In this document: piece after piece, positions 1 through 64,000 of the stretch
Layout: each line of letters starts with the position of its first letter
How positions within the stretch are numbered: position 1 is the first letter of the stretch
Source of the DNA: Desulfococcaceae bacterium
GTDB lineage: Bacteria; Desulfobacterota; Desulfobacteria; Desulfobacterales; Desulfosalsimonadaceae
Assembly (NCBI GenBank): GCA_030145385.1
Contig: JAQYVU010000007.1
Span: 17,930-81,929 of the forward strand
DNA: 64,000 nucleotides
Reading direction: 5' to 3'
Position numbers and translations under genes: made by a program
Notes under the pieces: generated by a model
Seen by the model: the letters and a program-made list of their open reading frames with translations, nothing else
The model's database searches: none
What the model was told of the DNA's origin: nothing

Positions 1-1
1 A

Positions 2-3000
2 TGTGTCCGTAAACTGGAAAGTGATACTGTGGCCGGATGTCAGCCCGATGATGCTGTCCCCAAATTCATTGCCCCCGGCATACTTGAAGATAAACTGGGC
101 ATCTGTCGCATCCGCGGTAATGGAGATGGTATCGTTTCCTGCACCGCCGGCAATATTGACGGTGTTGCCAGTGGCGGAAGCCACCCCCAGGCTGATATTT
201 ATATTATCGTTACCGGTGCCGCCGCTCAGGGTGATGTTGTTGTTGTTAAACGTTTCCCCGCTTACGAAAAGGCTCAGGGTATCACTGCCGGACCCGCCGG
301 TCATCAGGACATCATTGGAACTTATGAGCGCTGTGGCCGATACGGTCGTCGAGCTGCCTGATGCACCAGCAAGGGCTGAAGCAGCAGCGGATGCTGAAAT
401 ATGGAGCGTCAGCAGATCATCACCGGAACCACCGTCCATGGTAATTTGGTTATTAACAATGGAGGCCTGGGCACTGGCTGAAGCGCTTGCAAGGCTTGAT
501 GCTGAAGCACTTGCAAAGGCGGATGCGGTTGCCTGTAAAGTCAGGTCAAGGGTGTCACTCCCCCCGCCGCCGGTCATATCGACTGTGTTATTATTGACCT
601 GCGCAGACATGCTGACATCGGCAGACGCGCTGGTTACAGAACCTAAGGCGGTTGACGGAACTGCTGTTGCCGATCCCTGCGCTGCAGCGTTTAAGAGGGC
701 CGTGAGCGTATCGTTGCCGCCGCCGCCGCTCATGCTGATATCATTTAAGTTTATATTTGCAGAGCCGGATGCCAAAGCATACAAATAACCGCTTTCACCT
801 GAGGCCAGGGCTTTTGCCGAGGCATCGGCCGTAAGGCTCAACGTCAGGCTGTCCGTGCCGGTATCGGACCCGCCGAACATATCGATGTTGTTGTTTGAAA
901 CGGCTGCGTCAGCATAATACGCATAGGCATAAGCACCGGTATCCCCTATTGCCGTGGCCACCACATCAGCCATTGCCGACAGATGGGCGTAAAAAGTGTC
1001 GTCGCCGGCCCCGCCGGTCATGGTGACAACATTGCTGCTCACAGAGACATAAGCGCCGTAATAGCAACTGGCGTCGGCGCTCCCGTATTCCGCGGATGCA
1101 AATCCATTAATCGATGCATCTGCCTGGAGATCCAGGGACAGGGTGTCGTTACCCGTGCCGCCGTCCATGAAAATATTATTGGAACTGTTGTAGGCACAAG
1201 CCGTGTAGTAGCCAACGGTCACATCCGCATCCCCGCCAATCCCGCTTTCGGACCCGGCAATGGCAATCCCGGTTTCTTTTACCGATACCGACAGCAAGGC
1301 TGAGAGCGTATCATCACCGGACCCGCCGGTCATGGAAATATCGTTATTGCTCACGATAGCTGAAACAGTAGAATAGGCCACATACCCTGAGGCATCTCCT
1401 GCTTCAGCAGACATGAGACCATATATCGATAAATCGGCAGACAGGGTCAAATCAAGCGTATCATTTCCTGCGCCGCCATACATATTGATATCATTAGTGT
1501 AATTGTTAGCCGTTACAGAAGAATAATACGCAACAGTCATCCAGGCATCATTACTCGAACCGCCGGCAATCGCCTCCCCTTTTATACTTAACGATGCGCC
1601 AAGCAGGGCGGTGAGGGTATCGCTGCCGTCCCCGCCGCTCATCGTGATGGTGTTGTTGGAAACAGTCGCATAAGTATAGTAGTATCCGACTGTCAGGGTC
1701 ACAGAATTATCTGTCGCAGAGCCCAGACCGTAAACCGATGCATCGGCTGAAAGCGTCAATGAGAGCGTGTCGGTCCCGATGCCGCCGTCCATCTTAATAA
1801 TGTTGCTATTGACGTTTGCGCTTACAGTTGAATAAGCAGCGGTCAAATCAGCGTCCCCTGTTCCTTCTGCCTTTGCGATTGCCGAAGACTTTGCCGATGC
1901 TGCCAAGAGGGCCGTGAGGGTGTCGTTCCCGTCCCCCCCGGTCATGGTAATGGTATTAATGTTCACGTTAGCACTTGCACAGTAATAACCCCAGGCATCT
2001 GCATCCCCGGATGTCGCAAACGCAGAGGCTTTTGCCGCTGCATCGGCAGAAAGTGTCAGGGTCAATGTATCATCCCCGGCATCACCCCCCATATCAACAG
2101 CATTGCTGTTCACATAGGCCGATACAGAGCTTGCGTATACTGTCGCCGCCTCCCCGTTTGCAATGGCGGAATTCCTGGCCGTTGCCGCCAAAAGTGCCGT
2201 AAGTGTGTCATTGCCGTCCCCGCCGCTCATGGTGATTGTATTATCGTCGACATAGGCTGTAGCGTAATAAGCTGTAGCGTTTGCAGATCCGCCTGATGCC
2301 GAAGCATAGGCCGAGGCATTTGCCGACAGCGTCAGGGCCAGGGTATCGGCACCGTCACCGCCATCCATAAAAATTGTGTTGCTGCTTACATAAGCATAGG
2401 CATAGTCGGCAAAGGCATCCACGCTTTGGCTGCCTGTTCCTTTGGCAATAATGGAACTCTTTGCCGTGGCTGCCAGTAGCAGGTTAAGGGAATCATTGCC
2501 CGCACCACCGGTCATGGAAATCGTGTTATCATCAACATATGCGTAAGCATAAGAGGCAGTTGCCTCAGCACCACCGGAAACCGCAGAAGCTGAAGCAAAG
2601 TTGTAGGCGTCCGCCGACAGGGTCAGGGACAGGCTGTCGCTTCCGTCACCGCCAAACATGTTCACATTATTGCTGGTCACGTAAACATATGCATAAACAG
2701 CCTCAGCCACGGCAGCCTCAGAACCGCTTGCCGAGCCCTTGGCAATGGCTGTATTTCTTCCCGACGCTGCCAGAAGGGCTGTCATTGTATCGTTGCCATC
2801 GCCGCCGGTCATGCTGATGGTGTTATTGCAAACAAATGCATATGCATAATAAGCGATCGCATAGGCGTCACCAGAAGACGCAGCTTCAGAAGCCAGTACA
2901 TATAGATCCGCGTCTGCCGACAGGGTCAGTGATAATGTGTCACTCCCTTCCCCGCCAAACATGTTCACGATGTTATCCCCCACTGTGGCATATGCCGTAT

Positions 3001-5530
3001 AAGCGGCTGCATAAGCAGCAGTGTCATAAGTGGTAGCAGAGGCAGTCAGCGACGTGCCTTTGGCGATTGCCGTTATTCTGGCACTGGCTGCCAGAAGTGC
3101 CGTAAGCGTGTCATTGCCCGTACCGCCGCTTATGGTAACCGTATTGCTGTCAACCGTGGCATACGCATAATACGCAGAGGCAGAAGCCTCACCGCCGGAT
3201 GCTGAGATAAACATAGATGCAGTCGCAGACATTGTAAGGGACAGGGTGTCGGTGCCGCTGCCGCCATCCATATAAACATCGTTACTGTACACATACCCAT
3301 AGGCATAACTGCCAAATGCATCCACATTTTGGCTGCCGGTTCCATTGGCAATGGCTGTAATTTTTGCCGAGGCCGCCAAAAGGGCTTTAAGCGTATCATT
3401 GCCGGTTCCGCCCGTCATTGAAACAGAGTTAGAATACGCATAAGCATACGCATAATCACCGGAAGCGCTTGCGCCACCTGAGACGGCGGCTGCCTTCGCA
3501 TAAAGCTCCGCCTCTACCGACAAGGTCAGGGACAGGGTATCACTCCCGTCACCCCCAAACATATCCACAACATTGCTGTATATAGAATTGTAAGCATAAT
3601 ATGCACTTGCATACGCAACAGTGGTCGAGGAGTCTAACGCCCCAGTGGCGATGGCAGACACTCCACCGGAGGCTGCCAGGAGTGCCGTAAGTTCATCATT
3701 GCCGGCACCGCCGGTCATGCTGATGGTATTACAATAAATTTCGGCATAAGCAGAATAGCCGGTGGCTTCGGCACCTCCGGAAACTGCTGAAGCCAAAGCA
3801 TAAACGTCTGCATCTGCAGACAAGGTCAGGGTCAGGGTGTCATCCCCGGAACCGCCAAACATGTCCACATCATTACTGCTCACATAGACATAAGCATAAT
3901 AGGCAGTTGCAGAGGCCGCATCGGTAGTGCTGGAAGAGGCTTTGGCAATACCTGAGACTTTACCACTGGCCGATAAAATGGCTGTCAGGGTATCATTGCC
4001 CGTGCCGCCGTCCATAACAATCGTGTTGCTGCTTACTGTTGCATAGGCATAATAGGCATAGAGATAGGCGCCGCCGGACTCTGCCGAGGCCAGTACATAC
4101 ATTTCCGCGTCTGCCGCCAAGGTCAGTGACAGGGTGTCATCTCCTGAACTGCCGTACATGTTTATCGCATTGCTGTCTACAACTGCATATACCGTATAAC
4201 CCGTGCCATAAGCAGCATCGGAAGTGCTTGACGAGCCTTTGGCAATATTTGACATCTTTCCCGTTGCTGCCAGAAGCGCCGAAAGGGTGTCATTGCCGGT
4301 GCCGCCGATCATGGAAACCGTATTACTTTCAACAGTTGCATAGGCATAATACGCATACACCGTGGCTTCAGGGCCGGAGGCAGACGCATAGGCCCCTGCG
4401 TTGGCCGACAGCGTCAGGGACATGGTATCGGTTCCTGCGCCGCCGTCCATAAAGATGTTATTATTATTTACATCAGCACTGGCATATGAGGCATACGCAT
4501 AATTTAAGGAGGAAGACCCCGTGCCGACGGCAATGGCCGAAACCTTTGCCGAGGCCGCCAGTAGGGCTGCAAGATTATCGTTGCCCGCACCACCGGTCAT
4601 GGAAATCGAGTTGCTGCTCACTTGGGCATCGGCATAATAAGCATAGGCAGAAGCCCCGGAATCACCAGCGGAAGTTGCTGAGACCTGTGCATGCGCATAA
4701 AGGTCCGCATTCGCTGACAGGGTCAGGGACAACGTATCACTTCCGTCACCGCCGAACATGTTCACGGTATTGTTGTCCACATTCGCTTCAGCGGAATATG
4801 CAGATGCATCCGCAGCATATCCCGTTGCACTGCTTGTCCCGGCTTTGGCCGTTCCCGAAGCCTTTGCTGTTGCTGCCAACAAGGCTGAGAGGGTGTCGTT
4901 GCCGGTGCCGCCGTCCAGGGTGATTGCGTTGTGCGTAATTGATGCAGTGGCACTGTAGCCTGTGGCATCCGCAGAACCTGAACTCGTGGCCGATGCCAGG
5001 GCATAGGCAGTTGCATCTGCGGAAAGAGTCAGGGACAACGTATCACTGCCGTCACCGCCGAACATGGCAATGTCATTGTTGCTAAGGAGGGCTTCGGCCG
5101 TACTTGCCTTGGCAGCAGCAGAAGATGATGTGACATCTGTATGAGAAGCAAGTGCCTTAACTGAGAGTTGGGCTGTGAGCGTATCATTGCCGGCACCGCC
5201 GGTCATGGTAATGATGTTGCCCATGTCGATGGTGGTGGCTGTACTGGTAAAAGTACCACTCCTAAAAACATGGCCGATATTAGCCCGGGCGGCAGCAGAA
5301 AATCCCGTGGATTGATCCGAGGCCGTCATGGCAAGATTGAGTATGTCATCCCCGGTCCCCCCGTCCATGTTGATGGCATTCCAGTCGACATTTTGAGGAT
5401 CGATATCAAGGGAAAGCGTGTCGTTGCAGGCGCCGCCGGTCATATTGATCTGGTTTTGTGCGACAGCCCCTGTGGCGGAAATTTTTATTGATATATTATC
5501 GCTGCTCAGTCCGCCGTGCGCGCTGATCGC
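2..5530 (-). repeat. Coding tandem array of ~36 units of ~145-155 bp (~50 aa). Each unit carries one RTX-like nonapeptide (GGxGxDTL). Two unit types alternate, giving a super-repeat of ~295-300 bp.
   Basis: On the + strand the motif recurs as ccgccggtcatgg (1011-1023, 1323-1335, and near 2505, 3710, 4597, 5200), which encodes ..MTGG... These copies interleave with ccgccgtccat / ccgccaaacatg (near 1160, 1785, 2360, 2652, 2952, 3265, 3852, 4005, 4443, 4752, 5057), which encode ..MDGG../..MFGG... Confidence 0.8.
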
Positions 5531-8155
5531 GTTGCTTAAAACATTGGCCCCGGCCAGGGTGACGCCGATGGTGTCTCCTTCGTTTTCACCGTACGGACAT
5601 TCGGGCCCGCCGTTGAGATTGAAGGTGTTGCCGGAAACATTGCCGCTTGCCGACAATGTAACGCCGAGGGTGTCTGACCAGCCCCGTCCCTCAATATCTA
5701 TGTTGTAGCCGTTAAAATCACCGGTAAAGCTGCCGAGGTTTACCAGAAGGGTGTCCGGCCCCGAGTCTCCGGTAAGGGTCGTGCTGGTGCCGGTTACCGA
5801 GGTAATTGTCTGTTCAGTCCCTGCCGCCACATCATCATCAATAATGGTGCCGGATGCGGAAGCAGAAGTGATCCTCGCCCCCCCGCTGGAGTTGGAAAGG
5901 GTGACAATAAAATTGTTTGAATATTCACCACATGTATCGCCGGCTACCTGCACCGTTATTGTCTTGCTCGTTTCTCCGGCTGCAAAGGTCACCGTACCGC
6001 CGGGCAGAGCGCCGCCAAAATCATCGGCATCGGCGGGATGGTCGCCGCTGCCGGCGACACTCCAGTCCACTGTATGGGTTTTGCCTGTGTCACCATCTCT
6101 GGTCACGGTAAAAGTAAAATCCGTGAGGCCGGCATCACCCTCGACATTATTGGCTGAGTCTGCGGAGATGGAAATATCTGTGTATATCCTTACGTCATCG
6201 TTAATTATTTGTGCGAATGCGGATTCCGTGGTGATATTTGCGCCTTGCGACGCATTGGCCAGGGTAACGGTAAAGCCTTCGGTACTCTCTACTCTTGAAT
6301 CGCCTGCCACCTGCACCGTAATGGTTTGGGTCGTTTCACCGGCTGCAAAGGTCACCGTACCGTCGGGCAAATCGCCCCCGAAGTCATCGGCGTTGGCAGG
6401 ATGGTCGCCGCTGCCGGCTACACTCCAGTCCACCGTATGGGTTGTGTCCAGGTCACCGGCTCTGGTCACGGTAAACGTATAATCCGTCAGCCCGGCATCA
6501 CCCTCGACATGATCAGCTGAGTCTGCAAAGATGGAAATTTCTGCGTCATCATTGATTATCGCTTCATCATCATTGATTATTTGTGCGGTTGCAAATTCTG
6601 TGGTGATATTTGCGCCTGCCGAAGCATTGGACAGTGCAATTGAAAAACCTTCGTTATTCTCGATTATTGAATCGCCTGCCACCTGCACCGTAATGGTCTG
6701 GGTTGTCTCGCCGGCTGCAAAAGTCACCGTACCGCCGGGCAGAGCGCCGCCAAAATCATCGGCATCGGCGGGATGGTCGCCGCTGCCTGCTACACTCCAG
6801 TCCACTGTATGGGCTGTGCTTGTGTCACCGTCTCTGGTCACGGTAAAAGTAAAATCCGTCAGCCCCGCATCACCCTCAACATTATTGGCTGAGTCTGCGG
6901 AAATGGAGATCGCTGCGTCATCATTATTTATCGCTACGTCATCGTTAATTATTTGTGCGAATGCGGATCCCGTGGTGATATTTGCGCCAGCCGAAGCATT
7001 GGACAGGGTAATTGTAAAGTCTTCGTTACTCTCTACTGTTGAATCGCCTGCCACCTGCACCGTAATGGTCTGGGTTGTCTCGCCGGCTGCAAAGGTCACC
7101 GTACCGCCGGGCAGAGCGCCACCGAAATCATCGGCGTCGGCGGGATAGTCGCCGCTGCCGGCGACACTCCAGTCCACTGTATGGGTGGTGCTTGTGTCAC
7201 CGTCTCTGCTCACAGTAAAGGTATAAACCGTCAGGTCGGCATCACCCTCGACATTAATGGCTGAGTCTGCGGAAATGAAGATCTCTGCGTCATCACTGTT
7301 TATCTCTGCGTCATCATTGATTATTTGTGCGAATGCGGATCCCGTGGTGATATTTGCGCCTTGCGAAGCATTGGACAGGGTAATTGTAAAGCCTTCGTCA
7401 CTCTCTACGGTTGAATCGCCGGCCACCTGCACCGTAATGGTCTGGGTTGTCTCGCCGGCTGCAAAGGTCACCGTACCGCCGGGCAGAGCGCCACCGAAAT
7501 CATCGGCGTCAGCTGGATGGTCACCGCTGCCGGCTACACTCCAGTCCACCGTAGGGGTTGTTTCCAGACCACCATTCCTGGTCACGGTAAAGGTAATATC
7601 AGTCAATCCTGAGTTCCCCTCTGCCTGACTGACCGAGTCCGTGGAAAGCGCAATAGTTGACAGGAAATATGGTAAATCCGGATCATCGCTGCCGGAGCGG
7701 CCATCAGGCTGGAAATATGGTAAATCCGGATCATCGCTGCCAGGCTTGTTTTCATTGCCTGCGTTTTGCATCCCTCCATTTTCATCTAAACCGAGATCCC
7801 AGAGTGTTTCATCGAGCCATGGCAGATCAGCAGTATCATTTATGGGCGCCCAGTCAAAGCTGTTGTTTCCCCCCAGTAAAGATTCCAGATCATCCATGGA
7901 GGCATTGAATGCTTCCTCATGGGAAAAACCGTTGATCAGAGATTGATTATAGGTATGTAATACTGATGTACGCATATCAGCAAACTGTTGCGGTGTTTTA
8001 CCAAACAGGTCCGCTAATGTTGCCTCTATGGCATTTAACGTAGTGATTAACGCCACTTTAGCGTTGGCACCTTCTGCCAATGCAGCATCATACGTTTCAT
8101 TTGCAATGCTCATTAAACCTTCGATGATATGTTCTACAGAATGTCCATCAGACAT
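2..8155 (-). CDS. Giant repetitive secreted/surface protein, N-terminal 2718 codons only (3' end lies beyond the window start). It has a ~150-aa unique N-terminus, 5 Calx-beta modules, then ~36 RTX-like GGxGxD units. Probable type I secretion substrate/adhesin.
   Basis: ATG at 8155-8153 with GAGGG 7 nt upstream. Hand translation of the minus frame (codon starts = 1 mod 3) gives MSDGHSVEHIIEGLMSIANE..., then ..VDWSVAGSGDHPADADDFGGALPGGTVTFAAGETTQTITVQVAGDSTVE.. (Calx-beta signature) and ..ITMTGGAGNDTLTAQLS... The frame is still open at the edge (..GDSIIGLTSGHSITFQFTD). The ORF track lists no minus ORF in this frame, so there is no in-frame stop between 8155 and 2. The track evidently drops ORFs that lack a stop inside the window. 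Confidence 0.85.
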   Translation of the reverse strand, partial: MSDGHSVEHIIEGLMSIANETYDAALAEGANAKVALITTLNAIEATLADLFGKTPQQFADMRTSVLHTYNQSLINGFSHEEAFNASMDDLESLLGGNNSFDWAPINDTADLPWLDETLWDLGLDENGGMQNAGNENKPGSDDPDLPYFQPDGRSGSDDPDLPYFLSTIALSTDSVSQAEGNSGLTDITFTVTRNGGLETTPTVDWSVAGSGDHPADADDFGGALPGGTVTFAAGETTQTITVQVAGDSTVESDEGFTITLSNASQGANITTGSAFAQIINDDAEINSDDAEIFISADSAINVEGDADLTVYTFTVSRDGDTSTTHTVDWSVAGSGDYPADADDFGGALPGGTVTFAAGETTQTITVQVAGDSTVESNEDFTITLSNASAGANITTGSAFAQIINDDVAINNDDAAISISADSANNVEGDAGLTDFTFTVTRDGDTSTAHTVDWSVAGSGDHPADADDFGGALPGGTVTFAAGETTQTITVQVAGDSIIENNEGFSIALSNASAGANITTEFATAQIINDDEAIINDDAEISIFADSADHVEGDAGLTDYTFTVTRAGDLDTTHTVDWSVAGSGDHPANADDFGGDLPDGTVTFAAGETTQTITVQVAGDSRVESTEGFTVTLANASQGANITTESAFAQIINDDVRIYTDISISADSANNVEGDAGLTDFTFTVTRDGDTGKTHTVDWSVAGSGDHPADADDFGGALPGGTVTFAAGETSKTITVQVAGDTCGEYSNNFIVTLSNSSGGARITSASASGTIIDDDVAAGTEQTITSVTGTSTTLTGDSGPDTLLVNLGSFTGDFNGYNIDIEGRGWSDTLGVTLSASGNVSGNTFNLNGGPECPYGENEGDTIGVTLAGANVLSNAISAHGGLSSDNISIKISATGAVAQNQINMTGGACNDTLSLDIDPQNVDWNAINMDGGTGDDILNLAMTASDQSTGFSAAARANIGHVFRSGTFTSTATTIDMGNIITMTGGAGNDTLTAQLSVKALASHTDVTSSSAAAKASTAEALLSNNDIAMFGGDGSDTLSLTLSADATAYALASATSSGSADATGYSATASITHNAITLDGGTGNDTLSALLAATAKASGTAKAGTSSATGYAADASAYSAEANVDNNTVNMFGGDGSDTLSLTLSANADLYAHAQVSATSAGDSGASAYAYYADAQVSSNSISMTGGAGNDNLAALLAASAKVSAIAVGTGSSSLNYAYASYASADVNNNNIFMDGGAGTDTMSLTLSANAGAYASASGPEATVYAYYAYATVESNTVSMIGGTGNDTLSALLAATGKMSNIAKGSSSTSDAAYGTGYTVYAVVDSNAINMYGSSGDDTLSLTLAADAEMYVLASAESGGAYLYAYYAYATVSSNTIVMDGGTGNDTLTAILSASGKVSGIAKASSSTTDAASATAYYAYVYVSSNDVDMFGGSGDDTLTLTLSADADVYALASAVSGGAEATGYSAYAEIYCNTISMTGGAGNDELTALLAASGGVSAIATGALDSSTTVAYASAYYAYNSIYSNVVDMFGGDGSDTLSLTLSVEAELYAKAAAVSGGASASGDYAYAYAYSNSVSMTGGTGNDTLKALLAASAKITAIANGTGSQNVDAFGSYAYGYVYSNDVYMDGGSGTDTLSLTMSATASMFISASGGEASASAYYAYATVDSNTVTISGGTGNDTLTALLAASARITAIAKGTSLTASATTYDTAAYAAAYTAYATVGDNIVNMFGGEGSDTLSLTLSADADLYVLASEAASSGDAYAIAYYAYAFVCNNTISMTGGDGNDTMTALLAASGRNTAIAKGSASGSEAAVAEAVYAYVYVTSNNVNMFGGDGSDSLSLTLSADAYNFASASAVSGGAEATASYAYAYVDDNTISMTGGAGNDSLNLLLAATAKSSIIAKGTGSQSVDAFADYAYAYVSSNTIFMDGGDGADTLALTLSANASAYASASGGSANATAYYATAYVDDNTITMSGGDGNDTLTALLAATARNSAIANGEAATVYASSVSAYVNSNAVDMGGDAGDDTLTLTLSADAAAKASAFATSGDADAWGYYCASANVNINTITMTGGDGNDTLTALLAASAKSSAIAKAEGTGDADLTAAYSTVSANVNSNIIKMDGGIGTDTLSLTLSADASVYGLGSATDNSVTLTVGYYYTYATVSNNTITMSGGDGSDTLTALLGASLSIKGEAIAGGSSNDAWMTVAYYSSVTANNYTNDINMYGGAGNDTLDLTLSADLSIYGLMSAEAGDASGYVAYSTVSAIVSNNDISMTGGSGDDTLSALLSVSVKETGIAIAGSESGIGGDADVTVGYYTACAYNSSNNIFMDGGTGNDTLSLDLQADASINGFASAEYGSADASCYYGAYVSVSSNVVTMTGGAGDDTFYAHLSAMADVVATAIGDTGAYAYAYYADAAVSNNNIDMFGGSDTGTDSLTLSLTADASAKALASGESGYLYALASGSANINLNDISMSGGGGNDTLTALLNAAAQGSATAVPSTALGSVTSASADVSMSAQVNNNTVDMTGGGGSDTLDLTLQATASAFASASASSLASASASAQASIVNNQITMDGGSGDDLLTLHISASAAASALAGASGSSTTVSATALISSNDVLMTGGSGSDTLSLFVSGETFNNNNITLSGGTGNDNINISLGVASATGNTVNIAGGAGNDTISITADATDAQFIFKYAGGNEFGDSIIGLTSGHSITFQFTDT
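5831..7660 (-). repeat. Five tandem Calx-beta modules (~124 aa each; 372-bp period, 363 bp for the last) within the giant CDS
   Basis: The string cgcc(t/g)gc(c/t)acctgcacc recurs at 5938, 6301, 6673, 7045 and 7417. Each module encodes ..TVDWSVAGSGD(H/Y)PA(D/N)ADDFGG.LP.GTVTFAAGET(T/S)(Q/K)TITVQVAGD.. and ends in ..IINDD/IIDDD. Confidence 0.8.
7663..7741 (-). repeat. Tandem 48-nt duplication (31-nt identical core) encoding GSDDPDLPYF twice, between the N-terminal domain and the first Calx-beta module
   Basis: ggaaatatggtaaatccggatcatcgctgcc occurs at 7663-7693 and again at 7711-7741. Confidence 0.9.
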
Positions 8156-8264
8156 TTTTCAACCCTCGATTTCCGTTATAATGAATCCATTTAGTGATAT
8201 CGATGACAGAGTAAAAATTCTCGGTAATAACTAACTCAGTCCATGACAGCTTTTAATGATGATA

Positions 8265-9527
8265 CTAAAGTTTGCCCATTGTTTCCAGCAGGGCATTGAT
8301 GTTGATTTTCACATCGGTTTTCGCGGATGCCGCATCGCTCTTGGCGTTGATAAGATTTGTTTCACCGGCAAGAACATCCAGAAGAGAACGTCTGCCAAGC
8401 TTGCGTTCTTTGCGTGCAAGTTCCAGAAACTGCTCAAGAATGTCTACCTGGCTATTCAAAAAACTTGAATTTGTGCGGGCGGTATCCACGTTGGCCCATG
8501 AGTTACGAACCTGTTCTTCAACCTGTTTTTTTAAATAATCACGGTTTTTAACAGCCGCCGCATAATCTTCTCTGGCTGACCGCACTTTATTGGTAGCGGT
8601 TAATCCCAGGTTAAAGGAATAAGAGAGTTCCACCTTGGCAACATAATCTTCTCTTCTCGCCTCAATGCCGCCGACTTCATCTTTCACGTCCGCCTGAAGA
8701 ACACCATTGATTACGGGAAGATAACCGTCAGCCTTGCTGGCGGAAAGAAGCGCATCGGCCTCCTTAACGGCAAAGTCCGCAACTTTCAGATTGGGATTTG
8801 ACTTCATGGCAACCTGCACCGCTTCGTCAACAGTTGCCGGCAGAGGCTGAGGAGAAGAATCTGTCGTAGTCAGGGCAGAGATTTCATCTGGCAAGCGGCC
8901 GAAAACTCTTTGCACCCTGTTTTTGGCCCGTTCGTAAACCCCTCTGGCACTGACGAGCCTTGCCTGCGCTCCCAGAAGTTGTGATTTTGACTGGAGTACG
9001 TCGGTTGAATATCCCTGGCCACGGGTAATACGGGTATTTTCCATCTCAGTCTGATGCTTGATGTTATTTTCTGACTGCTGGGCGTACTGAATGATATCTT
9101 CGGCATTTTTAAGTTCGAGATAGGCTACATTACCTTCCAGTATCAACTCCTGCCTGACCCGTTCCTTATCGGCAGAATATCTCAAATATTCGTTTCGTGC
9201 CTTCCGCAACCTTGCGTTGGTAAGGCCAAAATCCCAGAGAAGCTGCGTTATGGAAGCATCTAACTCTTTTGGATTTTGCGACAAATCATCAACATCTTCG
9301 AGTCTGTATTCGGAAGTGCCGGCAGAGGCCGTTAAATCAAGCTTGGGAAACCAGCCCCCAAGGGCTACGCGTATCTTATTTTCGGCTGAGACTTCCCTTG
9401 CCTGGGCTTCCTGGAGGCGTTCATGACTTTTTAGCATATTTGAAATTGCTTCATCCAGTTCCTCAGCCATGGCAGGGGAACCGAGCAGTAGGCTAATACA
9501 AACCATACCCATCAAAATCTTTTTCAT
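8265..9527 (-). CDS. TolC-family outer membrane efflux/type I secretion protein
   Basis: 420 aa with signal peptide MKKILMGMVCISLLLGSPAMA. It has the two-fold internal repeat of long helical segments typical of outer-membrane efflux (OEP/TolC) proteins. It lies directly upstream of the giant repeat protein on the same strand (109-nt gap). Confidence 0.8.
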   Translation of the reverse strand: MKKILMGMVCISLLLGSPAMAEELDEAISNMLKSHERLQEAQAREVSAENKIRVALGGWFPKLDLTASAGTSEYRLEDVDDLSQNPKELDASITQLLWDFGLTNARLRKARNEYLRYSADKERVRQELILEGNVAYLELKNAEDIIQYAQQSENNIKHQTEMENTRITRGQGYSTDVLQSKSQLLGAQARLVSARGVYERAKNRVQRVFGRLPDEISALTTTDSSPQPLPATVDEAVQVAMKSNPNLKVADFAVKEADALLSASKADGYLPVINGVLQADVKDEVGGIEARREDYVAKVELSYSFNLGLTATNKVRSAREDYAAAVKNRDYLKKQVEEQVRNSWANVDTARTNSSFLNSQVDILEQFLELARKERKLGRRSLLDVLAGETNLINAKSDAASAKTDVKININALLETMGKL

Positions 9528-9629
9528 ATATCCATCTCCTTTTAAGCCCGATCAAGTAAAATTAGTCGTAAATTCAAGTCTCACTTATCGCTGACAGCTC
9601 AGGATAAGGCTTTAGCTTTTTAGCAGAGT

Positions 9630-9658
9630 AGCATATGCCCAAATAACTACTATGTCAA
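9630..9658 (-). promoter_or_regulatory. Candidate sigma-70 promoter for the tolC-like/giant-protein operon
   Basis: The minus strand reads TTGACA-17 nt-TATGCT, about 100 nt upstream of the ATG at 9527. Confidence 0.3.
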
Positions 9659-10366
9659 GAACTATATTGATACAATACATTGAATTGACTCGATAGAGGG
9701 TAGGACGGAAAACAAGAAATATATTTTTTTAAGGGTTTGTTGTTTCAATAAAGCATGGCAAAGTCTCATTCATTCTGTTTTTTGACAAACGCCACCCTAC
9801 GCCCCAGAAAAAAAACTCTCTACCGGTGAATGTGCGCTGTAATATCTGGGAACAAAGATTATTCCAAAATAAGTAAATTACTAAAAACTGAGATCAATCT
9901 ATTCCAGCAGAAAACGAGGTGAGCAATACGAGAAAACCGAGGATTTCACGATTCGGAATACAGTATTGCGCTGCTCAGAAATACCTCAGCTTGGCCCCGG
10001 CAGTCCTCGCCTTTTAAATCTGAATCCCATTGCACCTTGCAATATCAATCCTTGGCAAGTTAACCCAAATAGTAAATCAATATATTGTGGTTGAAAAAAT
10101 TCAGAACAACCCCGGATTTCCTGAGTATACATCATTATTTTTATCAGCTTTGTAACCTTCAATACGTCTGCAATCCAAACGAACCCCCCATTCCTATTTT
10201 ATGGGGTACATTACATTCTTCGTCACTGCGGAGTAGCAAGCTATGCTTCATTTCTCAGGATTTTTACGCCTTGCCAGCTTGATGTAATTGGTAATACTTT
10301 TTTCCGCCCATCAGAACCCTTTTTCCCAATTATTAAACATTGGTACAAATCGAAAAAATCACTTTA

Positions 10367-10395
10367 TTGACATAAGACCATCCCTTAAATATAAA
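10367..10395 (+). promoter_or_regulatory. Candidate sigma-70 promoter for the 10468-14615 operon
   Basis: TTGACA (10367-10372), a 17-nt spacer, then TATAAA (10390-10395), ~75 nt upstream of the ATG at 10468. Confidence 0.35.
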
Positions 10396-10467
10396 CTATT
10401 AAATACAAATTATAATTTAACGTAAACCATTTCAGCAATTAACATTACCTGATAGTGAGAATCTGCC

Positions 10468-11586
10468 ATGAGCCTTCGATTTCGACTTTTACTTCTGATG
10501 CTGATGTCCCTGGCATTATTTTTCGGATATCTCAATCTGTTTATTCCGGAAAACATCCCTTACAATTTTGATCGTCTGCACATTTTTCTGTTCAACCTTT
10601 GCAGCGGCGGATCAATTATCCTGTATTTTACCGAAGGCCATCAGAAAGTATCGCCCAAAATTATCGTGTTTCTTGTCATGGCGATAATTTACGCGATATT
10701 TGCTTTTTTTAATATTTATATTCCAGTCCTGGTCATTACCTTAGGCCTGGTGGCGATTGTCGAAAGCGCCCGGATTAAAAAATTTTCTTTCTTTCCTTTT
10801 GATTTCTTCAAATCCGAAGTCCCGGTATCCGCCAAATTCCACCAGGCATCTCTGCTGTGCCTTTCAATGGGACTGGTGATTTCCGGACTGGTGATATTAA
10901 ACAACGAATATTTTAAGGTTGTCACGACCTTCCCCAAACTCCAGCTGGACACCTTTTTCCTGGGATTTTCATTTCCCCTTTCCCTGATCACCATGTCATT
11001 GCTGTTCAGTTTAATGAAAGATAACGGCAAACCCATTCTGTGGATGAAAAACATCGGCTTCTGGTTTGTCAACCTGGGTGTCATCGTTTTCTTTCTTTTT
11101 ATCATTTTAGAAAAACTGATACCCCAGGTGTTTGTCACTTTAATTCTTTTTTCCACCGTCATGATGATTCTGTATCTTCTGGTAAGACTGGGTGAGGACT
11201 TGCAGCAGAAAGCGTTTCTGATTTCCGGCATGGGATTTTTGCTTTATACTGCGGTCACCGGGATCATGTACATCGTCTATGAAATGTCTCCGGATTATGC
11301 CAGCGAAAACTATAAATGGCTGCTGCGCATGCATTCCTTTGCATCCCTGTACGGCTGGAATCTCTGCGGACTCGCCATCATCTGCCGGTTTGAGGATTTT
11401 CCGTTAAAACTTCACTCGTATACCCTGATTGCATTTCACTGGATCACGGTTATTTTTCTAGCGCCCATGGGAACGTATTATAAATTCTTTGCCTGTTCAG
11501 CCACTGTTTGTTTTATTATTATTTTATACGCCGTTATGTTTACAAAAGGGACAGCAGACAAAATCGTATCTGTTTCAAAAAATTAA
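10468..11586 (+). CDS. Polytopic integral membrane protein, family not recognised
   Basis: 372 aa with about ten hydrophobic helices (LLLLMLMSLALFFGYLNLF, IIVFLVMAIIYAIFAFF, FWFVNLGVIVFFLFIIL ...). First gene of a co-directional four-gene cluster. Confidence 0.6.
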   Translation: MSLRFRLLLLMLMSLALFFGYLNLFIPENIPYNFDRLHIFLFNLCSGGSIILYFTEGHQKVSPKIIVFLVMAIIYAIFAFFNIYIPVLVITLGLVAIVESARIKKFSFFPFDFFKSEVPVSAKFHQASLLCLSMGLVISGLVILNNEYFKVVTTFPKLQLDTFFLGFSFPLSLITMSLLFSLMKDNGKPILWMKNIGFWFVNLGVIVFFLFIILEKLIPQVFVTLILFSTVMMILYLLVRLGEDLQQKAFLISGMGFLLYTAVTGIMYIVYEMSPDYASENYKWLLRMHSFASLYGWNLCGLAIICRFEDFPLKLHSYTLIAFHWITVIFLAPMGTYYKFFACSATVCFIIILYAVMFTKGTADKIVSVSKN

Positions 11587-11646
11587 TTTTTCAAACAGAT
11601 CCAATTTAGCCCACCCTGCCCTACAATCCGAATCATAAGGTTATAT

Positions 11647-12393
11647 ATGAGCATCAGAGATAAAATCAGGCAGCATGTATGGAAATCCGCTGAAAACCAC
11701 CGGACCAAAGACATCCGAATCGGACTTGGATACACTGCCGTTATGCTGGATAATGGTCAGGTTGGCCTTGCCTACACCCCGCATCGTGATGTGCCAAACG
11801 GCTGTTCCCTGTTTCCGAATTTCATGCCGGAAAAAGATATTCCCGCAAAAGAACTGCTGAAACTGATAACATCGGATAATACAATTGAGACAGCTGTTGG
11901 TCTTGCCGCTGCCAATGCGATAGCAAGCGCAAATTTAAATGGTTATACAACCGGCGATGTACTGGAAATGAATCCGCTTACTTCAGATGATTATGTGGGA
12001 ATGGTGGGGAATTTTGCCCCCATGGTCTCATCCATTCGAAAAAAAGCTGCAAAACTCATCATATTTGAACAAATCGATCAGCCCAAAGGAGATTTAATCC
12101 CTACCGCTGAAATAGAAAACCGATTGCCGGAATGCACGGTGGCCCTGATCACCGCCACGTCAATTATTAACCACAGCTTTGACCGTATCATAAATGCAGC
12201 TGGAAACTGCCGTGAGATAATCATCTTAGGGGCATCCACCCCGCTAATACCGGATATATTCTCCACAACACCAGTAACCTGTCTGTCCGGTGTTGTCGTG
12301 ACTGATGCGCAGGAAATATTAAGAATCATCAGTTTCGGCGGCGGTATGCGTATGTTTAAACAATGTATTAAAAAAGTGAATCTTAAGGTCTAA
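11647..12393 (+). CDS. DUF4213/DUF364 (Rossmann-like, 'putative chelation') domain protein
   Basis: 248 aa. N-terminal ..IRIGLGYTAVMLDNGQVGLAYT.. and C-terminal ..VALITATSIINHSFDRII....IIILGASTPLIPDIF.. match the pattern I associate with DUF4213+DUF364. Confidence 0.6.
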   Translation: MSIRDKIRQHVWKSAENHRTKDIRIGLGYTAVMLDNGQVGLAYTPHRDVPNGCSLFPNFMPEKDIPAKELLKLITSDNTIETAVGLAAANAIASANLNGYTTGDVLEMNPLTSDDYVGMVGNFAPMVSSIRKKAAKLIIFEQIDQPKGDLIPTAEIENRLPECTVALITATSIINHSFDRIINAAGNCREIIILGASTPLIPDIFSTTPVTCLSGVVVTDAQEILRIISFGGGMRMFKQCIKKVNLKV

Positions 12394-12477
12394 AATAAAA
12401 TCAAAATTACCCTGCAATGAAAAAAAATGCTGTTTAATACAAAATTCGGCTTTTTTGCAAAACTATAGAGGAACACG

Positions 12478-13359
12478 ATGAAATCAAAAATAAGACGAAA
12501 TCATGAAAAATGCAATCTCTGCATGCGCTGTGTGCAGGACTGCGCTTCCGGTGTATGGAAAAAAATCGCCGGCATGCCGGCCATGACGGATCCGGAATTG
12601 TGCAACCAGTGCAGTCACTGCCTGGCTGTCTGCCCGAAAAACGCCATTGAAAACGATTATTTAAAACCCGCAAAGGTGCGACGGGTCAAACGAAAACAGA
12701 TTGATCCGGACGTTTACAAAGAAATCGCTCTGTCCCGTAGAAGCATCCGGCATTTTACAGACGATCCTGTTGATCCGGACACCGTCAAAAAGATTATCGA
12801 AGTCGCACGTTTTTCCCCCACTGCCAGCAACTCACAGCATGTCTCCTATATTGTGATTACCGATCCGGAAGTATTGAAGGAAATTTCCGAGATGGTTTTT
12901 GATCTGGCGGTTTCCTTTTATAAATACTCCACTACCCGAAGCGGGCAATTTATTTTTAAAGGGCTCAAGATGAGCGCGGCCGTCGAAGCCATGCTTGAAA
13001 AATACATTGAACCCATGGCCTATTACATTGAGCTGAAAGATGCCGGACGGGATCTGATATTGCACCATGCACCGGTGCTGATGTTATTGCACGGGCCTGG
13101 AATGTCTTTTTTCGGGGCGGACAACTGCAATATTGCGGCAGCAAACATTACCAACTATGCCCACAGCCTGGGCCTGGGATCCTGCTATATCGGATTTGTG
13201 ACCATTTTATCCCGAATCAGTAAAAAATTATGCCGTCTGGTCAACCTGCCCAAAAGCAGAAAAGTCTATGCCAGCGTGGTTCTCGGGCATCCGTCAATCA
13301 AACACACCAATATCGTATCCCGAATACAGCCCGAAATTACGTGGGTTGACGGCAAATAA
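12478..13359 (+). CDS. Ferredoxin (2x[4Fe-4S])-fused nitroreductase-family protein
   Basis: CNLCMRCVQDC and CNQCSHCLAVCP cluster motifs, followed by a nitroreductase fold signature (RRSIRHFTDDPV...ARFSPTASNSQ). Confidence 0.75.
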   Translation: MKSKIRRNHEKCNLCMRCVQDCASGVWKKIAGMPAMTDPELCNQCSHCLAVCPKNAIENDYLKPAKVRRVKRKQIDPDVYKEIALSRRSIRHFTDDPVDPDTVKKIIEVARFSPTASNSQHVSYIVITDPEVLKEISEMVFDLAVSFYKYSTTRSGQFIFKGLKMSAAVEAMLEKYIEPMAYYIELKDAGRDLILHHAPVLMLLHGPGMSFFGADNCNIAAANITNYAHSLGLGSCYIGFVTILSRISKKLCRLVNLPKSRKVYASVVLGHPSIKHTNIVSRIQPEITWVDGK

Positions 13360-13364
13360 ATTAA

Positions 13365-14615
13365 ATGACGGACCCAAAACCCAAAATATATTATGGCTGG
13401 TATATTGCCACCGTGGCTTTCTGGGGATATTTTCTGGCTGTGGGCACGGGGTTCTATGCATTTAACGCATTTTTAGAACCGTTGTGCAATGCCCGGGGCT
13501 GGACCCGCACCGACTTAAATCTTGCCCTGGTCATCGGGACAATATTCGGGTTTTCCAGCCAGTACATTTTCGGCACCATTTTAATGAAAACCGGTATAAG
13601 ACGTCTCATGCTTGCTGGTTCACTGACTGCAGGTATATCGTTTATATTCATGGCACGGGTTCAAAGTTTGTGGCAGTTTTATCTGTTTTATTCCCTTTTA
13701 TTTATCGGCAACGGAGCATACGGCGGGATTGTTGCCAGCACTGCGGTCAATAACTGGTTTGTTGAAAAAAGGGGGAAGGCCATTGGGCTTGCAACTGCCG
13801 GGATGTCTCTTTCCGGCGCGATTCTTCCGGTTGCGGCCCTTTTACTGATTCAGTATATTGGCATTGAAAATGCGGCCTTGTGTATCGGCTTGGTGATGAT
13901 TTTATTCGGACCCATGGCATGGAAAATTGTTAAAGACTGGCCGGAAGATATGGGAATGCTCCCGGATGGGCTGCCGGTCAATAAAGACAGTTATACGACC
14001 GGACAAATTCAGATTCATGTCCCCCCTTCCGTTACGTCGTCTGATGAATGGCCGCTGGCCAGACTGGTTCGAACCGATGTTTTCTGGAAGCTCGGAGCCG
14101 CTTTCGGCCTGATGATGATCGGAACAGTTGGCGTCATGTCCCAGCTTAAACCCCGTTTTGCGGATACCGGTTTTTCTCATATGACGGCCATGATGATGAT
14201 GGCTGCCACGGCGCTGGTCGGTGCTGCCGGGAAATACAGCTGGGGACTGATGTGCGACCGGTTTGATCCCAAACGGGTTGCCATTGCAATGACCGTTGCA
14301 AATGCATTGGGGCTGGGGCTGGCTCTGGTAAAAAATTCAATGACGGCTTTAATTATTTTTATCCCTGTATTCGGTTTTTCCATGGGCGGTATCATGTCCA
14401 CCTTTCCCATTATTGTTGCCACTCTTTTTGGCCGAAAAAATTTTGCGTCAGTGCTTCGTTATATTTCAATTTTCCTGATTCTGCAGATGTTCGGATATAT
14501 CATCGCCGGTCAGAGTTTCGACATCACCGGATCATATGATACTGCGTACTGGATTTTTATCAGCCTGGATTTGATCGCGGCTCTGTTGCTTTGTTCCCTG
14601 AAAAAAAACAATTGA
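13365..14615 (+). CDS. MFS transporter (oxalate/formate-antiporter-like subfamily)
   Basis: 416 aa with a 12-helix hydrophobic pattern and a central soluble loop. It starts 5 nt after the preceding gene. Confidence 0.7.
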   Translation: MTDPKPKIYYGWYIATVAFWGYFLAVGTGFYAFNAFLEPLCNARGWTRTDLNLALVIGTIFGFSSQYIFGTILMKTGIRRLMLAGSLTAGISFIFMARVQSLWQFYLFYSLLFIGNGAYGGIVASTAVNNWFVEKRGKAIGLATAGMSLSGAILPVAALLLIQYIGIENAALCIGLVMILFGPMAWKIVKDWPEDMGMLPDGLPVNKDSYTTGQIQIHVPPSVTSSDEWPLARLVRTDVFWKLGAAFGLMMIGTVGVMSQLKPRFADTGFSHMTAMMMMAATALVGAAGKYSWGLMCDRFDPKRVAIAMTVANALGLGLALVKNSMTALIIFIPVFGFSMGGIMSTFPIIVATLFGRKNFASVLRYISIFLILQMFGYIIAGQSFDITGSYDTAYWIFISLDLIAALLLCSLKKNN

Positions 14616-14987
14616 TATTGTAGGCAAATGTAGCGGGAGTCGGGCGGATATAAATGTTTTCTTTCTCTTCTTCTTGCTTGATGCTCATACAATTTATTTT
14701 TACTACAACCACCAACCGTTGTTGTTACCATAAACACAAAAATAAATACTGAAAGCGCAGCTGATTGCGAACTCATAATAATGGGCCGGTGAGCAGGATT
14801 CACTTATAGAGAGATTGTAAAACACATTAAAATGTATGGGTTTATATTGGGTAGACCTTTCTTAATATAAAATAATTCAGCCCCCATGCCACCGCATTAC
14901 AAATAATCTTGCTGGAATAACAAATCAATCATTGTCATATTATATACAATATCAAATAGTTTAATTGATTTAATATTTTTTAGCTCT

Positions 14988-16220
14988 TCAGTTTACCGAT
15001 TCCTTAATCAGCCGACCGACAGTAAGGCCCTGAATAATAATTGAAAACACCACAACAACATAAGTAAATGTCAAGATCGCATCGCGGGGCGCTTCGGCAG
15101 GCAAAGACAGGGCCAATGCAACGGATATTCCGCCGCGCAGTCCGCCCCATGTGAGAATTTTAATTACATTGGGAGAAAACTTTCGTCGATATCGGAACAT
15201 CATCACCGGTATGGAAACCGATATGAACCGGGCGGAAAGCACAATGGGTATCATTGCAAGGGCCACCCAAAACAAATAGGAATAAAAAGGAACAATCAGA
15301 ATTTCCAATCCGATCAGGACAAACAAAACCGCATTTAAAATTTCATCCAGCAGCTCCCAGAAATTATCCAGATGCTCTCGGGTATTTTCAGACATCCCCA
15401 GCATCCGTCCGTGATTTCCGATAAGGAGTCCTGCAACAACGATGGCAATCGGAGCAGATAAATGCAGCATACGGGCAAAAGAATAGCCCCCCATAACAAG
15501 ACCCAGTGTCAACAAAACTTCCACCTGGTAATTATCCACGCCCCGGAGCATCAGAAACGTGATATATCCGGCCCCGAACCCAAAAACTGCGCCGCCGACC
15601 GCTTCTTGAAAAAACAAACCCAGGGCGTCTGAGATTCCAATTTCCTGTCCGCCGGCGGCAACTCCGGAAAGAATCAGAAACACAACAACACCAACGCCAT
15701 CATTAAACAAAGATTCACCGGAAATTTTTGTTTCAAGAGACTTTGGCGCACCGGCGGTTTTTAAAATTGATAACACGGAAATCGGATCCGTGGGGGATAT
15801 CAGTGCACCAAACAGGAGGCAATAAATCAATGGGATTTCGGTACCGATCATATACAGCAGCCAGTAGCTGGCTCCGCCGACAATCATGGTGGAAATCAAT
15901 ACACCGAATGTTGCCAGAAATGAAATGACATATTTCTGCTGCCCCAAATCATTAATATTGATATGTAATGCACCGGCAAAAAGCAGAAAACTCAGCATTC
16001 CATGCATCAGCGTTTCGTCAAAATCAATGGTTCGGATCATATCTGCGGCCAATGCATCAAACTGAAAACCCATCTTCCCCAAAAATATGATAACCATGGA
16101 TATCACCAATGAAATGAGCATCAATCCGACGGCTGTCGGCAGACGAAAAAAACGGTGGTTAATATAGGCAAAAACGCCTGCAAGCGTAACTATCCCTGAT
16201 GTCACATTAAGAGCATCCAT
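14988..16220 (-). CDS. nhaP: Na+/H+ (cation:proton) antiporter, CPA1/NhaP type
   Basis: 410 aa polytopic protein. ..LFGALISPTDPISVL.. and ..GESLFNDGVGVVVF.. are the conserved CPA1 motifs. Confidence 0.75.
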   Translation of the reverse strand: MDALNVTSGIVTLAGVFAYINHRFFRLPTAVGLMLISLVISMVIIFLGKMGFQFDALAADMIRTIDFDETLMHGMLSFLLFAGALHININDLGQQKYVISFLATFGVLISTMIVGGASYWLLYMIGTEIPLIYCLLFGALISPTDPISVLSILKTAGAPKSLETKISGESLFNDGVGVVVFLILSGVAAGGQEIGISDALGLFFQEAVGGAVFGFGAGYITFLMLRGVDNYQVEVLLTLGLVMGGYSFARMLHLSAPIAIVVAGLLIGNHGRMLGMSENTREHLDNFWELLDEILNAVLFVLIGLEILIVPFYSYLFWVALAMIPIVLSARFISVSIPVMMFRYRRKFSPNVIKILTWGGLRGGISVALALSLPAEAPRDAILTFTYVVVVFSIIIQGLTVGRLIKESVN

Positions 16221-16512
16221 TTGTAAATCCTTCCAATAATTTTAAGCAACCGCTGAATGGAATATGTAATTCATGTCAAGCCTGTTGACTGTTCAAAAAC
16301 AATAAGTTATTATGAATTTAAATCAATTATCTGAATTTTCTGGTTTCTCATACTTCACCAAATCCGGGTTCTACTTTTCATTGTATTTTTATAAAACTTC
16401 ATTTAAATTATAAAACTACACCTTATGAATATTAAGTTGAGTCTTTTCTAAAAGGGATCCATTTTTAAACAGCATAAACAGCAGTTTTAAAAAACTGTAT
16501 CGGAATTATTGT

Positions 16513-18012
16513 ATGGCAACACATCAAGAAAATAAAGATATTGCAATTGGACAGTTAAAAAACATATCCACATGGGTCTCCTCTGTCCAGGATCTTAACC
16601 AGCTTCTTGAACTCATCCTCCACACCGGAACCCGTATCATGCGCGCCAAGGCCAGCTCACTGCTGCTTTTGGATCAGAAAACGCAGAAACTCTATTTTAA
16701 GGTCACCACCGGCACCCAGAAAGACAAAATGAAAAACTTTGAAATCAGCCTCGGCCAGGGGATTGTCGGGCATGTGGCTGAAACCGGTGAGCCGCTTTTA
16801 ATCGAAGACGTTGCCCAGGATAAGCGATGGTATCGCAATATCAGCGATGAAATCGGGTTTAAAACACAATCCATCCTGTGCGTCCCCATGAAAGTCAAAG
16901 ACAATGTCATTGGTGCAATCGAATTTATCAATAAGGCGGAAGGTGAAGCTTTCCAGAAAAGCGACCTTGAGCTGCTCAATGTTTTTGCCGACGTTGCGGC
17001 ACTGGCAATAGTTAATGCCAAAAAATTTCAAATCGCTGAACGGGAAAATAAAGGATTAAAACAGGCCCTTGGCTTCACCCACCTGATCATCGGCCAGAGC
17101 AAAGACATCAAAGAGGTGGTGGCGGACGCACTTAAGGTGGCGGATTCTAAAGCCAGCACGCTTATCTTAGGAGAAAGCGGAACCGGCAAGGAACTTCTGG
17201 CCCGACTGATTCATCAGACAAGTTCCAGAAAAGAACGCTATATGGTCACGCTTAATTGTGCGGCTGTACCTGAAACACTGTTGGAAGATGAGTTGTTCGG
17301 CCATGAAAAAGGGTCGTTTACGGGTGCCAATGAAAGAAAAATCGGAAAACTGGAACTGGCCGACGGCAGCACTTTATTCCTTGATGAAATCGGTGAAATG
17401 AGTCCCGCCATGCAGGCAAAAGTACTCCGCGTATTGCAGGACGGCATTTTTTACCGGGTTGGCGGAAACACGCCCATCTCTGTTGACATTCGAATCATTG
17501 CCGCAACCAACCAGAATCTTTCCGAAGGGATTGCTAAAGGAGAGTTCAGAGAAGACCTTTATTATCGTTTAAATGTTGTTGAACTTCACATGCCCCCGCT
17601 TCGTGAACGCAAAAAAGACATTCCGCTGATTGCACGGCATTTTGTGGATATGTTTCAAAAAGAAAAAGGTCACTTTCAAATAGAGGTTTCCCCGGCAGCC
17701 ATGGATATCATGACGAAATATGACTGGCCGGGAAATGTCAGAGAACTTCGAAACGCCATTGAACGGGCTGTTGTCATGGGCAACGGCAGGGAGATCCTGC
17801 CCGAGGATCTGCCGATTCTGAATACACAATCAAATATTGAAAGCATAGAATTCGGCCATACGCTTCAGGAAGCGGTTGATGATTTTAAAAAGAAATTCAT
17901 CAAAGTAAACCTGGAGCATACCAACGGCAACCAGAGCAAAGCTGCTGCCGTAATGGGTATCCAGCGAACCTATCTTTCCCGCCTGATCTCAAAATACGAT
18001 ATGAAAAAATAA
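16513..18012 (+). CDS. Sigma-54-dependent transcriptional activator (GAF sensor - AAA+ - Fis-type HTH)
   Basis: N-terminal GAF-like domain, Walker A GESGTGKE, GAFTGA-loop variant GSFTGA, ELFGHEKG, and a C-terminal HTH QSKAAAVMGIQRTYLSRLISKY. Confidence 0.9.
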   Translation: MATHQENKDIAIGQLKNISTWVSSVQDLNQLLELILHTGTRIMRAKASSLLLLDQKTQKLYFKVTTGTQKDKMKNFEISLGQGIVGHVAETGEPLLIEDVAQDKRWYRNISDEIGFKTQSILCVPMKVKDNVIGAIEFINKAEGEAFQKSDLELLNVFADVAALAIVNAKKFQIAERENKGLKQALGFTHLIIGQSKDIKEVVADALKVADSKASTLILGESGTGKELLARLIHQTSSRKERYMVTLNCAAVPETLLEDELFGHEKGSFTGANERKIGKLELADGSTLFLDEIGEMSPAMQAKVLRVLQDGIFYRVGGNTPISVDIRIIAATNQNLSEGIAKGEFREDLYYRLNVVELHMPPLRERKKDIPLIARHFVDMFQKEKGHFQIEVSPAAMDIMTKYDWPGNVRELRNAIERAVVMGNGREILPEDLPILNTQSNIESIEFGHTLQEAVDDFKKKFIKVNLEHTNGNQSKAAAVMGIQRTYLSRLISKYDMKK

Positions 18013-18198
18013 TACATCTGATCAAATACGTTTTTTATTACCGTTCAGGTTATACTTTTTCATATAAATATGCACAAAAAGATACACTTGTGCCTGCGCT
18101 AAAAGTTATTATTTTCTATACAATTCTTTAAAAACCATTTTTTTTTTAAAGCCTTTCAAAGACGCATTTCCCCATCCTTATATTTTCAAATAATAGAC

Positions 18199-18236
18199 CC
18201 TTAAAACTCTGATTTTAAGGATAATTATTTATCCTT
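18199..18236. promoter_or_regulatory. Two overlapping palindromes, candidate upstream activator sequence (UAS) for the EBP
   Basis: CCTTAAAActctgaTTTTAAGG (18199-18220) and AAGGATAAttatTTATCCTT (18217-18236), ~100-135 nt upstream of the -24 element. Confidence 0.3.
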
Positions 18237-18333
18237 AAACAAAGTATCGAGTCAAAACCACCGGCCCGTTTTTCGTGCTAATGCGGATATTACACATAAG
18301 AAATCTGATCAAAAAAACATAAAGCCCCATTAT

Positions 18334-18349
18334 TGGCATTTCTCTTGCT
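18334..18349 (+). promoter_or_regulatory. Sigma-54 (-24/-12) promoter
   Basis: TGGCATTTCTCTTGCT has GG (18335-6) and GC (18347-8) at the canonical spacing of TGGCAC-N5-TTGCW. It lies 62 nt upstream of the ATG at 18412 and just downstream of a sigma-54 EBP gene. Confidence 0.6.
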
Positions 18350-18411
18350 TTATTTATTATCAAATCGAAACAGCCGTTCGATTAAACCTGAGCCGAAAAG
18401 GACCAAAAAAA

Positions 18412-18963
18412 ATGACAGGAAATGCCTTTTACTTGAATTTGATAAAATTTGTGACAATGGCATTTGTCCTGGCTTTTACTGCTTATGCAGCGAACGCAAA
18501 TGAAGTAATTATGGACCTTGAACCCTTTCCTGTATGCACCAGCTGTCTTGACGAAAATTCCGACAGCAATAACCCGACGATGATAACAGCTACCGAATCA
18601 GAGCGATCACTGCTTTCCGTTGATCTTCCCAGGATCAGCTTGGGGGGCAACGGAATGATTTCAGTGGCGGTATTAAATCCTGACCTTACCGATTTTGATT
18701 CTGTCCGATTTGCTATTGTAGAAGTTGCAGACCTGGAAATCGCAGCCGAATATCTGAGCTATTCTTTAAAAGACATTAACCAGGATGAAAAAACGGATAT
18801 TGTATTTTATTTTTCTACCCGGGATTTAATGCCGTCACATCCTGTAACTGAAAAAAATGAGCATGATGCATGCCTGATCATTGATATCCTGAAAACAGAT
18901 AACTCAATCAGCAACTACAGCCTTTGCGAACATGCTTTCTTCATCGAACAGGACAATATTTAA
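18412..18963 (+). CDS. Small secreted protein, unknown function (probable target of the sigma-54 promoter)
   Basis: 183 aa. Signal-peptide-like N-terminus (..FVTMAFVLAFTAYAANA) and an AAAGGA Shine-Dalgarno 9 nt upstream. No family recognised. Confidence 0.55.
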   Translation: MTGNAFYLNLIKFVTMAFVLAFTAYAANANEVIMDLEPFPVCTSCLDENSDSNNPTMITATESERSLLSVDLPRISLGGNGMISVAVLNPDLTDFDSVRFAIVEVADLEIAAEYLSYSLKDINQDEKTDIVFYFSTRDLMPSHPVTEKNEHDACLIIDILKTDNSISNYSLCEHAFFIEQDNI

Positions 18964-19051
18964 GACGAAAATGACAGACTGCTTACATAAAATTACGAAA
19001 TCTTTTTTCACAGCAAAATCAGTACCCCAAAATTTTAATGGGTTATTTAAT

Positions 19052-19229
19052 AAATTGTGCATAAGCCGCCGTCAAAAAGAGCATTCAAGCTTACCTTATC
19101 CCCTCTCCCTGATACGGGCCGTCTTCCGCTTGGAAAGGCCAATGTCTGTCCCCTTTTGGATTCAAACCCTGATCCTGCCTAAATGCTCTGAAAGAAAAAT
19201 CACTTGACGGCGGGCTTTATGCATAATTT
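19052..19229. repeat. Long inverted-repeat element (~24-26-bp arms around ~130 bp) between convergent genes
   Basis: aaattgtgcataagccgccgtcaa (19052-19075) matches the reverse complement of ttgacggcgggctttatgcataattt (19204-19229). An inner pair, gagcatt / aatgctc, extends the stem. Confidence 0.7.
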
Positions 19230-19298
19230 AAAACATAGACGCACCTAAAATTTTATTGGATTTTTCCCGTTAAACCATGTTCACCACATCTCTGAGCA

Positions 19299-19925
19299 TT
19301 ATTTCTGGTGCCGGGGTATTTTCTTGTTCAATATAAAATCACAATGATTTTTTCCATAAGCAATGGTGTTTTCCCAGCAATCCCCTCTGTCAAATGAAAA
19401 ATCGGGAAATGCCTGAGGAAAAAATTCTTTATCCACATCACAAATCAGACTCGTCAATTCAGGCGTACCGGCTTCCAGGAAAAAATCATACACCACACAC
19501 CGTTTTATAATGTAATGGCAGGTGGTTTCATTCAATGTGATGTATTCTCTGACATTAAATTTCGCTTCATCATTTTTAAACATGAAATCATTAAACGCCA
19601 TTAAACGCGGCATGCCTGACAAATCTGCCAGATTCAGGGAATTGAAAAGTTTTCTCACTGCATTGCAACCAATGGGAACCAGCAGGCGTCTCATTACATC
19701 AAACGCTTTTTGTTTTCCAATTTTTTCCCCAAGTTTCAAGTACAATCCCGATGCCATGGCAAGGCGTTTGACATACGCAGCTTCCTGCCTGCAAACAGAG
19801 TCCGATGCCCATCGGGTTTGTCTGAATATTTTATTTTTTTCCAACAGCGACATGCCGACAAGCACCGGCAACGCAGCACCGACTTCAGATCTTAAAGTAG
19901 AGATAATGTGTATGATCATTGTCAT
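19299..19925 (-). CDS. L-2-amino-thiazoline-4-carboxylic acid (ATC) hydrolase-like family protein
   Basis: 208 aa. The C-terminal pattern ..RCVVYDFFLEAGTPELTSLICDVDKEFF....FDRGDCWENTIAYGKNHCDFIL resembles the PF14196-type signature (C..f.e.G.peL...C..D......R...la.G...CDF). Confidence 0.45.
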   Translation of the reverse strand: MTMIIHIISTLRSEVGAALPVLVGMSLLEKNKIFRQTRWASDSVCRQEAAYVKRLAMASGLYLKLGEKIGKQKAFDVMRRLLVPIGCNAVRKLFNSLNLADLSGMPRLMAFNDFMFKNDEAKFNVREYITLNETTCHYIIKRCVVYDFFLEAGTPELTSLICDVDKEFFPQAFPDFSFDRGDCWENTIAYGKNHCDFILNKKIPRHQK

Positions 19926-19948
19926 CCTTTAAAAGATAAATCACGACA

Positions 19949-20872
19949 TTAGTTTGTGTCATAATCGACATTATACTCATCAAAAACAGCCTTGATTGCC
20001 TGGTCTTTGTCTTTCCATAACTGATTAATCCAATTCTGGAATTCTTCCCGAAACGCCTCATCGTCTTCATAATTTTTCCCCAGAAAACCTTCGGGAATGT
20101 TTAAGGTTCTGATGCGTACGGCAACAGTGGGTATCGCGCCTTTAAGAAAATCCCAAAACGGCATGGGCGGCTCATTTTCCGGGTATACAATGGTTACATC
20201 AACTATTTTGGAGAGGTATTCGCCCATGCTGGAAAGAACAATTGCAATCCCGCCGGCTTTTGGCATCAAAAGATTCTGAAAAGGGGGATTCTGTTTTTCA
20301 TGTTTCTGGTAATTGAAACGCGTGCCTTCTAAAAAATTCAGCACCGTGACCGGAGACTTTTTGAACTTAACGCAGTATTTCCGGGTGGTCTCCATGTCTT
20401 TTCCCTTGAGTTCCGGATGTTTTTTAAGAAACTGACGCGTATACCGCTTCATAAACGGATAATCCAGTCCCCACCAGGCCACCCCCAAAACAGGCACCCA
20501 CATTAATTCTTTTTTTAAGAAAAACTTCAGAAAGGGAATTCGGCGATTAAAAATGTGCTGAAGCACAAATATATCCGTCCAGGAACGATGGTTGCTGACA
20601 ACCAGATAAGAAGAATCCAGGCTAAATCCGTCAAGGCCTTGAACATCCCATTTAACACCCTTGGTAAACTTCTGAATGAAACTGTTCACATCAATCCATG
20701 CGGTTCCAAAAAACATAACCACTCGCGTCAGATGATGCCGTATCCATGCATTGGGAATAAAGACTTTTAATAGAATAAACGGAAACATAGCAGAAAATAA
20801 AATGATGGTATTGGTCACAAACAATAAAGCGGTAACCAGTCCCAGTAGTGGTGCGGGTAAAAAATTCAACAT
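19949..20872 (-). CDS. PlsC-superfamily acyltransferase (YihG-like)
   Basis: 307 aa with N-terminal TM helices, the HX4D motif NHRSWTDIF and motif III FLEGTR. Confidence 0.75.
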   Translation of the reverse strand: MLNFLPAPLLGLVTALLFVTNTIILFSAMFPFILLKVFIPNAWIRHHLTRVVMFFGTAWIDVNSFIQKFTKGVKWDVQGLDGFSLDSSYLVVSNHRSWTDIFVLQHIFNRRIPFLKFFLKKELMWVPVLGVAWWGLDYPFMKRYTRQFLKKHPELKGKDMETTRKYCVKFKKSPVTVLNFLEGTRFNYQKHEKQNPPFQNLLMPKAGGIAIVLSSMGEYLSKIVDVTIVYPENEPPMPFWDFLKGAIPTVAVRIRTLNIPEGFLGKNYEDDEAFREEFQNWINQLWKDKDQAIKAVFDEYNVDYDTN

Positions 20873-20987
20873 ATTTGCTCTCCAGATTAATTAAAGCCCT
20901 TTGCGCAAGCTGATTCCAAAGACATGCTCATTCAGGTTAAGAATATGGATTTGGATAAAACTTCAGTTTTATAATATATTACTTTAA

Positions 20988-22637
20988 CTATTTCAAGTTT
21001 GCCGATGCATCAATTTTCATCCATCGCCGATATCGTTTAAACTCATCTTCAAAATTGTCGCTCAAAATACCCTGGCCCCGGTGGGCTTCAATTTCTTTGG
21101 TTTCCCAGAATCGTACGGAATCGATTTCTTCTTGATTATAAGTTATCTGTCCATCAAATTGACACACATAGGTAAAAACCAGCTCCGACTCAAAATCATT
21201 GGAATGAATGTACTGATAGGCGAATTGAGGAGACATCGGACGGATTCCCAGCTCTTCTTCCATTTCGCGAAACATGGCTGTTTCGATGGATTCGCCGCAG
21301 TCGACATGCCCGCCGACAGACGTATCCCATCGGCCTGGCGCCACCCGCTTGTTTAAAGATCTTTTTTGCAGCAGCAGCCGGTTTTCTTTATCAAATACCA
21401 TTACATGAACCACACGATGAAGCAGCTGATTATTTCCGTGCACGCATTTTCTCGGCGCTGCACCGACAACACGGCCTTGTGGGTCAACAACCTCAAGAAT
21501 TTCCTTTTCACAAGCCAGCTGATGGCAGATATATTCTGCGGCAACATCCGCGCCATTCGGCTCATTCCTTGAAAGCTTCGGCAATGCCAGCAATTCAAGA
21601 AGCTGTTTCAGCCAGGCACCGCTGAAAAAATCCTTTTCATCAATCCGGATGCCTTCCATCTTCGATTGAATGTATGATTCAAAAACAGGTGATTCCCGAA
21701 AATTCGTACGGGGAATAAATCCGTAGGGCACCCCGGCATGATAAACTTCCGCCAGGGTGCTGTACCCGACTTTTCCGACCACCGCATCCGCAGCATTCAC
21801 CAAATCGGGATGGTGAAATGCGGAGCTTTGCGAAAGAAAAATTATATTTTTATGATTTTCACCGCCAACCGTCAGATCCTTTGAAATTCCGGGAAGCACA
21901 AAATAAATATTTTCGTCAAAGTTGGCCAGCTGTTCTGTAAATGGCAGAAATTCGGCTATGCCGCCCATAGTAATTAATACCATTTTACCGAGATCATTAA
22001 TTCCAAGTTTTTCACGAATGCGACGGGAATCGGTCACGGGCATCCGTGAAATCGGAGGCGTGCATAGCTGTCCGGGGCCGAATGCACATACCGGGTCTGC
22101 CTGGATTCGGTGACCTGCTTTGCTGAAAAAATATCCAAGCGTGTCGATATGTTTTTTAAACCGGATATCTGACGACAGATAGGCCTTATAGATCCAGTCC
22201 CATGTAAAATTTTCGATCAATATGGAAGAGATCCCTGCATGTTCTGCGACAGCGATTCCTAAGGGCGAAATATCACTAATGATCAACTGGCAATCTGACT
22301 GATAAACTTGATCCGCCAGTCCGGCCAGACGTTTTTCATCAAAGGGCAGAAAGTTTTCCAGGGCTTCTAATGTTTTATCCAGATTAAAATGCAGAGCAGA
22401 AGTTTGAACCAGTCCGATATCTGTGGACTCCGGATGCCAGGAAAAGGACATCAGCAGCGAATTTTTAAAAAACCATTCCGGCGTTAAGGTAAAAATTTCA
22501 AAATGAACAAACGGCCACCGGGCATATATGGCATTCATCACCGCCGATGCCCGGGCAGCATGTCCAAATCCATGGGAAGTAACAAAATATGCAATCGACA
22601 GTTTAGGGTTCATGATTTCAAATCCGCTCAATTCCAT
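20988..22637 (-). CDS. Fusion protein: GT-B glycosyltransferase-like N-domain + Idi-like Nudix hydrolase C-domain
   Basis: 549 aa. N-terminal YFVTSHGFGHAARA (the pattern seen in MJ1255/ARA1-N-terminal-type GT-like proteins). The C-terminal ~170 aa contain LHRVVHVMVFD..LLLQKRSLNKRVAPGRWDTSVGGHVDCGESIETAMFREMEEELGI (Nudix box, COG1443/Idi-like). Confidence 0.65.
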   Translation of the reverse strand: MELSGFEIMNPKLSIAYFVTSHGFGHAARASAVMNAIYARWPFVHFEIFTLTPEWFFKNSLLMSFSWHPESTDIGLVQTSALHFNLDKTLEALENFLPFDEKRLAGLADQVYQSDCQLIISDISPLGIAVAEHAGISSILIENFTWDWIYKAYLSSDIRFKKHIDTLGYFFSKAGHRIQADPVCAFGPGQLCTPPISRMPVTDSRRIREKLGINDLGKMVLITMGGIAEFLPFTEQLANFDENIYFVLPGISKDLTVGGENHKNIIFLSQSSAFHHPDLVNAADAVVGKVGYSTLAEVYHAGVPYGFIPRTNFRESPVFESYIQSKMEGIRIDEKDFFSGAWLKQLLELLALPKLSRNEPNGADVAAEYICHQLACEKEILEVVDPQGRVVGAAPRKCVHGNNQLLHRVVHVMVFDKENRLLLQKRSLNKRVAPGRWDTSVGGHVDCGESIETAMFREMEEELGIRPMSPQFAYQYIHSNDFESELVFTYVCQFDGQITYNQEEIDSVRFWETKEIEAHRGQGILSDNFEDEFKRYRRWMKIDASANLK

Positions 22638-23305
22638 GCAAAGTAAGGCTGTTCAAAGTGAGCCACACGGGTATTTTTTCCGAAAATAGCAACCTCACGG
22701 AACTGGTAAATCATTGCCGCTGTAGGGGCAGCGATCCAGCTGTTTCCAACCGGCATTAGCAATATGGGATTCTTACTTTCATTATTTCCATGAAGGATGG
22801 GTGCATCTTTGCGCATGAACTCCCTGACGGGAATTCGGTGAATGGATTCCACTTCAGCAGGGCTGGGTGTTAAATTTGCTGCTGCGCCTCCCCAGATCAC
22901 GACCGGTGAAATAACAAAACCCGAGCGGGTGGTAAAATCATCCAGCCGTCCGATCACACTTTCAAGATCCAGTTTTAAACCGACTTCTTCTGAAAGCTCC
23001 CTTAATGCTGCTTCCTCAGGCGTCTCGTCCTTATCCATACGGCCACCGGGAAAAGCCCATTGACCGGAATGTTTTTTTAGCCTGGACGCTCGTATCGTCA
23101 AAACAAGGGCGGCTTCACTGCGCCATTTTTCATAGCGTTCCAAGCCATATATGTCAGTGCCATGGGCAACCTCCACAACCGTAATAGCGACGGCAGCCCG
23201 CTCAATCCCGGCTCTTTCATGTTTTTGGATGTCGAATTTGTCCAGATTAACGGATATGTGCTGATAAAAGTCCTGATCGCAAATCAACTTGTCCGGATAT
23301 GTCAT
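22628..23305 (-). CDS. Nudix hydrolase, CoA pyrophosphatase (NudL-like)
   Basis: 225 aa. VLTIRASRLKKHSGQWAFPGG fits the NuCoA motif LLTxR[SA]x3[RK]x3Gx3FPGG, followed by the Nudix box GGRMDKDETPEEAALRELSEEVGL. It overlaps the next gene by 10 nt. Confidence 0.75.
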   Translation of the reverse strand: MTYPDKLICDQDFYQHISVNLDKFDIQKHERAGIERAAVAITVVEVAHGTDIYGLERYEKWRSEAALVLTIRASRLKKHSGQWAFPGGRMDKDETPEEAALRELSEEVGLKLDLESVIGRLDDFTTRSGFVISPVVIWGGAAANLTPSPAEVESIHRIPVREFMRKDAPILHGNNESKNPILLMPVGNSWIAAPTAAMIYQFREVAIFGKNTRVAHFEQPYFAWN

Positions 23306-23339
23306 TTTAAAAACTCTAATGTTGATAAGATATAAAAAT

Positions 23340-23364
23340 ACCGGGAACTTTACCCGGTTTTTTT
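23340..23364. terminator. Hairpin flanked by T-runs on both strands (bidirectional terminator-like)
   Basis: aCCGGGaactttaCCCGGttttttt. The complement is also followed by a T-rich run (tatttttat). It lies between the HD-GYP operon and the nudL-like operon. Confidence 0.4.
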
Positions 23365-23850
23365 AGAAGTTGAATCACCGCGATTCATAGAGATTTAATT
23401 AAACACCATTAACTGCCTGGCATAAAAGATAACGTTAAAAAAGGCAGCCACAAACCGCTGGCAACAAAGAAAATGGACGAATCAGGCCTGCTGCAATGAT
23501 AAGCGATTAACGCCCTGTTCTTACCCAATACAATATACTGCTCAAAAGAAAATACAACCCGATGATTTCAAATACAACATAAACCAGATAATACCATAAA
23601 TTTTCAATTCTGCGCGTGGGAATCAGCATTCCGATGCCCACGATTGCCAGAAAAAGTTATGAAATAAACGTATAATAATAGCCTTGAGCGACGAGGCCTG
23701 TGAGAAAAAACATGCTGATGTTCATATTGACCAGCAAGTTTGATTACACGCGACAATTGTCCCCAGTGGACAACCAAATGGTCAATATAGTTTTTTTTCG
23801 GCCCGGCTGTAAAGTATCCCCGGCATCAGGTTTCCTCTTTACCTTCAGAA

Positions 23851-25095
23851 TTACATTGCTTTGCTGGCTGCCTGAAAACAATCATGAAGATTTTGCTCCA
23901 CCAGATTGACCAGGTCCGGATCCAGACGGCCCTGTGCCGTAAACTCTTTTAGGATTTTCAATATTTCGTCCTGCGGCAGGGCTCCCCGATACGGCCGTTC
24001 CTGGGCAAGCGCCTGGAATACGTCAGCGACTGAAATGATGCGAGATTCAATACTCAAATCTTTTTTTTGCCGATGAAACGGATATCCGGTACCGTTTAAT
24101 GCTTCATGATGATTTGCCGCCCATAAAGCGATATCCTCAATCCCGTCAATACGGTTCAAAATCACATAAGTTTCAAAACTGTGATGGCGCATATGCGCCA
24201 AGTCATCTAAATCCAGGCGATCCGGCTTTTCAAGGATTTCATCCGGAACTTTCAGCTTTCCGAGGTCATGCAGTAACCCGGCAATTTCAATTTTACTGCA
24301 GGTTTCTGCCGGCAGACCACTGAGACCGGCGAGATGTTTCGCCAGAAGCGCCACCCCCACAGAATGCTGAGCGGTATAAGGACTCTTGGCATCTACGATT
24401 TGAGCAAATACCACAGCCATTTTTTTCAAATCATTCATCGACATCTCAATCGGTTCCCGTTGTTTTTCCATGTCATGAAGGAAGCGGGACAGATGTCGGG
24501 GTTCTAGTGTTATCCAGAACGCTTCGGTTTCAGATACAGTCATGAAAACATCCACCAGTTCCGGGTTGAAAAGAGTTTTCCTGTATTGACTTATCTGATT
24601 TCGGATTTCATCTTTTACCTTGAGCAAATCAACATTCAAGTGCTTTGCGGCAAGTGAATCCGTCCGATCCAGCAAAAATGTCAGATTGGCGGATCGCTGA
24701 TTTTCTTCCGTCAAATGATAGCGATTTATGTCCTCCCAATGCGTATGATGAAAATAAACCGCCTCTGCCATTTCTGACAAAGGCGGAAACTTTTTCAGAC
24801 GTTTTGAACCGATTTCACAATGCTCTCCCGAGCCCTCCCAATCCATTTCTTTGATCAGGTTCTCGTGCACACGGGTTGAGGAAACCCCGCAATCATGCAG
24901 CAGGCCCAATTGAAACAGATCTTTTTGTGATTGATGGTCCAGCCCCATCTCTTTTGCGCATTCCCATGCCATATACCCCACCCGCTTCCCGTGCTGAACT
25001 TCATTGATGCCGACCAGATCCAGGGTATCTGAAAGCGCAAAAATCATTTGACCAAAATCTATTTTCATCAAATCCACCTCTTGTGCAGCAATCAC
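23851..25095 (-). CDS. HD-GYP domain protein with tandem HD modules (probable c-di-GMP phosphodiesterase)
   Basis: 414 aa. The first HD-like module has LLHDCG. The second has LLHDLGKLKVPDEIL ... HHEALNGTGYPF (the HD...HHE..GxGYP signature). Confidence 0.75.
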   Translation of the reverse strand: MIAAQEVDLMKIDFGQMIFALSDTLDLVGINEVQHGKRVGYMAWECAKEMGLDHQSQKDLFQLGLLHDCGVSSTRVHENLIKEMDWEGSGEHCEIGSKRLKKFPPLSEMAEAVYFHHTHWEDINRYHLTEENQRSANLTFLLDRTDSLAAKHLNVDLLKVKDEIRNQISQYRKTLFNPELVDVFMTVSETEAFWITLEPRHLSRFLHDMEKQREPIEMSMNDLKKMAVVFAQIVDAKSPYTAQHSVGVALLAKHLAGLSGLPAETCSKIEIAGLLHDLGKLKVPDEILEKPDRLDLDDLAHMRHHSFETYVILNRIDGIEDIALWAANHHEALNGTGYPFHRQKKDLSIESRIISVADVFQALAQERPYRGALPQDEILKILKEFTAQGRLDPDLVNLVEQNLHDCFQAASKAM

Positions 25096-25128
25096 AGATA
25101 AAAGACAGGCCTTGATTTAAAGTTTTGC

Positions 25129-26289
25129 TTATCCTCCCAGCATCCATTGAAACATTCCTTTTTCTTTTTCAATAGCTGCTTCCGGACAAATTTCAAGGCA
25201 GCAGTAACACCGTATACAAGTTTTGTAATCATATTCGGGAATATCATTTTTCCCCGCTGATTTACTGATCGCACCGGATGCACAGATTTTTTGGCACTGG
25301 TAACACAGCGTGCACTTTTCTTCTTTGGGCACCGGCCGATCCAGAAAGAGATTCTTAAAAGTCGGAGTGTTAAACGGCCATCGTAACATATTTGAAAAAA
25401 TAGAAGATCCTGTTGCGGGTTCAAAATCATTGACTCTCAAAGCCTTAATACTATCTCCGATCACTCTGATTTCATCTGATGATGAAACACCATAATTACG
25501 TTGAAAACCGTTGACGACGGTCAAGGCCTTACTGATATCAAGACCGGCAATCATCGCCGCTACATAATCAACAGCAATGCCGTTTTCACCGGTTAAAACC
25601 GCGTTCAGCCACTTAGGCTTTCCCGAAGGTCCCGGCCCCTCACCTTCCTGCGCACATATTGCGTCCATAATATGAATAATCGGAATTTCGGGCGTCATTC
25701 CATAGGTCATGGCACCGTATAAATCGAGCAGAAATTCGGCAAAATCATCGTGGGCAGGCGCCCGCAGATGCATTTTTGATTTTTCGATCCCGGGAATGAC
25801 CCCGAACAACATTTTAACAGCACCGGTAATATAAGTAATTCCATGGGTTTTAAATTTCGGCAAATTTAAAATAATATCCGCATCAAAATAGGCTTGGGAG
25901 ATATCGATATACTTGAATTTTCTTGCCCCATCATACGCCAGCGCCCGGGTAATGGCCGGGTTGGCAACTTCAACAGCTTCGCTATCCACAACATATGCAT
26001 ATGCGGTTTTTTTAATAACCCGTTCAAGGGAGTGAATGGCCGGTGATTCCACCAGAACAGGCGTGCCGTTATTTTCTTTTACGATCTGAACCACCGCCCT
26101 GAAAAATTCGGAATGGGTAATAATTGCCTTTTCGTTTTTGGCAGGCATCAGCAGATTCGGCTTTACCACAACCCGAGCCCTATTAAATCGTTTTACATCA
26201 AAACCGATATTTGAAAAACTGGTGTAGATTTTATCTTTCAGATGATCAAGCTGATAATTACTGCATTGAACCAAAGAAACCTCAGGCAT
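25129..26289 (-). CDS. DUF362 domain protein with C-terminal 2x[4Fe-4S] ferredoxin domain
   Basis: 386 aa. DUF362-like N-terminus (..RVVVKPNLLMPA..) and C-terminal CTLCYQCQKIC / CIRCYCCLEICP. Confidence 0.7.
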   Translation of the reverse strand: MPEVSLVQCSNYQLDHLKDKIYTSFSNIGFDVKRFNRARVVVKPNLLMPAKNEKAIITHSEFFRAVVQIVKENNGTPVLVESPAIHSLERVIKKTAYAYVVDSEAVEVANPAITRALAYDGARKFKYIDISQAYFDADIILNLPKFKTHGITYITGAVKMLFGVIPGIEKSKMHLRAPAHDDFAEFLLDLYGAMTYGMTPEIPIIHIMDAICAQEGEGPGPSGKPKWLNAVLTGENGIAVDYVAAMIAGLDISKALTVVNGFQRNYGVSSSDEIRVIGDSIKALRVNDFEPATGSSIFSNMLRWPFNTPTFKNLFLDRPVPKEEKCTLCYQCQKICASGAISKSAGKNDIPEYDYKTCIRCYCCLEICPEAAIEKEKGMFQWMLGG

Positions 26290-26425
26290 AGTTTCTGCTC
26301 CATTTGAACCAATTTAAGAATTATTATGGTTAAATTTTATCACCAAATATTCACATATAAGTCGATACATTCTTTACCCGATATTAAATGAAATGGTATC
26401 AATTTCTGTGCTGTAAGCCACAAAA

Positions 26426-26833
26426 TCATTCCAAATCCGGACTGATTGCAAATTCTTCACGGCATATGATATTTCCGGTTGAAGAAATAACATCAACCCG
26501 CCATATGCCGGTCCATTCCTTAACAATCCGTTTTGAAGACCATGTCCGCCAGGATCTTGCGTTAACCGCTAAATCCACAATTGCCATCTGTGTATCATTG
26601 TAATACCAGACATGAGAAATAGCTGTATGCTCCTCGGTACTCGACAGCTTGGTATAGCAATACACCCGTTCTACAGAATCCGAAAAATGCGTATCAATAC
26701 CCACAGGATTTCGTTGCTCAATTCCCCTGCAAAAAACCATATCATGGACGGTAACAGGCGTAACTTCCTGCGCCGAGGATAATAATGGCAAACATAAAAT
26801 GAATATAATAATAACAATTTTTTTAAAAATCAT
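26426..26833 (-). CDS. Small secreted protein, DUF2914-like
   Basis: I prefer the internal start MIFKKIVIIIFILCLPLLSSAQE (signal peptide, GGAGG just upstream) over the track start at 26902. The C-terminus ..HVWYYND....WRTWSSKRI...TGIWRVDV....G..I..EEF resembles DUF2914. Confidence 0.5.
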   Translation of the reverse strand: MIFKKIVIIIFILCLPLLSSAQEVTPVTVHDMVFCRGIEQRNPVGIDTHFSDSVERVYCYTKLSSTEEHTAISHVWYYNDTQMAIVDLAVNARSWRTWSSKRIVKEWTGIWRVDVISSTGNIICREEFAISPDLE

Positions 26834-27162
26834 ATGGCCTCCAACAATTATTGTATTTTTTACCAGACATGATGCGAAAGGTGATATCCCATATAAAACC
26901 AATAACTTTGATTAATTGATAATTTAAGTGATGTCATTACTAACCTATCAGGATTTTATAACTAAGGAAACAACAAATTCCTTTACAAATTACACATATT
27001 CCGGCTCCAGAGCCAATATGAGAAAAAAAGCGTAAGCCGGGTCAAAAAACATTTAATTGCCGTTGACATAATGATCATTGTTCAATAACCTGATCAAAGT
27101 TCAAAAATACATTCTATTGAAATATTTTTCCCTTTTACCCCTCATTAAACAAGGAGAAATCT

Positions 27163-28440
27163 ATGTATGATTTTCTGCTGACCCCAGAAGAACAGGAATT
27201 AAAACAGGAAGCACGCACGTTTACCCGTGAGGAAATCTCCAGTGATTTTTTAAGAAAAATGGATAAGGATGAAATCACCTACCCCCTTGAATTTGTAGAA
27301 AAACTGGCCGCTAAAAACCTGAGGGGAATCCGTTTTCCCAAAAAATACGGGGGACGTGAAATGAGCTGGGCTGCCGAAGTCGCGGCTGCCGAAGAAATCG
27401 GATGCCTGGGTATGGCGCTGGGATGCGCGTTTGTCATGCCGTCAATCGTCGGCGAAGCCCTTAATGTCTTTGGCACGGAAGAACAAAAAGAAAAATATTT
27501 AAAACCTTACATCCAAGGAAAACTGGTGGCTGCCGAAGCTTTGACCGAGCCCCGGGGGGGATCCGATTTTTTCGGCGCCATGACCAAAGCGGAACTTTCC
27601 GGGGATCATTTTATTTTAAACGGTATGAAACGGTTTGTAGTCGGGGCCGAAGGTGCTGATTTTTTTCTGGTCTACTGCCGGACAAACTTTGATGAAAATG
27701 CTCACAAATACAGCCGCATCAGTCTCTTAATCGTTGACAAGGGACCCGGTGTTGAAACCGAATACATGTACGGATTGATGGGATGCCGCGGCGGCGGCAC
27801 CGGCCGCCTGGTCTTCAGGGATGTCAAAGTGCCCAAGGAAAACCTGGTGGGAGAACTGCATGGAGGCGCGTTATGCTTTCACCAGATGATGATCCCCGAA
27901 CGACTGACATCCGCAGCCGGCTGCCTGGGAACCTGGGGCGCACTGGATCTCGCAGTTCGTTATTCCAACCGGCGCCGGGCATTTGGCAAGGAAATCCGTA
28001 AATACCAGGCCGTCAGCTTCAAGGTGGCTGATTCCATTACCCAGCTGGACGCTGCCCGGGCACTGACGTATATGGCCGCCCGCGCGGTCGACAATAATTA
28101 TGTCAATGTCCGCCGCCTGGTCAGTGAAGCGAAGCGGTTTGCCACCGAAGCCGCATGGGATGTCGTCAATAATGCCATGCAGGTCATGGGCGGCATCGGG
28201 TATACGGATGTATATCCCATCGAGCGGGCCCTTCGGGATGTACGCCTGGGCATGATATGGACGGGCACCACCCAGATCATGAACCTCATGATTCAGCATG
28301 AATACTATAACGAAGTCCTTGGCCAATCTTATGACCGCCGGATCATGGAAGATGATGCCGGCAACCCGGACATTACCGAACGATGCTTTACCGATGAAGA
28401 CATGATGGATGTTTTTGAAGGAAAAATAAAAAATACCTGA
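27163..28440 (+). CDS. Acyl-CoA dehydrogenase family protein
   Basis: 425 aa. ..ALTEPRGGSDF.. and C-terminal ..QVMGGIGYTDVYPIERALRDVRLGMIWTGTTQIM.. are classical ACAD motifs. Confidence 0.85.
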   Translation: MYDFLLTPEEQELKQEARTFTREEISSDFLRKMDKDEITYPLEFVEKLAAKNLRGIRFPKKYGGREMSWAAEVAAAEEIGCLGMALGCAFVMPSIVGEALNVFGTEEQKEKYLKPYIQGKLVAAEALTEPRGGSDFFGAMTKAELSGDHFILNGMKRFVVGAEGADFFLVYCRTNFDENAHKYSRISLLIVDKGPGVETEYMYGLMGCRGGGTGRLVFRDVKVPKENLVGELHGGALCFHQMMIPERLTSAAGCLGTWGALDLAVRYSNRRRAFGKEIRKYQAVSFKVADSITQLDAARALTYMAARAVDNNYVNVRRLVSEAKRFATEAAWDVVNNAMQVMGGIGYTDVYPIERALRDVRLGMIWTGTTQIMNLMIQHEYYNEVLGQSYDRRIMEDDAGNPDITERCFTDEDMMDVFEGKIKNT

Positions 28441-28465
28441 ATTTGACGATGAACTTTCATGGCCC

Positions 28466-28598
28466 CGTAAAAAGCAGCACGATGGCTAAGTTAAAAGTTT
28501 CATATACAAGGCGTAGTGGTTTTCAGGCTCGAAATTATACATGCAGTATCTTGAGTGTCTGAAAAACCGCTACAACGAAGTAGATGGGACTTTTTACG
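28466..28598. repeat. Long-hairpin intergenic repeat, subfamily A, copy 1
   Basis: cgtaaaaag (28466-74) pairs with ctttttacg (28590-98). Inner stem: cgtagtggttttcag / ctgaaaaaccgctacaacg. It shares the ggactttttac and caac(a/g)aag features with the copy at 63595-63744. Confidence 0.7.
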
Positions 28599-28665
28599 AC
28601 GCCATCAACTTTGACGCGTCAATTTTATGCTGAATACTTAAAAATTACCCAGATAATCCGCAGAG

Positions 28666-28728
28666 AACCCAGAGAAAACGGAGAACACAGAAAAAAATTT
28701 TCTCTGTCTTCTCCGTGTTCTCTGGGTT
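28666..28728. repeat. 63-bp imperfect palindrome (purine-rich arm / pyrimidine-rich arm)
   Basis: aacccagagaaaacggagaacacagaaaa... is the near reverse complement of ...ttttctctgtcttctccgtgttctctgggtt (about 27 of 31 positions). Confidence 0.75.
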
Positions 28729-28846
28729 GAAAATGTTTATTGCATTTCCCTGTCCCAATAATTTTCCAAATTTATTTACCCTTGATTATGCAGGGCCATC
28801 AGAGATATAAAACCCCTTTTTAATATATCCACACAGGAGAATTTTT

Positions 28847-29452
28847 TTGGTTAAAATTAAAATAAAAGACTTAAAACAGATCGAACGGGACTCCCGGCGC
28901 AAAATCATCCTTCATGCTGCGCTGGATCTTTTTGCAATAAAAGATTTCAGGAGCGTCACGGTCAGGGAAATTGCCAGACATGCCGGCGTCAGTATCGGTA
29001 CTATTTATAACTATTACCCGAACCTCATGGAATTATTCCTGGATGTATTTTTAAACAGCACCGAAGAAATCACGCACATGCTGGACAACATGAGCAAAAA
29101 AACGCCTCCCACCCTGGAACAGCTTTGTGAGTTCTATATTACCTATTTAAATGACAATATGACCTTTTATCAGATGATGAGTCATTTTATGCTGGGCGGA
29201 GAACTGTCACACGATGCCAGCCAAAAGCTGGATGAAAAAATGAAAGAGCTGATGAACCGAATGGAGACCACCCTTCTTGCAACAGGCCTTCAAACAGATT
29301 CCCGGCTTACCGCCCATGCCCTGTTTTCCGCCTTAAACGGCATAATGATCAGCTATGCCCGTTATCCCGGGAAAAGCGATGACGACATACGCCGGCATAC
29401 GCTCCGCCTGGCAAAAATTATTGCCGGTATTTTCACAACAAGTTCCCAATAG
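28847..29452 (+). CDS. TetR/AcrR-family transcriptional regulator
   Basis: 201 aa with N-terminal HTH ..FRSVTVREIARHAGVSIGTIYNYYPN... TTG start with AGGAGA upstream. Confidence 0.85.
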   Translation: MVKIKIKDLKQIERDSRRKIILHAALDLFAIKDFRSVTVREIARHAGVSIGTIYNYYPNLMELFLDVFLNSTEEITHMLDNMSKKTPPTLEQLCEFYITYLNDNMTFYQMMSHFMLGGELSHDASQKLDEKMKELMNRMETTLLATGLQTDSRLTAHALFSALNGIMISYARYPGKSDDDIRRHTLRLAKIIAGIFTTSSQ

Positions 29453-29469
29453 GAACAGAAAAGATCCTA

Positions 29470-30453
29470 ATGAATATTTTTCTCTCATCGTTTGAATTCA
29501 CCGCCTTACTGGTTTTTAAAATGGGATCGGTGATGTTTATCAGCTTATTTGGCGTTGAAGTCCTGATGCAGCTGGGGCTCATGAAGCATCTCCGACCCGT
29601 AGGCAAACCGGTCGCAAAGCTTGCCAACCTTCCTTCCGAAAGTGCGATAACTTTCCTGGCAGGCATCGGTTCCATGATTGCCGCTCACACGATGGCAGCG
29701 CAGTTTCACGAGGACGGGAAACTCACCGACCGGGAACTGATCGTAACCGGCGTACTCAACACCGTACCGTTTCATTTTAAGGAAACACTGACATTCCAGC
29801 TGCCCATTGTTCTGCCTCTGCTGGGTGTTGAACTATGCCTGATCTATATCGCGGCTTTCTGGATGGCCGGGCTCATCAAGCTCACCTTTGTGATCGGATA
29901 CGGACGGTTAGAAATCCAAAGGCGTCATGGTCTTGACGATGCGTTTGATTTGATGGAATGCGATCCCGCTGATCCGGACTGTATTCAGCGGTCATTCTTA
30001 CAAATTCTGGCAGATGCCTGGAATACACGCAAAAAGATGTTTTCCCGCATGATTACGCTGCTGGCGGCAGTCACCATGATTGTTCAGCTCTTGATGCATT
30101 CCGGCATGATGCAGGCATTTGAAAGACTGATTCTGCCCATGACAACCCTTTTCAACCTTCCGCCAGCCGTAGTTGCTCCGGTCAGCGCCTATATTTTAAG
30201 TCCGACTGTCGGAATTACTTACATGTCCAGTCTTTTGGGAGAACATCTGGTCACGCCATTTCAGGCCATTGTCGCTCTCCTGGCCGCTGGCGTTCTCATG
30301 ATTCCCGTAACGCGACTCAGACGGACCCTCCCCCGCTACATGGCGATTTTCGGGCTAAAGAACGGTTCCTTCATCTGCGGCCTGACAACAGCCCTCAGCA
30401 TGTCTTCCCGAATCGTTATTTTGGCCTGGGTGCTGTTTTTCTTTAGGGCATAA
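29470..30453 (+). CDS. Integral membrane protein, nucleoside-recognition (Gate) domain-like
   Basis: 327 aa polytopic protein with weak resemblance to Gate/SpmA-type domains. It starts 17 nt after the TetR gene. Confidence 0.4.
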   Translation: MNIFLSSFEFTALLVFKMGSVMFISLFGVEVLMQLGLMKHLRPVGKPVAKLANLPSESAITFLAGIGSMIAAHTMAAQFHEDGKLTDRELIVTGVLNTVPFHFKETLTFQLPIVLPLLGVELCLIYIAAFWMAGLIKLTFVIGYGRLEIQRRHGLDDAFDLMECDPADPDCIQRSFLQILADAWNTRKKMFSRMITLLAAVTMIVQLLMHSGMMQAFERLILPMTTLFNLPPAVVAPVSAYILSPTVGITYMSSLLGEHLVTPFQAIVALLAAGVLMIPVTRLRRTLPRYMAIFGLKNGSFICGLTTALSMSSRIVILAWVLFFFRA

Positions 30454-30476
30454 AAAATCAAATTGGAAATCAAGGC

Positions 30477-31289
30477 ATGATAAAAATAAATTCCCGGCAT
30501 GTTGAAGATATCAAAAAATGGTTTTCCCTCTATGTAAAAAATTTTAAACAAAGTGATAATGAACTCACAGAAAACGCCATTCTTAAAGAAAATCATACGA
30601 TACGGGTTTGCAGCGAAATTTTACGTATCGGCAGCGCACTTGATTTAAACACGGATGAATTGCATTTGGCCGAAATAACCGCTCTTTTGCATGACGTCGG
30701 ACGTTTTGAACAATATGCCCGTTATAAAACCTTTGTCGATGGAAAATCAGAAAACCATGCCCTGCTGGGAGTTAAAACAATAGAAAAATACAAGGTTTTA
30801 AAGGGGTTGAATGAACCAACAAAAGATCTCATTCTCAGAATCGTCAAATACCATAACCGCGCCACACTGCCAGAAAAAGAAAATAAAACCTGCCTGTTTT
30901 TTTCAAAACTGCTGCGCGATGCGGATAAACTGGATATATGGAGAGTGGTAACCGATTACTATGTTCAGAAAAACAGTCGAAGAAATAACGCGCTTGAACT
31001 GGATCTTCCGGATACCCGGGGATTTTCCGATCAAATTTATAAGGAGTTAATGAATCAACAAATCGTCGACATCAGGCACATAAAAAACCTGAATGATTTT
31101 AAACTGCTTCAGGTCGGCTGGATTTTTGATATTAATTTTCCTGCAACCCTGAATGCTGTCCAATCACGGCATTATCTGGAGATGATTCAAGCGGTTCTGC
31201 CGGAATCTGAAAAAATTCAAAATATTTTCAATATGATCCAATCATATCTGCATGAAAAGATGAATCCAAATAATGCAGAAATGGAATGA
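30477..31289 (+). CDS. HD-domain phosphohydrolase
   Basis: 270 aa with ..ALLHDVGRFEQ.. and ..LRDADKLDIW.. motifs. Confidence 0.7.
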   Translation: MIKINSRHVEDIKKWFSLYVKNFKQSDNELTENAILKENHTIRVCSEILRIGSALDLNTDELHLAEITALLHDVGRFEQYARYKTFVDGKSENHALLGVKTIEKYKVLKGLNEPTKDLILRIVKYHNRATLPEKENKTCLFFSKLLRDADKLDIWRVVTDYYVQKNSRRNNALELDLPDTRGFSDQIYKELMNQQIVDIRHIKNLNDFKLLQVGWIFDINFPATLNAVQSRHYLEMIQAVLPESEKIQNIFNMIQSYLHEKMNPNNAEME

Positions 31290-31359
31290 ACCTGACAGAC
31301 ACCTGAAAACAATCGGTATCTGCCAGATTAATATTACCCTGTTCATTTAACTTCGGTTA

Positions 31360-31455
31360 CTAACCGCTCGAATTTGAATAAGATTTACGCAGCTCTTTTT
31401 TATTGATTTTTCCCACACTGGTTTTTGCAATCGCATCAACCAGCTCAATACATAC
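31360..31455 (-). pseudogene. Relic of the C-terminal ~30 codons of an AMP-dependent (acyl-CoA) synthetase
   Basis: The minus-frame translation ..VCIELVDAIAKTSVGKINKKELRKSYSNSSG* matches the conserved ..v.fvd.lPkTasGKi.rreLr tail. The frame is closed by a stop ~25 codons further upstream, and there is no body of the gene. Confidence 0.4.
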
Positions 31456-32003
31456 ATTTGGAAAGATTAAACTCAAATCAAAACCTGATCGAACCCGCAC
31501 ATAGATCGAACACGATTTCCAACAGGCGAAAGGTTTGACATGTTTTTACGTGCCTGATATTGGTTTTGCCTATTATAAATTTTAACAATTGGACCAACGA
31601 AATAATTAACGAACACATATCATGCGAAAAAAAGAAAACCCTCTGGATGCCGGCTTTGCTTACCGGGGACCGGGCCCGCCATTTCATGCGCGAAAATCTG
31701 CTCGAAGTGAAAACTGCGGCACTGGCATCAAACAATAAATATTCGGGATAATAGTGATCCGGATTCGGAAGGCCCGGTTTTGGTTTGCCCCCGAAAGGAC
31801 AAATCTTTCGATAATTGATGGAGCAGAGAATTCAGATTCCAAAAATCAGGAGTCAGAAAAAATTGGATATCGCTTTGCTCCGATATATTTTATATTTTTT
31901 GCCTGAGCCGAAGGCGAATACCTTTTTCGAAATTCTGCATTCTGACTCCTGGATTCTTTGCCAGTAATTCCCATAAAAAAAGATAAGGTTCAAAGAGGAA
32001 AAA

Positions 32004-32801
32004 ATGATTTCAATTTTAGCAATGTATTCCGCGGTCGGTGCAGTGGCCGGCATCCTGGCAGGCCTGCTGGGTATCGGCGGCGGACTGGTCATCGTCCCGA
32101 TGCTGGTCTTTTGTCTGACCCGCCAGGGAATTCCCGATCATGCCATTATGCACCTGGCTTTGGGCACGTCCATGGCCAGTATTATGTTTACGGCGGTGTC
32201 AAGTTTCTACTCTCACCACAGGCGCGGGGCCGTCAAATGGATTGTTGTGCGTCGCATTGTTTTAGGTATTTTTACGGGCACGTTTCTCGGAACCTGTGTG
32301 GCGGCAGAACTTTCCACACCGATTCTGAAAGGATTTTTTGTGATTTTTCTGTATTACGTGGCCACCCAGATGCTGACCGGCAAAAAACCAAAGCCCGGAC
32401 GCCAGCTTCCCGAACGGACCGGCATGTTCGGCGTGGGCAATGTGATCGGGCTGGTGTCCAGCCTGGTGGGCATCGGCGGCGGCACCCTCTCCGTCCCGTT
32501 TATGGTGTGGTGCAATGTCCCCCTGCATCAGGCCATCGGAACCTCAGCGGCCATCGGTTTTCCCATCGCGGTTGCCGGGACTGTCGGATATATTTACAAC
32601 GGCCTGTCCGCCGCAAACCTGCCCGCAAACTCAATTGGCTATGTTTACCTGCCGGCGCTGGCCGGGCTGATTATCACCAGTGTCCTGACCGCGCCAATAG
32701 GGGTTCGACTGGCCCACAGCCTGCCGGTGGATAAACTCAAGCGGTTTTTCTCAGTTTTGCTGCTGGTGGTGGCCACGAGGATGCTTGTCAGTATTTTTTA
32801 A
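32004..32801 (+). CDS. TSUP (TauE/SafE) family anion exporter
   Basis: 265 aa with duplicated GIGGG motifs (LLGIGGGLVIVPML, LVGIGGGTLSVPFM). It is preferred over the overlapping R/P/G-rich ORF 31958..32734. Confidence 0.8.
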   Translation: MISILAMYSAVGAVAGILAGLLGIGGGLVIVPMLVFCLTRQGIPDHAIMHLALGTSMASIMFTAVSSFYSHHRRGAVKWIVVRRIVLGIFTGTFLGTCVAAELSTPILKGFFVIFLYYVATQMLTGKKPKPGRQLPERTGMFGVGNVIGLVSSLVGIGGGTLSVPFMVWCNVPLHQAIGTSAAIGFPIAVAGTVGYIYNGLSAANLPANSIGYVYLPALAGLIITSVLTAPIGVRLAHSLPVDKLKRFFSVLLLVVATRMLVSIF

Positions 32802-32905
32802 AAAAAAATGACATCTCTTTTAAAAATAAGGACCTGAAAATCAAAAGGCACATTGCAGGTATTTGGCCGCAAGCGCAATAGTTCCCAACAGCCTTTTAAA
32901 ACAGG

Positions 32906-33907
32906 CTATCGAGAACGAAACGGAAAGAGCAGCCCATACCTGAGGTTCTCATAAAATGTCCTTATGCCCGACTGTCCCCAAAGACGGTCTGAAAAGTTCT
33001 TATGAACCACATAGATGGCATCGTCAAAGTCCCAGAAAACGATGGTTTTGTCGTGCGGCTTAAGCGTGAGCAGACTATCTATGTTGCGAAGATTTGCAAC
33101 ATGGAGCATCAGATAATCCGCCTGGGTGTCGGCGATCTCCCGGTACAGCCTTTCCGTGAGAGAATCGAAATGCAGATAAGTTGAAGCAGTCAGCCAGAAT
33201 ATCTGACCTGTCCGGATTTCCGGATAAGTCCGGCCGATGTATCGGATCACGTCGTCGGAAATGGAGCTGATCATAACGTCATCCTCACGATTGAGGGCCT
33301 TGACATCGGCAATAATATGATCAGCAAGCCGCTCATCTTCGTCAGGATCACCCTGCGACTTGATCTCGATATTTATTTTCTTATCTTTGACCACATCCAT
33401 AACCGCCTCATATGAAGCAATCTCGCCTTCGGTCACATCTGATAAAGTCGCAAAGGATGTCTTGCCGATGGCTCGCAAGCTGCCAAATATTCTCAATAAC
33501 CGTTTGTCATGAAACACAACAATCTTCCCATCCCCTGAATATTGGACATCGAACTCGACAAAAGCGTATTCCGGATTATTGTTTGCCGCCTTGAGTGCGG
33601 CAAGCGTATTCTCTGTGTAGTGTCTTGAGTCTCCTCGATGGGCTCCGGCTGTGCATCGATATCCGGTGTACTGATCATTTTCACTGCTGATTTCACTTTT
33701 AAGGATTTCGCCCAGACATCTCGTAGATGGCGACAGTGAACAGGCACTGAGCACAATACAAGATAAAAGCAATAAAGTCAGATAAATACAACTTGCCAGA
33801 GCCCTAAAAATGCAAAGTTCATTATTTTTATTAAATTGGACTCCGGATTCAGAGCCAAAACTGTCTGAATGCCGAGTTGATAATATGTTGTCCGGGTCTT
33901 TTTTCAT
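32906..33907 (-). CDS. Glycerophosphodiester phosphodiesterase (GDPD) family protein, membrane-anchored
   Basis: 333 aa with an N-terminal TM helix, AHRGDSRHYTENTLAAL and VEFDVQYSGDGKIVVFHD. Confidence 0.75.
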   Translation of the reverse strand: MKKDPDNILSTRHSDSFGSESGVQFNKNNELCIFRALASCIYLTLLLLSCIVLSACSLSPSTRCLGEILKSEISSENDQYTGYRCTAGAHRGDSRHYTENTLAALKAANNNPEYAFVEFDVQYSGDGKIVVFHDKRLLRIFGSLRAIGKTSFATLSDVTEGEIASYEAVMDVVKDKKINIEIKSQGDPDEDERLADHIIADVKALNREDDVMISSISDDVIRYIGRTYPEIRTGQIFWLTASTYLHFDSLTERLYREIADTQADYLMLHVANLRNIDSLLTLKPHDKTIVFWDFDDAIYVVHKNFSDRLWGQSGIRTFYENLRYGLLFPFRSR

Positions 33908-34403
33908 GCTAAGAATGATATCTCTGCTCCATAATCATTTACATACGGGACCGATGTTTTTTTGCCATAAAAGGTTACTGTCTTATACTGTATAATTAAA
34001 GCATTGTGCAAATTTAAAAGGATATGGAATACTGTGTTTCGTGGCAGGAAAGTTGGATTTTTTTCACCCCTATCCCCCAAACATTGTCTTTAATCTCAGA
34101 TCCTATTTCATGATACTATTCTCTTATCAAAGGCTGGTGCTTCTGAAAAATTTCGCATTACTGTCGGTCTCAAAAACTATGGCGCACTTTTATTTAGTGA
34201 GAGATAGAAAGAATATTGATTTTAGTATACCGAGATTTGGATATGATTCTCCAAATAAAAATTATATCGCAGAGGCGTCCCAAAAGAATAAGGTTTGGAT
34301 ATCGGAAACAGAATAGACGGGACCTTTTTGGGAAAAAGGATTCACCATCGTAATTAAAGGAATTTTAAGACATTACAAAAATGAACCAGTGGGAACGAAT
34401 CCG

Positions 34404-34910
34404 TTAATCTTGCCCATTAAAATTGCTCACCGGTCCTGTTGCCAATATTGGCGCTGCATCTATTGCTTTAGCGCCCATCATCACAACCATTCGTTGAAGT
34501 GAACTTAAAACCATATGCTGCTCCCAATTGTGCAATTTTTCAAATTGATTTAAAAATGTTTCCTGAAGAGGGGGAGGTGCCTCATCAAGTAAATTTTTAC
34601 AAGTTTCGGTAGCTCTGATAAGAACACGTCGTTTATCCTTTTCGCTACGTCTTCTGGTAATAAACCCTCTTTTTTCAAGACGATTCAAAACGCCTGTTAC
34701 CGTTGCCTGTCCCAGGCTTATTGTTTTAGCCAATTCTCCGACTGAAATTTCTTTGTGCTCCGATAGTTCTTGCAAGATAACAAGTTGAGGGCCGGTAATA
34801 CCATATTTTTTATTGAGGGACTTGGAATGCAGGTCAACGGCCTGCATAATTCTTCGAAGTGAAATCAATACCTCATTTGATAGCGGCTGTCCCCTGGTTT
34901 TGTTGTTCAT
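34404..34910 (-). CDS. MarR-family transcriptional regulator
   Basis: 168 aa with a winged helix ..ISVGELAKTISLGQATVTGVLNRLEKRGFITRRRSEKDKRRVLI... Confidence 0.85.
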   Translation of the reverse strand: MNNKTRGQPLSNEVLISLRRIMQAVDLHSKSLNKKYGITGPQLVILQELSEHKEISVGELAKTISLGQATVTGVLNRLEKRGFITRRRSEKDKRRVLIRATETCKNLLDEAPPPLQETFLNQFEKLHNWEQHMVLSSLQRMVVMMGAKAIDAAPILATGPVSNFNGQD

Positions 34911-34951
34911 TTATTTGTATCCTTAATACATTTCATTAAAAAAAGATCATA

Positions 34952-35809
34952 TCAGTAAATCTTTCGCCGCCCCACATTGGAACCGATTACAGAAAATGTA
35001 TTTTCAGCAATAAAAAGGGCTGCCGGATCAATTGTAAACACAATTTCTTCCAGTCTTTTCAGCTGAATATTATTAATGACTGTTAAAACAATCTGTTTCG
35101 GCGCTCCGGAATAGCCGCCAACGCCGCTTAACAGCGTTGACCCCATTTTAAACTGCTGATTGATCATGTCCGATATCTCTTTGGGTTTGTCCGAAATAAC
35201 CAGCACTACTTTTCTCTGGTCGAACATGGACAGCGCATACTCCATTGCAAAAGAAGTGCAGAAAAGCATGATCACGGAGGCAATCACAAGATCATTATTA
35301 AAAAACAAAAAACTGAATGCATACAAGACCGCGTTAAATAAAAAATAAAATTTGCCAAGGCCGATATTGAATTTCTGGTATAACAGGACCCCCATAACAT
35401 CCAGCCCGCCGTTTGAACCCAGCGATCGCAACACGATGCCAGCCCCCAGCCCTGAAAGTGCTCCGCAGGTGACTGCTGCGTACAGCTGGTTGTGAATCTG
35501 AAAATCCACATCAAGTACCGTATAAATAGCGATAAAAAATAGCATCGCGTAAAGCGAGTAAAACAGAAACCGTTTGCCGATAAACTTCCAGGCAATGATG
35601 AACAACGGAATATTGAATAAAAGGAACCACATACTGATGCGGCTCAGTCCGCTGGCAAAATAAACCAGGGATGCCATCCCGAAAATTCCGCCGGGAATAA
35701 AGGCTTGTTGAAACGCAATTCCCTTTAACGCCAAGGCGATAATAACCGAGCCGGCAGTAATCAGAAAGATGTTCCAGGGAATCGAATAGGTGATTCGGGG
35801 GTCTATCAT
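34952..35809 (-). CDS. YitT-family membrane protein (DUF161 x2 + DUF2179)
   Basis: 285 aa. Five or six TM helices, then a soluble C-terminal domain ..VVLVISDKPKEISDMINQQFKMGSTLLSGVGGYSG... Confidence 0.7.
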   Translation of the reverse strand: MIDPRITYSIPWNIFLITAGSVIIALALKGIAFQQAFIPGGIFGMASLVYFASGLSRISMWFLLFNIPLFIIAWKFIGKRFLFYSLYAMLFFIAIYTVLDVDFQIHNQLYAAVTCGALSGLGAGIVLRSLGSNGGLDVMGVLLYQKFNIGLGKFYFLFNAVLYAFSFLFFNNDLVIASVIMLFCTSFAMEYALSMFDQRKVVLVISDKPKEISDMINQQFKMGSTLLSGVGGYSGAPKQIVLTVINNIQLKRLEEIVFTIDPAALFIAENTFSVIGSNVGRRKIY

Positions 35810-35850
35810 TTATGATGCTTCTTTGGTTTGATTTTTAAAAATCAGTCTTT

Positions 35851-36010
35851 AGGGACGTGGAAATAAATAATTGTCCCAGATGGCGAAGGATTTTGGTTCG
35901 TATTCAAGGCGCGATGAAGCGAGCATATCGGGATATTTGAGCTTTGTCGCAACAAAGAATACGGACCAAAAGACATGTAAGATGGGATAATTATTTTTTT
36001 CCACGTCCCT
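35851..36010. repeat. Long-hairpin intergenic repeat, subfamily B, copy 1 (160 bp, 28-bp terminal inverted arms)
   Basis: agggacgtggaaataaataattgtccca (35851-78) matches the reverse complement of tgggataattatttttttccacgtccct (35983-36010) at 26 of 28 positions. Inner stem: ttttggttcgtattc / gaatacggaccaaaag. The core aaggcgcgatgaagc...tcgcaacaaagaa is shared with the copy at 50406-50566. Confidence 0.8.
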
Positions 36011-37418
36011 TATGGTTCTCAACTAGTTTTTCGTGAAGAACACAGATGGCTTTTTCAAAGTCATCTTCTTCAATGACTAATTGAATGTCAATATCACGCA
36101 TGCATTTATGCACAGCCAGCACTTTGATATTTACCGCATCCAGCGCGTTGACGGCTTTGGGCAACGCCCCGGAATCGGTCATGTTGCTGCCGATAGCGGA
36201 AATCAGCGCCACTTTTTTCAGCATGATATCCGCAGCCGGGAACGACTCCCGGATTGAATCTGCGAGCTTTTTGATTGTGGTCAGGGGTTCGGCCACATAA
36301 TGGGTCAGGGTATTGGCATTGGTGTCCTTCGCCAGGTACCTGATTTTAAATTTTGCAAAATGTTTCAGCATCTCCAGATCATGATTAAACCGGCCGACCA
36401 TATCCTGGTCCCAGCATTCAATGGCCGTCACTTTTTTTCTGCCGGCAATAATTTCAACTTTGGGAGTTTCATTTTTATAATCGGTCTGGATGAGAGTGCC
36501 GGGGTGTTGAGGTTCAAATGCATTTTTAATGCGCAAAGGGATACCGCTTTTCCGCATGCCCTTGGCGGCCTGGGGATGAATCGCTTCCATACCCAGATCA
36601 GAAAGCTGATCGGCCACATCGTAGTTGGTTTGGCCGATGGTTTCCACCTTATCGGCGCCGATCAGCTTCGGATCACCACTGCTGAGATGAAATTCTTTGT
36701 GAATAACCCCCTCCATGGCTTCCGTGAGCACCGCAATCTTGCTGAACGTGATTTCGCTGTAACCCCGATCATAGGTATCCATAATCCCTTCATTACAATG
36801 GGTATAACCGGTGACAATCGGCAGCTCACTGCTGAGATTGATATCTTGAAAATGATTTTGGATTTTATCGTCAAACGAAACACATTCCGTCTCCATCCAG
36901 CCGCTCAAATCTACAAAACGGGCATTGACACCGAGCTTTGCCAGAATCTGAAAAGTGTTATGGGCACTGTGGGCTTCTCCTACGGCGCTGAGCATTTCCC
37001 GGACAGTCATCAAATGCTCGTCCAACTGAAAATGGCCGTATGAACAAAGGCGGGTCAAGTCCAGCAGACAGCTTCGCACCCCCTCGATCCGCTCTTTTAC
37101 AAACCGATCCGCAATGGACAGATCCAGCCCCAGCGGTTCAAGCTTCGCATTGATCCGGCACATCGCATCCCCCACCCGGGTAATGGCATCTCCCCATGTC
37201 CAGGATGAATCACTGTCTGAGAACAGGGCATAAACGCCTGCTTTGCTTGATTTTTTATGCTCCAGCAACATATCCGTCACGCCCCCGTAGGCGGATACAA
37301 CAATAATGCGGTTGTAAAGTTCTTCTTTTTTTCGGTTTCCGATTAAAATATTATCCAGCACATCTTTGAATTGAATCATGGATGTGCCGCCGATTTTTTC
37401 TACAGTATGGTTTCCCAT
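35991..37418 (-). CDS. ask: Aspartate kinase, ectoine-cluster type (Ask_Ect)
   Basis: 475 aa. N-terminal VEKIGGTSM kinase motif and an ACT-like C-terminus. It lies immediately downstream of ectC in the same operon. Confidence 0.85.
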   Translation of the reverse strand: MGNHTVEKIGGTSMIQFKDVLDNILIGNRKKEELYNRIIVVSAYGGVTDMLLEHKKSSKAGVYALFSDSDSSWTWGDAITRVGDAMCRINAKLEPLGLDLSIADRFVKERIEGVRSCLLDLTRLCSYGHFQLDEHLMTVREMLSAVGEAHSAHNTFQILAKLGVNARFVDLSGWMETECVSFDDKIQNHFQDINLSSELPIVTGYTHCNEGIMDTYDRGYSEITFSKIAVLTEAMEGVIHKEFHLSSGDPKLIGADKVETIGQTNYDVADQLSDLGMEAIHPQAAKGMRKSGIPLRIKNAFEPQHPGTLIQTDYKNETPKVEIIAGRKKVTAIECWDQDMVGRFNHDLEMLKHFAKFKIRYLAKDTNANTLTHYVAEPLTTIKKLADSIRESFPAADIMLKKVALISAIGSNMTDSGALPKAVNALDAVNIKVLAVHKCMRDIDIQLVIEEDDFEKAICVLHEKLVENHKGRGKK

Positions 37419-37429
37419 TTTTTCCTCTC

Positions 37430-37813
37430 TTAAAGGGGATAAACCCCATCTTCATCATGGACTTCTTTGCCGGTCAGGGGCGGGTTAAACACACAGATCA
37501 TCCGCATGTCCGAGAAAGCCCGCAGGTAATGCTTCTCATGTCCGTTTAACGCATACATGGTGCCGTCCTTGATTTTAAAGATTTCCCCGGTTTCAATGAC
37601 TTCCAGTTCGCCTTCACCTGCCACACAATAAACCGCCTCCAGATGGTTTTTATACCAAATGAGCGTTGTGGTTCCGGCAAATATCGTGGTGTCATGGAAA
37701 GAAAACCCCATACCGTCTTTTCTCAAAAGCATTCTCCGACTCGCCCATGTCCCGGTTTCCGCGGATATATCATTTTCAGATCCGATAATGTCTTCCAGCA
37801 TTCTTACGATCAT
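37430..37813 (-). CDS. ectC: L-ectoine synthase
   Basis: 127 aa. MIVRMLEDI..W.SRRMLLRKDGMGFSFHDT...YKNHLEAVYCVAGEGE...VFNPPLTGKEVHDEDG is the EctC cupin signature. The start overlaps the ectB stop (TAATG). Confidence 0.92.
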   Translation of the reverse strand: MIVRMLEDIIGSENDISAETGTWASRRMLLRKDGMGFSFHDTTIFAGTTTLIWYKNHLEAVYCVAGEGELEVIETGEIFKIKDGTMYALNGHEKHYLRAFSDMRMICVFNPPLTGKEVHDEDGVYPL

Positions 37814-39087
37814 TACATTTCTCCTGTCAGTCTTTCCTTTTTTTCTTCAAGGAGTTCGCTGATGGATTGTTCAACAATTGAAATGCCCTTTAAAAGGGTT
37901 TCTTCATCAATGATCAGCGGCGGCAGAAACTTGACGACCTGATCATCCGCTCCGGCCAGTTCGATGATCAATCCATTTTCAAAACATCTTTCCGAAATCT
38001 GTGAACTAAATCCCATTTCCGCAATTTCAAGGCCGAAAATCATGCCGCGGCCACGAACCGTTGCATTGAGTTCCGGAAATTTTTCAGCAATCGCTTCAAT
38101 TTCTTTTCTCATTATTTCGGATTTGTACTTCACCGCATTGCTCAAATCCATGTCATCCCAGTAGTGAAGCGCTTCATAGGAAGCCACAAACGCCAGGTTA
38201 TTGCCCCGGAAGGTTCCGGTATGCTCACCCGGCTTCCACTGGTCCAGGTCTGACCGGAAAAGAAGCAATGCCAGGGGCAGGCCCGCGCCGATGGCCTTAG
38301 AAAGAGTTACCATGTCAGGCTTGATGCCGGATTCTTCGAAACTGAAAAAATCACCGGTACGTCCGTTGCCCACCTGGATATCATCAATAATGAGCAAAAT
38401 ATCAAATTCGTTGCACACCTGCGCCACTTCACGGAGCCATTCGGGACTGGCAATATTGACCCCGCCTTCCGCCTGAATGGTTTCTACAATTACGGCAGCC
38501 GGCAGATCCAGTCCGCTGCTGTTATCGGACAGCAATTTTCGAAATAAATCCATGGTGCTGACATCCGGGCCCAGATAACTGTCATACGGCATAAAGCTGA
38601 CATTGGATCGACTGATATACGCTTCATCCCGGTAAAAGTTATTGCCGGTAATGGAAAGGGACCCCATTGTAAGCCCATGGAATGCATTGGTGAACGCAAC
38701 GATGTTTGACCGCCCCTTGATCATCCGAGCCAGCTTGATCGCTGTTTCCACCGAGTTGGTTCCTGTCGGGCCGGTAAACTGGACCTTGTAATCAAGATTC
38801 CGGGGCTGCAGGATAGTGTCATTGAATTTGGTTAAAAACTTCTTTTTAGCCGTTGTGGCCATATCCAGGGTGTGGTGGGGTCCTTTACTTTTAATATATT
38901 CCACCAGGGCACTGTTGATGCGTTCGTTGTTATGCCCGTAATTGAGCGTACCGGCCCCTGCAAAAAAATCGATATAATCCCTGCCGGATTCATCTGTCAT
39001 TATGGCGCCTTCTGATGATTCAAATATGACCGGAAAGGACCGGACATATCCCCTGACGCGTGATTCTATCTGTTCAAAAATTCTCAT
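37813..39087 (-). CDS. ectB: Diaminobutyrate--2-oxoglutarate transaminase
   Basis: 424 aa class-III aminotransferase (LLIIDDIQVGNGRTG, PLP-lysine motif VTLSKAIG) located between ectA and ectC. Confidence 0.9.
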   Translation of the reverse strand: MRIFEQIESRVRGYVRSFPVIFESSEGAIMTDESGRDYIDFFAGAGTLNYGHNNERINSALVEYIKSKGPHHTLDMATTAKKKFLTKFNDTILQPRNLDYKVQFTGPTGTNSVETAIKLARMIKGRSNIVAFTNAFHGLTMGSLSITGNNFYRDEAYISRSNVSFMPYDSYLGPDVSTMDLFRKLLSDNSSGLDLPAAVIVETIQAEGGVNIASPEWLREVAQVCNEFDILLIIDDIQVGNGRTGDFFSFEESGIKPDMVTLSKAIGAGLPLALLLFRSDLDQWKPGEHTGTFRGNNLAFVASYEALHYWDDMDLSNAVKYKSEIMRKEIEAIAEKFPELNATVRGRGMIFGLEIAEMGFSSQISERCFENGLIIELAGADDQVVKFLPPLIIDEETLLKGISIVEQSISELLEEKKERLTGEM

Positions 39088-39104
39088 GGATTCCTTCCTA
39101 ATTA

Positions 39105-39629
39105 TTATAAAGTTAAACTGAATTCCTGGCCGATATGAAAAAGAATTTCCGGTTCATGGACATTTTCTCCAAAATGGGCAGCTGAAAAAAATTCTTTTTC
39201 AAACTCAAAAGACGCCTTTAGCTCTCTGGCCACTGCAGTAAACAGTTTAATGGACGCCTGATTGGAAGGGGTAATGGTTGCTTCCAAATGTTTAATATTT
39301 AATATTTTCATATTTTTATACAGAGAAACCAGCATTTGAACGCCTAAGCCCTTTCCTCGGTGTTTTTCATCAACCGCCACCTGCCAGACAAAAATAGTAT
39401 CCGGCGAGTCCGGCGGGATATAAGCAGTGACAAATCCCACAACTTCTCCTTCGTGTTCAGCCACGATACATGTTTTCGCAAAATGACGGCACATGATAAG
39501 ATATTGATATGCTGAATTTAAATCCAGTGTTTTGGATGATTTTGCAATTTCCCAAAAATATTTTCCATCATTGGTTTTCGGATTTCGAAAGATTATACTG
39601 TTTGGCCGTTGACTGTTTTGCGTTTTCAA
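39105..39629 (-). CDS. ectA: L-2,4-diaminobutyrate acetyltransferase
   Basis: 174 aa GNAT (..WQVAVDEKHRGKGLGVQML..), first gene of the ectABC order. Confidence 0.85.
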   Translation of the reverse strand: MKTQNSQRPNSIIFRNPKTNDGKYFWEIAKSSKTLDLNSAYQYLIMCRHFAKTCIVAEHEGEVVGFVTAYIPPDSPDTIFVWQVAVDEKHRGKGLGVQMLVSLYKNMKILNIKHLEATITPSNQASIKLFTAVARELKASFEFEKEFFSAAHFGENVHEPEILFHIGQEFSLTL

Positions 39630-39663
39630 AACTTATCCTCTGTTTTCAATATTTATTATTATC

Positions 39664-40545
39664 TTAATTACTATTTGTTGTATTATTCTGCGCATATCGT
39701 ATTTCATTTAATATCTTTTTACCGCCGGCTTCTAAAATTCTTTTTCCAAGGTTCTTTCCGATTTCAGTTGCAATTTTTTTTTCTCCGATCAAAATTTTTT
39801 TCAACATTATATTGCCGTTGAGGCTCACTATGCCTGCCGTCAGCCGAACCATTCCTCCGATACTTTCACCAAGTGCAAATACAGGTATACTGCATCCGCC
39901 CTCCAGTTCCCTGAGGAAGGCACGTTCTGCTATCAGAGCAGATTCTGTCGGTGCGTGATTAACGCATTGTCTTATCTGCGTCTTAAGAGTTGAATCAATA
40001 GACGTGTATGCCTCAATTGCGATGCTCCCTTGTCCCGCGGGCGGAACAAATTCGGTTTCAGGAAATCTATATACAATCAGATTGTCGTAATTCATTCGTT
40101 TCACACCGGCATATGCAAGTATCAGGGCATCACACGCTCCGGACTTCATTTTGTTAATACGAGTCTGGAGATTACCTCTCATGTTCACAGTTTTGATGTG
40201 CGGATAAAAATGTTTGAGCATGGCCACTCTTCTGACGGAAGAAGTTCCGATACATATCCGCGCCTCCTTGCTTTCAGGAGACAATAGAGTGTCAAAACTC
40301 ACAAGTACATCATTGACTTTTTCACGTTTGGTAAACGCTATCAGGCTAAATCCGTCAGGCAGCGATGACGGCATATCCTTTGCACTGTGAACAGCGATAT
40401 CGACTTCTCCATTTATCAACATGGTTTCAATTTCTTCGGTAAAAACACCCTTACTACCGATTTTGGCAATTGGTGTATTTAAAATCTTATCACCAAGGGT
40501 ATCTATCGTTACAATTTCAGTTGCCAAACCCTTTTGATTGAGCAT
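39664..40545 (-). CDS. hemC: Hydroxymethylbilane synthase (porphobilinogen deaminase). The true N-terminus is probably ~20-28 codons upstream of the listed ATG.
   Basis: ..DTLGDKILNTPIAKIGSKGVFTEEIE..L..GEVDIAVHSAKDMP.. The conserved N-terminal motif KIKIGSRKSKLALWQSE is encoded in-frame upstream of the ATG at 40545, before a TGA at 40633-35. Confidence 0.85.
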   Translation of the reverse strand: MLNQKGLATEIVTIDTLGDKILNTPIAKIGSKGVFTEEIETMLINGEVDIAVHSAKDMPSSLPDGFSLIAFTKREKVNDVLVSFDTLLSPESKEARICIGTSSVRRVAMLKHFYPHIKTVNMRGNLQTRINKMKSGACDALILAYAGVKRMNYDNLIVYRFPETEFVPPAGQGSIAIEAYTSIDSTLKTQIRQCVNHAPTESALIAERAFLRELEGGCSIPVFALGESIGGMVRLTAGIVSLNGNIMLKKILIGEKKIATEIGKNLGKRILEAGGKKILNEIRYAQNNTTNSN

Positions 40546-41430
40546 TGCAGCAACAGCTTCAGACTGCCAGAGAGCCAGCTTACTTTTTCGTGATCCGATT
40601 TTTATTTTATTATTATTTATCGTTTTGATAGATCAAGCCTCTCTATATCGTTATTAAATTAACGGTAAGCACATTTGAAAATACTAATCAAAAATTAGCC
40701 TGCGATTAACAAATAATGCTTTGAACACAATTGATATATGCAATTTAAATTTTAAATTTACATTGTATTCAAAGTAATTGTCAAGGAAAATAAATACCAT
40801 CAAAGTAACCTTTGAGCGAATTAAAATGCTAAAACGGGTATTTATAATATTTGGATTTTTATTTACCAATATTATTTATATTGTATACGTATTATTTATA
40901 TCCATTGTATAAAATATAAATAGCAACAAAATTTCAATGATAAAAACGAGTTTTAAAAGCACGCAGAAAGCAAAATTTTACTTCTTGTTAATTGGGGAAC
41001 TGCTGACAATACGCGGAGGACCAAACGTAATTCAGTTTACAGGGCACTTAAGGCATGAGCGACAGCGCTGGGCAATAAAATAAAAGCATATGATATAGCG
41101 TGGCAATTAAATTTGCGGATTGAAACTTTATCGGTAATAAAGAAAATTTTTTAATTTGACATTTGGCTTGAATTAATGAGGCAAAAAATATGGATAAATA
41201 CAGTACAGAAAGGCAGCGTGCCAAGACGAACATTTTAGTTTAGCCCACGAATTAAAATATCCTGAAACAGGAATCGGAAAAAAGCATTCTTCAGAATATT
41301 GCGTCAAAAAAATCCAGATTACTTGTTACAATGTGCACTGCCAAAACCATACTCACCAGGGCAGCGTTCAATAGCTATGCCTGTTCTTTAGCCCGAAAGG
41401 CTATATCAAAATCTTGTGGTTTGATCTTTT

Positions 41431-41463
41431 AAGAAAAACCCCTGATATCCAGAAAAATATCAG
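41431..41463 (-). terminator. Rho-independent terminator downstream of the mscS-like gene (the hairpin also reads as a terminator on the + strand)
   Basis: The minus strand reads CTGATATttttctggATATCAGgggtttttctt. The stem is at 41442-48 / 41457-63. Confidence 0.5.
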
Positions 41464-41635
41464 TTTTTTCATTGTGGGCTGGAGTCGTGATACACCTGTA
41501 CGATCTTGAATCCTGAGTGTTCCAAAAAATCAACAAACCTGTCCAATTTTTCAGTAATTGAATTGGGACTTTGTGTCTATTTATCTTCTCATTGAAGACA
41601 CAAATCCATTTAATGACCGATGCACCAATACATCC

Positions 41636-42469
41636 TTAAGTCGTTTGACCGGTATTTGACACAATACGAACATCTCGTTGCGGAAAGGGTATCGTAATTC
41701 CGGCGTCTTTTAACTTTTTATATATTTCTAAGTTTACCGAATAAAGCGTATTAAAATAATCTTTTGTCGGAACCCAGTAGCGCATGCCGATATTGATCGC
41801 TGAATCTGCGTATTCCTCAATCCCGACCTGGGCGGACGGGTCTGTCGGAATTTTGGAAAAAGAAGCCAGAATGTCACGGATAATGGCAATTGCCTTTTCC
41901 GGATCATCATCATAGGAGATACCAATAGACGCTTCCACAACTTTATTTTCAAATGAGTTGGTCAGCACTTCCCCCACGATCTGCTTGTTCGGAATGGTGA
42001 TTTTTTCACCGTCTTCTGTTGAAAGAATGGTCGTTGAAAGCGTCACTTCTTCCACAACGCCGCTGATTCCGAGAATTGAAATCGTATTACCGACTACAAA
42101 CGGCCGGGTCATGATTATCACCAGCCCTGCCCCGTAATTGGACAGCGGCCCCTGCAATGCAAAACTGGCCCCAAAAGCCATGGCCCCCAACGCCGCGATG
42201 AGAGGGGCCACTGAAATCCCGAATTTTCCCAAAGCCATAATAATGACAAAACATAAAACAACTATCTTGACAAGCCGTGCCAGAAAGATGGTCAGGGTGA
42301 CATCCATCCCTTTTTTTTCGCACAACCGGATCACAAGTCTTGACAGCCAGCCGGCAATATAAATCCCGATTCCGAGTATGATCAGGGCCCCGACAATCTG
42401 AAAACTGTAACGCACACAAAAATCTATTATAATCGTCACTACTTTCTGCACCTGGGTAATCTCTTCCAT
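41636..42469 (-). CDS. mscS: Small-conductance mechanosensitive channel (MscS family)
   Basis: 277 aa. Three N-terminal TM helices, then the conserved ..PFVVGNTISILGISGVVEEVTLSTTILSTEDGEKITIPNKQI.. beta-domain. Confidence 0.85.
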   Translation of the reverse strand: MEEITQVQKVVTIIIDFCVRYSFQIVGALIILGIGIYIAGWLSRLVIRLCEKKGMDVTLTIFLARLVKIVVLCFVIIMALGKFGISVAPLIAALGAMAFGASFALQGPLSNYGAGLVIIMTRPFVVGNTISILGISGVVEEVTLSTTILSTEDGEKITIPNKQIVGEVLTNSFENKVVEASIGISYDDDPEKAIAIIRDILASFSKIPTDPSAQVGIEEYADSAINIGMRYWVPTKDYFNTLYSVNLEIYKKLKDAGITIPFPQRDVRIVSNTGQTT

Positions 42470-42583
42470 CAGTCACCTCCTGTATATAATATTTTAAACC
42501 GTGTAAAAATGATCCAAATATGCCGTCAACAACGAAGATCGGGAAATTTTTCCTTTTCAAGTCCGGGCAGCGTTAACAGCTCT

Positions 42584-42949
42584 TCACTGTACCGGTATCA
42601 CCACGGACCACTGAGAATCACAGGCGATTGCAACAATATCAGCCGGCGAAACATTTGATGCTGCAACAACTTTTTTAGCGGCTGTTTTGGCCAGATCCCA
42701 CCTTTGCCCGGCATCCTGCTCAGCGCCACCATCCGGCAGCAGAAAGGTTGAGATACGTTCATCCGCAAAGGCGATGATTCTCCCGGAAACAGAAACAAGC
42801 GCCACCTTAATCGCTCCGCTGCCCAGATCGATGGCCAGGTCATATGGCCGTGCTTGAGTACGGCTGCTCGTATCACTATTGGCATGCGACATCTTAAGAA
42901 TCCGTATGAAAGCATCATAGAAGCGGACTGTCTCTTTTAACGTTTTCAA
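42584..42949 (-). pseudogene. N-terminal fragment (~100 aa) of an FGGY-family carbohydrate kinase
   Basis: ..YDLAIDLGSGAIKVALVSVSGRII.....GGAEQDAGQRWDLAKTAAKKVV....DIVAIACDSQWSVVIP is the FGGY N-domain start. The ORF stops after 121 codons, whereas the family is ~500 aa. No continuation is seen before mscS. Confidence 0.55.
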
Positions 42950-43156
42950 AAATTATAGCATTTAAATGATTAAAAGAAAATTAAATGAATGCAATAAATA
43001 TCCCTATAGGCTATTGATTGCATTTTGACACCCGTTCCAATTGCTTGACACCCTGACAGATTTCTGCCAATTTTTTTTTAATGTATTTAGATTTTATAAT
43101 GTAGGACAACCGGCGAAGGAATGTTAATCAAACGATAAAATCCCCTGGAGGCGAAC

Positions 43157-44119
43157 ATGTTAAAAACAAAAATAACGGATCTGCTCGGCATTAAATACCC
43201 GATAGTCGGCGGGGCAATGATGTGGATATCAAAGGATGAATTTGTTGCCGCCATGAGTGAAGCCGGCGGGCTCGGTATCATGGCATCGGCAAACTATAAG
43301 TCTAAAGAGTCTTTTGCTGAAGCCATTGATAAAATGAAATCGCTGACAGACAAGCCCTATGGCGTTAATATTAATCTCTTTCCCGCCATGACACAGATCG
43401 ACAATAACGACTATATAGATGTGATGGCAGACAACGGACTTAAAATCGTCGAAACATCCGGTCACCATGCACCGGAGGAACTGGTCGCCCGTTTCAAAGA
43501 TCTGGGGATGACCTGGATTCATAAATGCGTGGGCGTACGATACGCCAAAAAAGTGGAAGCCATGGGTGCGGATGTCGTGACGGTGGTGGGTTATGAAAAC
43601 GGCGGAGCCACCGGCAGGCTCGATATCGGCACGATGGTCCTGGTGCCTGTGGTTGTTGATGCGGTAAATGTTCCGGTCATCGGCGGCGGCGGTATTTCCG
43701 ACGGCCGGGGACTGGCAGCGGTATTATCACTGGGCGCGGAAGCCGCCATTATGGGCACCCGCCTGCTGGTCACCAGAGAAGCAACCATCCATGACAATAT
43801 AAAAACCGCCCTTCTCAATTCATCCGAGTTGGATACCATGCTGATTATGCGGTCTTTAAACGCCACTCACCGGGTTTTAAACAATGATGCGGCCAATAAA
43901 TGCGTGGAACTGGAAAATAAAAAAGCGGAGTTTCTGGAAATATACGAAGTCATCAAAGGTGAAAACGCCAAACTGATGTATGACAAAGGCATTGTGGGCC
44001 AGGGCATTCTCTCCTGCGGCCAGGGCATCGGCCTGACCCGCGACATTCCCACGCTCAAGGAGCTGTTTGACCGGATCGCAAATGAAGCGGAAAACACGTT
44101 GTTAAGATTTTCAAATTAA
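43157..44119 (+). CDS. Nitronate monooxygenase / FabK-like enoyl reductase family flavoprotein
   Basis: 320 aa TIM-barrel pattern: ..IKYPIVGGAMMWIS.., ..VPVIGGGGISDGRGLAA... Confidence 0.75.
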   Translation: MLKTKITDLLGIKYPIVGGAMMWISKDEFVAAMSEAGGLGIMASANYKSKESFAEAIDKMKSLTDKPYGVNINLFPAMTQIDNNDYIDVMADNGLKIVETSGHHAPEELVARFKDLGMTWIHKCVGVRYAKKVEAMGADVVTVVGYENGGATGRLDIGTMVLVPVVVDAVNVPVIGGGGISDGRGLAAVLSLGAEAAIMGTRLLVTREATIHDNIKTALLNSSELDTMLIMRSLNATHRVLNNDAANKCVELENKKAEFLEIYEVIKGENAKLMYDKGIVGQGILSCGQGIGLTRDIPTLKELFDRIANEAENTLLRFSN

Positions 44120-44232
44120 TTTTTAAACAGCGGCGCAATGTGACGTTATAAAGCTTCAAAATAACTTCATAATTGACGTTGGAGTCAATTGTCGGTCGGG
44201 ATTCCATTTTCAACAGATGAAATCTGTTCATT

Positions 44233-44260
44233 GCCGGGTAAGAAACCCGGCCTGTTTTGT
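44233..44260 (+). terminator. Rho-independent terminator after the NMO-family gene
   Basis: GCCGGGTaagaaACCCGGCctgttttgt. Confidence 0.55.
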
Positions 44261-44322
44261 AACAGTTATTTGCTGTTACAGTGGTGAATCGTCACCATGA
44301 AAAACTTTTTACGGGATCATCA

Positions 44323-45120
44323 CTATTTCCCGGTAAATACGGGATTACGTTTTTCTAAAAACGCAGCTTGGCCTTCCTGCAGATCATCGCTGTTAAAGGC
44401 TTCAGCAATAAACGCCTGAGCATCATTTAAATATTCAGAAGCGATCAGTGACGATTTTCCGATCATGTTTAAAATCTTTTTCGTTCCTTTTAATGAAAGC
44501 GGCGCATTATTTGATATTTCCTCCGCCATGGCGGATACGGTTTTAGAAAGCTCGTTAGCCGGAACCAGATAATTGACAAGCCCCATTTCCTTAATTTCTT
44601 TGCCGGTGTAAGTATGAGCGGTAAAAAATATTTCACGGGTTTTTGCTATTCCAATGACTTCGATAAACTGGCTTAATCCTTCCGGATGATACACAAGACC
44701 CAATTTTGCCGGGGGCATGCCTGCTTTGATATGATCCGCACCAATGCGGATATCACAACAGACGGCAAGATTCAGCCCGGCACCGAAACAATGGCCGTTG
44801 ACCATGGCGATCACCGGAAAAGGAAAATTCTTTATACTGTCCAGTGCCAGCTCAAGGGGATTGCGTTTCTGCAAAAGTTCCGCTGCTTCGGGAGAAAGTT
44901 CTGTCGGGATGGCGGAAATATCGTATCCGGTTGAAAACGCTTTTTCCGAATTGCCGGTAATAACGACGACCCGAACCAGATCATTTTTCGCCCATTTTTT
45001 CAGGGTCAAATGCATATCTATCAATAGTTCAGGGGTCAAAGAATTGCCCTTTTCAGGCCGGTTGAATTTAAGCGTTCCCACGTTATTTGTTATCTCTTTG
45101 ATCAACACTTCACGTTCCAT
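44323..45120 (-). CDS. Enoyl-CoA hydratase/isomerase (crotonase) family protein
   Basis: 265 aa with ..KAFSTGYDI.. and ..VNGHCFGAGLNLAVCCDIRI... Confidence 0.85.
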   Translation of the reverse strand: MEREVLIKEITNNVGTLKFNRPEKGNSLTPELLIDMHLTLKKWAKNDLVRVVVITGNSEKAFSTGYDISAIPTELSPEAAELLQKRNPLELALDSIKNFPFPVIAMVNGHCFGAGLNLAVCCDIRIGADHIKAGMPPAKLGLVYHPEGLSQFIEVIGIAKTREIFFTAHTYTGKEIKEMGLVNYLVPANELSKTVSAMAEEISNNAPLSLKGTKKILNMIGKSSLIASEYLNDAQAFIAEAFNSDDLQEGQAAFLEKRNPVFTGK

Positions 45121-45160
45121 AATCGATCCTGTATTTTTGATATTTCAAACGGATTCTATG

Positions 45161-45940
45161 CTATTTCTCTTTCCATTCAGGACTTCGTTTCTCCAGAAAC
45201 GCGCTGATCCCTTCGTTGGCATCTTCGGTTGCGCACAGACGGGCAAACGCTTCGTTCATATGTTCGAAGGCTTTATAATAATCCAGATCCGCTGCCACAT
45301 AAAACGCCTTTTTGGCGATCTGCAGCGCCTGAGGACTCTTTTGCGCCAGAATTGCCGCCCATTTACGGGTTTGGGTATCTAAATCCGATTCCGGTATAAC
45401 GCGATTGATCAGCCCCATGCTTAATGCTTCACTGGCCGGGATCAAATCACCGAAAAGCAGTAATTCAAGGGCCCTCTTTCTGCCCACGGACCGGGTAACG
45501 GGAATCACCGGGCCAATGCAGTTTAGTCCGACATTGATCGCAGTCAGACCCAGGCGGGCCTTTTCACCGGCCGTTGCAAGGTCGGCGGCTGCCACCAGAC
45601 CGGCGCCGTTTGCCGCGGCAACGCCATGCACCTGGGCAATCACCGGCTTTTTTATCCGGCTGATCGTCACCAGCGGGTTCTGCATGCACTCTATCCAGTC
45701 CCGGTATTCCATGACACTCTTATTGGCAAAATCTGTTATATCGATACCCGCGCAAAATGCCTTGCCCGCGCCTTTCAGGATAATCACCCGCGCCTGATTT
45801 TCGGCGTCAAGGTCCTGAAACGCCTGATCGAGTTCCCTGGCCAGCGGAACATTGAACGTGTTGAGGCTGCCCGGACGATTCAGCGTTATTTCAGCGACAA
45901 AATCATCTCCAATTTCAACGATAATATTTTCGTATTTCAT
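45161..45940 (-). CDS. Enoyl-CoA hydratase/isomerase (crotonase) family protein
   Basis: 259 aa with ..KAFCAGIDI.. and ..VHGVAAANGAGLVAAADL... Confidence 0.85.
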   Translation of the reverse strand: MKYENIIVEIGDDFVAEITLNRPGSLNTFNVPLARELDQAFQDLDAENQARVIILKGAGKAFCAGIDITDFANKSVMEYRDWIECMQNPLVTISRIKKPVIAQVHGVAAANGAGLVAAADLATAGEKARLGLTAINVGLNCIGPVIPVTRSVGRKRALELLLFGDLIPASEALSMGLINRVIPESDLDTQTRKWAAILAQKSPQALQIAKKAFYVAADLDYYKAFEHMNEAFARLCATEDANEGISAFLEKRSPEWKEK

Positions 45941-46918
45941 GGCATCCTCCTGAAATATTAAATATTGAGTCCAAAACAGGGTTATTTTAAAATATTTTGT
46001 CTTTTATTCCAAGTCAAAAGCCTGGCCTGACCCTATTGTATTCTCATCAACAATAAATTATTATTATTGAATGTTTATTATTTGTATGGATATTTTCTTT
46101 TAAGAATGAGTAAATGTGCGTTTTCCCGGTCGTTTGAAAATCGAAAATATTCTCTACTTTTCTTTGGCGGGCAAAGCAAAGTAGCAAAAGAAACCCGCCC
46201 TGCAGCATGTTCCCTCGATCCGCAGGTTTCCATGGCGGGATCAAAAACTCGATCAATCTTTGGCCCGGAAAGTTTATTTTATTTCTTGTTCACCTTTTTG
46301 CCTCTCAAAGACTTCAGCTTTGCCGCCGCTCAGACAGTTTGCTCCCTTGTCCCATGGAAACCAGCTTCTCTCGGCTATGCTGCAATGGGATTCCTCCGGC
46401 GTTCAAACTGTGGCACAAATGCTGTGAAATAAAAGTGGCATTTTGCAAGGTTGTTGAATTCCCCCTTTTGCTCCTCCGGAACACTGGCAACCAGTTGCCC
46501 GTGCCACCCCAAGACTTTTTGCCCACTCATTTTGCAATTTGCTAACAAAGTCTCTGATCAATACTCTTTGCTATGTATGGATACAAAATAAATGATGAAA
46601 TACTTTGTCGGAGTGCTTGCGCCACTTGAGATCCGTTGGTTTTCAAACGCGCTCTGCGCGGATAAATGGCAAGGAAACTATTTATTTCGTCAAACCCAAA
46701 CCCGGTACGGCAACATAAGAATAATGATAAAAATTGTTCGCCGAAAGGGTTTGCCCATTGCGATGCAGCCCTGAACCGAGGTTTGTGTGGAACAAGGGAG
46801 ACACTGTTTGAGCTGCGTTTACTCCGACAGTGGATTAACAAAAATGATTTGACCGAAGCTTTGGGAAAAGCCCTATCGAGGGCTATTGCCGTCAGCTCTA
46901 AAAATTATGAGACCTCCG

Positions 46919-47239
46919 TTATTCTGTTGAAACTAATTTGAGTCCCACTATTCCGGATACAATGAGAAGCAAACAGACAACCCTGAGGATGTCTCGTGAT
47001 TCACTAAATAGGATCATACCCAATATTGCTACTCCAACCGCACCAACGCCAGTCCATACGGCGTATGCTGTGCCTACTGGAATAGTCTTCATAGCCAATG
47101 ATAATAACCAAACACTAATGACCATACCTGAGACGGTCAGTAATGATGGAATAAGCTTTGTAAATCCAAAAGTATATTTTAATCCAATGGCCCATCCGCA
47201 TTCAAACAAGCCAGCAATTATCAAATAAACCCATGACAT
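46919..47239 (-). CDS. sugE: SMR-family exporter, SugE/Gdx type (guanidinium/quaternary ammonium efflux)
   Basis: 106 aa, four TM helices, [22 protein letters not shown]... with the conserved membrane Glu. GGGAG Shine-Dalgarno upstream. Confidence 0.85.
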
Positions 47240-47269
47240 GTTTCTACTCCCTGACCTGATTTTGTTGCC

Positions 47270-47660
47270 TCATCTCGCGGTAGGAACGCCGGTTACCCGG
47301 CACCCCCCGCACAGACCCGGACGTTCGGTTTTCCCGCATCCGATTCCTCGGTTGTACTCGCTTTCGCGCAAATCATTAGCATTATGTAAATACCCGATGT
47401 CGTTTGGTCGATAGTGGGAGATTGGGTTTAGCAATCCCGAGTCGCTCGATGGCCAATTAATTGCCTTCCAGGCAAAGCTTTTTCGCTTTCCACCTCGTCG
47501 GTTTAGCCATTTGAATGCACTTTCAATCGCCCAACTGTAAAAACGCCATAATGACCTTAAGTTGCCGACCACACTGTAATAATTGTAATGTCCGCGCAGC
47601 CGTCGATTCAACTCCGTTATGAATTTAATCCCCTTTAAAGTAGAAATATGGTAATATCAC
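47270..47660 (-). mobile_element. Group II intron reverse transcriptase/maturase relic (domain X and C-terminal tail only; RT domain missing)
   Basis: ..GIKFITELNRRLRGHYNYYSVVGNLRSLWRFYSWAIESAFKWLNRRGGKRKSF.W.. matches the maturase RGWxNYY region. The tail ..CGKTERPGLCGGCRVTGVPTAR is typical of intron ORF ends. The frame is closed by a TGA near 47668, so only ~130 codons survive. Confidence 0.6.
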
Positions 47661-47904
47661 GCAGTATCTCAGGCATTTGTTTTAATGCCTGTAAATATGT
47701 TTTCAATTTATCTTTCATCTGATGTCTAACTATGCGTAACCGACGCGAGGAGCTTAGTGACAAGCGTTCGGTTTACGCATTTGTTAGTCGAGATATATTA
47801 TTTGTTGTATTTCTTCCTACGTGAGCCTTCATTTCAACCATCACTTAAAGACAATAAGTAACGCAAACGGCGTTTCAATTGGTTTTTTTTCGATACCGCA
47901 GTGA

Positions 47905-48321
47905 CTATTTCTCCTCAATCGAAATCTTGAACTCAACAGTTCCCAACCCTCCCAGTTCGAGACCAGGATCTGTGCATCTAAATCCAGCCATAAAAGCGGT
48001 TATATCACCCTTTTGGTACATGCGATCTAACAACGATGTACTCTTTTCATAAAGTGGCTGAATCGCCCCCAGGCACAAGGGCGCCGTACTCTCCTGTGCG
48101 TTGATCTCTACAGCTCTATCCAACACATACTTCTGCCCAACTTGTAGCCCGGCATAACAATACTTGGAGCTGACCACTTCGGCGACCAATCGATATTTAT
48201 CGACCGCTTCCGTTGCGTTTAAAATAGTCTTTTCCATTTCGGGAGTCACTTTTGCCATATCCTCCTCTGTCATACTGAGAATCTCGACCGCGATTGCCTT
48301 GAGCCCTTCGTCTTTGATCAT
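47905..48321 (-). CDS. Hypothetical protein (possibly TIGR04076-like)
   Basis: 138 aa. ..KYCYAGLQVGQKYVL......APLCLGAIQPL.......FRCTDPGLELGGLGTVEFKISIE weakly recalls the TIGR04076 pattern. Confidence 0.4.
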   Translation of the reverse strand: MIKDEGLKAIAVEILSMTEEDMAKVTPEMEKTILNATEAVDKYRLVAEVVSSKYCYAGLQVGQKYVLDRAVEINAQESTAPLCLGAIQPLYEKSTSLLDRMYQKGDITAFMAGFRCTDPGLELGGLGTVEFKISIEEK

Positions 48322-48741
48322 GTCACGCCTCCTGTTACGGTTTGTTTATGACGACGTTTTATCTAATATATTACGACTAACATTAGTTATTCAACAGACC
48401 GGCTTCTTTTTGTCCAGAAACCGAATATTTTGATAAATTTTGGTAATATTACCAAAAAAGCACCAAATTATCAAAAACATAATAATTTAATGTATATCAA
48501 ATTGTTATTCCGATTTTGGTTTTTTGCTAAAAAATGAACATAGTTCAAATTGGTCGTTTTTTGTTCCAATTAATGCACTTCAAGAGAGAAACCATTGAAT
48601 TTTACTTTTCAATTAACAGCACGAGATTGCATACCATATATTGTGCTTGAGATTTGTTAAAGTACAACCAAATTAGATGATAATGATTTTTATAAATTCA
48701 AGAATGGAGATAAAACCGACAGTATTCCAGATTTTTTTTGA

Positions 48742-48942
48742 TGCGTGGACTATCGATAAAAACAGACAACATTCCCGCAACGGCCGCCAGTGCACATTGT
48801 GATAAACTTTACGGGATTTTTAAAAATCAAACATCCCACATATCGTGGTTGAATTTCCATAATATTCTCGAATCGCAGGTTGAAAATTATCTGACATTTG
48901 TTGGCCTGATCACAACTTTATTGATTTCCGCTACCCCAAGAT
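48742..48942 (+). repeat. Direct repeat, copy 1 (135 bp identical to 59520-59654, plus ~55 bp of diverged extension)
   Basis: 48752-48886 is base-for-base identical to 59520-59654 (checked by eye). Homology resumes at gatcacaactt..atttccg.taccccaagat. Confidence 0.9.
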
Positions 48943-49254
48943 ATGGAAAAATTGCCTTATTGAATAAACCGGCATTAGCACTGAATTCGGTTGGTATGTT
49001 GCACAGATGGCCAGAATTTTACGGCGAGCACAAGCTATTGCAAGATGCAATGAGGAGGAGAGTTTTGATGGTGAGCACTATCTTTGTCTCACCAAAGTTT
49101 TATTTCTTGACATAATCGGAGATTGATTCAACCCGATCTATAGCGCAAAAGTCTTGTTTCAACACAACGTATTGATATTAATTATCATATAGGTAAATAT
49201 TAAACATTATTATCCAGGTGATTCCCTATGTTCAATGCATGCCCTGCCTAAAAA

Positions 49255-50260
49255 CAATATGACATTGACGAACCGCGCAATCCGAATACGACGCCTAACT
49301 TCCAATGCACGTAGATCATTTTGAAGACCTGGAGATGGCTTAGGATAATCGCTACCAAAGTCAGTATGGATTTTTCAGACCTTATGTCCGGGACATGATT
49401 TACCGGTATCTGAACTGCGGGGCCCTGCACCTAAAATTTGCCCGGGTGAGATGCCTTGATTGCGGCCATGAGTATCTTTTGCCGTTTTTCCTGCAAGCGC
49501 CGTCATTTCTGCCCCTCCTGCCACCAGAAAAAAGTCATCGAGTTCGGTGAATGGATGTGCGAGGAGGTCTTGAAACATTTGCCACATCGTCAATGGGAGT
49601 ACTCCATCCCCAAACAGCTTCGCGTATTTAATTGGTCTCTGAAATCAACAGCCTCTATGGGCGTGGATATCTACTATGACCATCGCCTGCTGCTTGCCGA
49701 GCTTTCCCTGTGTGCTTGGAAAGTCTTATCCACATATCTGAAAACCAGTGTGAGATAAGATGACACGATTCCCGGCGGCGTAATCGCGGCCCAGATCTTC
49801 GGCGATTTTCAGAATTTTAATCCCCATCTGCACATTATCGCAACCGATGGCTGTTTTTATGAAAACGGCCTGTCGGCGTGCAACGCACGGACAGGCCTTT
49901 TCATCAAGGGGCCGCAACCCGTTGCAAGGGAGTTGGAGGATTCATTTCGCCGGGAGGTCTTTGCCTGCTCAAAAAAGAGGGAATGATCACCGATCTTGTC
50001 ATCGATAATATGATGTGCCAGCATCACAGCAGCTTCAACGTCTATTGCGACAAGACCCTCTGGCCAGACAATGAAGAGGGACTGGAAAATCTGGCCCGAT
50101 AAATTATCCAGCGTCATTTTCATCCGAGCGGATGACTTATATCCCGGCCTCTGAAACAAAAACCGGGACGGCCAGAGTCATTTATCATTCCAAGAATGAA
50201 CACAGCTTTTGCATTCCTGCCCGAAAGCCATCGCACAATTTTTTCAGAAGAATACAAAAA
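49255..50260 (+). mobile_element. IS91-family (Y2/rolling-circle) transposase pseudogene: multiple frameshifts and stops, 3' truncated
   Basis: The pieces lie in three frames: EPRNPNTTPNFQC / HVDHFEDLEMA*DNRYQSQYGFFRPYVRDMIYRYLNCG..ARVRCLDCGHEYLLPF / SCKRRHFCPSCHQKKVIEFGEW...HRQWEYSIPKQLR / ..PGGVIAAQIFGDFQNFNPHLHIIATDGCFYENG / ..ITDLVIDNMMCQHHSSFNVYCDKTLWPDNEEGLENLAR*. These are the Zn-binding and Y2-transposase motifs of IS91-like elements. Confidence 0.7.
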
Positions 50261-50405
50261 CCGAACGGCAAAATTCAGTACAAAGAAAACTATCGCTTTT
50301 CAGGACAGAAACATTGATATGATTTAAAGCTGAGAGAGTTTTCAGTTCTAATGAAATGAGGATAATGGCAGAAAAAGATAATCAATTCCATTTAAAACCG
50401 CTTTT

Positions 50406-50566
50406 AGGGCCGTGGAAAAAATAAAATATCCCAAATAGCGAAGGATTTTGCTTCCACATTCAAGGCGCGATGAAGCAAACATATCGAGATGCGTATGTTG
50501 CATCGCAACAAAGAAGGCGAAGCAATCGACCCGCAAGATCGCGGCATTTATATTTTTCACAGCCCT
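50406..50566. repeat. Long-hairpin intergenic repeat, subfamily B, copy 2
   Basis: agggccgtggaaaaaataaaatatccca ... gcgaaggattttgcttcc..attcaaggcgcgatgaagc...tcgcaacaaagaaggcgaagcaa ... with a degraded right arm, cggcatttatatttttcacagccct. Confidence 0.75.
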
Positions 50567-50995
50567 TATACCCGCCAAAAGATGAACCAAAGGTCTCAAA
50601 CGCCCCCTTCCGTTAACGTAAGTTTTTTGATTGTTAATAACTTAATCTGGTGCAACAAGAATTTGCATTAATTGCAAGGATGGCAAGTACTGAAAGGATT
50701 GCACACTGGCTTTAATGCTTTTTTTGACTCCGAAAATTTCAAAATTGCGCCACCATTGGAGAAAGATTACAGACTAATATTCATATTTTTTGATGGTTAA
50801 CTTAACTCGCCCCTTTTCGTTCCCTGCACGTTCCGTGTTCGCCCAAATATTACATATTTGTAATGATGCAAGTGCAAACTTACAATTCTGTATTTTATTT
50901 TCAAATCCCACAATGTGGCAGCTAAAGTATAATACGGAAAATAACCCAATGGATTTTAAGATTATTGTAAAAAAGAGATCACATCGATGGGTTTA

Positions 50996-51011
50996 TGGCA
51001 TGCAAAATGCA
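50996..51011 (+). promoter_or_regulatory. Sigma-54-like -24/-12 element (also part of a palindrome) upstream of the ABC/eut operon
   Basis: TGGCATGCAAAATGCA has GG and GC at the canonical 12-nt register and lies 117 nt before the ATG at 51128. It is also the palindrome CATGCAaaaTGCATG, so it could equally be an operator. Confidence 0.3.
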
Positions 51012-51127
51012 TGTTGCTTAATACGTAGCGCTTGCATGGCGCATCACCGAGAAAAAATAACCCATACCCCAAAAAAGCAACCCATATCCTGGACAAGGAT
51101 ATGGGATGAAGAGGAAAGGATTTAAAA

Positions 51128-52105
51128 ATGAAAAGGAAAGAATGTAAGATAAAAAGACGTTGTACTCACTTTTGGCTGTGGATGCTTCTTGCGGCAATGA
51201 TATTCTCACCGGCTTCCGCCCTTTGCGGATCTGTGGAGTCAAATGACCCGATCAAAATCACCCTGCACGACTGGAGCGGTCAGCTGATCACCAGCCATCT
51301 GATGGGAGATATTCTGGAATCCATGGGGTATCGTATCAAATATGTCACTGCCGATTATATTGCCCAGTTCGCCGGACTAGAATCCGGAGATCTGCACCTG
51401 GCGATGGAAATCTGGGAAACCACCGGCAAGCAGGCGATGCTCAAATCCCTGGCAACCGGAAAGACGGAAGACCTCGGCGAAACCGGTTTGTTTGCCAAGG
51501 AAGAGTGGTGGTATCCGGCTTACATGAAGGAACAGTGCCCGGATCTCCCGGACTGGAAAGCACTCAACAAATATGTCAAGGTTTTTGCGGCACCCGAAAC
51601 CGCCCCCAAAGGGCGCTACCTCTGCGCACCGGTGACATGGGGCGGCTTCGACGAGGAGCGGGTCAAGGCGCTCGGCCTTGATTACGAAGTGGTCCATGCC
51701 GGCACAGACGCGGCACTGTTTGCCGAACTCACCTCCGCCTACCAGCGAAAAGCCCCGATCCTCCTGTGGGTTTACACGCCGCATTGGGTCCCCATCAAAT
51801 ATAAAGGCGAATGGATCCAGTTTCCGAAATATACCGATGAATGCTACGAGGATCCGACCTGGGGCGGCAATCCCGAAATGACTCATGACTGCGGCAAACC
51901 GGAAGGATGGATCAAAAAAGTTGCCTGGGCCGGCCTCAAAGATAAATGGCCCGGAGCCTACAAAGCGATCAAGGCGTTCCATATCGAAAATAAAGAGATG
52001 GGAGAAATGATCGCCAGAATCGATCTGGACGGAGAAAAACTGGAAGATGTCGTTGCGGACTATTTGAAAACACACGAAGCTGTCTGGAAGGAATGGATCA
52101 AATAA
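51128..52105 (+). CDS. ABC transporter substrate-binding protein, glycine betaine/choline (ProX/OpuAC) type
   Basis: 325 aa with a signal peptide (..WLWMLLAAMIFSPASALC). The Trp-rich segments (EIWETTG, EEWWYPAYM, LLWVYTPHW) are typical of quaternary-amine binding proteins. Confidence 0.75.
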   Translation: MKRKECKIKRRCTHFWLWMLLAAMIFSPASALCGSVESNDPIKITLHDWSGQLITSHLMGDILESMGYRIKYVTADYIAQFAGLESGDLHLAMEIWETTGKQAMLKSLATGKTEDLGETGLFAKEEWWYPAYMKEQCPDLPDWKALNKYVKVFAAPETAPKGRYLCAPVTWGGFDEERVKALGLDYEVVHAGTDAALFAELTSAYQRKAPILLWVYTPHWVPIKYKGEWIQFPKYTDECYEDPTWGGNPEMTHDCGKPEGWIKKVAWAGLKDKWPGAYKAIKAFHIENKEMGEMIARIDLDGEKLEDVVADYLKTHEAVWKEWIK

Positions 52106-53184
52106 TCATGATCGCTCCCAAAACAGAAAAATTGACCCCTGGCACCGTGAAGCTGGCCTGTCGCAATGTATGGAAGCTCTTCGGGAAACATCCGGAGCGC
52201 TTCCTGGCCGCTCACGACAATCGCCCGACCTACGAGCAAATCCGGGAAGCCTACTATATCGGGGCTACCCGGGATGTATCTCTGGAAATCTATGAAGGAG
52301 AGATTTTTGTCATCATGGGATTATCCGGATCCGGGAAATCCACGCTGGTACGGAACATGACGCGGTTGATCGAACCCACTGCCGGTGAGATTATCTTCGA
52401 CGGCATGGACCTTCTCAAAGCCGATGAGAAAACCCTCATCGACATCCGCCGGAAAAAAATGGGCATGGTATTCCAGAATTTCGGCCTCCTGCCCCACCGC
52501 AATGTTCTTGACAATGTGGCCTTTCCGTTAGAGGTCCAGGGCATGGCACGATTTGCCCGTGAAGAAGAGGCCGAGCAGATGATTGAACTGGTGGGTCTCA
52601 AAGGCCGGGAATATTATTTCCCCAGGGAACTCTCCGGCGGAGAGCAGCAGCGGGTCGGCATTGCCAGGTCGCTGGCGGTCGCCCCGGAGGTCTGGTTCCT
52701 GGACGAACCCTTTTCGGCCTTAGATCCCCTGATCCGCGCGGAGATGCAGGATGAATTCTTAAGGCTTCAAAAAGTTCTCCACAAAACCATCGTTTTCATC
52801 ACCCATGATTTCGACGAGGCCATCCGGCTGGCGGACCGTATCGCCATCATGAAAAATGGAGAAATCGTCCAGGTCGGTACCCCGGAAACCCTGCTCCTGC
52901 ATCCGGCCGACGCATACGTTTCAGAATTCACACAAAAGGTTCCCCGGGCAAAGGTCGTGTCGGCCGCCTCCGTCATGACGCCTTTAGACAGCGCTTCACC
53001 CATTCCGCCAACCGTCTCCCCGGTCGCTGCAGACACGAAAATCGATGCACTCATCGGTCGATTCATCAATCAGCAGGAGCCCATACCTGTGGTCGACGCG
53101 TCGGAACGGATTATCGGAGAGATCAGCATGCAAAATGCGCTCAGGGTCTTTATCGGAGAGGAGGCTGCAACCCATGGGTGCTAA
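52093..53184 (+). CDS. ABC transporter ATP-binding protein, ProV/OpuAA type with a C-terminal CBS-like tail
   Basis: 363 aa with Walker A GLSGSGKST, signature LSGGEQQRVGIARSL and Walker B WFLDEPFSALD. It overlaps the upstream gene by 13 nt (alternative start at 52108). Confidence 0.85.
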   Translation: MDQIIMIAPKTEKLTPGTVKLACRNVWKLFGKHPERFLAAHDNRPTYEQIREAYYIGATRDVSLEIYEGEIFVIMGLSGSGKSTLVRNMTRLIEPTAGEIIFDGMDLLKADEKTLIDIRRKKMGMVFQNFGLLPHRNVLDNVAFPLEVQGMARFAREEEAEQMIELVGLKGREYYFPRELSGGEQQRVGIARSLAVAPEVWFLDEPFSALDPLIRAEMQDEFLRLQKVLHKTIVFITHDFDEAIRLADRIAIMKNGEIVQVGTPETLLLHPADAYVSEFTQKVPRAKVVSAASVMTPLDSASPIPPTVSPVAADTKIDALIGRFINQQEPIPVVDASERIIGEISMQNALRVFIGEEAATHGC

Positions 53185-55312
53185 TGAGATATGCTCATTT
53201 GCCGGATTTTACAAAACCCCACCGGTCCCCTTTGCGCCCATAAGCTGCCCCGCAGCAGAACCGGACGCGGAATCGATAGAGGAGATGGTGGAGATGGAAC
53301 CGGTGGACCGGAGCGCCCCCCTGATACGGGCCTGGCGCCGAATCTGGTCAGAGTTGAAATCGGCCCCCGTCACCCGTTGGATCTGGGTGGCGGTACTCAT
53401 GACCTGGGTGACGACCCGTTTCATTGATCCGCCCTGGATGGCGGTCTACCCGGAAGACTGGGTACTGCCCTTCAAAGACCTGTTGAATCGTCTCATGGAC
53501 TGGCTGATCAACGATCTCAGTTTCGGGGTTTTCACATTCAAAGAAATGACCCGATCTGTGGCCTGGCTGCTCGAATGGCCCATGACATGGGCACTGGGGA
53601 TCTTTGCCACCGGCGTCGATATTGCGACGGGCGGTGGCCAGATGCTGCATATCCCCCACCTGCCCTGGATTGCTGTCGTGGGCGTGGCTGCCATCCTCGG
53701 GCATGCCGGCAAAGGGTGGAACCTTGCCCTTCTGGCCGGATCGGCGTTTCTCTATCTGGCCGTGTTCGGTCAATGGGAAAGCGCCATGATGACCCTGGCC
53801 GCCATATTGATTTCCGTTGCCATCGGAGCCCTGGTCGGGCTGGCCATCGGCATCGTTACCGCCGGGAGCCGCCGGATCGAGGCATGGGTCCTGCCATTGC
53901 TGGATCTCATGCAGACGGTGCCGGTGTTCGCCTACCTGATCCCGATTCTCTTTTTGTTCGGCTTCGGGCCGGTTTCCGCCATGATTGCCACCATCATCTA
54001 TGCCACCCCCCCCATGGTCCGCTGTACCATGCTGGGGTTGCGTGCAACACCCCCCGAAATTATTGAATCCGGACAGATGATCGGCTGCACCCGCCGCCAG
54101 CTCCTGTGGAAAGTCAAAATACCGGCAGCCATGTCGGAATTGATGGTCGGCCTGAATCAGGTCATCATGCTCTCCCTGAACATGGTCATCATCGCCTCCA
54201 TGATCGGTGCCGGCGGCCTGGGGTACGATGTTCTCGCAGCCCTTCGACGCCTGAAGATCGGTGCCGGACTGGAGTCTGGGATCGCCATCGTCGTCATGGC
54301 CATTGCGCTGGATCGCCTCAGCCAGGCCTTCGCATGCAAAGCACCTGTCAATCTGCGTGACGCGACGTTTCTCAAACGTCACGCCCATTCCCTTCTGGCC
54401 GTCGCCGTTATCCTGGGCGGCTATGCGCTGGGAATGATATTCCCGGTGCTGATGAACTACCCCGAGACCTGGGAGGTGACCACCGGCCCCTTCTGGGACG
54501 GAATGATCAAATTTATCAACATCAACTGTTATGATCAGCTCGAATGGATCCGCAGCGGTCTTCTACTGACACTGCTCATGCCGTTCAAACGATTTTTAAT
54601 CGGACTGCCCTGGCTGGGGGTGATCATGGCGCTGGGGCTTGTTGCCTATCGGTTGAAGGGGTTTAAGCTTGCGGGCCTGGTGGTGGCGCTGGCCGGATTT
54701 ATCGCGGTCACCGGGTTCTGGGAAAAAGCCATGATTACCGTTTACCTGTGCGGCATCGGCGTTATGCTTTCCACTGTCATTGGTCTGATTATCGGCGTCT
54801 GGGCCGCCAAGAGCAATTCCATGTCGCGCGTGATAAATATCATTTTAGACACCCTCCAGACGCTGCCGTCCTTTGTCTATCTCATGCCGGTGGTGATGCT
54901 GTTTCGCGTGGGCGATGTATCGGCCCTAATCGCCATCGTTGCTTATGCCGTGGTTCCCGCCATTCGCTATACCGTGCACGGCATATTGAACGTCCCCGCA
55001 ACCGTGCGGGAAGCAGCCGTTGTTTCGGGGTGCACCCCATATCAAACTTTCTGGAAGGTCGAGTTGCCGCTGGCCCTTCCGGATATCATGCTGGGCATCA
55101 ACCAGACAGTCATGCTGGCCCTTTCGATGGTCGTCATTACCGCCCTGGTCGGCACCCGGGATTTGGGCCAGGAGGTCTACATCGCCCTGACACGGGCGGA
55201 TAACGGGCTGGGATTGACCGCCGGACTGGGCGTTGCATTCATCGCGACCATTACCGACCGGCTGATTCAGGCATGGACCGAATCGCGACGATCGCACCTG
55301 GGAGCCGCATGA
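53174..55312 (+). CDS. ABC transporter permease, tandem fusion of two ProW-type transmembrane domains
   Basis: I start it at MGANEICSF (ATG 53174, GGAGAGGAGG 9 nt upstream, overlapping the proV-like stop). It has two copies of the permease core (..MQTVPVFAYLIPILFLFG.. and ..LQTLPSFVYLMPVVMLF..), 712 aa in all. Confidence 0.8.
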   Translation: MGANEICSFAGFYKTPPVPFAPISCPAAEPDAESIEEMVEMEPVDRSAPLIRAWRRIWSELKSAPVTRWIWVAVLMTWVTTRFIDPPWMAVYPEDWVLPFKDLLNRLMDWLINDLSFGVFTFKEMTRSVAWLLEWPMTWALGIFATGVDIATGGGQMLHIPHLPWIAVVGVAAILGHAGKGWNLALLAGSAFLYLAVFGQWESAMMTLAAILISVAIGALVGLAIGIVTAGSRRIEAWVLPLLDLMQTVPVFAYLIPILFLFGFGPVSAMIATIIYATPPMVRCTMLGLRATPPEIIESGQMIGCTRRQLLWKVKIPAAMSELMVGLNQVIMLSLNMVIIASMIGAGGLGYDVLAALRRLKIGAGLESGIAIVVMAIALDRLSQAFACKAPVNLRDATFLKRHAHSLLAVAVILGGYALGMIFPVLMNYPETWEVTTGPFWDGMIKFININCYDQLEWIRSGLLLTLLMPFKRFLIGLPWLGVIMALGLVAYRLKGFKLAGLVVALAGFIAVTGFWEKAMITVYLCGIGVMLSTVIGLIIGVWAAKSNSMSRVINIILDTLQTLPSFVYLMPVVMLFRVGDVSALIAIVAYAVVPAIRYTVHGILNVPATVREAAVVSGCTPYQTFWKVELPLALPDIMLGINQTVMLALSMVVITALVGTRDLGQEVYIALTRADNGLGLTAGLGVAFIATITDRLIQAWTESRRSHLGAA

Positions 55313-56859
55313 CCGGCCCCGTCCAGACGCCAGGCATATCCGCGTGTTCGAGCGACGGGCGGGTTTTCCGCCCGTCGGCGCGCTCGGTCACCCTGCTTGG
55401 ATTTGATTTCGGATCGACGACCAGCAGCGCTGTGGCCGCCCGTTTGCGGGTCGGCAGGCATCGATTTTCCGGTGAGGTCTCCCTCGAACGGCCCAAAATC
55501 ATCTACCGGTCGAAAACCGTTTTTACGCCCTTCACCGGTGACGATCTGGACCTTCCCGCCTTGCGTCGCATTATCCGGGGATGGATGACCGACGGGCGAC
55601 TTGAAATTGACGACATATTCTCCGGGGGTGCCATTGTCACGGGCCTGGCAGCCACCCGGCGCAACGCCGACAAGCTGACGGCCCTGGTACATGAGTATGC
55701 GGGAGAATCACTGATTGCAACGGCTGATGATCCGGCCCTGGAATCCTGGCTGGCATTTATGGGCAGCTGCTATGGCATGTCCCGGAGCCGCCCCCGGCGA
55801 CCGGTGCTTAACCTGGATATCGGGGGAGGGACCACCAATGCGGCCCTGGGATTAAACGGGGATATTCTGTCCACCGGATGCGCGTTTATCGGGGCCCGCC
55901 ACTTTCGCTTTTCGCCGGGAACCTACCGGCTGACAGGCATTTCTTCCTTTGGAGAAAGACTCCTGCGTCAACTGGATATAGATATCACACCGGGAGATAT
56001 TGTGGCGGCCGATGCACGGGATCGTCTCCTGGAGTTGATGATCCGGTATCTTGAAGAGATTGCCACCGGGCAGCGGGACCTGGCAGAAGACTCCCGATTC
56101 GCGTTTATCGAGCAGTTGCCCCTGAACGTTCCCGAAACAGCTCATGATCCGATGATAACATTCTCCGGCGGTGTCGGCGCCCTTGTCTACAGGGCAGCCC
56201 TGGGTGAACCGATGCCCGGGATTACCGCATTCGGGGATCTGGGAATCGACCTGGCCCGGCGGATCGCCTCCTCTCCGATTCTCTCCAAAAACCTCTTGAG
56301 CTGCATGCCCGAGAGCAGGGGACATGCCACCGTTTACGGACTGGCGCTGCATCACACGGAAATTTCGGGCACAACGCTGTTTCTCCCGGCCCCCCAGTTG
56401 CTGCCGCTAAAGGATTTGCCGGTGGTGGCCCGGCTGAAAATTGACGACAAAGAGAGCAGAATTTCCCATGGGCTGAAGATGGTCCGAAAGTGTCAGACCG
56501 GCGGCGCCATTCAGGTGAACGGCACACCCGGCCGCTCTGAAAGCCGTCAGGCAGTTGAGTGCTTTCGGCGGTTTGGCCGGCTGCTGGGTGCGCTGATGAA
56601 GGAAGCGGACTGGCCTGAGGATCGCCCGGTGGTACTGCTCATGAACAGCAATTGCGGAAAAACCGTGGGCAACTATGCCACCGGCTGGAAACAATACGCC
56701 CTGCCCCTTCTGGTCTTAGACGAGATCCCCGATCGGGACACCCAGTTTGTAACCATTGGCAGGAAAAAGGGTGCATTGGTGCCGGTCTCTTTTTTCGGGA
56801 TGCATCATGCGGCGTCCCGTTCAAACATCAGAATCACCAACACGCAGGACACGTGTTGA
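55309..56859 (+). CDS. eutA: Ethanolamine ammonia-lyase reactivating factor EutA
   Basis: Preferred start is MTGPVQ (ATG 55309), which overlaps the permease TGA as ATGA. ..LLGFDFGSTTSSAVAARL.. and ..LNLDIGGGTTNAAL.. are the ASKHA/EutA phosphate-binding motifs. Confidence 0.75.
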   Translation: MTGPVQTPGISACSSDGRVFRPSARSVTLLGFDFGSTTSSAVAARLRVGRHRFSGEVSLERPKIIYRSKTVFTPFTGDDLDLPALRRIIRGWMTDGRLEIDDIFSGGAIVTGLAATRRNADKLTALVHEYAGESLIATADDPALESWLAFMGSCYGMSRSRPRRPVLNLDIGGGTTNAALGLNGDILSTGCAFIGARHFRFSPGTYRLTGISSFGERLLRQLDIDITPGDIVAADARDRLLELMIRYLEEIATGQRDLAEDSRFAFIEQLPLNVPETAHDPMITFSGGVGALVYRAALGEPMPGITAFGDLGIDLARRIASSPILSKNLLSCMPESRGHATVYGLALHHTEISGTTLFLPAPQLLPLKDLPVVARLKIDDKESRISHGLKMVRKCQTGGAIQVNGTPGRSESRQAVECFRRFGRLLGALMKEADWPEDRPVVLLMNSNCGKTVGNYATGWKQYALPLLVLDEIPDRDTQFVTIGRKKGALVPVSFFGMHHAASRSNIRITNTQDTC

Positions 56860-56887
56860 AAAACATATAGAAAAAAAAGGATTTATT

Positions 56888-59095
56888 TTGAAACCACTGA
56901 CCCCCATTGCAGATATCCGGATACCTGCACCGCAACCCGACATGGACTACACCACCCGTATCATGGGCAGGACCTTTACTTTTCACGGCCTCAAGCGCCT
57001 CCTGGGAGCTGCGGACTACGGCAAAGCCGGAGACCGTTCCGCCGGACTCTCGGCCGCCAGTGAAACCGAACGCGAGGCAGCCCGCTCCCTGATGTCGTCT
57101 CTGACGCTGGAGCATTTATTCGACCATCCCCTGACCGACGAGGAGGGTCGAACGGATTCCGTCATGCGGGTTAACTATGCCATCGACGCGACCGCATTTG
57201 ATGAAATTCGACGCATGACCTTAGGGACGCTCAAAGACCACCTGATGCGGCAGCCGGGCGATGTCATCAAGCGGATCGGCAGTGGATTGACCGGCCCCAT
57301 GGCGGCCGCGCTGACCAAACTCATGGATGTCCATGAGCTGATCCTGCTGTCAAAAAAAATTGAAACGCCGACCCGGGCCCGCACCCGGATCGGGCAGCAG
57401 GGCACCCTTTGCTCAAGGCTTCAGCCGAATCATCCGACCGATCACCTGGACGGACTGACCCTGCTGACCTATACAGGACTGTCCCTGGGAACCGGAGACT
57501 GCCTCATCGGCGTCAATCCGGCCGAGGATACGGTTCAGAACATTTCAGCCATACTGGGGCAGCTCGATGCCATCCGCCGTGAAACGGGCGCGCCGACCCA
57601 GATCTGTGTACTGGGCCACATCAAGACGCAGATCAGCTGCCTGGAACAGGGGGCACCTGTCGAGATTCTGTTCCAGAGCCTTGCCGGTACCGATCGCACC
57701 CTGGTTGAGGAATTCGACGTTACCGTCGATTATCTTGACTTTGCCTACGACACGATGGACCGGATCGGGCCGCTTCGCGGGCAGGCAGACCAGATGATGT
57801 ATTTCGAAACCGGCCAGGGCAGCGAGGTCAGCTACGGCAAGCATAACAATATCGACATGGCGACCTGTGAGGCTTTGTGTTACGGGCTTGCCCGACGTTA
57901 CGATCCGTTTATGGTCAACAATGTCACCGGGTTCATCGGTCCGGAAACCCACAATGACAACATGGAGATGATCCTGTCCAACCTTCAGGACCATTTCATG
58001 GGGAAATTGATGGGACTGCCCATGGGCATGGCGCCCTGCTATACGCTTCACTCCGGAATTACGGTCGAGGGGCAGCAGATCGCAACGGAACTTTTGACAG
58101 CCGCCGGGGCCAATTATTACATGGATGTCTATCTGAATAGCGATCGAATGCTGGCCTATTTCGATACCAGCGGCCATGATGACCAGACACTCAGGGAAAT
58201 TTACGGCCGCAGCCCGGCTCCCGAATATGCCGAATGGGCCGTCTCCAAAGGGATCTTTGCCCGCTCGCCGGCGGGTGGTTTTTGCCGCGGCCCGCATTGG
58301 GGCGATCCGTCCATCTTCTGTTCTTCCGAAATGGAATTCCAGTCTCTTTCGGAGTCGCTGCCGGCTGCCTACGGCTTTGAAAATGCCGGCCCCCGTCCGG
58401 CCAATGACGTCTCCCGAACGTCACGATTTAACCAGGCGGCAGCACGCAACGCCATATACAGCGATCTCGATCCTGAACAACTCAAAATCCATGACCTTGA
58501 ACCGGATCGTTTCAAATGGGTCGCCACCCTGGCGGACAGTCGGAAAGTCCATCTGAACAATCCGGAGCGGGGAACCCGTCTGTCCGCGCAAAGTGCGGCG
58601 GACCTGAAAACCGATTGCTCCAAAGACGTTCAGATCGTCATTTCCGACGGTCTCAGCGCTGATGCCATTCACCACAACATACCGCAGCTGCTTCCCGTTC
58701 TTTTAGACGGGCTGGAGAGCCGCGATCTTCGCGTCGGAAAAATAATCGTTGCCCCTTTCGGCAGAGTAAAGCTGGTCGAAAGCATCGCACAGGAAGTCAA
58801 TCCGCGACTGGTGATTATGCTGATAGGCGAACGGCCGGGCGGTGACGCCCAGGCATCCAAGAGCATGTCCGCCTATATTATGTTTCCCGGTGAAACGAAA
58901 AATGACGCATCACTTCCGGAAGAATCCGGTGTGCAGGCGGACGCATACGAATATACCGTTATATCGAATATCTATAACCGGGGCATCCCTCCGCTGGAGG
59001 CCGGAAGCCTTATTGCCGAAAAAGCCCTTGAGATTCTCAAACATCAAGCGGCCGGAAACAGGCTGGAGGAAATTTTGAAATCGGCTGCCGGATGA
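56888..59095 (+). CDS. eutB: Ethanolamine ammonia-lyase, fused large (EutB) and small (EutC) subunits in one polypeptide
   Basis: EutB part: ..RLQPNHPTD..GDCLIGVNPAED..MYFETGQGSE..VNNVTGFIGPE..CYTLHS... EutC part: ..DVQIVISDGLSADAI....RVKLVESIAQEV..LVIMLIGERPGG... The start is uncertain: TTG 56888 has an AAGGA Shine-Dalgarno, and ATG 56942 (MDYTTRIMGRTFTFHGL) fits the homologous N-terminus. The track start at 56756 overlaps eutA and is unlikely. Confidence 0.85.
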   Translation: MKPLTPIADIRIPAPQPDMDYTTRIMGRTFTFHGLKRLLGAADYGKAGDRSAGLSAASETEREAARSLMSSLTLEHLFDHPLTDEEGRTDSVMRVNYAIDATAFDEIRRMTLGTLKDHLMRQPGDVIKRIGSGLTGPMAAALTKLMDVHELILLSKKIETPTRARTRIGQQGTLCSRLQPNHPTDHLDGLTLLTYTGLSLGTGDCLIGVNPAEDTVQNISAILGQLDAIRRETGAPTQICVLGHIKTQISCLEQGAPVEILFQSLAGTDRTLVEEFDVTVDYLDFAYDTMDRIGPLRGQADQMMYFETGQGSEVSYGKHNNIDMATCEALCYGLARRYDPFMVNNVTGFIGPETHNDNMEMILSNLQDHFMGKLMGLPMGMAPCYTLHSGITVEGQQIATELLTAAGANYYMDVYLNSDRMLAYFDTSGHDDQTLREIYGRSPAPEYAEWAVSKGIFARSPAGGFCRGPHWGDPSIFCSSEMEFQSLSESLPAAYGFENAGPRPANDVSRTSRFNQAAARNAIYSDLDPEQLKIHDLEPDRFKWVATLADSRKVHLNNPERGTRLSAQSAADLKTDCSKDVQIVISDGLSADAIHHNIPQLLPVLLDGLESRDLRVGKIIVAPFGRVKLVESIAQEVNPRLVIMLIGERPGGDAQASKSMSAYIMFPGETKNDASLPEESGVQADAYEYTVISNIYNRGIPPLEAGSLIAEKALEILKHQAAGNRLEEILKSAAG

Positions 59096-59176
59096 TGATC
59101 TTCGGGCGTGGTGGTTGCTTGCCAGGAAATCTCCGGCGACGGTTCCAGCGCGAATTCTATCTGGTCCAATCAGGAT

Positions 59177-59208
59177 CATCCTCTTCTGGTGGAGGATGGG
59201 CTTTTTTT
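59177..59208 (+). terminator. Rho-independent terminator of the ABC/eut operon
   Basis: CATCCTCttctggtgGAGGATGggcttttttt, ~80 nt after the eutBC stop. Confidence 0.65.
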
Positions 59209-59511
59209 ACCCCCTTGGTTTTTGCAATCATGCCGGAGATCGGACAGTCAGAAAGCCGATCGGGTCGATACTGGCGAAGCATAGAGGCATTTATGTCAAG
59301 ATGTGGCAGATAATCCCAATTGCATGAATCCTGCAAAGGGTCTGCCTTTAGTGAATCCTTATAAATCCTTTTCGGACCAATTCATAGTTTGAATTTTATG
59401 AATATTTATTCCAAAAATAGCCGTTATCCGGTCTTAAACCCTACATTAAAATTGAAATAATAATGACCTAAGATTGTTTCAAAATGACAGTATTTCAGAA
59501 AATCTCGAAGG

Positions 59512-59710
59512 TGCGTAATATCGATAAAAACAGACAACATTCCCGCAACGGCCGCCAGTGCACATTGTGATAAACTTTACGGGATTTTTAAAAATCAAAC
59601 ATCCCACATATCGTGGTTGAATTTCCATAATATTCTCGAATCGCAGGTTGAAAACGCCCTGTCTTTTTCTGTGTGATCACAACTTTTAGATATTTCCGTT
59701 ACCCCAAGAT
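59512..59710 (+). repeat. Direct repeat, copy 2 (see 48742-48942)
   Basis: 59520-59654 is identical to 48752-48886, with flanking partial homology. Confidence 0.9.
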
Positions 59711-60441
59711 GTTGTGTAATCTGCAAATTTAATAAAACAGACAGCGGTGCCTACAGTTATCGATAGTCTACGCTTTTTGCAACTTTTGCAATACTGTTGG
59801 AACTCGTTGGATTCTTTACCGTGGATCAGAATTTCTGGTATGTCCGGAATCATGATCCGCCGGTCAAAATAAATGAGCAAGTCCGCGAGTTGACGTATGA
59901 CGATTCATATGCTCAATCCTCATTTGAAGATTTCCGGGCGCAATAAATTGTGAACCGGCAGAGGACTGGTGCCGCCAAAATCGGTGAAAATGGCACGGGA
60001 TTTCAGAATTTTTCAGGCATCATCTATTGATCCGACATAACCGACCGCTCCTCCTAAAGCCACTCCCGAACACGCCACAACATAAAATACCTGTTAAAAC
60101 TTGACATACAAGACGATTTTTGAGATATATCAAGTCGTAAAAAACTTTTCATGGTGTCGCGTCACCACTGTATCAGAAAATAAATCATCCATCATTTCAA
60201 CTGATTGGAGAGATGACTTATTTGGAAGCAATATCTTATTCCTTATTTCTTTTATTCCTAAAAATTAGGCCGGATCATGTTCATCTTTTAGTTGAAACAG
60301 ATCCGAAATAATAACTGGTCCGAAATCATTGTTATCTAAATGGCATGATTTGAAATCGGTTTTGCGATTGTTGAATAAATGACGATTCAGTGACCTATAG
60401 AAATTAAAACAAATGATTGATAATGGGAATAGAAATAGAAC

Positions 60442-61623
60442 ATGACAACATTATTTGAACCCGGCACAATCGGAAAGATGGATATTAAAAATCGATTTGT
60501 CAGGTCAGCAACCGCCGAACTCCTTGCAACAGAAGACGGTCGCGTGACAGATAAATATCTCAAGGCTTATAGACAGCTGGCAAGAGGTGGTGTTGGGCTT
60601 ATCATTACCGGAAATTTCTATTTGAATCCTATCGGTCAGGCGCTGCCGAGAAGTATCGTTATGCATCGAGATGAAATTGTGGATGATCTCAGAAAAGTTG
60701 TGAAAACCGTTCATGAGCACGGCGCTAAAATCGTTGCCCAGATTAATCACGCGGGTCGACAATGTTATCCCAATTTCATTGCTCAAAAACCGATTGCACC
60801 ATCAGCGGTTCGCGATATGATGTCGCTTGTCAAACCCAGACAGATGTCTCTAAATGAAATCGAAGAAACCATAACTGCTTATGGAGACGCTGCACGACGG
60901 GTAAAGGAAGCCGGATTTGATGGTGTGCAGATCCATGCTGCACATGGATATATGATTAATCAATTCCTCTCTTGTCACACAAACCGCCGGAAAGACGAAT
61001 GGGGAGGTTCTTTGGATAATCGAATGCGTTTTCTGATAAGGGTGTATGAATTAATCCGCGAAACCGTAGGCCCGGATTATCCGGTTCTGATTAAACTAAA
61101 TGGAGAAGACTGCTTTCCAAATGGGGTAACCATTGATCAGTCATTGGCAGTGTGTGAAAAACTGGATGAACTGGGAATAGATGCCATTGAAGTGAGCGGT
61201 GGTATTGGCGAAACCGGATTTTCCACTATCCGAGGAGACATCCCCAGAGATCTACTGATAAAAAACCGGAATATTGCTGAAAAATTACTCATCCGGTTTT
61301 TGATCGAAAAAAAAATGCGAAAAAATGCGGAATTTAGTGAGGCCTATTTTCTACCTTTTGCGACAGCTGTCAAGAAAAAGGTCAATGTACCGGTTATCTC
61401 TGTCGGTGGCATTCGCCGCAGAGAAACAATAGAAAATATACTTAAAAACAAGGATGCGGATTTTATTTCTTTATCCCGTCCCTTTATTCGTCAACCTAAC
61501 CTGGTCAACCAATTTGAAAAAGGAGAAAAAGATCCCATTACCTGTGATAGCTGTAACCGGTGCACGTTTGAGATGATTATTCATCATAAGCCAATGCGAT
61601 GCTATAATAAAGGCAAGCCTTAA
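60442..61623 (+). CDS. Old-Yellow-Enzyme-family NADH:flavin oxidoreductase (2,4-dienoyl-CoA-reductase N-domain-like) with a C-terminal Cys cluster
   Basis: 393 aa with ..RFVRSAT..GGVGLIITGN..VAQINHAGRQ..GVQIHAAHGYMINQFLS.. and a C-terminal CDSCNRC...C motif. Confidence 0.8.
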   Translation: MTTLFEPGTIGKMDIKNRFVRSATAELLATEDGRVTDKYLKAYRQLARGGVGLIITGNFYLNPIGQALPRSIVMHRDEIVDDLRKVVKTVHEHGAKIVAQINHAGRQCYPNFIAQKPIAPSAVRDMMSLVKPRQMSLNEIEETITAYGDAARRVKEAGFDGVQIHAAHGYMINQFLSCHTNRRKDEWGGSLDNRMRFLIRVYELIRETVGPDYPVLIKLNGEDCFPNGVTIDQSLAVCEKLDELGIDAIEVSGGIGETGFSTIRGDIPRDLLIKNRNIAEKLLIRFLIEKKMRKNAEFSEAYFLPFATAVKKKVNVPVISVGGIRRRETIENILKNKDADFISLSRPFIRQPNLVNQFEKGEKDPITCDSCNRCTFEMIIHHKPMRCYNKGKP

Positions 61624-61723
61624 CAGATTGGATGTAAAAAGTTCTATTGTTTTAAAAAAAAATGACCGTAAAACACGACATTTCGGAATGCTGGCTATAA
61701 TCCATAATAGGTAGAGAAAAACA

Positions 61724-63067
61724 ATGAAAAAAAAATTATTATTAATAAATCCGGCTCAAAGCAAAAAACCAAATCTGGCCAATCTGATCACAATTCCATC
61801 ATCAAGTTTAGGGTACCTGGCTGCACTGACGCCTCCCGATTGGGATATAAAAATTAATGATGAAAATATTGAGGATTTAACTTTTGAGGAGGCTGATCTT
61901 GTCGCTATAACTACCTACACCTGTAATGCGCCCAGAGCATATGAAGTATCTAAGATTTACAGGCGAAAAGGAATAAAAACAGTTATTGGCGGCGTGCATG
62001 TCTCAATGCTGCCAGATGAAGCCGCACAGTATGTTGATACGGTTGTTATAGGTGAGGCAGAATCAATATGGGGAACTGTATTAAAGGATTTTGAGAAAAA
62101 TGAAATGAAAAAGCGGTACACGTCAGAACTTATTTCTCTGGAAAATCAAGTTCTCCCCAGAACGGATCTCTACTCCTGGAAATATAAATTGTTTACAGTG
62201 GAAACTTCCAGAGGCTGCCCCAATGATTGTGAGTTCTGTACTGTAGGGTTATTTAATGGGCACAAGTACAGACAAAGACCTGTTGAAGATGTATTGGATG
62301 AACTGGAAAACCTACCCCGCAAGTTTTTCATGTTTTCAGATAACAATATTCTTGGTCATGGAAAAAAGGCAGAAGAAAGAGCGATTCGTTTGTTTAAAGG
62401 CATGGTTGACAGAGGAATAAAAAAACGATGGGGATGTTACGTTGGAATTGATTTTGTAAACAATCCGGAAGTTTTAAAATGGGCTAAAAAAGCCGGCTGC
62501 TCAAGCTGTTTCATCGGTTTTGAATCCCTCAACGAAGAATCACTTAAAGAAATCCAGAAAACCAGAAATTTAAAAATGGGTGTGGATCATTATAAAGAGG
62601 TTGTACAAAAAATTCATGACAACGGCATTGGACTTATAATTGGATCATTTGTTATGGGTAATGATAATGATTATCCGGATATTTTTCAGAGAACAACGGA
62701 TTTTATTTTAGAGTCAAAGATAGATACGGCACAACTCTCAATTCTAAACCCTTTTCCGGGTACAAGACTATTTGAAAGACTTGAGAAGGAAGGAAGACTG
62801 TTATACACAAATTATCCTCACGATTGGCAGTATTTGGATTTCACAAAAGTTTTATATAAACCGAAGAACATGACACCTGATCAGCTGCGTGAAGGCGTTG
62901 CCCAGGTTTACAAAGACACTTCATCAAGATTAACATCGCTGAAAAGAGCAATTACGTCATACAAAGATACGAAAGATCTGTTGGGAGCAATTATTGCCTA
63001 CTTTGGTAATCGCTCTTCCGGTGACCTGTGGCGTAAAGTATCTGATGCCGTTGAGTTAGAAAATTAG
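61724..63067 (+). CDS. B12-binding-domain radical SAM protein (class B)
   Basis: 447 aa. N-terminal Rossmann-like B12 domain (..DLVAITTYTCNAPRAYEV...IGGVHVS..) followed by ETSRGCPNDCEFCTV (CxxxCxxC). Confidence 0.85.
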   Translation: MKKKLLLINPAQSKKPNLANLITIPSSSLGYLAALTPPDWDIKINDENIEDLTFEEADLVAITTYTCNAPRAYEVSKIYRRKGIKTVIGGVHVSMLPDEAAQYVDTVVIGEAESIWGTVLKDFEKNEMKKRYTSELISLENQVLPRTDLYSWKYKLFTVETSRGCPNDCEFCTVGLFNGHKYRQRPVEDVLDELENLPRKFFMFSDNNILGHGKKAEERAIRLFKGMVDRGIKKRWGCYVGIDFVNNPEVLKWAKKAGCSSCFIGFESLNEESLKEIQKTRNLKMGVDHYKEVVQKIHDNGIGLIIGSFVMGNDNDYPDIFQRTTDFILESKIDTAQLSILNPFPGTRLFERLEKEGRLLYTNYPHDWQYLDFTKVLYKPKNMTPDQLREGVAQVYKDTSSRLTSLKRAITSYKDTKDLLGAIIAYFGNRSSGDLWRKVSDAVELEN

Positions 63068-63080
63068 AGTCTATACCTGT

Positions 63081-63569
63081 ATGATATTTAAAAAAATGTT
63101 TTTGATATTCGTATTTTCCCCTTTTGCCTGTGTATATCACACCGCCAGATATTTTTTTGGTAAAAACAGGATGAATGATTTTTTTTATAAAAAAATTGTT
63201 ACGATGAGTACAAATTCGTTGTCATCTCATATCCCCACTTACCAAAAAGATGAAAAATTCTCTGCTTTTAGCGCTAAAATGAAAGAGACTGTATCGAAAA
63301 TTCCATTTGAAAAATCAGAAATAGCGATTGATGCGCCGGATATGGTAAAGTTTAAGGTGACGGTTTGTCAATTTGTTGAGGTTGCCAAACTGTTAGGTAT
63401 GCGTAAGCTTGCGAAGGCTTTCTGCGATGTTGATATCGTTTATTGTCAAAAATACCAGCCCAATATTATATTTGAACGTAAATTTACACTTGAAAAAGGC
63501 GATCCATTTTGTGATCACACGTATAAAAAAAGGCATAAAAAAAACGGTATCAAAAATTACATCGCCTAA
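63081..63569 (+). CDS. ATC-hydrolase-like family protein (second paralogue in the window)
   Basis: 162 aa. ..VTVCQFVEVAKLLGMRKLAKAFCDVDIVYC....FERKFTLEKGDPFCDHTY shows the same C..D...R..tl..G...CD pattern as 19299..19925. It starts 13 nt after the radical SAM gene. Confidence 0.4.
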   Translation: MIFKKMFLIFVFSPFACVYHTARYFFGKNRMNDFFYKKIVTMSTNSLSSHIPTYQKDEKFSAFSAKMKETVSKIPFEKSEIAIDAPDMVKFKVTVCQFVEVAKLLGMRKLAKAFCDVDIVYCQKYQPNIIFERKFTLEKGDPFCDHTYKKRHKKNGIKNYIA

Positions 63570-63594
63570 GTTTCAACGTTAATGTTGATGATCT

Positions 63595-63744
63595 CGTAAA
63601 AAGTCCGATTTAGACGGCAAAGTACAAAAGCTCCACCAAATCTTATAAAATTGGCGAGGCGCGCAAATCCTGAGCAATGATTAGTAGTTAGCCTACCTTG
63701 AAGCAGCGAGGGATGCAGCGCAACAAAGAATTTGGACTTTTTAC
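63595..63744. repeat. Long-hairpin intergenic repeat, subfamily A, copy 2
   Basis: cgtaaaaagtcc (63595-606) pairs with ggactttttac (63734-744). The core ggcgaggcgcgc...gcgcaacaaagaa is related to the B subfamily. Track ORF 63698..63880 is a translation artefact of it. Confidence 0.7.
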
Positions 63745-63751
63745 AAAGCCG

Positions 63752-64000
63752 TCAATGTTTTGCTATTTTTTTAACCCGTTGGTATCCCGGAATCTCTCCT
63801 TTGATCCCGCACTTGCCAATGGTACGGACTTTTTCAAGCGCAATTCTCACGCCGTTTGGAATACTTCTTCCCGGCTCTGAAACGCACCCGCCAGCCAGAT
63901 AAACATCATGCCCCAGACAAATGCCCAGTGCAAGGCTTCCCGTATCAACAGGATTGCCGTTTTTCATAACAGATACGTTTTTTCCGTCAAAGCGATAGTC
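63752..64000 (-). CDS. C-terminal end of a protein that starts beyond the right window edge; product not recognised
   Basis: The minus frame is open from the edge: DYRFDGKNVSVMKNGNPVDTGSLALGICLGHDVYLAGGCVSEPGRS...KKIAKH*. The track starts it at an internal Met (63967). Confidence 0.5.
   Translation of the reverse strand, partial: DYRFDGKNVSVMKNGNPVDTGSLALGICLGHDVYLAGGCVSEPGRSIPNGVRIALEKVRTIGKCGIKGEIPGYQRVKKIAKH

Follow-up and report, generated by a model that had tools for sequence, protein, structure and literature searches.

The left end of the window, as we call the whole 64-kb stretch of DNA analysed here, carries on its minus strand a real and nearly complete gene for a giant protein. 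The encoded protein is about 270 kDa and roughly 2,800 residues in full and very acidic, and it is predicted to be a secreted, calcium-binding surface protein. It belongs to a very rare family with a conserved gene order, in which a TolC-family gene upstream would provide the outer-membrane component of the giant's export system. The explanation that best covers the observations as a whole, and that we consider quite probable, is an acidic giant exported by type I secretion (T1SS), including a sulfation step that would precede export and is suggested by the operons of relatives.

A nearly complete giant gene at the window edge

Translation of the minus strand across window positions 2–8155 gave 2,718 codons with zero stops, in agreement with a sequence-only reading of this DNA that had claimed a frame of more than 2,700 codons, open from the ATG at 8155 to the left edge. 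The other five frames over the same 8.1 kb contain 73–171 stops each, and their longest open run is 261 codons. The probability of finding no stop, computed from the gene's own base composition, is about 1e-51. The start codon (ATG, 8155–8153, minus strand) is preceded by a 7-nt spacer and the ribosome-binding site GAGGG at 8167–8163, also as that reading had it. The site lies in the intergenic spacer (8156..8264, minus strand) between the TolC gene and the giant gene, and no terminator-like site was found between the two. The same reading had pointed out that the gene is missing from the list of open reading frames, in which only plus-strand shadow frames appear; this proved correct, as frames that cross an edge go unlisted.

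In the full-length relatives L005 and P0020, 74 and 83 residues, respectively, remain downstream of the position of the window edge. Almost the whole giant gene is therefore inside the window and, by homology, the missing C-terminal part should comprise about 75–85 residues. The earlier estimate that at least 8.1 kb lies N-terminal to the secretion signal stands in that the C-terminal module is cut by the edge, but just about 80 residues are out of view. Elsewhere in the 64-kb window, Rfam detected no RNA genes, and the ORF-poor stretch at 46–51 kb is therefore not an rRNA operon.

Domain organization of the giant

All features of the gene are on the minus strand and are described here from the N- to the C-terminus. 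The protein begins with a conserved domain (aa 1–96; 7868..8155) that AF2 predicts to be a four-helix bundle, with helices at residues 4–27, 32–51, 55–74 and 79–96 and pLDDT of about 80–89. The domain is also conserved in P0020, P0122 and L005, and the N-termini of L085, L088, L090 and L091 align to it in BLASTP; it matched no Pfam family and had no PDB neighbour in Foldseek (none at E 0.001 or better). It is followed by an acidic, Asp/Pro/Gly-rich linker (aa 97–165; 7661..7867) that is predicted to be disordered, with pLDDT below 50 over most of its length. An equivalent low-complexity linker was found in all relatives. The non-repetitive N-terminus is thus about 165 aa long, close to the 150 aa or so first estimated.

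The next segment consists of five tandem Calx-beta domains of about 124 aa each (aa ~166–790; 5786..7660), the number that the sequence-only reading had given. Pfam PF03160 matched in five stretches with 150.6 bits (cutoff 27; E 2.3e-44), and the five copies form DNA repeat family D1, with a period of 363–372 nt and 72–87% identity. A transition region of irregular GxxGxD-type units of about 25 aa (aa ~791–1024; 5084..5785), delimited from the translation and a motif map, shows partial matches to the profile of repeat alignment A1. It leads into sixteen super-repeats of about 100 aa (aa 1025–2613; 317..5083), which were defined by alignment A1, its profile and AF2. Short units of about 25 aa follow (aa 2614–2687; 95..316), recognised by motifs spaced 25 aa apart at aa 2620, 2645 and 2670, in a region that aligns with its equivalent in P0020.

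The last 31 residues in the window (2..94) are the start of a conserved C-terminal module (FIFKYAG...GLTSGHS...), cut by the edge and identified by alignment to relatives. The module aligns with P0020 up to residue 3115 of 3198 and also with L005, and is conserved in P0020, P0121, P0122, P0124 and L005. No Pfam or NCBIfam family matches it, and NCBIfam gives no known T1SS C-terminal target domain for P0020. This module is likely to be the site of the type I secretion signal.

The repeat body

The repeats total about 1,900 aa, in some 37 units of about 50 aa with units of about 25 aa at both ends; about 70% of the giant is of a repeat type recognised by no domain library. Each super-repeat is made up of an A unit and a B unit of about 50 aa each; in every unit, a single GGxGxD(T)L turn is accompanied by a stretch rich in Ala, Ser and Tyr. 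The A1 profile gave 16 full-length matches to the giant. The repeat body is composed of 19.6% Ala, 14.3% Ser, 10.3% Thr and 6.6% Tyr. Examples of Tyr-bearing repeat peptides are ...SGGAEATGYSAYAEI... and ...AYYAYATV..., and the C-terminal module of the family carries LYYDADG.

The protein had been described as RTX-like, with dozens of GGxGxD units. The count is borne out by 34 strict motifs (38–40 by relaxed patterns), but the likeness to RTX proteins holds for the motif only and not for its arrangement. The motifs are spaced 45–57 aa apart in the body and 25 aa apart at both ends, never in tandem, and therefore do not form a tandem array of 9-aa RTX nonapeptides. HemolysinCabind (PF00353) scored 15.3 bits on the whole giant, below the cutoff of 23; on a lone 401-aa segment it reached 34.6 bits through four isolated matches of about 12 positions.

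In the case of aa 1426–1826, AF2 returned an all-beta model with a pLDDT of 93.2 and a pTM of 0.91, a confidence that is possibly inflated because the input alignment had just 9 rows, all of them paralogous repeats. Foldseek found no match to this model in the PDB at E 0.001 or better, and the best TM-score was 0.22. The weak matches are all beta-solenoids, with the CyaA RTX domain first. The strand pattern and the nature of these matches suggest a solenoid-like repeat body. Its GGxGxD turns would bind Ca2+ outside the cell, where the repeat region would fold into a wide, flat, all-beta, solenoid-like body. With one turn per unit, the predicted Ca2+ sites would lie in one row along one edge; the classical RTX beta-roll has two rows. 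The Calx-beta domains and the N-terminal domain may serve as a stalk or anchor. A predicted wide all-beta repeat that lacks a solved counterpart would extend Ca2+-dependent solenoids beyond the 18-residue RTX roll.

Relatives, operon order and probable secretion route

A repeat-profile search of 1.84 billion representative proteins yielded 57 relatives, among which just four (P0020, P0121, P0122 and P0125) match A1 nearly end to end. P0020 is 42% identical to the giant at 92% coverage and has the same architecture, and the L005 and L090 giants are likewise full-length relatives that align collinearly. The rare TolC-giant-TPR-sulfotransferase family consists of P0020, P0121/L090, L005, P0122 and L086. 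Its traits are the N-terminal domain, Calx-beta domains, A/B super-repeats of about 100 aa, the FIFKYAG...LYYDADG C-terminal module and a TolC gene upstream. The window giant displays all of these, the C-terminal module being represented by its first 31 aa.

The TolC-family gene noted earlier directly upstream on the same strand was verified. It encodes an outer-membrane channel of 420 aa (8265..9527, minus strand), lies 109 nt upstream of the giant gene and matches Pfam OEP in two stretches with 168.6 bits. Its best NCBIfam match is TIGR01844 (type_I_sec_TolC), at 207.6 bits against a cutoff of 225. Over its full length, the protein shares 52% identity with the TolC at the head of the L005 operon. 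We looked up the five closest TolC orthologs (P0179, P0180, P0181, P0182, which is the L005 TolC, and P0186), and in each case the next gene encodes a giant whose N-terminal domain is the same. The giant family is always accompanied by its own TolC.

Three complete homologous operons were found (L001, L005 and L090), each with genes, in this order, for TolC, the giant, a TPR-sulfotransferase (TPR-ST), an ABC protein (560 aa) and a HlyD-type MFP. The L001 MFP scored 416 bits with TIGR01843 (cutoff 209). The best matches of the L001 ABC are the T1SS models LssB, HlyB and PrtD; its 560 aa align from model position ~140–144 of LssB/HlyB, and it is thus without the N-terminal domain. Two conserved genes of about 335 aa, beside the L001 and L005 operons, show sub-threshold similarity to Peptidase_U32 and no PDB sequence match.

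ABC and MFP genes of a T1SS were sought near the giant, as the sequence-only reading had suggested. Neither these nor a sulfotransferase gene occurs within the 64-kb window, and the ABC and MFP genes most likely lie just past its left edge, since they are downstream of the giant in L001, L005 and L090. The secretion route and the proposed sulfation step accordingly rest on synteny in relatives that are 40–64% identical. The giant is acidic (pI 4.05) and has 8 Cys among its 2,718 residues, and an acidic, Cys-poor composition is typical of T1SS substrates. Its N-terminus shows no Sec-type signal by inspection and is predicted by AF2 to be a soluble helical bundle. The proposal of a type I-secreted giant is supported by this composition and by the synteny of the ABC and MFP genes in the relatives. 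Synthesized in the cytoplasm and carrying no Sec signal, the giant would pass through ABC-MFP-TolC with its C-terminus leading.

A sulfotransferase gene in the operons of relatives

In the three Desulfobacterota operons (L001, L005 and L090), the TPR-ST gene is flanked by the genes for the giant and the ABC protein. It also directly follows a repeat-protein gene in L003, L004, L007 and L009. Where downstream DNA is available, it usually separates the substrate gene from that for the ABC protein. The TPR-ST orthologs are 54–78% identical. A profile of the ST domain matched TPST1 (3e-15) and TPST2 (1e-13), with the next family at 1.6e-8; the closest solved relatives are animal protein-tyrosine sulfotransferases, whose E-values are better by about 7 orders of magnitude. 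The 5'-PSB loop GMPRSGTTL is conserved, and an invariant Glu is aligned to the CGEE motif.

Given a TPST-like domain and repeats with 6.6% Tyr, sulfation before export is put forward as a hypothesis. A cytoplasmic TPR-ST of the protein-tyrosine-sulfotransferase type, known here from the operons of relatives, would probably modify the Tyr-rich repeats of the unfolded giant before its export. That the giant is the substrate of a dedicated TPR-ST and is exported by the T1SS as a heavily sulfated, Ca2+-stabilised beta-solenoid is a tentative and, in our estimate, rather unlikely proposition.

It is plausible, though not what we would expect, that the giant is exported unmodified and that the TPR-ST has some other target (polysaccharide, lipid or a different protein) or serves the substrate mainly as a TPR chaperone or adaptor. 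TPR-sulfotransferases of the general type are widespread (447 matches) and are mostly found away from T1SS genes. However, the T1SS-linked enzymes form a specific clade: all TPR-STs at 50% identity or above (L003–L010) are linked to a T1SS ABC/MFP pair, a GGxGxD repeat protein or both, and those at 43% or below have no such link, save for weak ABC/MFP-like matches in L061. The position of the gene, between substrate and ABC genes in three operons and immediately after the repeat-protein gene in L003, L004, L007 and L009, also argues against an unrelated target, as does the distance of about 7 orders of magnitude by which protein-tyrosine sulfotransferases are the nearest solved relatives.

The Tyr content of the repeats bears on both readings. 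It is 4.9–10.8% in family members with an adjacent TPR-ST vs 1.1% and 0.5% in two members without one, which speaks for modification of the repeats. In the alphaproteobacterial L007 and L009, however, a TPR-ST is located beside repeat proteins of ordinary Tyr content (2.4–2.6%), and P0122 and P0124 belong to the family with no adjacent TPR-ST; both observations favour unmodified export. As a marker of the sulfotransferase, Tyr-richness holds in the Desulfobacterota-type family and fails in L007 and L009.

The raxX-raxSTAB system of Xanthomonas couples tyrosine sulfation to type I secretion (PMC6637879). As in raxX-raxSTAB, the TPST-like gene of the relatives directly adjoins T1SS ABC/MFP genes and the substrate gene, and the substrate is Tyr-rich, a likeness seen in the genes of the relatives. 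The systems differ in that the relatives' substrate is a structural protein of about 2,000–3,200 aa rather than a 60-residue peptide precursor, the enzyme carries an N-terminal TPR domain of about 300 aa, and the ABC is without a C39 peptidase domain. The small leader-containing peptide substrate and C39-peptidase ABC of raxX-raxSTAB are thus both absent from the operons of the relatives.

If pre-export sulfation of the giant is true, it would add to RaxX a second, independently assembled case in which sulfation and type I secretion are coupled, and would place this coupling in anaerobic sulfate-reducer lineages and marine Alphaproteobacteria. In the literature searched, no TPR-sulfotransferase was described in connection with a T1SS giant. 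To our knowledge, RaxST of Xanthomonas is essentially the one system from which tyrosine sulfation of bacterial proteins is known, and we know of no earlier report of a structural or surface protein that is sulfated in a bacterium. A conserved sulfotransferase-T1SS operon whose giant substrate is Tyr-rich makes a broader occurrence of bacterial tyrosine sulfation directly testable.

Comparison with Lap-type adhesins

In an ordinary LapA/RTX-type adhesin, an N-terminal retention module plugged into TolC would keep the protein at the cell surface until a LapG/BTLCP-type protease, controlled by c-di-GMP (LapD/DvhD type), released it; Pseudomonas and Desulfovibrio vulgaris have such systems. For the giant, this is improbable. 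It is a T1SS-type substrate with an adjacent TolC gene, and a PilZ-domain gene upstream of TolC in L090 and L091 hints at c-di-GMP input in one relative. Lap/Dvh systems for large adhesins are reported from sulfate reducers, including D. vulgaris (PMC13090378), and these share with the giant a large type I-secreted surface protein and the same phylum-level group. However, the giant differs from them in its N-terminus and repeats, and in having no nearby DvhG/LapG or DvhD/LapD genes.

The N-terminal region of the giant is predicted to be a four-helix bundle with a disordered linker, whereas the retention module of LapA is small, globular and rich in beta structure. No LapG cleavage site ([TAP]AA[GV]) is present in the first 250 aa, and the giant thus has neither the LapG site nor the retention module of LapA-type adhesins. 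The LapG/BTLCP-type protease that the sequence-only reading thought worth seeking nearby was not found: neither LapG (Peptidase_C93) nor LapD appeared in Pfam scans of 28 window ORFs, and neither a LapG/BTLCP-type protease nor LapD was present among the genes called in L001, L002, L003 and L090. The repeats themselves are neither BIg nor classical RTX.

Probable role of the giant and other known systems

The most probable role of the giant is at the surface, in the matrix or in adhesion, in a bacterium of the sulfate-reducer type (Desulfobacterota). Like the RTX proteins and RTX adhesins secreted by type I systems (HlyA, CyaA, LapA, SiiE and Marinomonas MpIBP), it is very large, acidic and poor in Cys, and has a GGxGxD(x)L turn of the Ca2+-binding type. 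The adjoining TolC gene, the ABC and HlyD-family MFP of relatives and the likely C-terminal signal region are further points of likeness, and the predicted beta-solenoid-like body would, as in RTX proteins, take on its fold with Ca2+ after leaving the cell. Among the weak Foldseek matches is PDB 3p4g, which we take to be the Ca2+-bound beta-helix of MpIBP region IV; in our own reading, the predicted single row of Ca2+ turns most resembles this beta-helix. Unlike RTX proteins, the giant has one nonapeptide per unit of about 50 aa, the other 40 or so residues of which form two long Ala/Ser/Tyr-rich strands, and no solved structure superposes on its repeats. Transporters of many giant RTX proteins, and RaxB, have an N-terminal C39 or C39-like domain, whereas the ABC of the relatives is without a C39-like domain.

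Hundreds of secreted or surface giants with Calx-beta domains were found, an example of the kind being a Ca2+-dependent adhesin family of Pseudoalteromonas tunicata (PMC12153261). The window giant resembles them in its five tandem Calx-beta domains, which are 40–59% identical to those in many large bacterial proteins, and by itself it is unremarkable as a type I-secreted Calx-beta protein. However, the shared part is the Calx-beta segment only, about 22% of the window giant; the VCBS, peptidase, classical RTX and other parts of such proteins are unrelated to its 50-aa repeats.

Ice-binding and curli-type proteins typically have flat beta-sheets rich in Ala, Ser, Thr and Tyr, and the repeat body has such a composition in regular strands. 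The weak Foldseek list holds curli CsgA and bacterial ice-binding/antifreeze beta-helices, and Pfam gave a faint match to AFP_2 (E 0.24). An ice-binding, mineral-binding or amyloid-like surface in place of an adhesin or matrix protein is nonetheless very improbable, as these structural matches are far from significant (TM-score at most 0.22) and nothing in the context hints at a cold environment or a mineral function. Such a role would concern the giant after secretion and leaves the secretion mechanism aside.

Integrity of the repeat array

It is scarcely credible that the open frame was produced by faulty assembly, with repeats joined wrongly or inflated in number (the sequence-only reading had raised the caveat of an artefact), or is a dead gene open by chance: the gene is highly repetitive, and contigs of relatives often break inside the equivalent gene, but its repeat copies are just 60–87% identical as DNA, which argues against collapse or duplication and allows the copies to be placed unambiguously, the giant is collinear end to end with independently assembled relatives, the ribosome-binding site and start keep their position relative to TolC, and a stop-free frame has the probability of about 1e-51 given above. 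The broken contigs of relatives indicate that such genes are hard to assemble. Giant genes of this kind get lost both because ORF callers drop frames that cross an edge and because assemblies break inside them.

A stop-free giant gene at the window edge

The evidence supports a type I-secreted giant protein with an uncatalogued repeat fold, whose relatives have a conserved and possibly substrate-modifying sulfotransferase partner. Translation of the minus strand from the ATG at 8155 to the left edge of the window (2-8155) yielded 2,718 codons without a stop, for which the chance probability computed from the gene's own base composition is ~10^-51. The other five frames each contain 73-171 stops, and none of them stays open for more than 261 codons. 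The start is preceded by GAGGG (8167-8163) with a 7-nt spacer. Both observations agree with the sequence-only reading, as does the ORF list over 1-8155, where only plus-strand shadow ORFs appear; the giant is missing from it because ORFs open at the end of the source are not listed. The gene has a G+C content of 53% as compared to 45% in the rest of the window, attributed here to its Ala/Gly/Ser/Thr/Asp-rich composition. The encoded protein has an overall pI of 4.05 and 8 Cys.

The giant is a Calx-beta protein by HMM. Pfam identified five such domains (150.6 bits), matching five DNA copies that recur with a period of 363-372 nt and are 72-87% identical; five modules had been read by hand. The ~150-aa non-repetitive N-terminus reported earlier was likewise confirmed, with ~165 residues free of repeats. 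AlphaFold2 predicted a four-helix bundle for residues 4-96 (pLDDT ~80-89) and, after it, an acidic linker that is disordered; neither a Pfam family nor a PDB neighbour was found for the N-terminal region.

Repeat architecture and predicted fold

Repeats occupy ~1,900 residues C-terminal of the Calx-beta domains. Two alternating unit types build this region, A (..N.I.MFGGDGSDTLSLTLSADA..YALASA.SGGA.A..YYAYA.V) and B (SNTISMTGGAGNDTLTALLAASAK.SAIAKG......YAY.YV), which together form a ~100-aa super-repeat present 16 times (16 full-length matches to the profile of the super-repeat alignment). The region comprises 19.6% Ala, 14.3% Ser, 10.3% Thr and 6.6% Tyr. The dozens of GGxGxD units claimed previously were recovered as 34 strict motifs, or 38-40 with relaxed patterns, but they do not form a tandem RTX array, being spaced 45-57 aa apart (25 aa at the two ends of the repeat region).

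The giant most plausibly works like an RTX-type substrate of a type I secretion system (T1SS). It lacks the tandem nonapeptides that define the RTX repeat family, and its HMM score for that family is borderline. HemolysinCabind scored 15.3 bits on the whole protein versus a cutoff of 23. On an isolated 401-aa segment it reached 34.6 bits through four isolated matches of ~12 positions, and there is therefore one RTX-type nonapeptide per unit rather than a tandem array.

Four super-repeats (aa 1426-1826) were modelled with AlphaFold2 from a shallow 9-row alignment of paralogous and orthologous segments. The model was all beta (mean pLDDT 93.2, pTM 0.91), with each ~50-aa unit contributing three strands of 5, ~17 and ~13 residues; the GGxGxD turn connects the first two and another turn the last two. 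Foldseek returned no PDB match at E 0.001 or better; its weak list consisted of beta-solenoids (the CyaA RTX domain, curli CsgA, ice-binding proteins, tailspikes and SufD) with TM-scores of 0.22 or below. From the model we infer that the repeats would fold into a wide body resembling a beta-solenoid, in which each coil has a single Ca2+-type turn.

C-terminal module and family

Among the best 120 database hits of the giant, all but one cover the Calx-beta part only (~22% of the query). The exception, P0020 (3,198 aa, Thermodesulfobacteriota), covers 92% at 42% identity. The last giant residue in the window aligns to P0020 residue 3115, beyond which 83 residues follow; the ortholog at locus L005, from a Desulfosudaceae MAG, has 74 residues beyond the same point. 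These alignments do not support a substantial unseen part outside the window, where the sequence-only reading put any secretion signal or anchor, and they place the window edge 31 residues into a C-terminal module. This module (FIFKYAG..GLTSGH..DANDYWIY..LYYDADG..VAQF.AD..DIT) is common to the L005 ortholog, P0020 and two further relatives, P0121 and P0122, and matched no Pfam or NCBIfam model.

The related protein P0124 (1,414 aa; L084 1868-6112) carries three copies of the module, in the form ..F.Y....GD.I.SF....LFYD..G.., with 25-aa GGxGxD units between them. The module is therefore not solely a terminal signal and can be an internal domain.

The repeat region alone, used as a query, found five proteins among 5.8 billion clusters. 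An exhaustive search of 1.84 billion representatives with the super-repeat HMM gave 57 proteins at E<=0.001, five of them at E<=1e-30, with near end-to-end profile matches in P0020, P0121, P0122 and P0125 only. The giant falls into a small, unnamed family that is recognised here by four shared features: the N-terminal domain, the A/B super-repeats, the C-terminal module and the gene order.

Gene order and secretion route

The TolC-family gene claimed directly upstream on the same strand was found at 8265-9527 (-), with 168.6 bits for Pfam OEP and type_I_sec_TolC as best NCBIfam model; its junction with the giant has no terminator-like site. Within the window, tblastn detected no sulfotransferase gene and neither of the T1SS ABC and MFP genes that the earlier reading had suggested seeking nearby, and Pfam scans of 28 window ORFs found no LapD-type gene and no LapG-type protease, also suggested. 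The remaining window genes serve ordinary metabolism and transport.

In three independently assembled relatives' loci (L001, L005 and L090), the order TolC, giant, TPR-fused sulfotransferase (TPR-ST), ABC (560 aa) and MFP is complete, and the L001 MFP scores 416 bits on TIGR01843. All five of the closest TolC orthologs looked up (47-64% identical) are directly followed by a gene starting with the giant's N-terminal domain, mostly cut by the contig end. This synteny argues for type I secretion in the family as a whole and thereby supports the earlier proposal of this route for the window's giant, whose downstream genes would lie outside the window.

The giant is unlikely to be a LapA-type adhesin, since its first 250 aa contain no di-alanine site for LapG. 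It also differs from LapA in its predicted N-terminal fold, the four-helix bundle, and in having no LapG or LapD found near it.

Upstream of TolC in the window are 940 nt of non-coding DNA (9528-10467) with a promoter-like TTGACA-17-TATGCT at 9658-9630. In one relative, the TolC gene is immediately preceded by a gene for a GerE-type regulator and one for a small PilZ-domain protein (L090 501-1932, L091 1062-1412), a hint that c-di-GMP may control that lineage's operon; the window's TolC has no such equivalent upstream. Other genes are kept beside the operon in L001 (21063-23196, 2675-4219) and L005 (14923-16975, 17193-18773): two paralogous ~335-aa proteins, 50-69% identical, with sub-threshold Peptidase_U32 similarity, and a Peptidase_S8 protein, 45% identical. 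A chorismate mutase/DAHP synthase gene is next in L001. These genes, too, may belong to the system (processing? anaerobic hydroxylation?); tblastn found no match to them in the window.

A sulfotransferase partner in relatives

TPR-ST (~615 aa), encoded immediately after the giant, shares 54-78% identity across L001, L003 and L004 and is thus far better conserved than the giants. The N-terminal half of TPR-ST consists of TPRs and resembles the TPR region of O-GlcNAc transferase. The C-terminal-domain profile matched protein-tyrosine sulfotransferase 1 (3e-15, 59 bits, 230/266 profile positions) and TPST2 (1e-13), followed by the next family at 1.6e-8 and cytosolic SULT1A1 at 8e-7. The PAPS 5'-phosphosulfate loop GMPRSGTTL is invariant. 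A likewise invariant Glu aligns with the CGEE motif of the TPSTs at its second Glu, which the TPST2 structure paper reportedly describes as the catalytic base.

Using TPR-ST, 79 genomic loci were recovered. Every locus with at least 50% identity (L003-L010) has a GGxGxD repeat protein, a T1SS ABC/MFP pair or both as neighbours; at <=43% there is no such linkage, except weak hits in L061. Within the family, repeats with an adjacent TPR-ST contain 4.9-10.8% Tyr (P0020, P0121, L005, P0123), and those without contain 1.1% (P0122) and 0.5% (P0124); the window's protein has 6.6%. However, this correlation is not universal, as L007 and L009 pair TPR-ST with proteins of 2.4-2.6% Tyr. By analogy, it could be hypothesized that the giant is sulfated before export. 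The relatives' operons resemble raxX-raxSTAB of Xanthomonas, in which the gene for a tyrosylprotein sulfotransferase lies beside those for a type I system's MFP and ABC; the complete cluster has been reported solely in Xanthomonas, and the majority of raxST homologues elsewhere are unlinked to raxA or raxB (PMC6637879).

Marine Rhodospirillaceae/Thalassospiraceae MAGs (L007 6832-10890, L008 12492-14375, L009 4501-9831) carry the same TPR-ST clade (50-56% identical) alongside T1SS ABC/MFP genes; the large GGxGxD proteins that accompany it there are different ones, and their Tyr content is ordinary. Linkage of the sulfotransferase to a T1SS is therefore not confined to one phylum. Asparagine-synthase-like genes (MCG... 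N-termini, by eye) lie near TPR-ST in L008 and L010.

Other features of the window

A 5.2-kb stretch (45941-51127) has no ORF of at least 150 aa and no Rfam match. By eye, it contains short fragments resembling decayed mobile elements, namely a tail like that of a group II intron maturase ('...RGHYNYYSV...', 47270-47611, -) and IS91-type zinc-finger transposase-like pieces ('...CLDCGHEYLLPF...CPSCHQKKV...', 49395-49758, +). An intact SMR-type small membrane protein is also encoded there (46919-47239, -). The adjoining G+C-rich island (51128-59095; 56-59% over about 52-58 kb versus ~45% for the window) encodes a binding protein of the OpuAC type, an ABC ATPase and a permease with a long ORF. 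EutA comes next, with one 779-aa ORF in which the ethanolamine ammonia-lyase subunits EutB (large) and EutC (small) are fused. The island's composition suggests horizontal acquisition. Two ATC_hydrolase-family paralogues lie 43 kb apart, at 19299-19925 (-) and 63081-63569 (+), the latter preceded by a B12-binding radical SAM gene (61724-63067).

What the first reader, a model, noticed from the sequence alone, without database searches (positions are those of the whole stretch)
2..5530. Non-canonical use of the RTX motif: isolated GGxGxDTL nonapeptides every ~50 aa in an alternating A/B unit
Canonical RTX domains stack GGxGxDxUx nonapeptides back to back. Here each nonapeptide stands alone and recurs every ~145-155 nt; I located ~36 copies between 290 and 5520. 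The copies are separated by ~40 aa of A/S/T/Y/G-rich sequence (e.g. ..AYYAYATVSSNTI..). The units strictly alternate. Type A is (I/V)SMTGGxGNDTLTALLAAxA(K/R).. and type B is (V/I)xM(F/D/Y)GGxG(S/T/D)DTLSLTLSADA... I do not recognise this ~100-aa super-repeat as a described domain.
Basis: partly seen in the sequence, partly recalled or inferred. Interest (0 to 1): 0.65.

Follow-up and report, generated by a model that had tools for sequence, protein, structure and literature searches.

The report
Extra-wide one-sided RTX beta-roll repeat
A giant secreted surface protein of a sulfate-reducer-like bacterium uses the well-known calcium-binding RTX turn only once per ~50 residues, and is predicted to fold into an unusually wide, flat calcium-edged beta-solenoid that matches no described domain or solved structure.

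Summary
One open frame runs from 8155 to 2 (at least 2,718 aa) and continues off the window start. It holds 34 exact GGxGxD turns against 0.19 expected by chance. They are spaced 45-57 aa apart, never 9 or 18, and two unit types alternate strictly (nearest neighbour has the same parity for 28 of 28 units). Pfam, NCBIfam and PDB sequence searches do not recognise the repeat. An exhaustive HMMER search of 1.84 billion cluster representatives finds only 40 relatives, and the clear ones are in Desulfobacterales-type genomes. Two independent AlphaFold2 models (pLDDT 94.9 and 92.6) predict an all-beta fold for each unit: a short strand, the RTX turn, an 18-residue strand, a loop and a 13-residue strand. 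Sequence positions alternate between inward and outward facing. The wide part has no PDB analogue. The narrow C-terminal coils resemble canonical RTX beta-rolls such as serralysin and the AlgE R-module. Relatives share an operon of TolC, the repeat protein, a TPR-sulfotransferase, a T1SS ABC transporter and HlyD. I read it as a type I secreted protein whose body is a one-sided, extra-wide beta-roll. This is a new variant of a known kind. The closest known case is the 19-residue one-sided roll of MpIBP RIV. The fold, calcium binding and function are all predicted, not shown.

The parts
2..8155 (-). Giant repeat-protein gene. It is partial: at least 2,718 codons, with the 3' end and stop codon lying beyond the window start. 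By alignment to homologs, about 75-100 aa of the C-terminus are missing.
   Evidence: Single open frame found in the six-frame scan. C-terminal alignment with the complete homologs P0001-P0006.
7871..8155 (-). Conserved N-terminal domain of about 95 aa. It looks helical from the sequence and matches no known family.
   Evidence: Aligns at 24-31% identity with the N-termini of P0002, P0003, P0018 and the L005 member. No Pfam or NCBIfam hit.
7646..7870 (-). Acidic, variable linker containing two DDPDLPYF motifs.
   Evidence: Read from the sequence and from alignment A8.
5801..7645 (-). Array of five Calx-beta domains, recently duplicated at the DNA level.
   Evidence: Pfam PF03160, E 2.3e-44, 5 stretches. 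TRF reports period 372 nt x 4.5 copies at 85% identity over 5936-7605.
5381..5788 (-). Five narrow, degenerate N-terminal units (25-32 aa each, aa 790-925) that open the repeat body.
   Evidence: Read from the translation. The first is also found by the motif scan at aa 796.
317..5380 (-). Main body: about 34 wide units (45-57 aa each, aa 926-2613), each with one GGxGxD turn. Type A (NxISMTGGxGNDTLTALLAAsAK..) alternates strictly with type B (NxVxMFGGxGSDTLSLTLSADA..).
   Evidence: AF2 model of aa 1377-1575: pLDDT 94.9, pTM 0.87, all-beta.
92..316 (-). Three narrow C-terminal units of 25 aa (aa 2614-2688) with one GGxGxD turn each.
   Evidence: The equivalent part of P0002 is modelled with confidence and resembles RTX beta-rolls.
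2..91 (-). Start of the conserved C-terminal tail domain (..FIFKYAGxxEFGDSIIGLTSGH..). The rest, including the ..LYYDADGxG...DVGLTAADI end, lies off the window.
   Evidence: Alignments A4 and A5. The tail profile retrieves canonical RTX proteins.
8265..9527 (-). TolC-family outer-membrane protein gene, directly upstream on the same strand.
   Evidence: Pfam OEP, E 1.8e-49. NCBIfam TIGR01844 type_I_sec_TolC, 207.6 bits, just under the 225.15 cutoff. The same gene is in the same position in L002, L004 and L005.

Best explanation
The region encodes the body of a giant, very acidic protein that is most likely exported by a type I secretion system. The layout is: a conserved N-terminal head, five Calx-beta domains, about 42 repeat units, and an RTX-type C-terminal tail.

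Each repeat unit is predicted to form one full coil of a flattened, two-sheet parallel beta-solenoid. A short strand (NxIxM) leads into one classical RTX turn (GGxGxD). The chain then runs back as an ~18-residue strand in one sheet, turns through a Gly/Ser-rich arc, and returns as a ~13+5-residue strand in the other sheet. All RTX turns therefore stack on one edge. There, neighbouring turns could complete one Ca2+ site per coil, as happens between turns n and n+2 in a canonical beta-roll. The other edge has no metal site.

The result would be an Ala-cored plank about 6 nm wide and 20 nm long that tapers to 25-residue coils at both ends. Strict A/B alternation is explained by complementary stacking of neighbouring coils: Lys/Arg over Asp/Glu/Ser, Ser/Thr over Tyr/Phe, and Ala over Leu.

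After C-terminus-first export into Ca2+-rich water, the narrow C-terminal roll would nucleate, and each emerging unit would add a coil. This would give vectorial, Ca2+-driven folding and a rigid surface structure.

Shown: the sequence pattern, its rarity, its homology to RTX tails, and the operon context in relatives. Predicted: the fold. Inferred: Ca2+ binding, dimensions, stacking logic, folding order and biological role (a rigid stalk or surface plank for adhesion or a surface layer).
For: Motif and periodicity statistics. No curated family or PDB sequence covers the unit.

AF2 on four window units (12-row alignment of non-overlapping repeat blocks plus homologs) gives pLDDT 94.9 and pTM 0.87, with strands 5 / turn / 18 / loop / 13 per unit. 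An independent AF2 run on the true-orthologue alignment of the P0002 C-terminal 366 aa gives pLDDT 92.6 and pTM 0.90, with the same pattern narrowing into short coils.

Column analysis shows strict period-2 alternation. The inward positions are L14, A/L16, L18, A20, A22, x24, A26, A28, and A47, A49, A51, A57, A59, V61. Polar residues lie between them. G7, G10 and D12 of the turn are invariant, and G8 nearly so (26 of 28). There is also a lag-2 autocorrelation peak.

Foldseek on the wide part returns only beta-solenoids and beta-helices (FapC, CsgA, pectate lyases, ice-binding proteins, CyaA RTX), none significant and with TM about 0.1. With the narrow C-terminal coils included, the top hits are RTX beta-roll proteins: 1KAP, PrtC (prob 0.99), serralysin, I.3 lipases, and AlgE6R1 (TM 0.53 on the target, prob 0.97).

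The C-terminal profile retrieves 94 canonical RTX proteins (PF00353, PF08548), with E down to 1.5e-23.

The operon TolC - repeat protein - TPR-sulfotransferase - ABC - HlyD is found in L004 and L005. The HlyD protein passes the curated T1SS model TIGR01843 (416 and 397 bits against 208.65). A TolC gene lies upstream in the window and in L002.

The repeat region is strongly acidic (D+E 9.0% against K+R 1.7%), as is typical of Ca2+-folded RTX domains.

Unit width varies from 25 to 57 aa within the family around the same strand-turn-strand core. This fits a solenoid whose strands can lengthen.

Canonical Ca2+ coordination by stacked turns, and the one-sided 19-residue roll of MpIBP RIV, are documented in PMC6891781.
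Against: I could not inspect model coordinates, only DSSP strings and confidence values. Parallel in-register stacking, sheet packing, dimensions and the Lys/Asp ladder are therefore inferred from sequence and from the kind of Foldseek hits, not observed.

The alignments are shallow (12 and 7 rows), and the first consists largely of internal repeats. AF2 is also known to favour solenoids for repetitive sequences.

All Foldseek E-values are 0.008 or higher.

The window shows neither the C-terminal signal nor any ABC or HlyD gene, because they would lie off the window. In L002 no ABC or HlyD gene is adjacent.

The window's TolC-like protein is just below the curated T1SS-TolC cutoff, and the relatives' ABC proteins are below the T1SS cutoffs.

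No experimental data exist for any family member.
Confidence: 0.6

Rival explanations
1. The GGxGxD turns are isolated Ca2+-binding points joined by flexible, low-complexity Ala/Ser/Thr/Gly/Tyr linkers. The protein would then be a largely disordered, extensible tether, and the AF2 solenoid would be an over-confident artefact of repetitive sequence.
For: The composition is strongly biased (A 19.6, S 14.2, G 11.0, T 10.5%). The alignments used for AF2 are shallow and partly made of internal repeats. The wide part has no significant structural neighbour.
Against: The spacers are not free-form. Unit length is tightly held at 45-57 aa. Hydrophobic and small residues recur at every second position over 18- and 13-residue stretches and are conserved in 33-38%-identical homologs whose polar residues differ. 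Pro is 0.1%. Two independent AF2 runs agree at pLDDT above 92, with no segment below 50.
Confidence: 0.1
2. The fold is as predicted, but the role is self-assembly. The flat planks or their open ends would polymerise into a surface layer or amyloid-like fibres, as in T1SS-secreted S-layer proteins or CsgA/FapC-type functional amyloids, rather than acting as a monomeric stalk or adhesin.
For: The best, though non-significant, Foldseek hits for the wide part are the FapC and CsgA fibril structures. The relatives' ABC transporter is the short type (560-566 aa) with no N-terminal C39-like domain. From my own knowledge, this type serves released or S-layer substrates such as RsaA rather than LapA-type retained adhesins. 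No LapA-type retention module was detected. The N-terminal head is conserved and could act as an anchor.
Against: The solenoid tapers into narrow coils and capping domains at both ends, which argues against open-ended stacking. Calx-beta arrays are typical of adhesin extenders. There are no curli or Fap secretion genes. More distant family members do carry N-termini that look like LapA-type retention modules (P0005-P0007).
Confidence: 0.15
3. The flat solenoid face is a ligand-binding surface for a regular substrate such as a mineral, a polysaccharide or ice. It would use ladders of Tyr/Thr/Ser, in analogy with the ice-binding face of MpIBP RIV.
For: Tyr occupies three to four fixed columns in nearly every unit of the window protein, and also of P0003 and P0004 (6.3% Tyr in the repeat region). 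MpIBP RIV is a one-sided Ca2+ roll that binds ice through a repetitive flat array (PMC3492233).
Against: The Tyr columns are not conserved. P0001 and P0002 have 0.5-1.1% Tyr in their repeat regions, with Phe/Gly/Ala at those positions, yet keep the same architecture and context. No Thr-x-Asx ice-binding array is evident.
Confidence: 0.1

Closest known systems
MpIBP (MpAFP) region IV of Marinomonas primoryensis: one-sided, Ca2+-bound beta-roll with 19-residue turns (PDB 3P4G; described in PMC3492233 and PMC6891781)
   Same: There is one RTX-type GxGxD turn per coil, so Ca2+ sits on one edge only. It lies in a giant T1SS surface protein just upstream of a canonical RTX/C-terminal region. The coil is longer than the canonical 18 residues. 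Family member P0030 even has 19-residue units.
   Different: Here the coil is 45-57 residues instead of 19. The second Gly-rich turn (GGxUxG) is replaced by a variable Gly/Ser arc. The strands are about 18 residues long with an Ala-rich core. Two coil types alternate strictly. No Thr/Asx ice-binding array is present. 3P4G was not among the top 50 Foldseek hits.
Canonical RTX beta-roll (Pfam PF00353 HemolysinCabind; serralysin/alkaline protease C-terminal domain, AlgE R-modules, CyaA RTX blocks)
   Same: The GGxGxD-x-U-x turn sequence is the same (34 exact copies). The protein is acidic and Gly/Asp-rich. The C-terminal tail is homologous to those of RTX proteins. The narrow terminal coils resemble 1KAP, PrtC and AlgE6R1. 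Relatives carry a T1SS operon.
   Different: There are no tandem nonapeptides at all (0 spacings of 9 or 17-19). PF00353 is below threshold (15.3 against 23). There would be one turn per coil instead of two, and so one Ca2+ column instead of two. The coil is about 2.7 times longer.
Functional amyloid beta-solenoids CsgA and FapC (PDB 8ENQ, 9U4U)
   Same: They are two-sheet strand-arc-strand coils stacked in register, with small residues in the core. They are the top Foldseek hits for the wide units.
   Different: The hits are not significant (E 0.008-0.5, TM 0.10-0.19). There is no Ca2+ turn in curli or Fap. The secretion systems differ. Here the solenoid is one covalent chain of about 42 coils with capped ends.
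RaxX-RaxST-RaxA-RaxB of Xanthomonas oryzae (tyrosine sulfation coupled to type I-like secretion; PMC4646787, PMC6637879)
   Same: A sulfotransferase gene lies inside a T1SS operon next to the substrate gene in relatives. The sulfotransferase domain is closest to protein-tyrosine sulfotransferases TPST1/2.
   Different: The substrate is a protein of 660-3,200 aa, not a 60-residue peptide. The enzyme is fused to a TPR domain. The ABC transporter lacks a peptidase domain. The sulfotransferase gene is not visible in the window itself, and sulfation is untested.

Membership tests
RTX repeat proteins (Pfam PF00353 HemolysinCabind) | Tandem, back-to-back nonapeptides GGxGxDxUx (9-residue spacing, two per beta-roll turn) | tested here: not met
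   Of 36 spacings between motifs, none equals 9 or 17-19. The median is about 49-50.
RTX repeat proteins (Pfam PF00353 HemolysinCabind) | Score at or above the Pfam gathering threshold | tested here: not met
   15.3 bits against a cutoff of 23, with no stretch passing on its own. The relative P0004 reaches 26 bits only as a summed score.
RTX repeat proteins (Pfam PF00353 HemolysinCabind) | Presence of the Ca2+-binding turn sequence GGxGxD followed by x-hydrophobic-x | tested here: met
   34 exact GGxGxD sites. G7, G10 and D12 are invariant, G8 is present in 26 of 28 units, and L14 in 26 of 28 (M in the other 2).
RTX repeat proteins (Pfam PF00353 HemolysinCabind) | Actual Ca2+ binding and Ca2+-dependent folding | not testable with these tools
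   This needs biochemistry, or at least AF3/AlphaFill modelling with ions.
Type I secretion system substrates | Uncleaved C-terminal secretion signal/tail related to those of known substrates | tested here: inconclusive
   The window protein is cut about 75-100 aa before its end. The visible start of the tail aligns with complete homologs. Their tail profile retrieves canonical RTX proteins.
Type I secretion system substrates | Genetic linkage to a TolC-like OMP, an ABC transporter and a HlyD-family adaptor | tested here: inconclusive
   The window has only the TolC-like gene upstream, and the rest would lie off the window. Relatives L004 and L005 have the full set, and their HlyD passes TIGR01843. 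L002 has only the OMP gene adjacent.
MpIBP RIV-type one-sided beta-roll | 19-residue turn xGTGNDxuxuGGxuxGxux with Ca2+ on one side | tested here: not met
   Units are 45-57 aa (25 aa at the ends) and lack the second GGxuxG turn. The one-sided placement of the turns is predicted, not shown.
LapA/Bap-type RTX adhesins | N-terminal retention module and a LapB-type ABC transporter with an N-terminal C39-like domain | tested here: not met
   No retention-module family was hit in Pfam or NCBIfam, and the N-terminus is a different conserved ~95-aa domain. The relatives' ABC proteins are 560-566 aa and align only from position ~144 of the LssB/HlyB models.
Calx-beta domain proteins (PF03160) | Match above the Pfam threshold | tested here: met
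   150.6 bits against 27, five stretches, aa ~170-785. This covers only the part N-terminal to the finding.
Curli/Fap functional amyloids | Sequence or significant structural similarity to CsgA/FapC and the dedicated secretion genes | tested here: not met
   Foldseek E 0.008-0.5 and TM 0.10-0.19. No Pfam hit. No csg or fap genes were seen in the neighbourhoods examined.

The most novel reading that the evidence does not exclude
This would be a previously undescribed structural class: a Ca2+-edged 'wide beta-roll' whose ~50-residue coils obligatorily alternate between two complementary types. The class would be confined to a small group of Desulfobacterales-like bacteria. Its members would be tyrosine-sulfated in the cytoplasm by an operon-encoded TPR-TPST-like sulfotransferase before type I export, which would make them the first giant bacterial sulfoproteins and a new kind of modified surface material.
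Probability: 0.15. Interest if true: 0.85.

Novelty: new variant of a known kind. Interest (0 to 1): 0.6.

Why it matters
RTX beta-rolls are a textbook case of a fixed 9/18-residue geometry. They are used as Ca2+-switchable scaffolds in protein engineering and as the folding ratchet of type I secretion. A natural family that keeps the Ca2+ turn but stretches the coil to about 50 residues on one side would show that the roll is far more plastic than assumed. Such a family with a thin Ala core and obligatory A/B coil alternation would add a new solenoid geometry with no PDB analogue. It would also offer a design template for wide, flat, metal-gated beta materials. The conserved TPST-like sulfotransferase inside the secretion operon of relatives raises a testable possibility: protein sulfation coupled to T1SS outside Xanthomonas.

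Tried and rejected
- Translating the + strand as implied by the coordinates gave many stops.
- My first homolog search had a frame error.
- An alignment of overlapping 8-unit windows was useless because MAFFT aligned the identical overlaps (A2). I replaced it with non-overlapping blocks (A3).
The exhaustive HMMER profile search was needed.
- An exact look-up of the window's TolC-like protein, meant to recover the DNA beyond the window start, found nothing on record. The window's own downstream genes therefore remain unknown.
- A PDB sequence search with the unit profile gave only a chance Dps hit (E 0.25).
- Literature searches for a spaced-RTX or wide-roll description found none. BapP of Pseudoalteromonas (PMC12153261) looked relevant by keywords but is an Ig-domain adhesin.
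- I considered sulfation of the YAYYAYA strands. I down-weighted it because Tyr is nearly absent from the repeats of P0001 and P0002 and sparse in the repeats of the L005 member, although L005 has the sulfotransferase gene adjacent and P0002 has a stand-alone one about 6 kb away.
- I considered a recent DNA-level tandem amplification. TRF does not detect the A/B units, only the Calx-beta repeats.
- I did not use the viral structure library or the metagenome and viral contig scans, because they would not bear on the question.

Full report
**What is there**

The + frame of 2-5800 is broken by many stops. The reverse strand carries one uninterrupted frame from ATG 8155 (or 8113) to position 2, at least 2,718 codons, and it runs off the window start.

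From N to C the protein has these parts:
- A ~95-aa domain, helical in appearance, that is conserved in relatives but matches no family.
- An acidic linker.
- Five Calx-beta domains (Pfam E 2.3e-44). They are recent DNA-level duplicates: 372-nt period, 4.5 copies, 85% identity.
- The repeat body from about aa 790, which is the subject of the finding.
- The first ~30 residues of a conserved C-terminal tail.

Alignment with complete homologs shows that only about 75-100 residues are missing. A TolC-family gene (8265-9527) lies 109 nt upstream on the same strand.

**Check of the observation**

A relaxed motif finds 37 turns. Of these, 34 are exact GGxGxD, against 0.19 expected in residue shuffles (maximum 4 in 2,000). 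Spacings are 45-57 aa. None is 9 or 17-19, so there is not a single canonical tandem nonapeptide pair.

The exceptions are explained as follows. Five narrow, degenerate units (25-32 aa) open the array. One B unit has a 2-residue insertion in its turn. Three 25-aa units close the array.

The two-type alternation is strict over the 28 regular units. Every unit's nearest neighbour has the same parity (28 of 28), with 53% identity within a type and 40% between types. The best self-identity lag is 99 aa, ahead of 51. At the DNA level the units are too diverged for TRF to detect, so this is an old, selected pattern and not a recent amplification.

**Recognition by existing resources**

Pfam gives HemolysinCabind 15.3 bits against a cutoff of 23. 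NCBIfam gives nothing for the repeat body. The same holds for four relatives. A profile of the ~100-aa A+B unit finds nothing in PDB sequences. Full-text searches found no description of such a repeat.

**Distribution**

A word-indexed search found two homologs, P0001 and P0002. The exhaustive HMMER search of 1.84 billion 50%-identity cluster representatives, using the unit profile, found 40 proteins at E<=1e-3 and 6 at E<=1e-30.

In these proteins the GGxGxD turns are likewise spaced, with medians of 26-86 aa, and almost never 9 apart. Unit length varies between members: 25-36 aa in P0007, P0015, P0018 and the 663-aa L005 protein, 19 aa in P0030, and 46-57 aa in the window protein and P0001-P0004.

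A scan of 185,579 species genomes placed the clear relatives in a Desulfosudaceae MAG, a Thermodesulfobacteriota single-cell genome and a Desulfobacterales MAG. Weaker hits in Alphaproteobacteria and Selenomonadales carry 19-30-aa spacings mixed with canonical 9-aa runs.

So the window protein is the wide extreme of a continuum of solenoids with one RTX turn per coil. The known structural representative of that continuum is the 19-residue one-sided roll of MpIBP RIV (PMC6891781; PMC3492233). The window's own genome is not among the species representatives. Its gene content (sigma-54 activator, Fe-S nitroreductase, radical SAM enzymes) fits that phylum.

**Fold**

AF2 on four window units (aa 1377-1575) used an alignment of six other non-overlapping four-unit blocks plus five homolog blocks. 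It gave pLDDT 94.9 and pTM 0.87. Per unit it predicts a 5-7-residue strand, the turn, an 18-residue strand, a 4-8-residue loop, and a 13-residue strand that continues after a 2-residue break into the next unit's short strand.

A second, independent run used a true-orthologue alignment of the last 366 aa of P0002. It gave pLDDT 92.6 and pTM 0.90 with the same pattern, which narrows to short coils and a small C-terminal domain.

I could not access coordinates, so the topology is argued indirectly:
- The long strands show strict inward/outward alternation. The inward positions are Leu/Ala near the turn and almost pure Ala further out, on both long strands, as expected for two sheets packed face to face. 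A lag-2 peak appears in the autocorrelation.
- All Foldseek neighbours of the wide part are parallel beta-solenoids or beta-helices. FapC and CsgA come first, but nothing is significant and TM is about 0.1. That means the local geometry matches solenoids while no solved structure has this coil size.
- With the narrow terminal coils included, the best neighbours are bona fide RTX rolls: 1KAP, PrtC (prob 0.99), serralysin, I.3 lipases, and AlgE6R1 (TM 0.53 on the target).
- The C-terminal sequence profile retrieves canonical RTX proteins down to E 1.5e-23.

Together these support a beta-roll-derived solenoid in which each ~50-aa unit is one coil and all Ca2+ turns lie on one edge.

The dimensions are inference. 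About 42 coils at a 4.8 Å rise gives roughly 20 nm, and 18-residue strands give roughly 6 nm. In the canonical roll a Ca2+ is completed by the turn one coil further on. Here that role would fall to the next unit's turn, and all liganding positions are conserved.

**Why A and B alternate**

The two types differ at a few fixed positions:
- On the outward face of the long strand: column 17 L/T, 19 A/S, 21 S/D, 23 K,R/S,D,E, 25 S,T/Y,F, 29 K/S.
- In the turn: column 11 N/S,T,D, and column 6 T/F,D,Y.
- At one inward position: column 16 A/L.

In an in-register stack these positions lie directly above one another. Alternation would then pair opposite charges and pair small with large side chains. This is my inference. 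It predicts that homotypic A-only or B-only arrays fold poorly.

**Secretion context and a side lead**

In L004 (which encodes P0003) and L005 the gene order is: TolC-like OMP, repeat protein, a 613-615-aa TPR + Sulfotransfer_3 fusion, a 560-566-aa ABC exporter whose best matches are the T1SS LssB/HlyB/PrtD families, and a HlyD adaptor that passes the curated T1SS model.

L014 (P0004) also has the TPR-sulfotransferase directly downstream. L002 (P0002) has the OMP gene upstream and a stand-alone Sulfotransfer_3 gene 6 kb away.

The sulfotransferase domain is closest to the protein-tyrosine sulfotransferases TPST1/2 among solved structures (E 6e-6). This recalls RaxST-RaxAB. However, Tyr richness of the repeats is not conserved across members, so any target is more likely elsewhere or is not Tyr. 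This is unproven and lies outside the window.

**Function**

What seems well supported is a type I secreted, Ca2+-dependent surface protein with a rigid solenoid body. Whether that body is a stalk, a self-assembling layer or fibre, or a binding face cannot be decided here. I list these as rivals.

Three things point away from a LapA-type retained adhesin for this subgroup, and make an S-layer-like or otherwise anchored protein plausible: the short ABC type, the absence of a LapA-type retention module, and the conserved N-terminal head.

**Verdict**

It is a new structural variant within the RTX / one-sided-roll world, not a new kind of system. The fold and calcium claims rest on prediction.

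Noticed in passing
L004:10906-12747, L005:10772-12619, L014:5357-7204 (relatives; the corresponding position is off the window start): A TPR + Sulfotransfer_3 fusion gene sits between the repeat-protein gene and the T1SS ABC/HlyD genes in L004 and L005, and directly downstream of the repeat-protein gene in L014. Its catalytic domain is closest to the protein-tyrosine sulfotransferases TPST1/2 (E 6e-6). This may be substrate sulfation before type I export, as with RaxST-RaxAB.
   Followed up: partly
window 5936-7605 (- strand gene): The Calx-beta domains are near-identical DNA repeats (372-nt period, 4.5 copies, 85% identity). They are much younger than the A/B units, which TRF cannot detect at the DNA level.
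   Followed up: partly
window 46000-51100: A 5-kb stretch has no ORF above 138 aa and no Rfam hit. It contains an SMR transporter gene (46919-47239, -) and an IS91-type transposase zinc-finger fragment (49456-49758, +). It is probably a decayed mobile-element scar.
   Followed up: partly
window 51128-59095: A high-GC island (56-59% against about 43% around it) encodes an OpuAC-type binding protein, an ABC ATPase, a long fused permease (755 aa), EutA and an apparent EutB-EutC fusion (779 aa). It lies next to the transposase fragment, so it may have been acquired horizontally.
   Followed up: no
P0018 (1,900 aa; representative hit): This family member has the same N-terminal head and the same tail, but 31-40-aa units that are extremely Cys-rich (e.g. 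NSTCISGGEGNDTLNHRVGLDLAGSVCCSNLIYCC). It may be a disulfide- or metal-laced version of the solenoid.
   Followed up: no
P0005 (2,394 aa): This protein contains two complete solenoid-plus-tail modules in tandem. An internal copy of the ..LSYDADGSGAGAAVVVASFTQDVGLTAGDIDL tail occurs around the middle of the protein. That is odd if the tail is only a C-terminal secretion signal.
   Followed up: no
window 7646-7870 (- strand; aa 96-170): The linker carries two copies of DDPDLPYF. Relatives have other acidic-aromatic motifs in the same linker (DDPTDYMLQMF, GEEYDIFG, PESDYQVFG). These resemble tyrosine-sulfation contexts but are not aligned or conserved.
   Followed up: partly
window 10468-11586 (+): A 372-aa ORF is divergent from the TolC-like gene and has no Pfam match.
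   Followed up: no

Follow-up and report, generated by a model that had tools for sequence, protein, structure and literature searches.

Two long-hairpin repeats from a Desulfobacteraceae genome as probable copies of a MITE with a conserved, strand-specific fold

The Correia/NEMIS elements of Neisseria, ERIC of the enterobacteria, RUP of pneumococcus and bcr1 of the Bacillus cereus group are repeats of 100-200 bp with terminal inverted repeats (TIRs), a short target-site duplication (TSD) and no open reading frame. Each folds as a whole into a single long hairpin; the copies are placed intergenically or at the ends of genes, and close relatives differ in which of them they carry. For bcr1, compensatory changes that preserve structure at the RNA level have been reported (PMC3184786). 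Size, ends, duplication, hairpin form and placement all return in the repeat family described here, which was previously uncatalogued although its kind is well known. To our knowledge, the sequences of the four described families are unrelated to it. Two further groups of elements are relevant. REPIN/REP sequences and their RAYT enzymes resemble the present family in being hairpin repeats, in tens to hundreds of copies, with arms that change in step and an expected action as single strands. Among insertion sequences, the IS1031, ISL2 and IS427 groups of the IS5 family make 2-3-bp TA or TNA duplications, and PIF/Harbinger transposons with their Tourist MITEs have TTA or TAA duplications and termini beginning with GG (ISfinder groupings). 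The present family agrees with these in a TWA target duplicated over 3 bp and in its GGG/GG termini, with a 2-bp TA duplication in a GTG-ended subfamily.

The window, i.e. the whole stretch of 64,000 nucleotides that was analysed, is contig C150 of a 5.24-Mb Desulfobacteraceae MAG of 209 contigs and 44.7% G+C. It contains two repeats of ~160 bp where an earlier note had placed them (35851-36010 and 50406-50566). We consider both to be copies of a non-autonomous MITE of ~158 bp that remains mobile among uncultured bacteria resembling sulfate reducers, a reading to which we give a probability of about 85%. The features concerned are:

35852..36009, plus strand: MITE copy 1, 158 bp, GGGACGTGG...CCACGTCCC, scoring 176 bits with covariance model R1
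35849..35851, no strand: left TTA of the TSD of copy 1; relatives have a lone TTA/TAA at the site
36010..36012, no strand: right TTA of the TSD of copy 1
35852..35877, plus strand: left TIR and outer stem of copy 1, pairing with 35984-36009 in the fold; consensus helices 1 and 2 covary
35984..36009, plus strand: right TIR of copy 1; its minus strand gives the ask codons G-R-G-K-K-stop
35905..35957, plus strand: conserved inner module of copy 1, consisting of the CAAGGC junction (35905-10), stem 3 (35911-20 with 35941-50), an apical hairpin and the AACAAAG junction (35951-57), with invariant columns A62, G63, C65, A106, A107 and C108 inside
35991..37418, minus strand: ask, ectoine-associated aspartokinase, whose last codons and stop are now element-derived
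50407..50565, plus strand: MITE copy 2, 159 bp, R1 score 134 bits
50404..50406, no strand: left TTA of the TSD of copy 2
50566..50568, no strand: right TTA of the TSD of copy 2

The inverted arms described earlier are real, but the A...T ends assigned to them each take in one base of the TSD, and the element proper runs from GGG to CCC. Copy 1 folds into a near-unbroken hairpin of -80.9 kcal/mol (z = -11.1; none of 200 shuffles equals it). This value belongs to the plus strand, which folds better than the minus strand (-63.7 kcal/mol). Copy 2 has the same architecture with -47.6 kcal/mol and z = -3.4. With ~75% identity to copy 1 and a weaker fold, it is the older and more decayed of the two; aligned together with their flanks the copies are 83% identical. 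The compensated change in the second stem, TTGGTTCG/CGGACCAA in copy 1 versus TTGCTTC/GAAGCAA in copy 2, is borne out by both the alignment and the folds. The two elements contain no open reading frame apart from one of 57 aa, which is a translation artefact due to the hairpin.

Integron attC sites, in which R''/R' core sites (RYYYAAC...GTTRRRY) stand at the hairpin base and arrays are spaced by single cassettes beside intI, were also considered. This class was rejected, as the ends are GGG...CCC with no GTTRRRY, and the copies form no arrays but are scattered over separate contigs, at distances of 7-15 kb or more.

The earlier note had called for a search for further copies. BLAST, iterated nhmmer and the R1 covariance model, which was built from 19 copies, agree on 19 full-length copies in this MAG plus a few degenerate or partial ones, about 20 in total. 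They fall into two groups that have the inner ~100 nt in common. The GGG group, with 12 of the 19 copies and both window copies among them, has ends GGGNCGTGGAAAAA or diverged versions of these, and the GTG group, a sister subfamily of seven copies, has ends 5'-GTGTCTCGTCAA. The TIR arms measure ~26-30 bp (GGGACGTGGAAAAAAATAATTG.../...CAATTATTTTTTTCCACGTCCC). The inner 100 nt is better conserved than the element ends; MITEs usually show the opposite, which counts against the MITE reading. Across the genus the copy number ranges from 0 to at least 61 per genome; three genomes have none, one of them 98% complete. A scan of the phylum found 19 of 301 genomes positive. Full-length copies of up to 175 bits, as high as the scores of the window copies, occur in other, unrelated families of the phylum in a patchy distribution, a pattern such as is produced by horizontal spread of a mobile element. 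A BLAST search of plasmids gave no match to the element.

That the repeats are chance palindromes or an assembly artefact has a negligible probability. The one circumstance in favour is the fragmentation of the MAG. Against it stand the z-score of -11 relative to shuffled sequences, the placement of ~20 copies in unique flanks on different contigs, and the presence of the same family in dozens of independent assemblies.

Target-site duplications, which had been proposed as something to look for, were found as direct, not inverted, repeats. Of 24 GGG-type copies taken from this genome and its relatives, about 19 have the same triplet on both sides, TTA/TTA or TAA/TAA. Near-identical copies carry different flanking triplets, either TTA or TAA, so that the triplet is a true insertion duplication and neither part of the element nor a fixed target of the HUH type. 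GGG-type copies duplicate TWA, GTG-type copies TA. The duplications were confirmed by empty sites. When joined flanks were searched by BLAST against 13 genomes of the genus, single alignments bridged the insertion point for many copies. Clean empty sites with a lone TTA or TAA were found for the loci on C196, C23 (C23a) and C130, a lone TTA or TAA also stands at the C164 site, and the GTG-type copy on C45 has an empty site with a lone TA; clean empty sites in congeners total five or six, each with a lone TTA, TAA or TA. In 11 congeners the site on C34 is without an element. The loci on C158 and C17 look filled in two genomes (G006 and G012), but this MITE family is absent there. The family thus has every defining feature of a MITE apart from a demonstrated autonomous partner: a length below 500 bp without transposase coding, TIRs, a TSD checked against an empty site, and multiple copies at differing sites. 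The dispersed repeat family with terminal inverted arms, earlier called ERIC/REP/MITE-like, is therefore upheld as such and is specifically of the MITE kind, not of the REP/RAYT type.

These data also bear on the idea that the repeats are REPIN/REP-like single-stranded DNA hairpins copied by a Y1 HUH transposase of the RAYT or IS200/IS605 type. In favour of it, the fold belongs to one strand and accepts G·T pairs, and the genome has 15 Y1_Tnp-like open reading frames. However, HUH transposition proceeds without target duplication, whereas here the two flanks of each insertion change together and a single triplet stands at the empty sites. In addition, none of the 15 Y1 genes lies within 4 kb of any hairpin with the junction motif, and the elements are four to five times the length of REP sequences and are without a conserved GTAG-type head. 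Copying by a Y1 enzyme is accordingly very improbable. The 15 matches to the Y1 domain (PF01797), many of them in unusually long frames of 220-340 aa, lie on contigs that include C92, C50 (two), C83, C203 (two), C207, C102, C49, C149, C59, C125 and C191.

Both window copies lie at a gene 3' end or beside mobile-element debris, as had been stated. Copy 2 is just downstream of a broken-up IS91-like transposase (49395-50300), the debris of which includes a zinc-finger N-terminal motif. Copy 1 landed three codons ahead of the ask stop. In the relative MAG GH14 (L012; G007 site L170), the aspartokinase of which is 92% identical to that of the window, ask ends ...GAG AAC CAT AAA GAC TGA and is followed by 40 bp and a yitT-like gene with no element between (ask...CATAAAGACTGA, with a single TAA). 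The empty site reads CAGTCTTTATGGTTC in G007 and gagaaccaTAAagacTGA in L012. In the window the element stands exactly at the position of the GH14 TAA, with TAA on both sides. As a result the C-terminus ...ENHKD* of the relative has become ...ENHKGRGKK* in the window, the last residue being replaced by GRGKK. The 78 Ask homologues match only to about residue 467-470, consistent with an element-derived tail. Of 37 copies examined for context, ~12 adjoin a stop codon at -1 or -2. With respect to the flanking genes, 13 of these 37 copies are in sense and 12 in antisense orientation, and seven lie between divergent and five between convergent genes.

The selection on a folded structure that was proposed from two copies was examined on more aligned copies. 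A MAFFT alignment of 39 copies, made with no structure fitted, gave an RNAalifold consensus of 49 pairs in six helices. Of the cells in these columns 92.5% are paired, against 71.9 +/- 0.7% in shuffled alignments, none of 500 of which reaches the observed value. Pairs changed on both sides number 41 of 49, compared to 27.6 +/- 2.0 in the shuffles, and the covariation score is 0.564 versus 0.209. Sliding the 3' partners by 1-3 columns gives a pairing of 39-42% and a covariation score of ~0.1. The stems thus covary far above the controls, and the proposal is supported. Conservation peaks in unpaired columns, namely GAT and TTT of the lower internal loop, CAAGGC (5') and AAC (3') at the upper junction, and AAAAGAC. 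A hammerhead-like core was considered and rejected, as GAUGA is not kept in the sister subfamily.

The fold is a property of one strand. In 17 of the 19 copies the same element strand folds better, by 5-25 kcal/mol, and on this strand the stem cells contain 160 G·U against 39 A·C. The excess depends on how widely a pair state is distributed. States private to one copy comprise 15 G·U and 20 A·C, those found in at least three copies 15 G·U and 3 A·C, and those in at least five copies 10 G·U and 0 A·C; the contrast between private states and those in at least three copies has a Fisher p of 0.008. Structure prediction for the opposite strand returned a 26-pair subset of the same helices with no pair supported there alone, which shows that the asymmetry is not an artefact of the strand chosen for prediction. 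The strand symmetry of private mutations indicates that individual resident copies decay neutrally. Selection on the fold acts on one strand and only in variants common to several copies. It would follow that only variants keeping the fold of one strand reach daughter copies. The best reading is that a single-stranded form of one strand, either RNA or ssDNA, would be needed for continued multiplication, because stem changes spread among copies if they are compatible with wobble pairing and fail to do so if they are not. A strand bias of mutation was rejected as the source of the G·U excess, since with copies in random orientation it should give either no asymmetry or a reversed one.

A fold that is conserved and strand-specific, with invariant unpaired motifs and many copies at gene 3' ends, might also be kept by host expression. 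The elements would then be host-functional RNA hairpins, such as terminators, mRNA stabilisers or processing sites, or small RNA genes, and their mobility would be incidental. MITE-like repeats that are transcribed and carry compensatory changes have precedents, such as bcr1 of Bacillus (PMC3184786). Yet the orientation of the copies is random (13:12) while the same element strand folds better in nearly every copy, so that half of them would be read on the wrong strand; like mutational bias, selection on host-level RNA is for this reason a poor explanation. The strand symmetry of the private mutations (15 G·U vs 20 A·C) and the sites that are empty in close relatives argue in the same direction. 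Moreover, Rfam 15 gave no match to the elements at gathering scores and nothing relevant at E <= 5, and scans for promoter and terminator consensus sequences found nothing within the elements. Overall, a host-functional RNA is unlikely. The sole Rfam match at E <= 5 in the window is a 63-nt near-perfect hairpin at 28666-28728 (minus strand), recognized by a microRNA model with E = 0.019 and 33.7 bits, where the gathering score is 78. Such a match is at chance level; a further small palindromic repeat, or a terminator, is the probable identity of the hairpin.

Turning back to the MITE reading, the mechanism should account for the TSD classes, the ends and the fold. A 3-bp TWA duplication combined with GGG termini is what we take to be the signature of the IS5-family groups (IS1031/ISL2/IS427) and of PIF/Harbinger-Tourist. 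On the basis of TSD class and ends, the mobilizing enzyme may be a DDE transposase like that of IS5/IS1031 or Harbinger. Such a transposase, acting in trans, would cut with a 3-bp stagger at TWA (TTA or TAA) and so duplicate the target, with a 2-bp cut at TA for the GTG subfamily. The element itself has no coding capacity, and its interior turns it as a whole into one long hairpin. Insertions persist where they do little harm, in the spaces between genes and, in many cases, precisely at a TAA stop, where insertion is harmless because TAA is itself a TWA target and is regenerated by the duplication. A strand-specific fold is not predicted by plain double-stranded DDE cut-and-paste, and this counts against that mechanism.

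An autonomous element with the ends of the MITE was sought. In the MAG that contains the window there is no IS5- or Harbinger-type transposase and no PF13359 match, and TIR patterns revealed nothing beyond solo arms at C146:24264 and C23:44151, both lacking a transposase. A loose TIR pattern gave chance-level matches only in two congeners (G006 and G003). None of the 40-odd PF01609 (DDE_Tnp_1) loci, which come from eight relatives and four or five further TIR-bearing genomes, has ends that match the MITE. The exact 20-mer TIR was found at 29 loci across 185,000 genomes, all of them MITEs or solo arms, and the unpaired TIRs have no adjoining transposase. A missing autonomous IS is weak evidence, because MAG assemblies often drop multi-copy insertion sequences. 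The only DDE_Tnp_1-type match in the MAG (G000) is a 455-aa ISAs1-like transposase open reading frame at C46:21151-22515, with weak DDE_Tnp_1_assoc and DDE_Tnp_1 matches. One congener (G003; L156, about 1463-2389) carries a 933-bp IS5-family element with TTA flanks and ends GAGCTTATCCGTAAATAA, unlike the MITE ends. At least nine PF01609 matches in that genome have the same 165-aa open frame and were taken as copies of the 933-bp IS. It is a multi-copy IS of the same TSD class within the genus, which we count in favour.

The repeats of the window, called subfamily B in the earlier note, form one of several families with a common inner junction motif, and the junction of copy 1 recurs in other hairpin families of the genome. 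Two of these hairpins are in the window:

28459..28606, plus strand: type I hairpin (subfamily A of the earlier note), with the same junction motif, ends GATGGCNNCGTAAAAAGT and a TSD of about 6-7 bp (AACTTT)
63595..63744, plus strand: type V hairpin, carrying an AGGCGCG...CGCAACAAAGAA junction

A genome scan with a descriptor of the superfamily (stem, [AG]AG[GA]C, stem ... stem, AAC-NNN, stem) gave 124 sites, against 35 in a reversed-genome control, and ~90 were judged real by eye. The asymmetric junction (YAAGGC-stem ... stem-AAC-R-N-AG) occurs in at least five hairpin families with different ends and three TSD classes (7 bp, TWA and TA). Type I is itself a MITE, recognizable from its ends and from AT-rich duplications of 7 bp. 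Types I-III, of which C22:18149-18311, C24:16955-17117 and C116:1487-1601 are examples, are insertion-polymorphic among congeners. The CAAGGC strand folds better in 73 of 75 copies of these three types, and on it G·U exceeds A·C with 128 vs 7 in type I, 67 vs 11 in type II and 47 vs 8 in type III. Between co-directional genes, the CAAGGC strand of types I-III is antisense in 53 copies and sense in five. In type I the stop of the upstream gene (the TGA of T|GATGGC) is overlapped at one fixed position in 14 of 29 copies.

Ends and interiors can also be found in other combinations. The inner module of the present family occurs phylum-wide both with GGG/TWA and with GTG/TA ends. Conversely, GGGACGTGGAAAAAAATAA/TWA ends enclose five or more unrelated hairpins. 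The 20-mer end AGGGACGTGGAAAAAAATAA, in its exact form and together with a TWA duplication, bounds hairpins with unrelated interiors in MAGs labelled as three phyla. They measure 103 bp in Anaerolineales HSG25 (loci L204, L211, L220 and L223); a deltaproteobacterial MAG has one of 182 bp, a Bacteroidota MAG one of 125 bp (L215), and others have hairpins of 165 and 178 bp; further loci are L209, L212 and L228-L230 of MAG AUK125. The occurrence of AGGGACGTGGAAAAAAATAA across phyla reflects either the spread of one transposase specificity or mis-binning.

In view of the above, a more far-reaching interpretation can be considered, although we regard it as rather doubtful. The inner hairpin, with its asymmetric CAAGGC / AAC-R-N-AG junction, might be a strand-specific cis-acting module that must be single-stranded, as RNA or ssDNA, for multiplication, and that is traded between transposon backbones. 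This would be consistent with the occurrence of the junction in at least five families, the shared ends on unrelated hairpins, the excess of G·U over A·C on the same strand in all families and the antisense bias of 53/58 in three of them. If true, DDE-type MITEs would spread via a folded single strand, a mechanism that is undescribed for this class. If the fold is necessary for transposition, it would represent a structural requirement for mobilization of DDE-type MITEs that has not been described before.

The family matters for annotation, since its hairpins yield spurious small open reading frames, break MAG assemblies and alter real genes: an ectoine-pathway aspartokinase gained a Lys/Arg-rich tail, and about a third of the copies lie exactly on a TAA stop. 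With dozens of dated insertions and empty sites in sister genomes, it is also a clean natural data set. In it only wobble-compatible stem changes pass to daughters, suggesting selection on the single-stranded form of one strand during propagation, and ends and inner hairpins move as modules from one family or phylum to another. The interest of the family rests on its recent movement, the rewritten Ask C-terminus, and the strand-specific, propagation-linked fold with modular exchange of ends and core.

Compared to the known systems, the position of the family is as follows. From the IS5 family and PIF/Harbinger it differs in that no transposase gene with matching ends was found, so that membership is inferred from the duplication and termini. 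The difference from REPIN/REP sequences lies in the presence of a TSD, TIRs of ~28 bp and a length of 158 bp, and no RAYT-like gene is flanked by the elements. The family works in the manner of the classical hairpin MITEs Correia/NEMIS, ERIC, RUP and bcr1. The present element is distinguished from these by its host, an uncultured member of the Desulfobacterota, by a 3-bp TWA duplication as opposed to TA in Correia and 5 bp in bcr1, and by an inner hairpin that is better conserved than its ends.

What the first reader, a model, noticed from the sequence alone, without database searches (positions are those of the whole stretch)
48742..59710. A 135-bp perfect direct repeat brackets a 10.8-kb module (IS91 relic plus GC-rich ABC/eut operon)
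48752-48886 and 59520-59654 are identical base for base, 10,768 bp apart. Weaker homology continues for ~55 bp (to ..ccccaagat). The repeat does not look coding. Between the copies lie the decayed IS91-family transposase, a hairpin repeat and the foreign-looking operon. Outside them the low-GC host-like sequence resumes. This is the signature of an acquired cassette: composite/IS91 end-mediated capture, or attL/attR-like duplication. Perfect identity means the cassette can still be lost by homologous recombination. Copy 2 may be the upstream (terIS-side) end of a second, deleted IS91 copy. That would place the cargo where one-ended rolling-circle transposition picks up DNA, but this is speculative.
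Basis: partly seen in the sequence, partly recalled or inferred. Interest (0 to 1): 0.7.

Follow-up and report, generated by a model that had tools for sequence, protein, structure and literature searches.

The report
Native intergenic repeats flank mosaic region
The perfect repeat is real, but it is a recently homogenised stretch shared by two old copies of a small non-coding repeat native to this Desulfobacteraceae lineage, not an IS91 end or an attachment site, and the DNA between the copies is a patchwork of part of an old IS91 relic and a horizontally acquired transporter/ethanolamine-lyase operon, not a single cassette.

Summary
The repeat is confirmed. It is 136 bp exact (48751-48886 = 59519-59654), set inside about 260 bp of weaker homology.

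It is not an IS91 end. Intact relatives of the relic carry nothing like it. The relic itself is split: its 5' part (about 49150-50206) lies inside the bracket and its 3' part (about 59821-60243) lies outside.

Only about 50847-59082 looks imported. This five-gene OpuAC/ABC/permease/EutA/EutBC operon recurs in other Desulfobacterales in unrelated contexts, at up to 90% nucleotide identity. It is richer in GC than its flanks in three of the four contexts and marginally in the fourth.

Each repeat copy is a mosaic of a 44-nt box 'a', the palindrome TATCGATA, a 100-bp unique stretch X, and an inverted module 'b'. Box 'a' of copy 1 is the native upstream region of a TIGR04076-like gene. Orthology with a relative stops exactly at the palindrome, where the perfect identity begins. 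The modules following copy 2 are shared with relatives that lack the operon.

Across six site copies, similarity switches abruptly at TATCGATA, which marks it as a recombination junction.

Best reading: two old paralogous intergenic repeat units with a recent 136-bp conversion patch. Integration of a circle by homologous recombination is not excluded. Interest is modest.

The parts
48713..48975 (+). Repeat unit U1 = a1 (48716-48750) + TATCGATA(A) (48751-48759) + X (48760-48859) + inverted module b'1 (48860-48975)
   Evidence: a1 and the palindrome are orthologous to L040-L043; that orthology ends at 48759.
48751..48886 (+). Perfect repeat, copy 1 (palindrome + X + first 27 nt of b')
48976..49150 (.). 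Spacer d1 between U1 and the IS91 left end. 49032-49108 is 72% identical to L003 133-203, which lies next to the a'/IS91 3' fragment in that relative.
49150..50206 (+). IS91-family relic, 5' part. Left end is at about 49140-49165. The tnpA remnant starts at 49228 and covers aa 1-304, with frameshifts and stops.
50391..50569 (.). Palindromic MITE-like repeat H, with a second copy at 35834-36013 (74%)
50847..59095 (+). Imported five-gene operon with its leader: OpuAC 51128-52105, ABC ATPase 52093-53184, permease ORF 53045-55312, EutA 55273-56859, EutB-EutC fusion ORF 56756-59095. True starts are probably later in the last three ORFs.
59176..59209 (+). Terminator-like hairpin with a T-run after eutBC
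59481..59800 (+). Repeat unit U2 with its inverted arm = a2 (59484-59518) + TATCGATA (59519-59526) + X (59528-59627) + b'2 (59628-59756) + TATCGATA (59758-59765) + inverted a'3 (to 59800). This is a 317-bp foldback.
59519..59654 (+). Perfect repeat, copy 2
59821..60243 (+). IS91-family relic, 3' fragment: tnpA aa ~408-448 with stop at 59947-59949, plus the right (oriIS-side) end. It carries an 82-bp indel (60144-60225) relative to L001-L003 and L005. It is orthologous by position in L001-L005.
47905..48321 (-). TIGR04076-like 138-aa gene. Its native upstream region runs up to the palindrome of U1.
60442..61623 (+). Old-yellow-enzyme-type flavin oxidoreductase, the first gene of the conserved right flank

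Best explanation
The two copies are old paralogues of a lineage-specific, non-coding, modular intergenic repeat with the layout a - TATCGATA - X - inverted b; copy 2 continues with a second TATCGATA and an inverted a. A 136-bp stretch was recently copied from one copy to the other by a gene-conversion or patch-recombination event. The left end of that patch is the family's habitual recombination junction, the palindrome TATCGATA.

Neither the IS91 element nor the arrival of the operon made the repeat. The interval between the copies grew piecemeal in a rearrangement-prone intergenic region. An old IS91-family insertion next to the flavin-oxidoreductase gene was broken open. A small palindromic repeat landed there. 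A GC-rich OpuA-type transporter/EutA/EutBC operon was acquired from another member of the Desulfobacterales.

Shown: the anatomy, the native status of the outer halves, the split IS91 relic, the extent of the foreign operon, and the mosaic breakpoints at the palindrome. Inferred: that the perfect tract is a conversion patch, and how it arose.
For: 1. The repeat is absent from intact IS91 relatives and from their flanks.

2. L040-L043 are collinear with window 46804-48759. Orthology stops at the last base of TATCGATAA. After the palindrome they carry module b, which is the reverse-complement homologue of 59628-59797 (E 1e-12) and of 48860-48975.

3. The segment following copy 2 (end of b', palindrome, a') is shared with L002 at 90% on the a' side. 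Only the a' part is shared with L001 and L003, and these relatives lack the operon.

4. A further member (b'-palindrome-a') lies in an unrelated context beside a toxin-antitoxin-like pair in metagenome contig L029, 82% identical to 59627-59765.

5. Identity on the outer versus inner side of the palindrome is discordant: 56|100 for copy 1 vs copy 2, 90|55 for site 3 vs L002, 49|85 for site 3 vs L029, and 69|43 for copy 1 vs L040.

6. The perfect tract ends abruptly on both sides, dropping to about 55-70% identity. It also crosses the X/b' module boundary by 27 nt. It is therefore a copied segment, not an independently inserted element.

7. No protein homologues, no Rfam family and no unusual fold stability.

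8. Operon homology to L025-L028 is confined to 51133-59082, plus a weak leader match from 50847.
Against: - Only 64 kb of this genome is available, so the genome-wide copy number of the unit is unknown.
- X, most of the perfect tract, was found nowhere else.
- Classical RecA-dependent conversion between units whose flanks are only 56-70% identical would lack good homology anchors.
- Native outer halves with unmatched inner halves is also what Campbell-type integration predicts.
- No relative carrying a single hybrid unit, or both units without the operon, was found.
- Orthology of the IS91 5' part with the relic in L004 cannot be proved. It is 77.5% identical, no closer than unrelated family copies.
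Confidence: 0.5

Rival explanations
1. Campbell-type integration. A circular DNA carrying one repeat unit, the IS91 fragment and the operon recombined with a resident unit by homologous recombination within the shared 136 bp. This left one hybrid unit at each end, giving an attL/attR-like duplication without a dedicated integrase.
For: The copies are direct repeats with perfect identity. The outer halves have orthologues in relatives: a1 in L040-L043, and the b'/a'3 segment in L002, L003 and L001. Of the inner halves, a2 and the 59096-59480 spacer match nothing. In L004 the TIGR04076-like/SMR genes and the oxidoreductase gene are near neighbours, as the pre-insertion state would require.
Against: The incoming unit would need a core identical over 136 bp although its flanks are only 56-70% identical. 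The IS91 5' part inside the bracket (aa 1-304) is complementary to the resident 3' fragment outside (aa ~408-448), collinear with it and in the same orientation. A circle would have to reproduce that by coincidence. Spacer d1 inside the bracket has a homologue at this locus in L003. Relatives of the operon carry no such unit nearby. No single-unit allele was found.
Confidence: 0.22
2. IS91-mediated capture. The repeat is the terIS-side end of IS91 copies. The cargo was picked up by one-ended rolling-circle transposition or sits between two IS91 copies as a composite.
For: IS91 fragments lie on both sides of the operon in the same orientation. The operon lies on the terIS side of the 3' fragment's oriIS end, which is where one-ended transposition mobilises DNA (IS91 biology from PMC13181058).
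Against: Intact family members have no sequence like the repeat inside or beside them. Copy 1 ends 165-190 bp outside the left end. Copy 2 is followed by the 3' fragment, not by a 5' end. The oriIS-side junction occurs in L001-L005, and the a'/IS91 junction in L001-L003; all of these lack the operon, so the IS insertion long predates the cargo. The two fragments do not overlap and look like one element split in two. The transposase is badly decayed.
Confidence: 0.06
3. Assembly or polishing artefact. The two tracts are truly similar but not identical, or the GC-rich block was joined in through a shared repeat during metagenome assembly.
For: No window protein tried was on record as an exact sequence, and every close relative found is a metagenome-assembled genome, so the window may be one too. 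The tract length of 136 bp is close to the largest k-mers that assemblers commonly use; this point rests on my own knowledge.
Against: Both junctions of the GC-rich operon lie in unique sequence hundreds of bases from the repeats. The flanks of both copies are individually supported by homologues in independent assemblies. A repeat shorter than k would be resolved, not collapsed.
Confidence: 0.07

Closest known systems
Modular or mosaic intergenic repeats (BIME/REP arrays of enterobacteria, pneumococcal BOX elements) and MITE-like foldback repeats such as Correia elements
   Same: They are short, non-coding and AT-rich. They are built from a few modules that occur in both orientations and in different combinations. 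They are dispersed in intergenic DNA of a lineage. Copy 2 has 44-nt imperfect inverted arms. (The comparison rests on my own knowledge; the anatomy comes.)
   Different: The modules are much longer (44, 100 and ~125 nt) than REP/BOX modules. No target-site duplication and no cognate transposase were found. Only a handful of copies were seen, and none outside a few Desulfobacteraceae assemblies. Exchange points concentrate at one 8-bp palindrome.
IS91 family / ISCR one-ended rolling-circle capture (PMC13181058)
   Same: An IS91-family relic with a Zn-finger N-terminus and a Y2-type transposase remnant is present. Its distinct left and right ends match those of intact relatives, and DNA has accumulated on its terIS side.
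   Different: The repeat is not part of the element. The relic is ancient, decayed and split. The cargo lies inside the relic rather than beyond an intact terIS, and the same IS junction exists in relatives without the cargo.
Genomic islets flanked by direct repeats through homologous (Campbell-type) integration or att-site duplication
   Same: A direct repeat brackets DNA that includes foreign genes, and 136 bp of identity would allow loss by recombination.
   Different: There is no integrase. The arms beside the identical core are homologous rather than unrelated. The bracketed DNA includes native sequence. No empty site with a single unit was found.

Membership tests
IS91-family element end (terIS side) | The sequence is contiguous with tnpA in intact members of the same subfamily | tested here: not met
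   Ten loci with intact 448-aa transposases (72-73% identical) share only window ~49135-50206 and 59821-60143. nhmmer with U1/U2 finds nothing in them.
IS91-family element end (terIS side) | It lies inside the element boundaries defined by comparing independent insertions | tested here: not met
   L015 vs L023 define a ~1.64-kb element. The left end maps to window ~49140-49165, and U1 ends at 48975.
IS91-family element end (terIS side) | A subterminal palindrome next to a GTTC/CTCG-type cleavage tetranucleotide | not tested
   The feature is taken from PMC13181058. The cleavage site of this subfamily is unknown, so the TATCGATA palindrome could not be scored against it.
attL/attR of an integrative element | A recombinase or integrase gene inside the bracketed DNA | tested here: not met
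   Pfam scans of the long ORFs of the bracket and of stop-free six-frame stretches of its non-coding parts gave only the IS91 relic and transporter/eut genes. Scans of 35 further ORFs, mostly longer than 150 aa, found none elsewhere in the window either.
attL/attR of an integrative element | A single core copy at the empty site in relatives | tested here: inconclusive
   L040-L043 carry the left arm and the palindrome but then a different module. L004 has the flanking genes adjacent but no unit. L001-L003 keep only the right-hand arm.
attL/attR of an integrative element | The bracketed DNA is one foreign unit | tested here: not met
   Foreign homology covers only ~50847-59082. The IS91 5' part inside pairs with the 3' fragment outside. 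d1 has a homologue at this locus in L003.
MITE / modular intergenic repeat | Small and without coding capacity | tested here: met
   The units are 260-320 bp. The 125-aa ORF across copy 1 had a single weak hit (E 1e-4) among 1.84 billion representative proteins and no Pfam hit.
MITE / modular intergenic repeat | Terminal inverted repeats | tested here: met
   Copy 2 has 59484-59527 against 59757-59800, 44 nt at ~70%. This is weak, and copy 1 lacks the right arm.
MITE / modular intergenic repeat | A target-site duplication at the ends | tested here: not met
   No duplication lies outside the arms. The only repeated short sequence is the internal palindrome TATCGATA.
MITE / modular intergenic repeat | Many dispersed copies in unrelated contexts | tested here: inconclusive
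   Family members occur in three contexts: upstream of the TIGR04076-like gene, beside the IS91 3' fragment, and beside a toxin-antitoxin-like pair in L029. A 22-mer of the core is absent from 185,579 representative genomes and from the JGI metagenomes. The source genome itself is not available.
Composite or one-ended IS91 capture unit | The IS/target junctions are specific to the genome that carries the cargo | tested here: not met
   The same right-end junction occurs in L001-L005, and the same a'/IS91 3' junction in L001-L003. None of these has the operon there.

The most novel reading that the evidence does not exclude
TATCGATA with its 44-nt 'a' box is the target of an unidentified site-specific recombinase encoded elsewhere, or a palindrome-driven template-switch hotspot, that swaps or inverts modules. 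Copy 2 would then be an inverton-like 231-bp segment between inverted 'a' boxes upstream of the oxidoreductase/radical-SAM genes. At the TIGR04076-like gene, the window carries inverted b where L040 carries direct b; these would be the two orientations of such a switch.
Probability: 0.12. Interest if true: 0.6.

Novelty: new member of a known kind. Interest (0 to 1): 0.3.

Why it matters
The case shows that a perfect direct repeat around foreign-looking DNA need not mark the ends of a mobile cassette. Here the boundaries of imported DNA, IS relic and repeat all differ. An annotator who called a 10.8-kb 'island' would mis-assign native sequence.

The locus is also a small case study of how an IS91 scar and short native repeats turn one intergenic region into a synteny breakpoint across related Desulfobacteraceae.

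The conserved OpuA-type transporter/EutA/fused EutBC operon moves between Desulfobacterales as a block and may deserve functional attention.

The concentration of exchange points at one 8-bp palindrome is the only feature that could lead to something mechanistically new.

Tried and rejected
**Searches for further copies of the repeat**
- E. coli genomes and plasmids gave no match to the repeat.
- An exact 22-mer of the core found nothing in representative genomes or JGI metagenomes.
- A 19-mer from the right flank gave 11 hits. Only L029 is a true homologue; the rest match the 19-mer alone.

**What the repeat might encode**
- As a protein fragment: no Pfam hit and one spurious weak hit in the exhaustive protein search.
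- As a structured RNA: no Rfam hit even at E<=1, and fold z-scores of -0.7 and -0.06.

**Ideas about individual modules**
- X as a diverged copy of module b or of spacer d1: not significant.
- The inverted 'a' box as decayed IS91 coding sequence: DNA and protein homology to IS91 start only at ~59821-59832.
- Module b continuing beyond the IS91 right end, which would mean the IS inserted at the palindrome: not found.

**IS91 relic history**
- I first took the IS91 5' part to be a paralogue of the relic in L004 because it is only 77.5% identical. I withdrew that claim because the positionally orthologous 3' part is just as diverged at 79.7%.

**Source genome**
- Exact-sequence look-ups of four window proteins all failed, so the source genome is not in the collection.
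Full report
**Observation**

The two tracts are identical over 136 bp (48751-48886 and 59519-59654), start to start 10,768 bp apart. That is one base longer than reported. A 54-mer from the tract occurs exactly twice in the window and never in shuffles. Homology extends on both sides:
- To the right it reaches about 48972/59740, at roughly 70% identity. The alignment score is 30, against a maximum of 15.5 in 500 shuffles.
- To the left it runs about 38 nt, in register but weak.

The composition step is real. The operon is 56.8% GC, against 45.2% over 1-48700 and 39.3% to the right.

**What lies in and around the bracket**

Pfam identifies OpuAC, an ABC ATPase, a double permease, EutA and a fused EutB-EutC between 51128 and 59095. 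To the right of copy 2 lie a flavin oxidoreductase, a B12-binding radical-SAM protein and an ATC-hydrolase-like protein.

The stretch from 49228 onward is a frameshifted IS91-family transposase with a Zn_Tnp_IS91 domain. The closest intact proteins are 448 aa long and 72-73% identical. I fetched ten loci encoding them. Comparing independent contexts defines an element of about 1.64 kb.

The window matches these elements only over two stretches: about 49135-50206 (transposase residues 1-304) and 59821-60143 (residues ~408-448 plus the right end). The true right terminus (…TCTTATTCCT) is at 60243, beyond an 82-bp indel.

The relic is therefore split. Its 5' part lies inside the bracket and its 3' fragment lies outside, to the right of copy 2. 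About 310 bp are missing in between.

**The repeat is not an IS91 end**

Nothing resembling the repeat is present in or beside the intact elements. Copy 1 ends 165-190 bp to the left of the element's left end. IS91-family elements have distinct terIS and oriIS ends and make no target duplication (PMC13181058). That description gives no place for this repeat.

**The operon**

The fused EutBC has its best matches in Desulfobacterales: 90% to a metagenome contig and 76% to Desulfospira joergensenii. Matches elsewhere are about 65%.

In four fetched loci the same five genes occur as a block, with only part of the first gene present at the end of contig L026, in unrelated neighbourhoods. Nucleotide homology to the window is confined to 51133-59082, reaching 89.9% with L025. 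A weak leader match starts at 50847.

The block is GC-rich against its flanks in three of the four contexts:

| Locus | Operon GC | Flank GC |
|---|---|---|
| L025 | 59% | 51-55% |
| L027 | 57% | 49-50% |
| L026 | 58% | 56% (one flank only) |
| window | 57% | 39-45% |

So about 8.2 kb is imported, not 10.8 kb.

**Relatives of the flanks**

The oxidoreductase gene retrieved six Desulfobacteraceae/Desulfobacterales assemblies at 89-95% protein identity.
- L001-L003 are homologous to the window only from about 59734-59763 rightward. Housekeeping or unrelated genes lie upstream of that point.
- L004 places the TIGR04076-like and SMR genes directly beside an internally deleted IS91 relic and the oxidoreductase gene. 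It has no repeat unit and no operon.

The IS91 3' fragment and its junction with the oxidoreductase side are thus ancient and shared. This region is a synteny breakpoint in the family.

The 138-aa gene to the left of copy 1 (called TIGR04076 family by one source) led to L040-L043. These loci are collinear with window 46804-48759. The alignment stops at the last base of TATCGATAA, which is exactly where the perfect repeat begins.

**Anatomy of the unit**

After the palindrome, L040 carries about 125 bp that I call module b. Module b is the reverse-complement homologue of window 59628-59756 (with the a box, 170 nt, E 1e-12) and of 48860-48975. This gives the layout of the two copies:
- Copy 1 = a1 - TATCGATA - X (100 bp) - inverted b.
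- Copy 2 = a2 - TATCGATA - X - inverted b - TATCGATA - inverted a.

Copy 2 is a 317-bp foldback whose 44-nt arms are about 70% matched. The perfect tract equals the palindrome, X and the first 27 nt of inverted b. It therefore crosses a module boundary.

X has no homologue anywhere I could search. A further b-palindrome-a copy, 82% identical to 59627-59765, lies in metagenome contig L029 beside a toxin-antitoxin-like pair, which is an unrelated context. The tail of module b abuts three different sequences: X in the window, and two different positions of another dispersed repeat in L029 and L040.

**Mosaic at the palindrome**

I compared 60 nt outside and 80 nt inside the palindrome for six copies of the site. 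The relationships on the two sides are discordant:

| Pair | Identity outside | Identity inside |
|---|---|---|
| Copy 1 vs copy 2 | 56% | 100% |
| Third window site vs L002 | 90% | 55% |
| Third window site vs L029 | 49% | 85% |
| Copy 1 vs L040 | 69% | 43% (background level) |

The breakpoint of L001, and the point where L003 drops from 93% to about 51% identity, also fall at this palindrome. TATCGATA occurs six times in the window against 0.8 expected, and three of those occurrences are in these units. I conclude that the palindrome is a recurrent recombination junction of this repeat family.

**Mechanism**

The outer halves of the bracket are native: a1 on the left, and the end of inverted b, the palindrome and inverted a on the right. 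The inner halves have no orthologue, apart from spacer d1, which has a homologue at this locus in L003.

Two histories fit the data.

*Preferred history.* Two old paralogous units stood at the two edges of an intergenic region that later accumulated the IS91 break, the small palindromic repeat H and the operon. A recent patch of 136 bp was then copied between them. Its left end is at the family's junction. Three observations support this:
- Identity falls abruptly from 100% to about 55-70% at both ends of the tract.
- The tract crosses the X/b boundary.
- The IS91 5' part inside complements the 3' fragment outside, which argues against the interval arriving as one piece.

*Alternative history.* A circle carrying one unit integrated by homologous recombination. 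This explains the native-outside, foreign-inside pattern. It has two costs:
- The incoming unit would need a core identical to the resident one despite diverged flanks.
- The complementary IS91 halves would be a coincidence.

I could not find the single-unit allele that would decide between the two.

No recombinase gene lies in the bracket or among the ORFs screened elsewhere in the window. The agent of exchange at the palindrome is therefore unknown. Short-homology or palindrome-stimulated recombination and a distant site-specific recombinase are both possible.

**Other readings tested**

The 125-aa ORF across copy 1 has no real homologues. No Rfam family matches even at a permissive threshold. 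The folding energies of copy 2 are ordinary. IS91 protein or DNA homology does not extend into the unit.

**Verdict**

The interpretation as one acquired cassette with IS91- or att-type ends is only partly right: there is an acquired operon and an IS91 relic, but the repeat belongs to neither.

What is present is an unnamed, lineage-specific modular intergenic repeat with a recent conversion patch, in an IS-scarred hotspot. This is a new member of a familiar kind of feature, and its interest is modest. The one thread worth following is the concentration of exchange points at an 8-bp palindrome flanked by a conserved 44-nt box.

Noticed in passing
window 35834-36013 and 50391-50569: A ~180-bp palindromic, MITE-like repeat (74% identical; each copy also aligns to its own reverse complement) with ~28-nt inverted ends (AGGGACGTGGAAAAAAATAATTATCCCA). 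One copy overlaps the 3' end of the aspartokinase-like gene. The other lies between the IS91 5' part and the operon.
   Followed up: partly
window 63579-63768 and 28449-28614; L001 1469-1643 and 7257-7350; L002 1382-1548 and 5920-6086; L004 13124-13290; L029 1-135; L040 9375-9447: Another dispersed intergenic repeat of ~170 bp shared by several Desulfobacteraceae assemblies. In L029 and L040 it directly abuts the tail of module b, at two different positions within the repeat.
   Followed up: partly
window 50847-59095; L025, L026, L027/L028: OpuAC, ABC ATPase, double permease, EutA and a fused EutB-EutC form a conserved five-gene block in several Desulfobacterales, including Desulfospira joergensenii. 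The block sits in different neighbourhoods and is richer in GC than its flanks in three of the four contexts (58% against 56% in L026). The pairing of a betaine/choline-type transporter with an ethanolamine-lyase-type enzyme suggests uptake and deamination of an amino alcohol or a related compound.
   Followed up: partly
window 46804-48379 versus L004 7656-8653 and L040 9566-11070: The SMR gene and the TIGR04076-like gene are in circularly permuted order in L004 relative to the window and L040. The window also carries an extra 455 bp (47274-47728, with a 113-aa ORF that has no Pfam hit) between them.
   Followed up: no
window 60144-60225: An 82-bp stretch lies just inside the right terminus of the IS91 relic. 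It is present in the window and L004 but absent from L001-L003 and L005. The canonical terminus …GCAATATCTTATTCCT follows at 60228-60243.
   Followed up: partly
L002 18784-18961: A second, tiny IS91-family relic in L002. It joins a piece homologous to window 49934-49981 directly to the right-end sequence (60016-60143), so this IS family has left several scars in these genomes.
   Followed up: no
window 1-7750: Long arrays of diverged tandem repeats with periods of about 300 and 372 bp, up to 20 copies. They probably lie within a very large repetitive gene, most likely on the minus strand. A perfect 31-bp duplicate sits at 7663-7693 and 7711-7741.
   Followed up: no
L015-L022: The intact IS91-family element related to the relic sits in a 3.3-kb block that is 99.5% identical between L015 and L016. 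It is also preceded by a divergently oriented ORF of unknown function (310 aa in three contigs, partial in others, 459 aa in L015).
   Followed up: no
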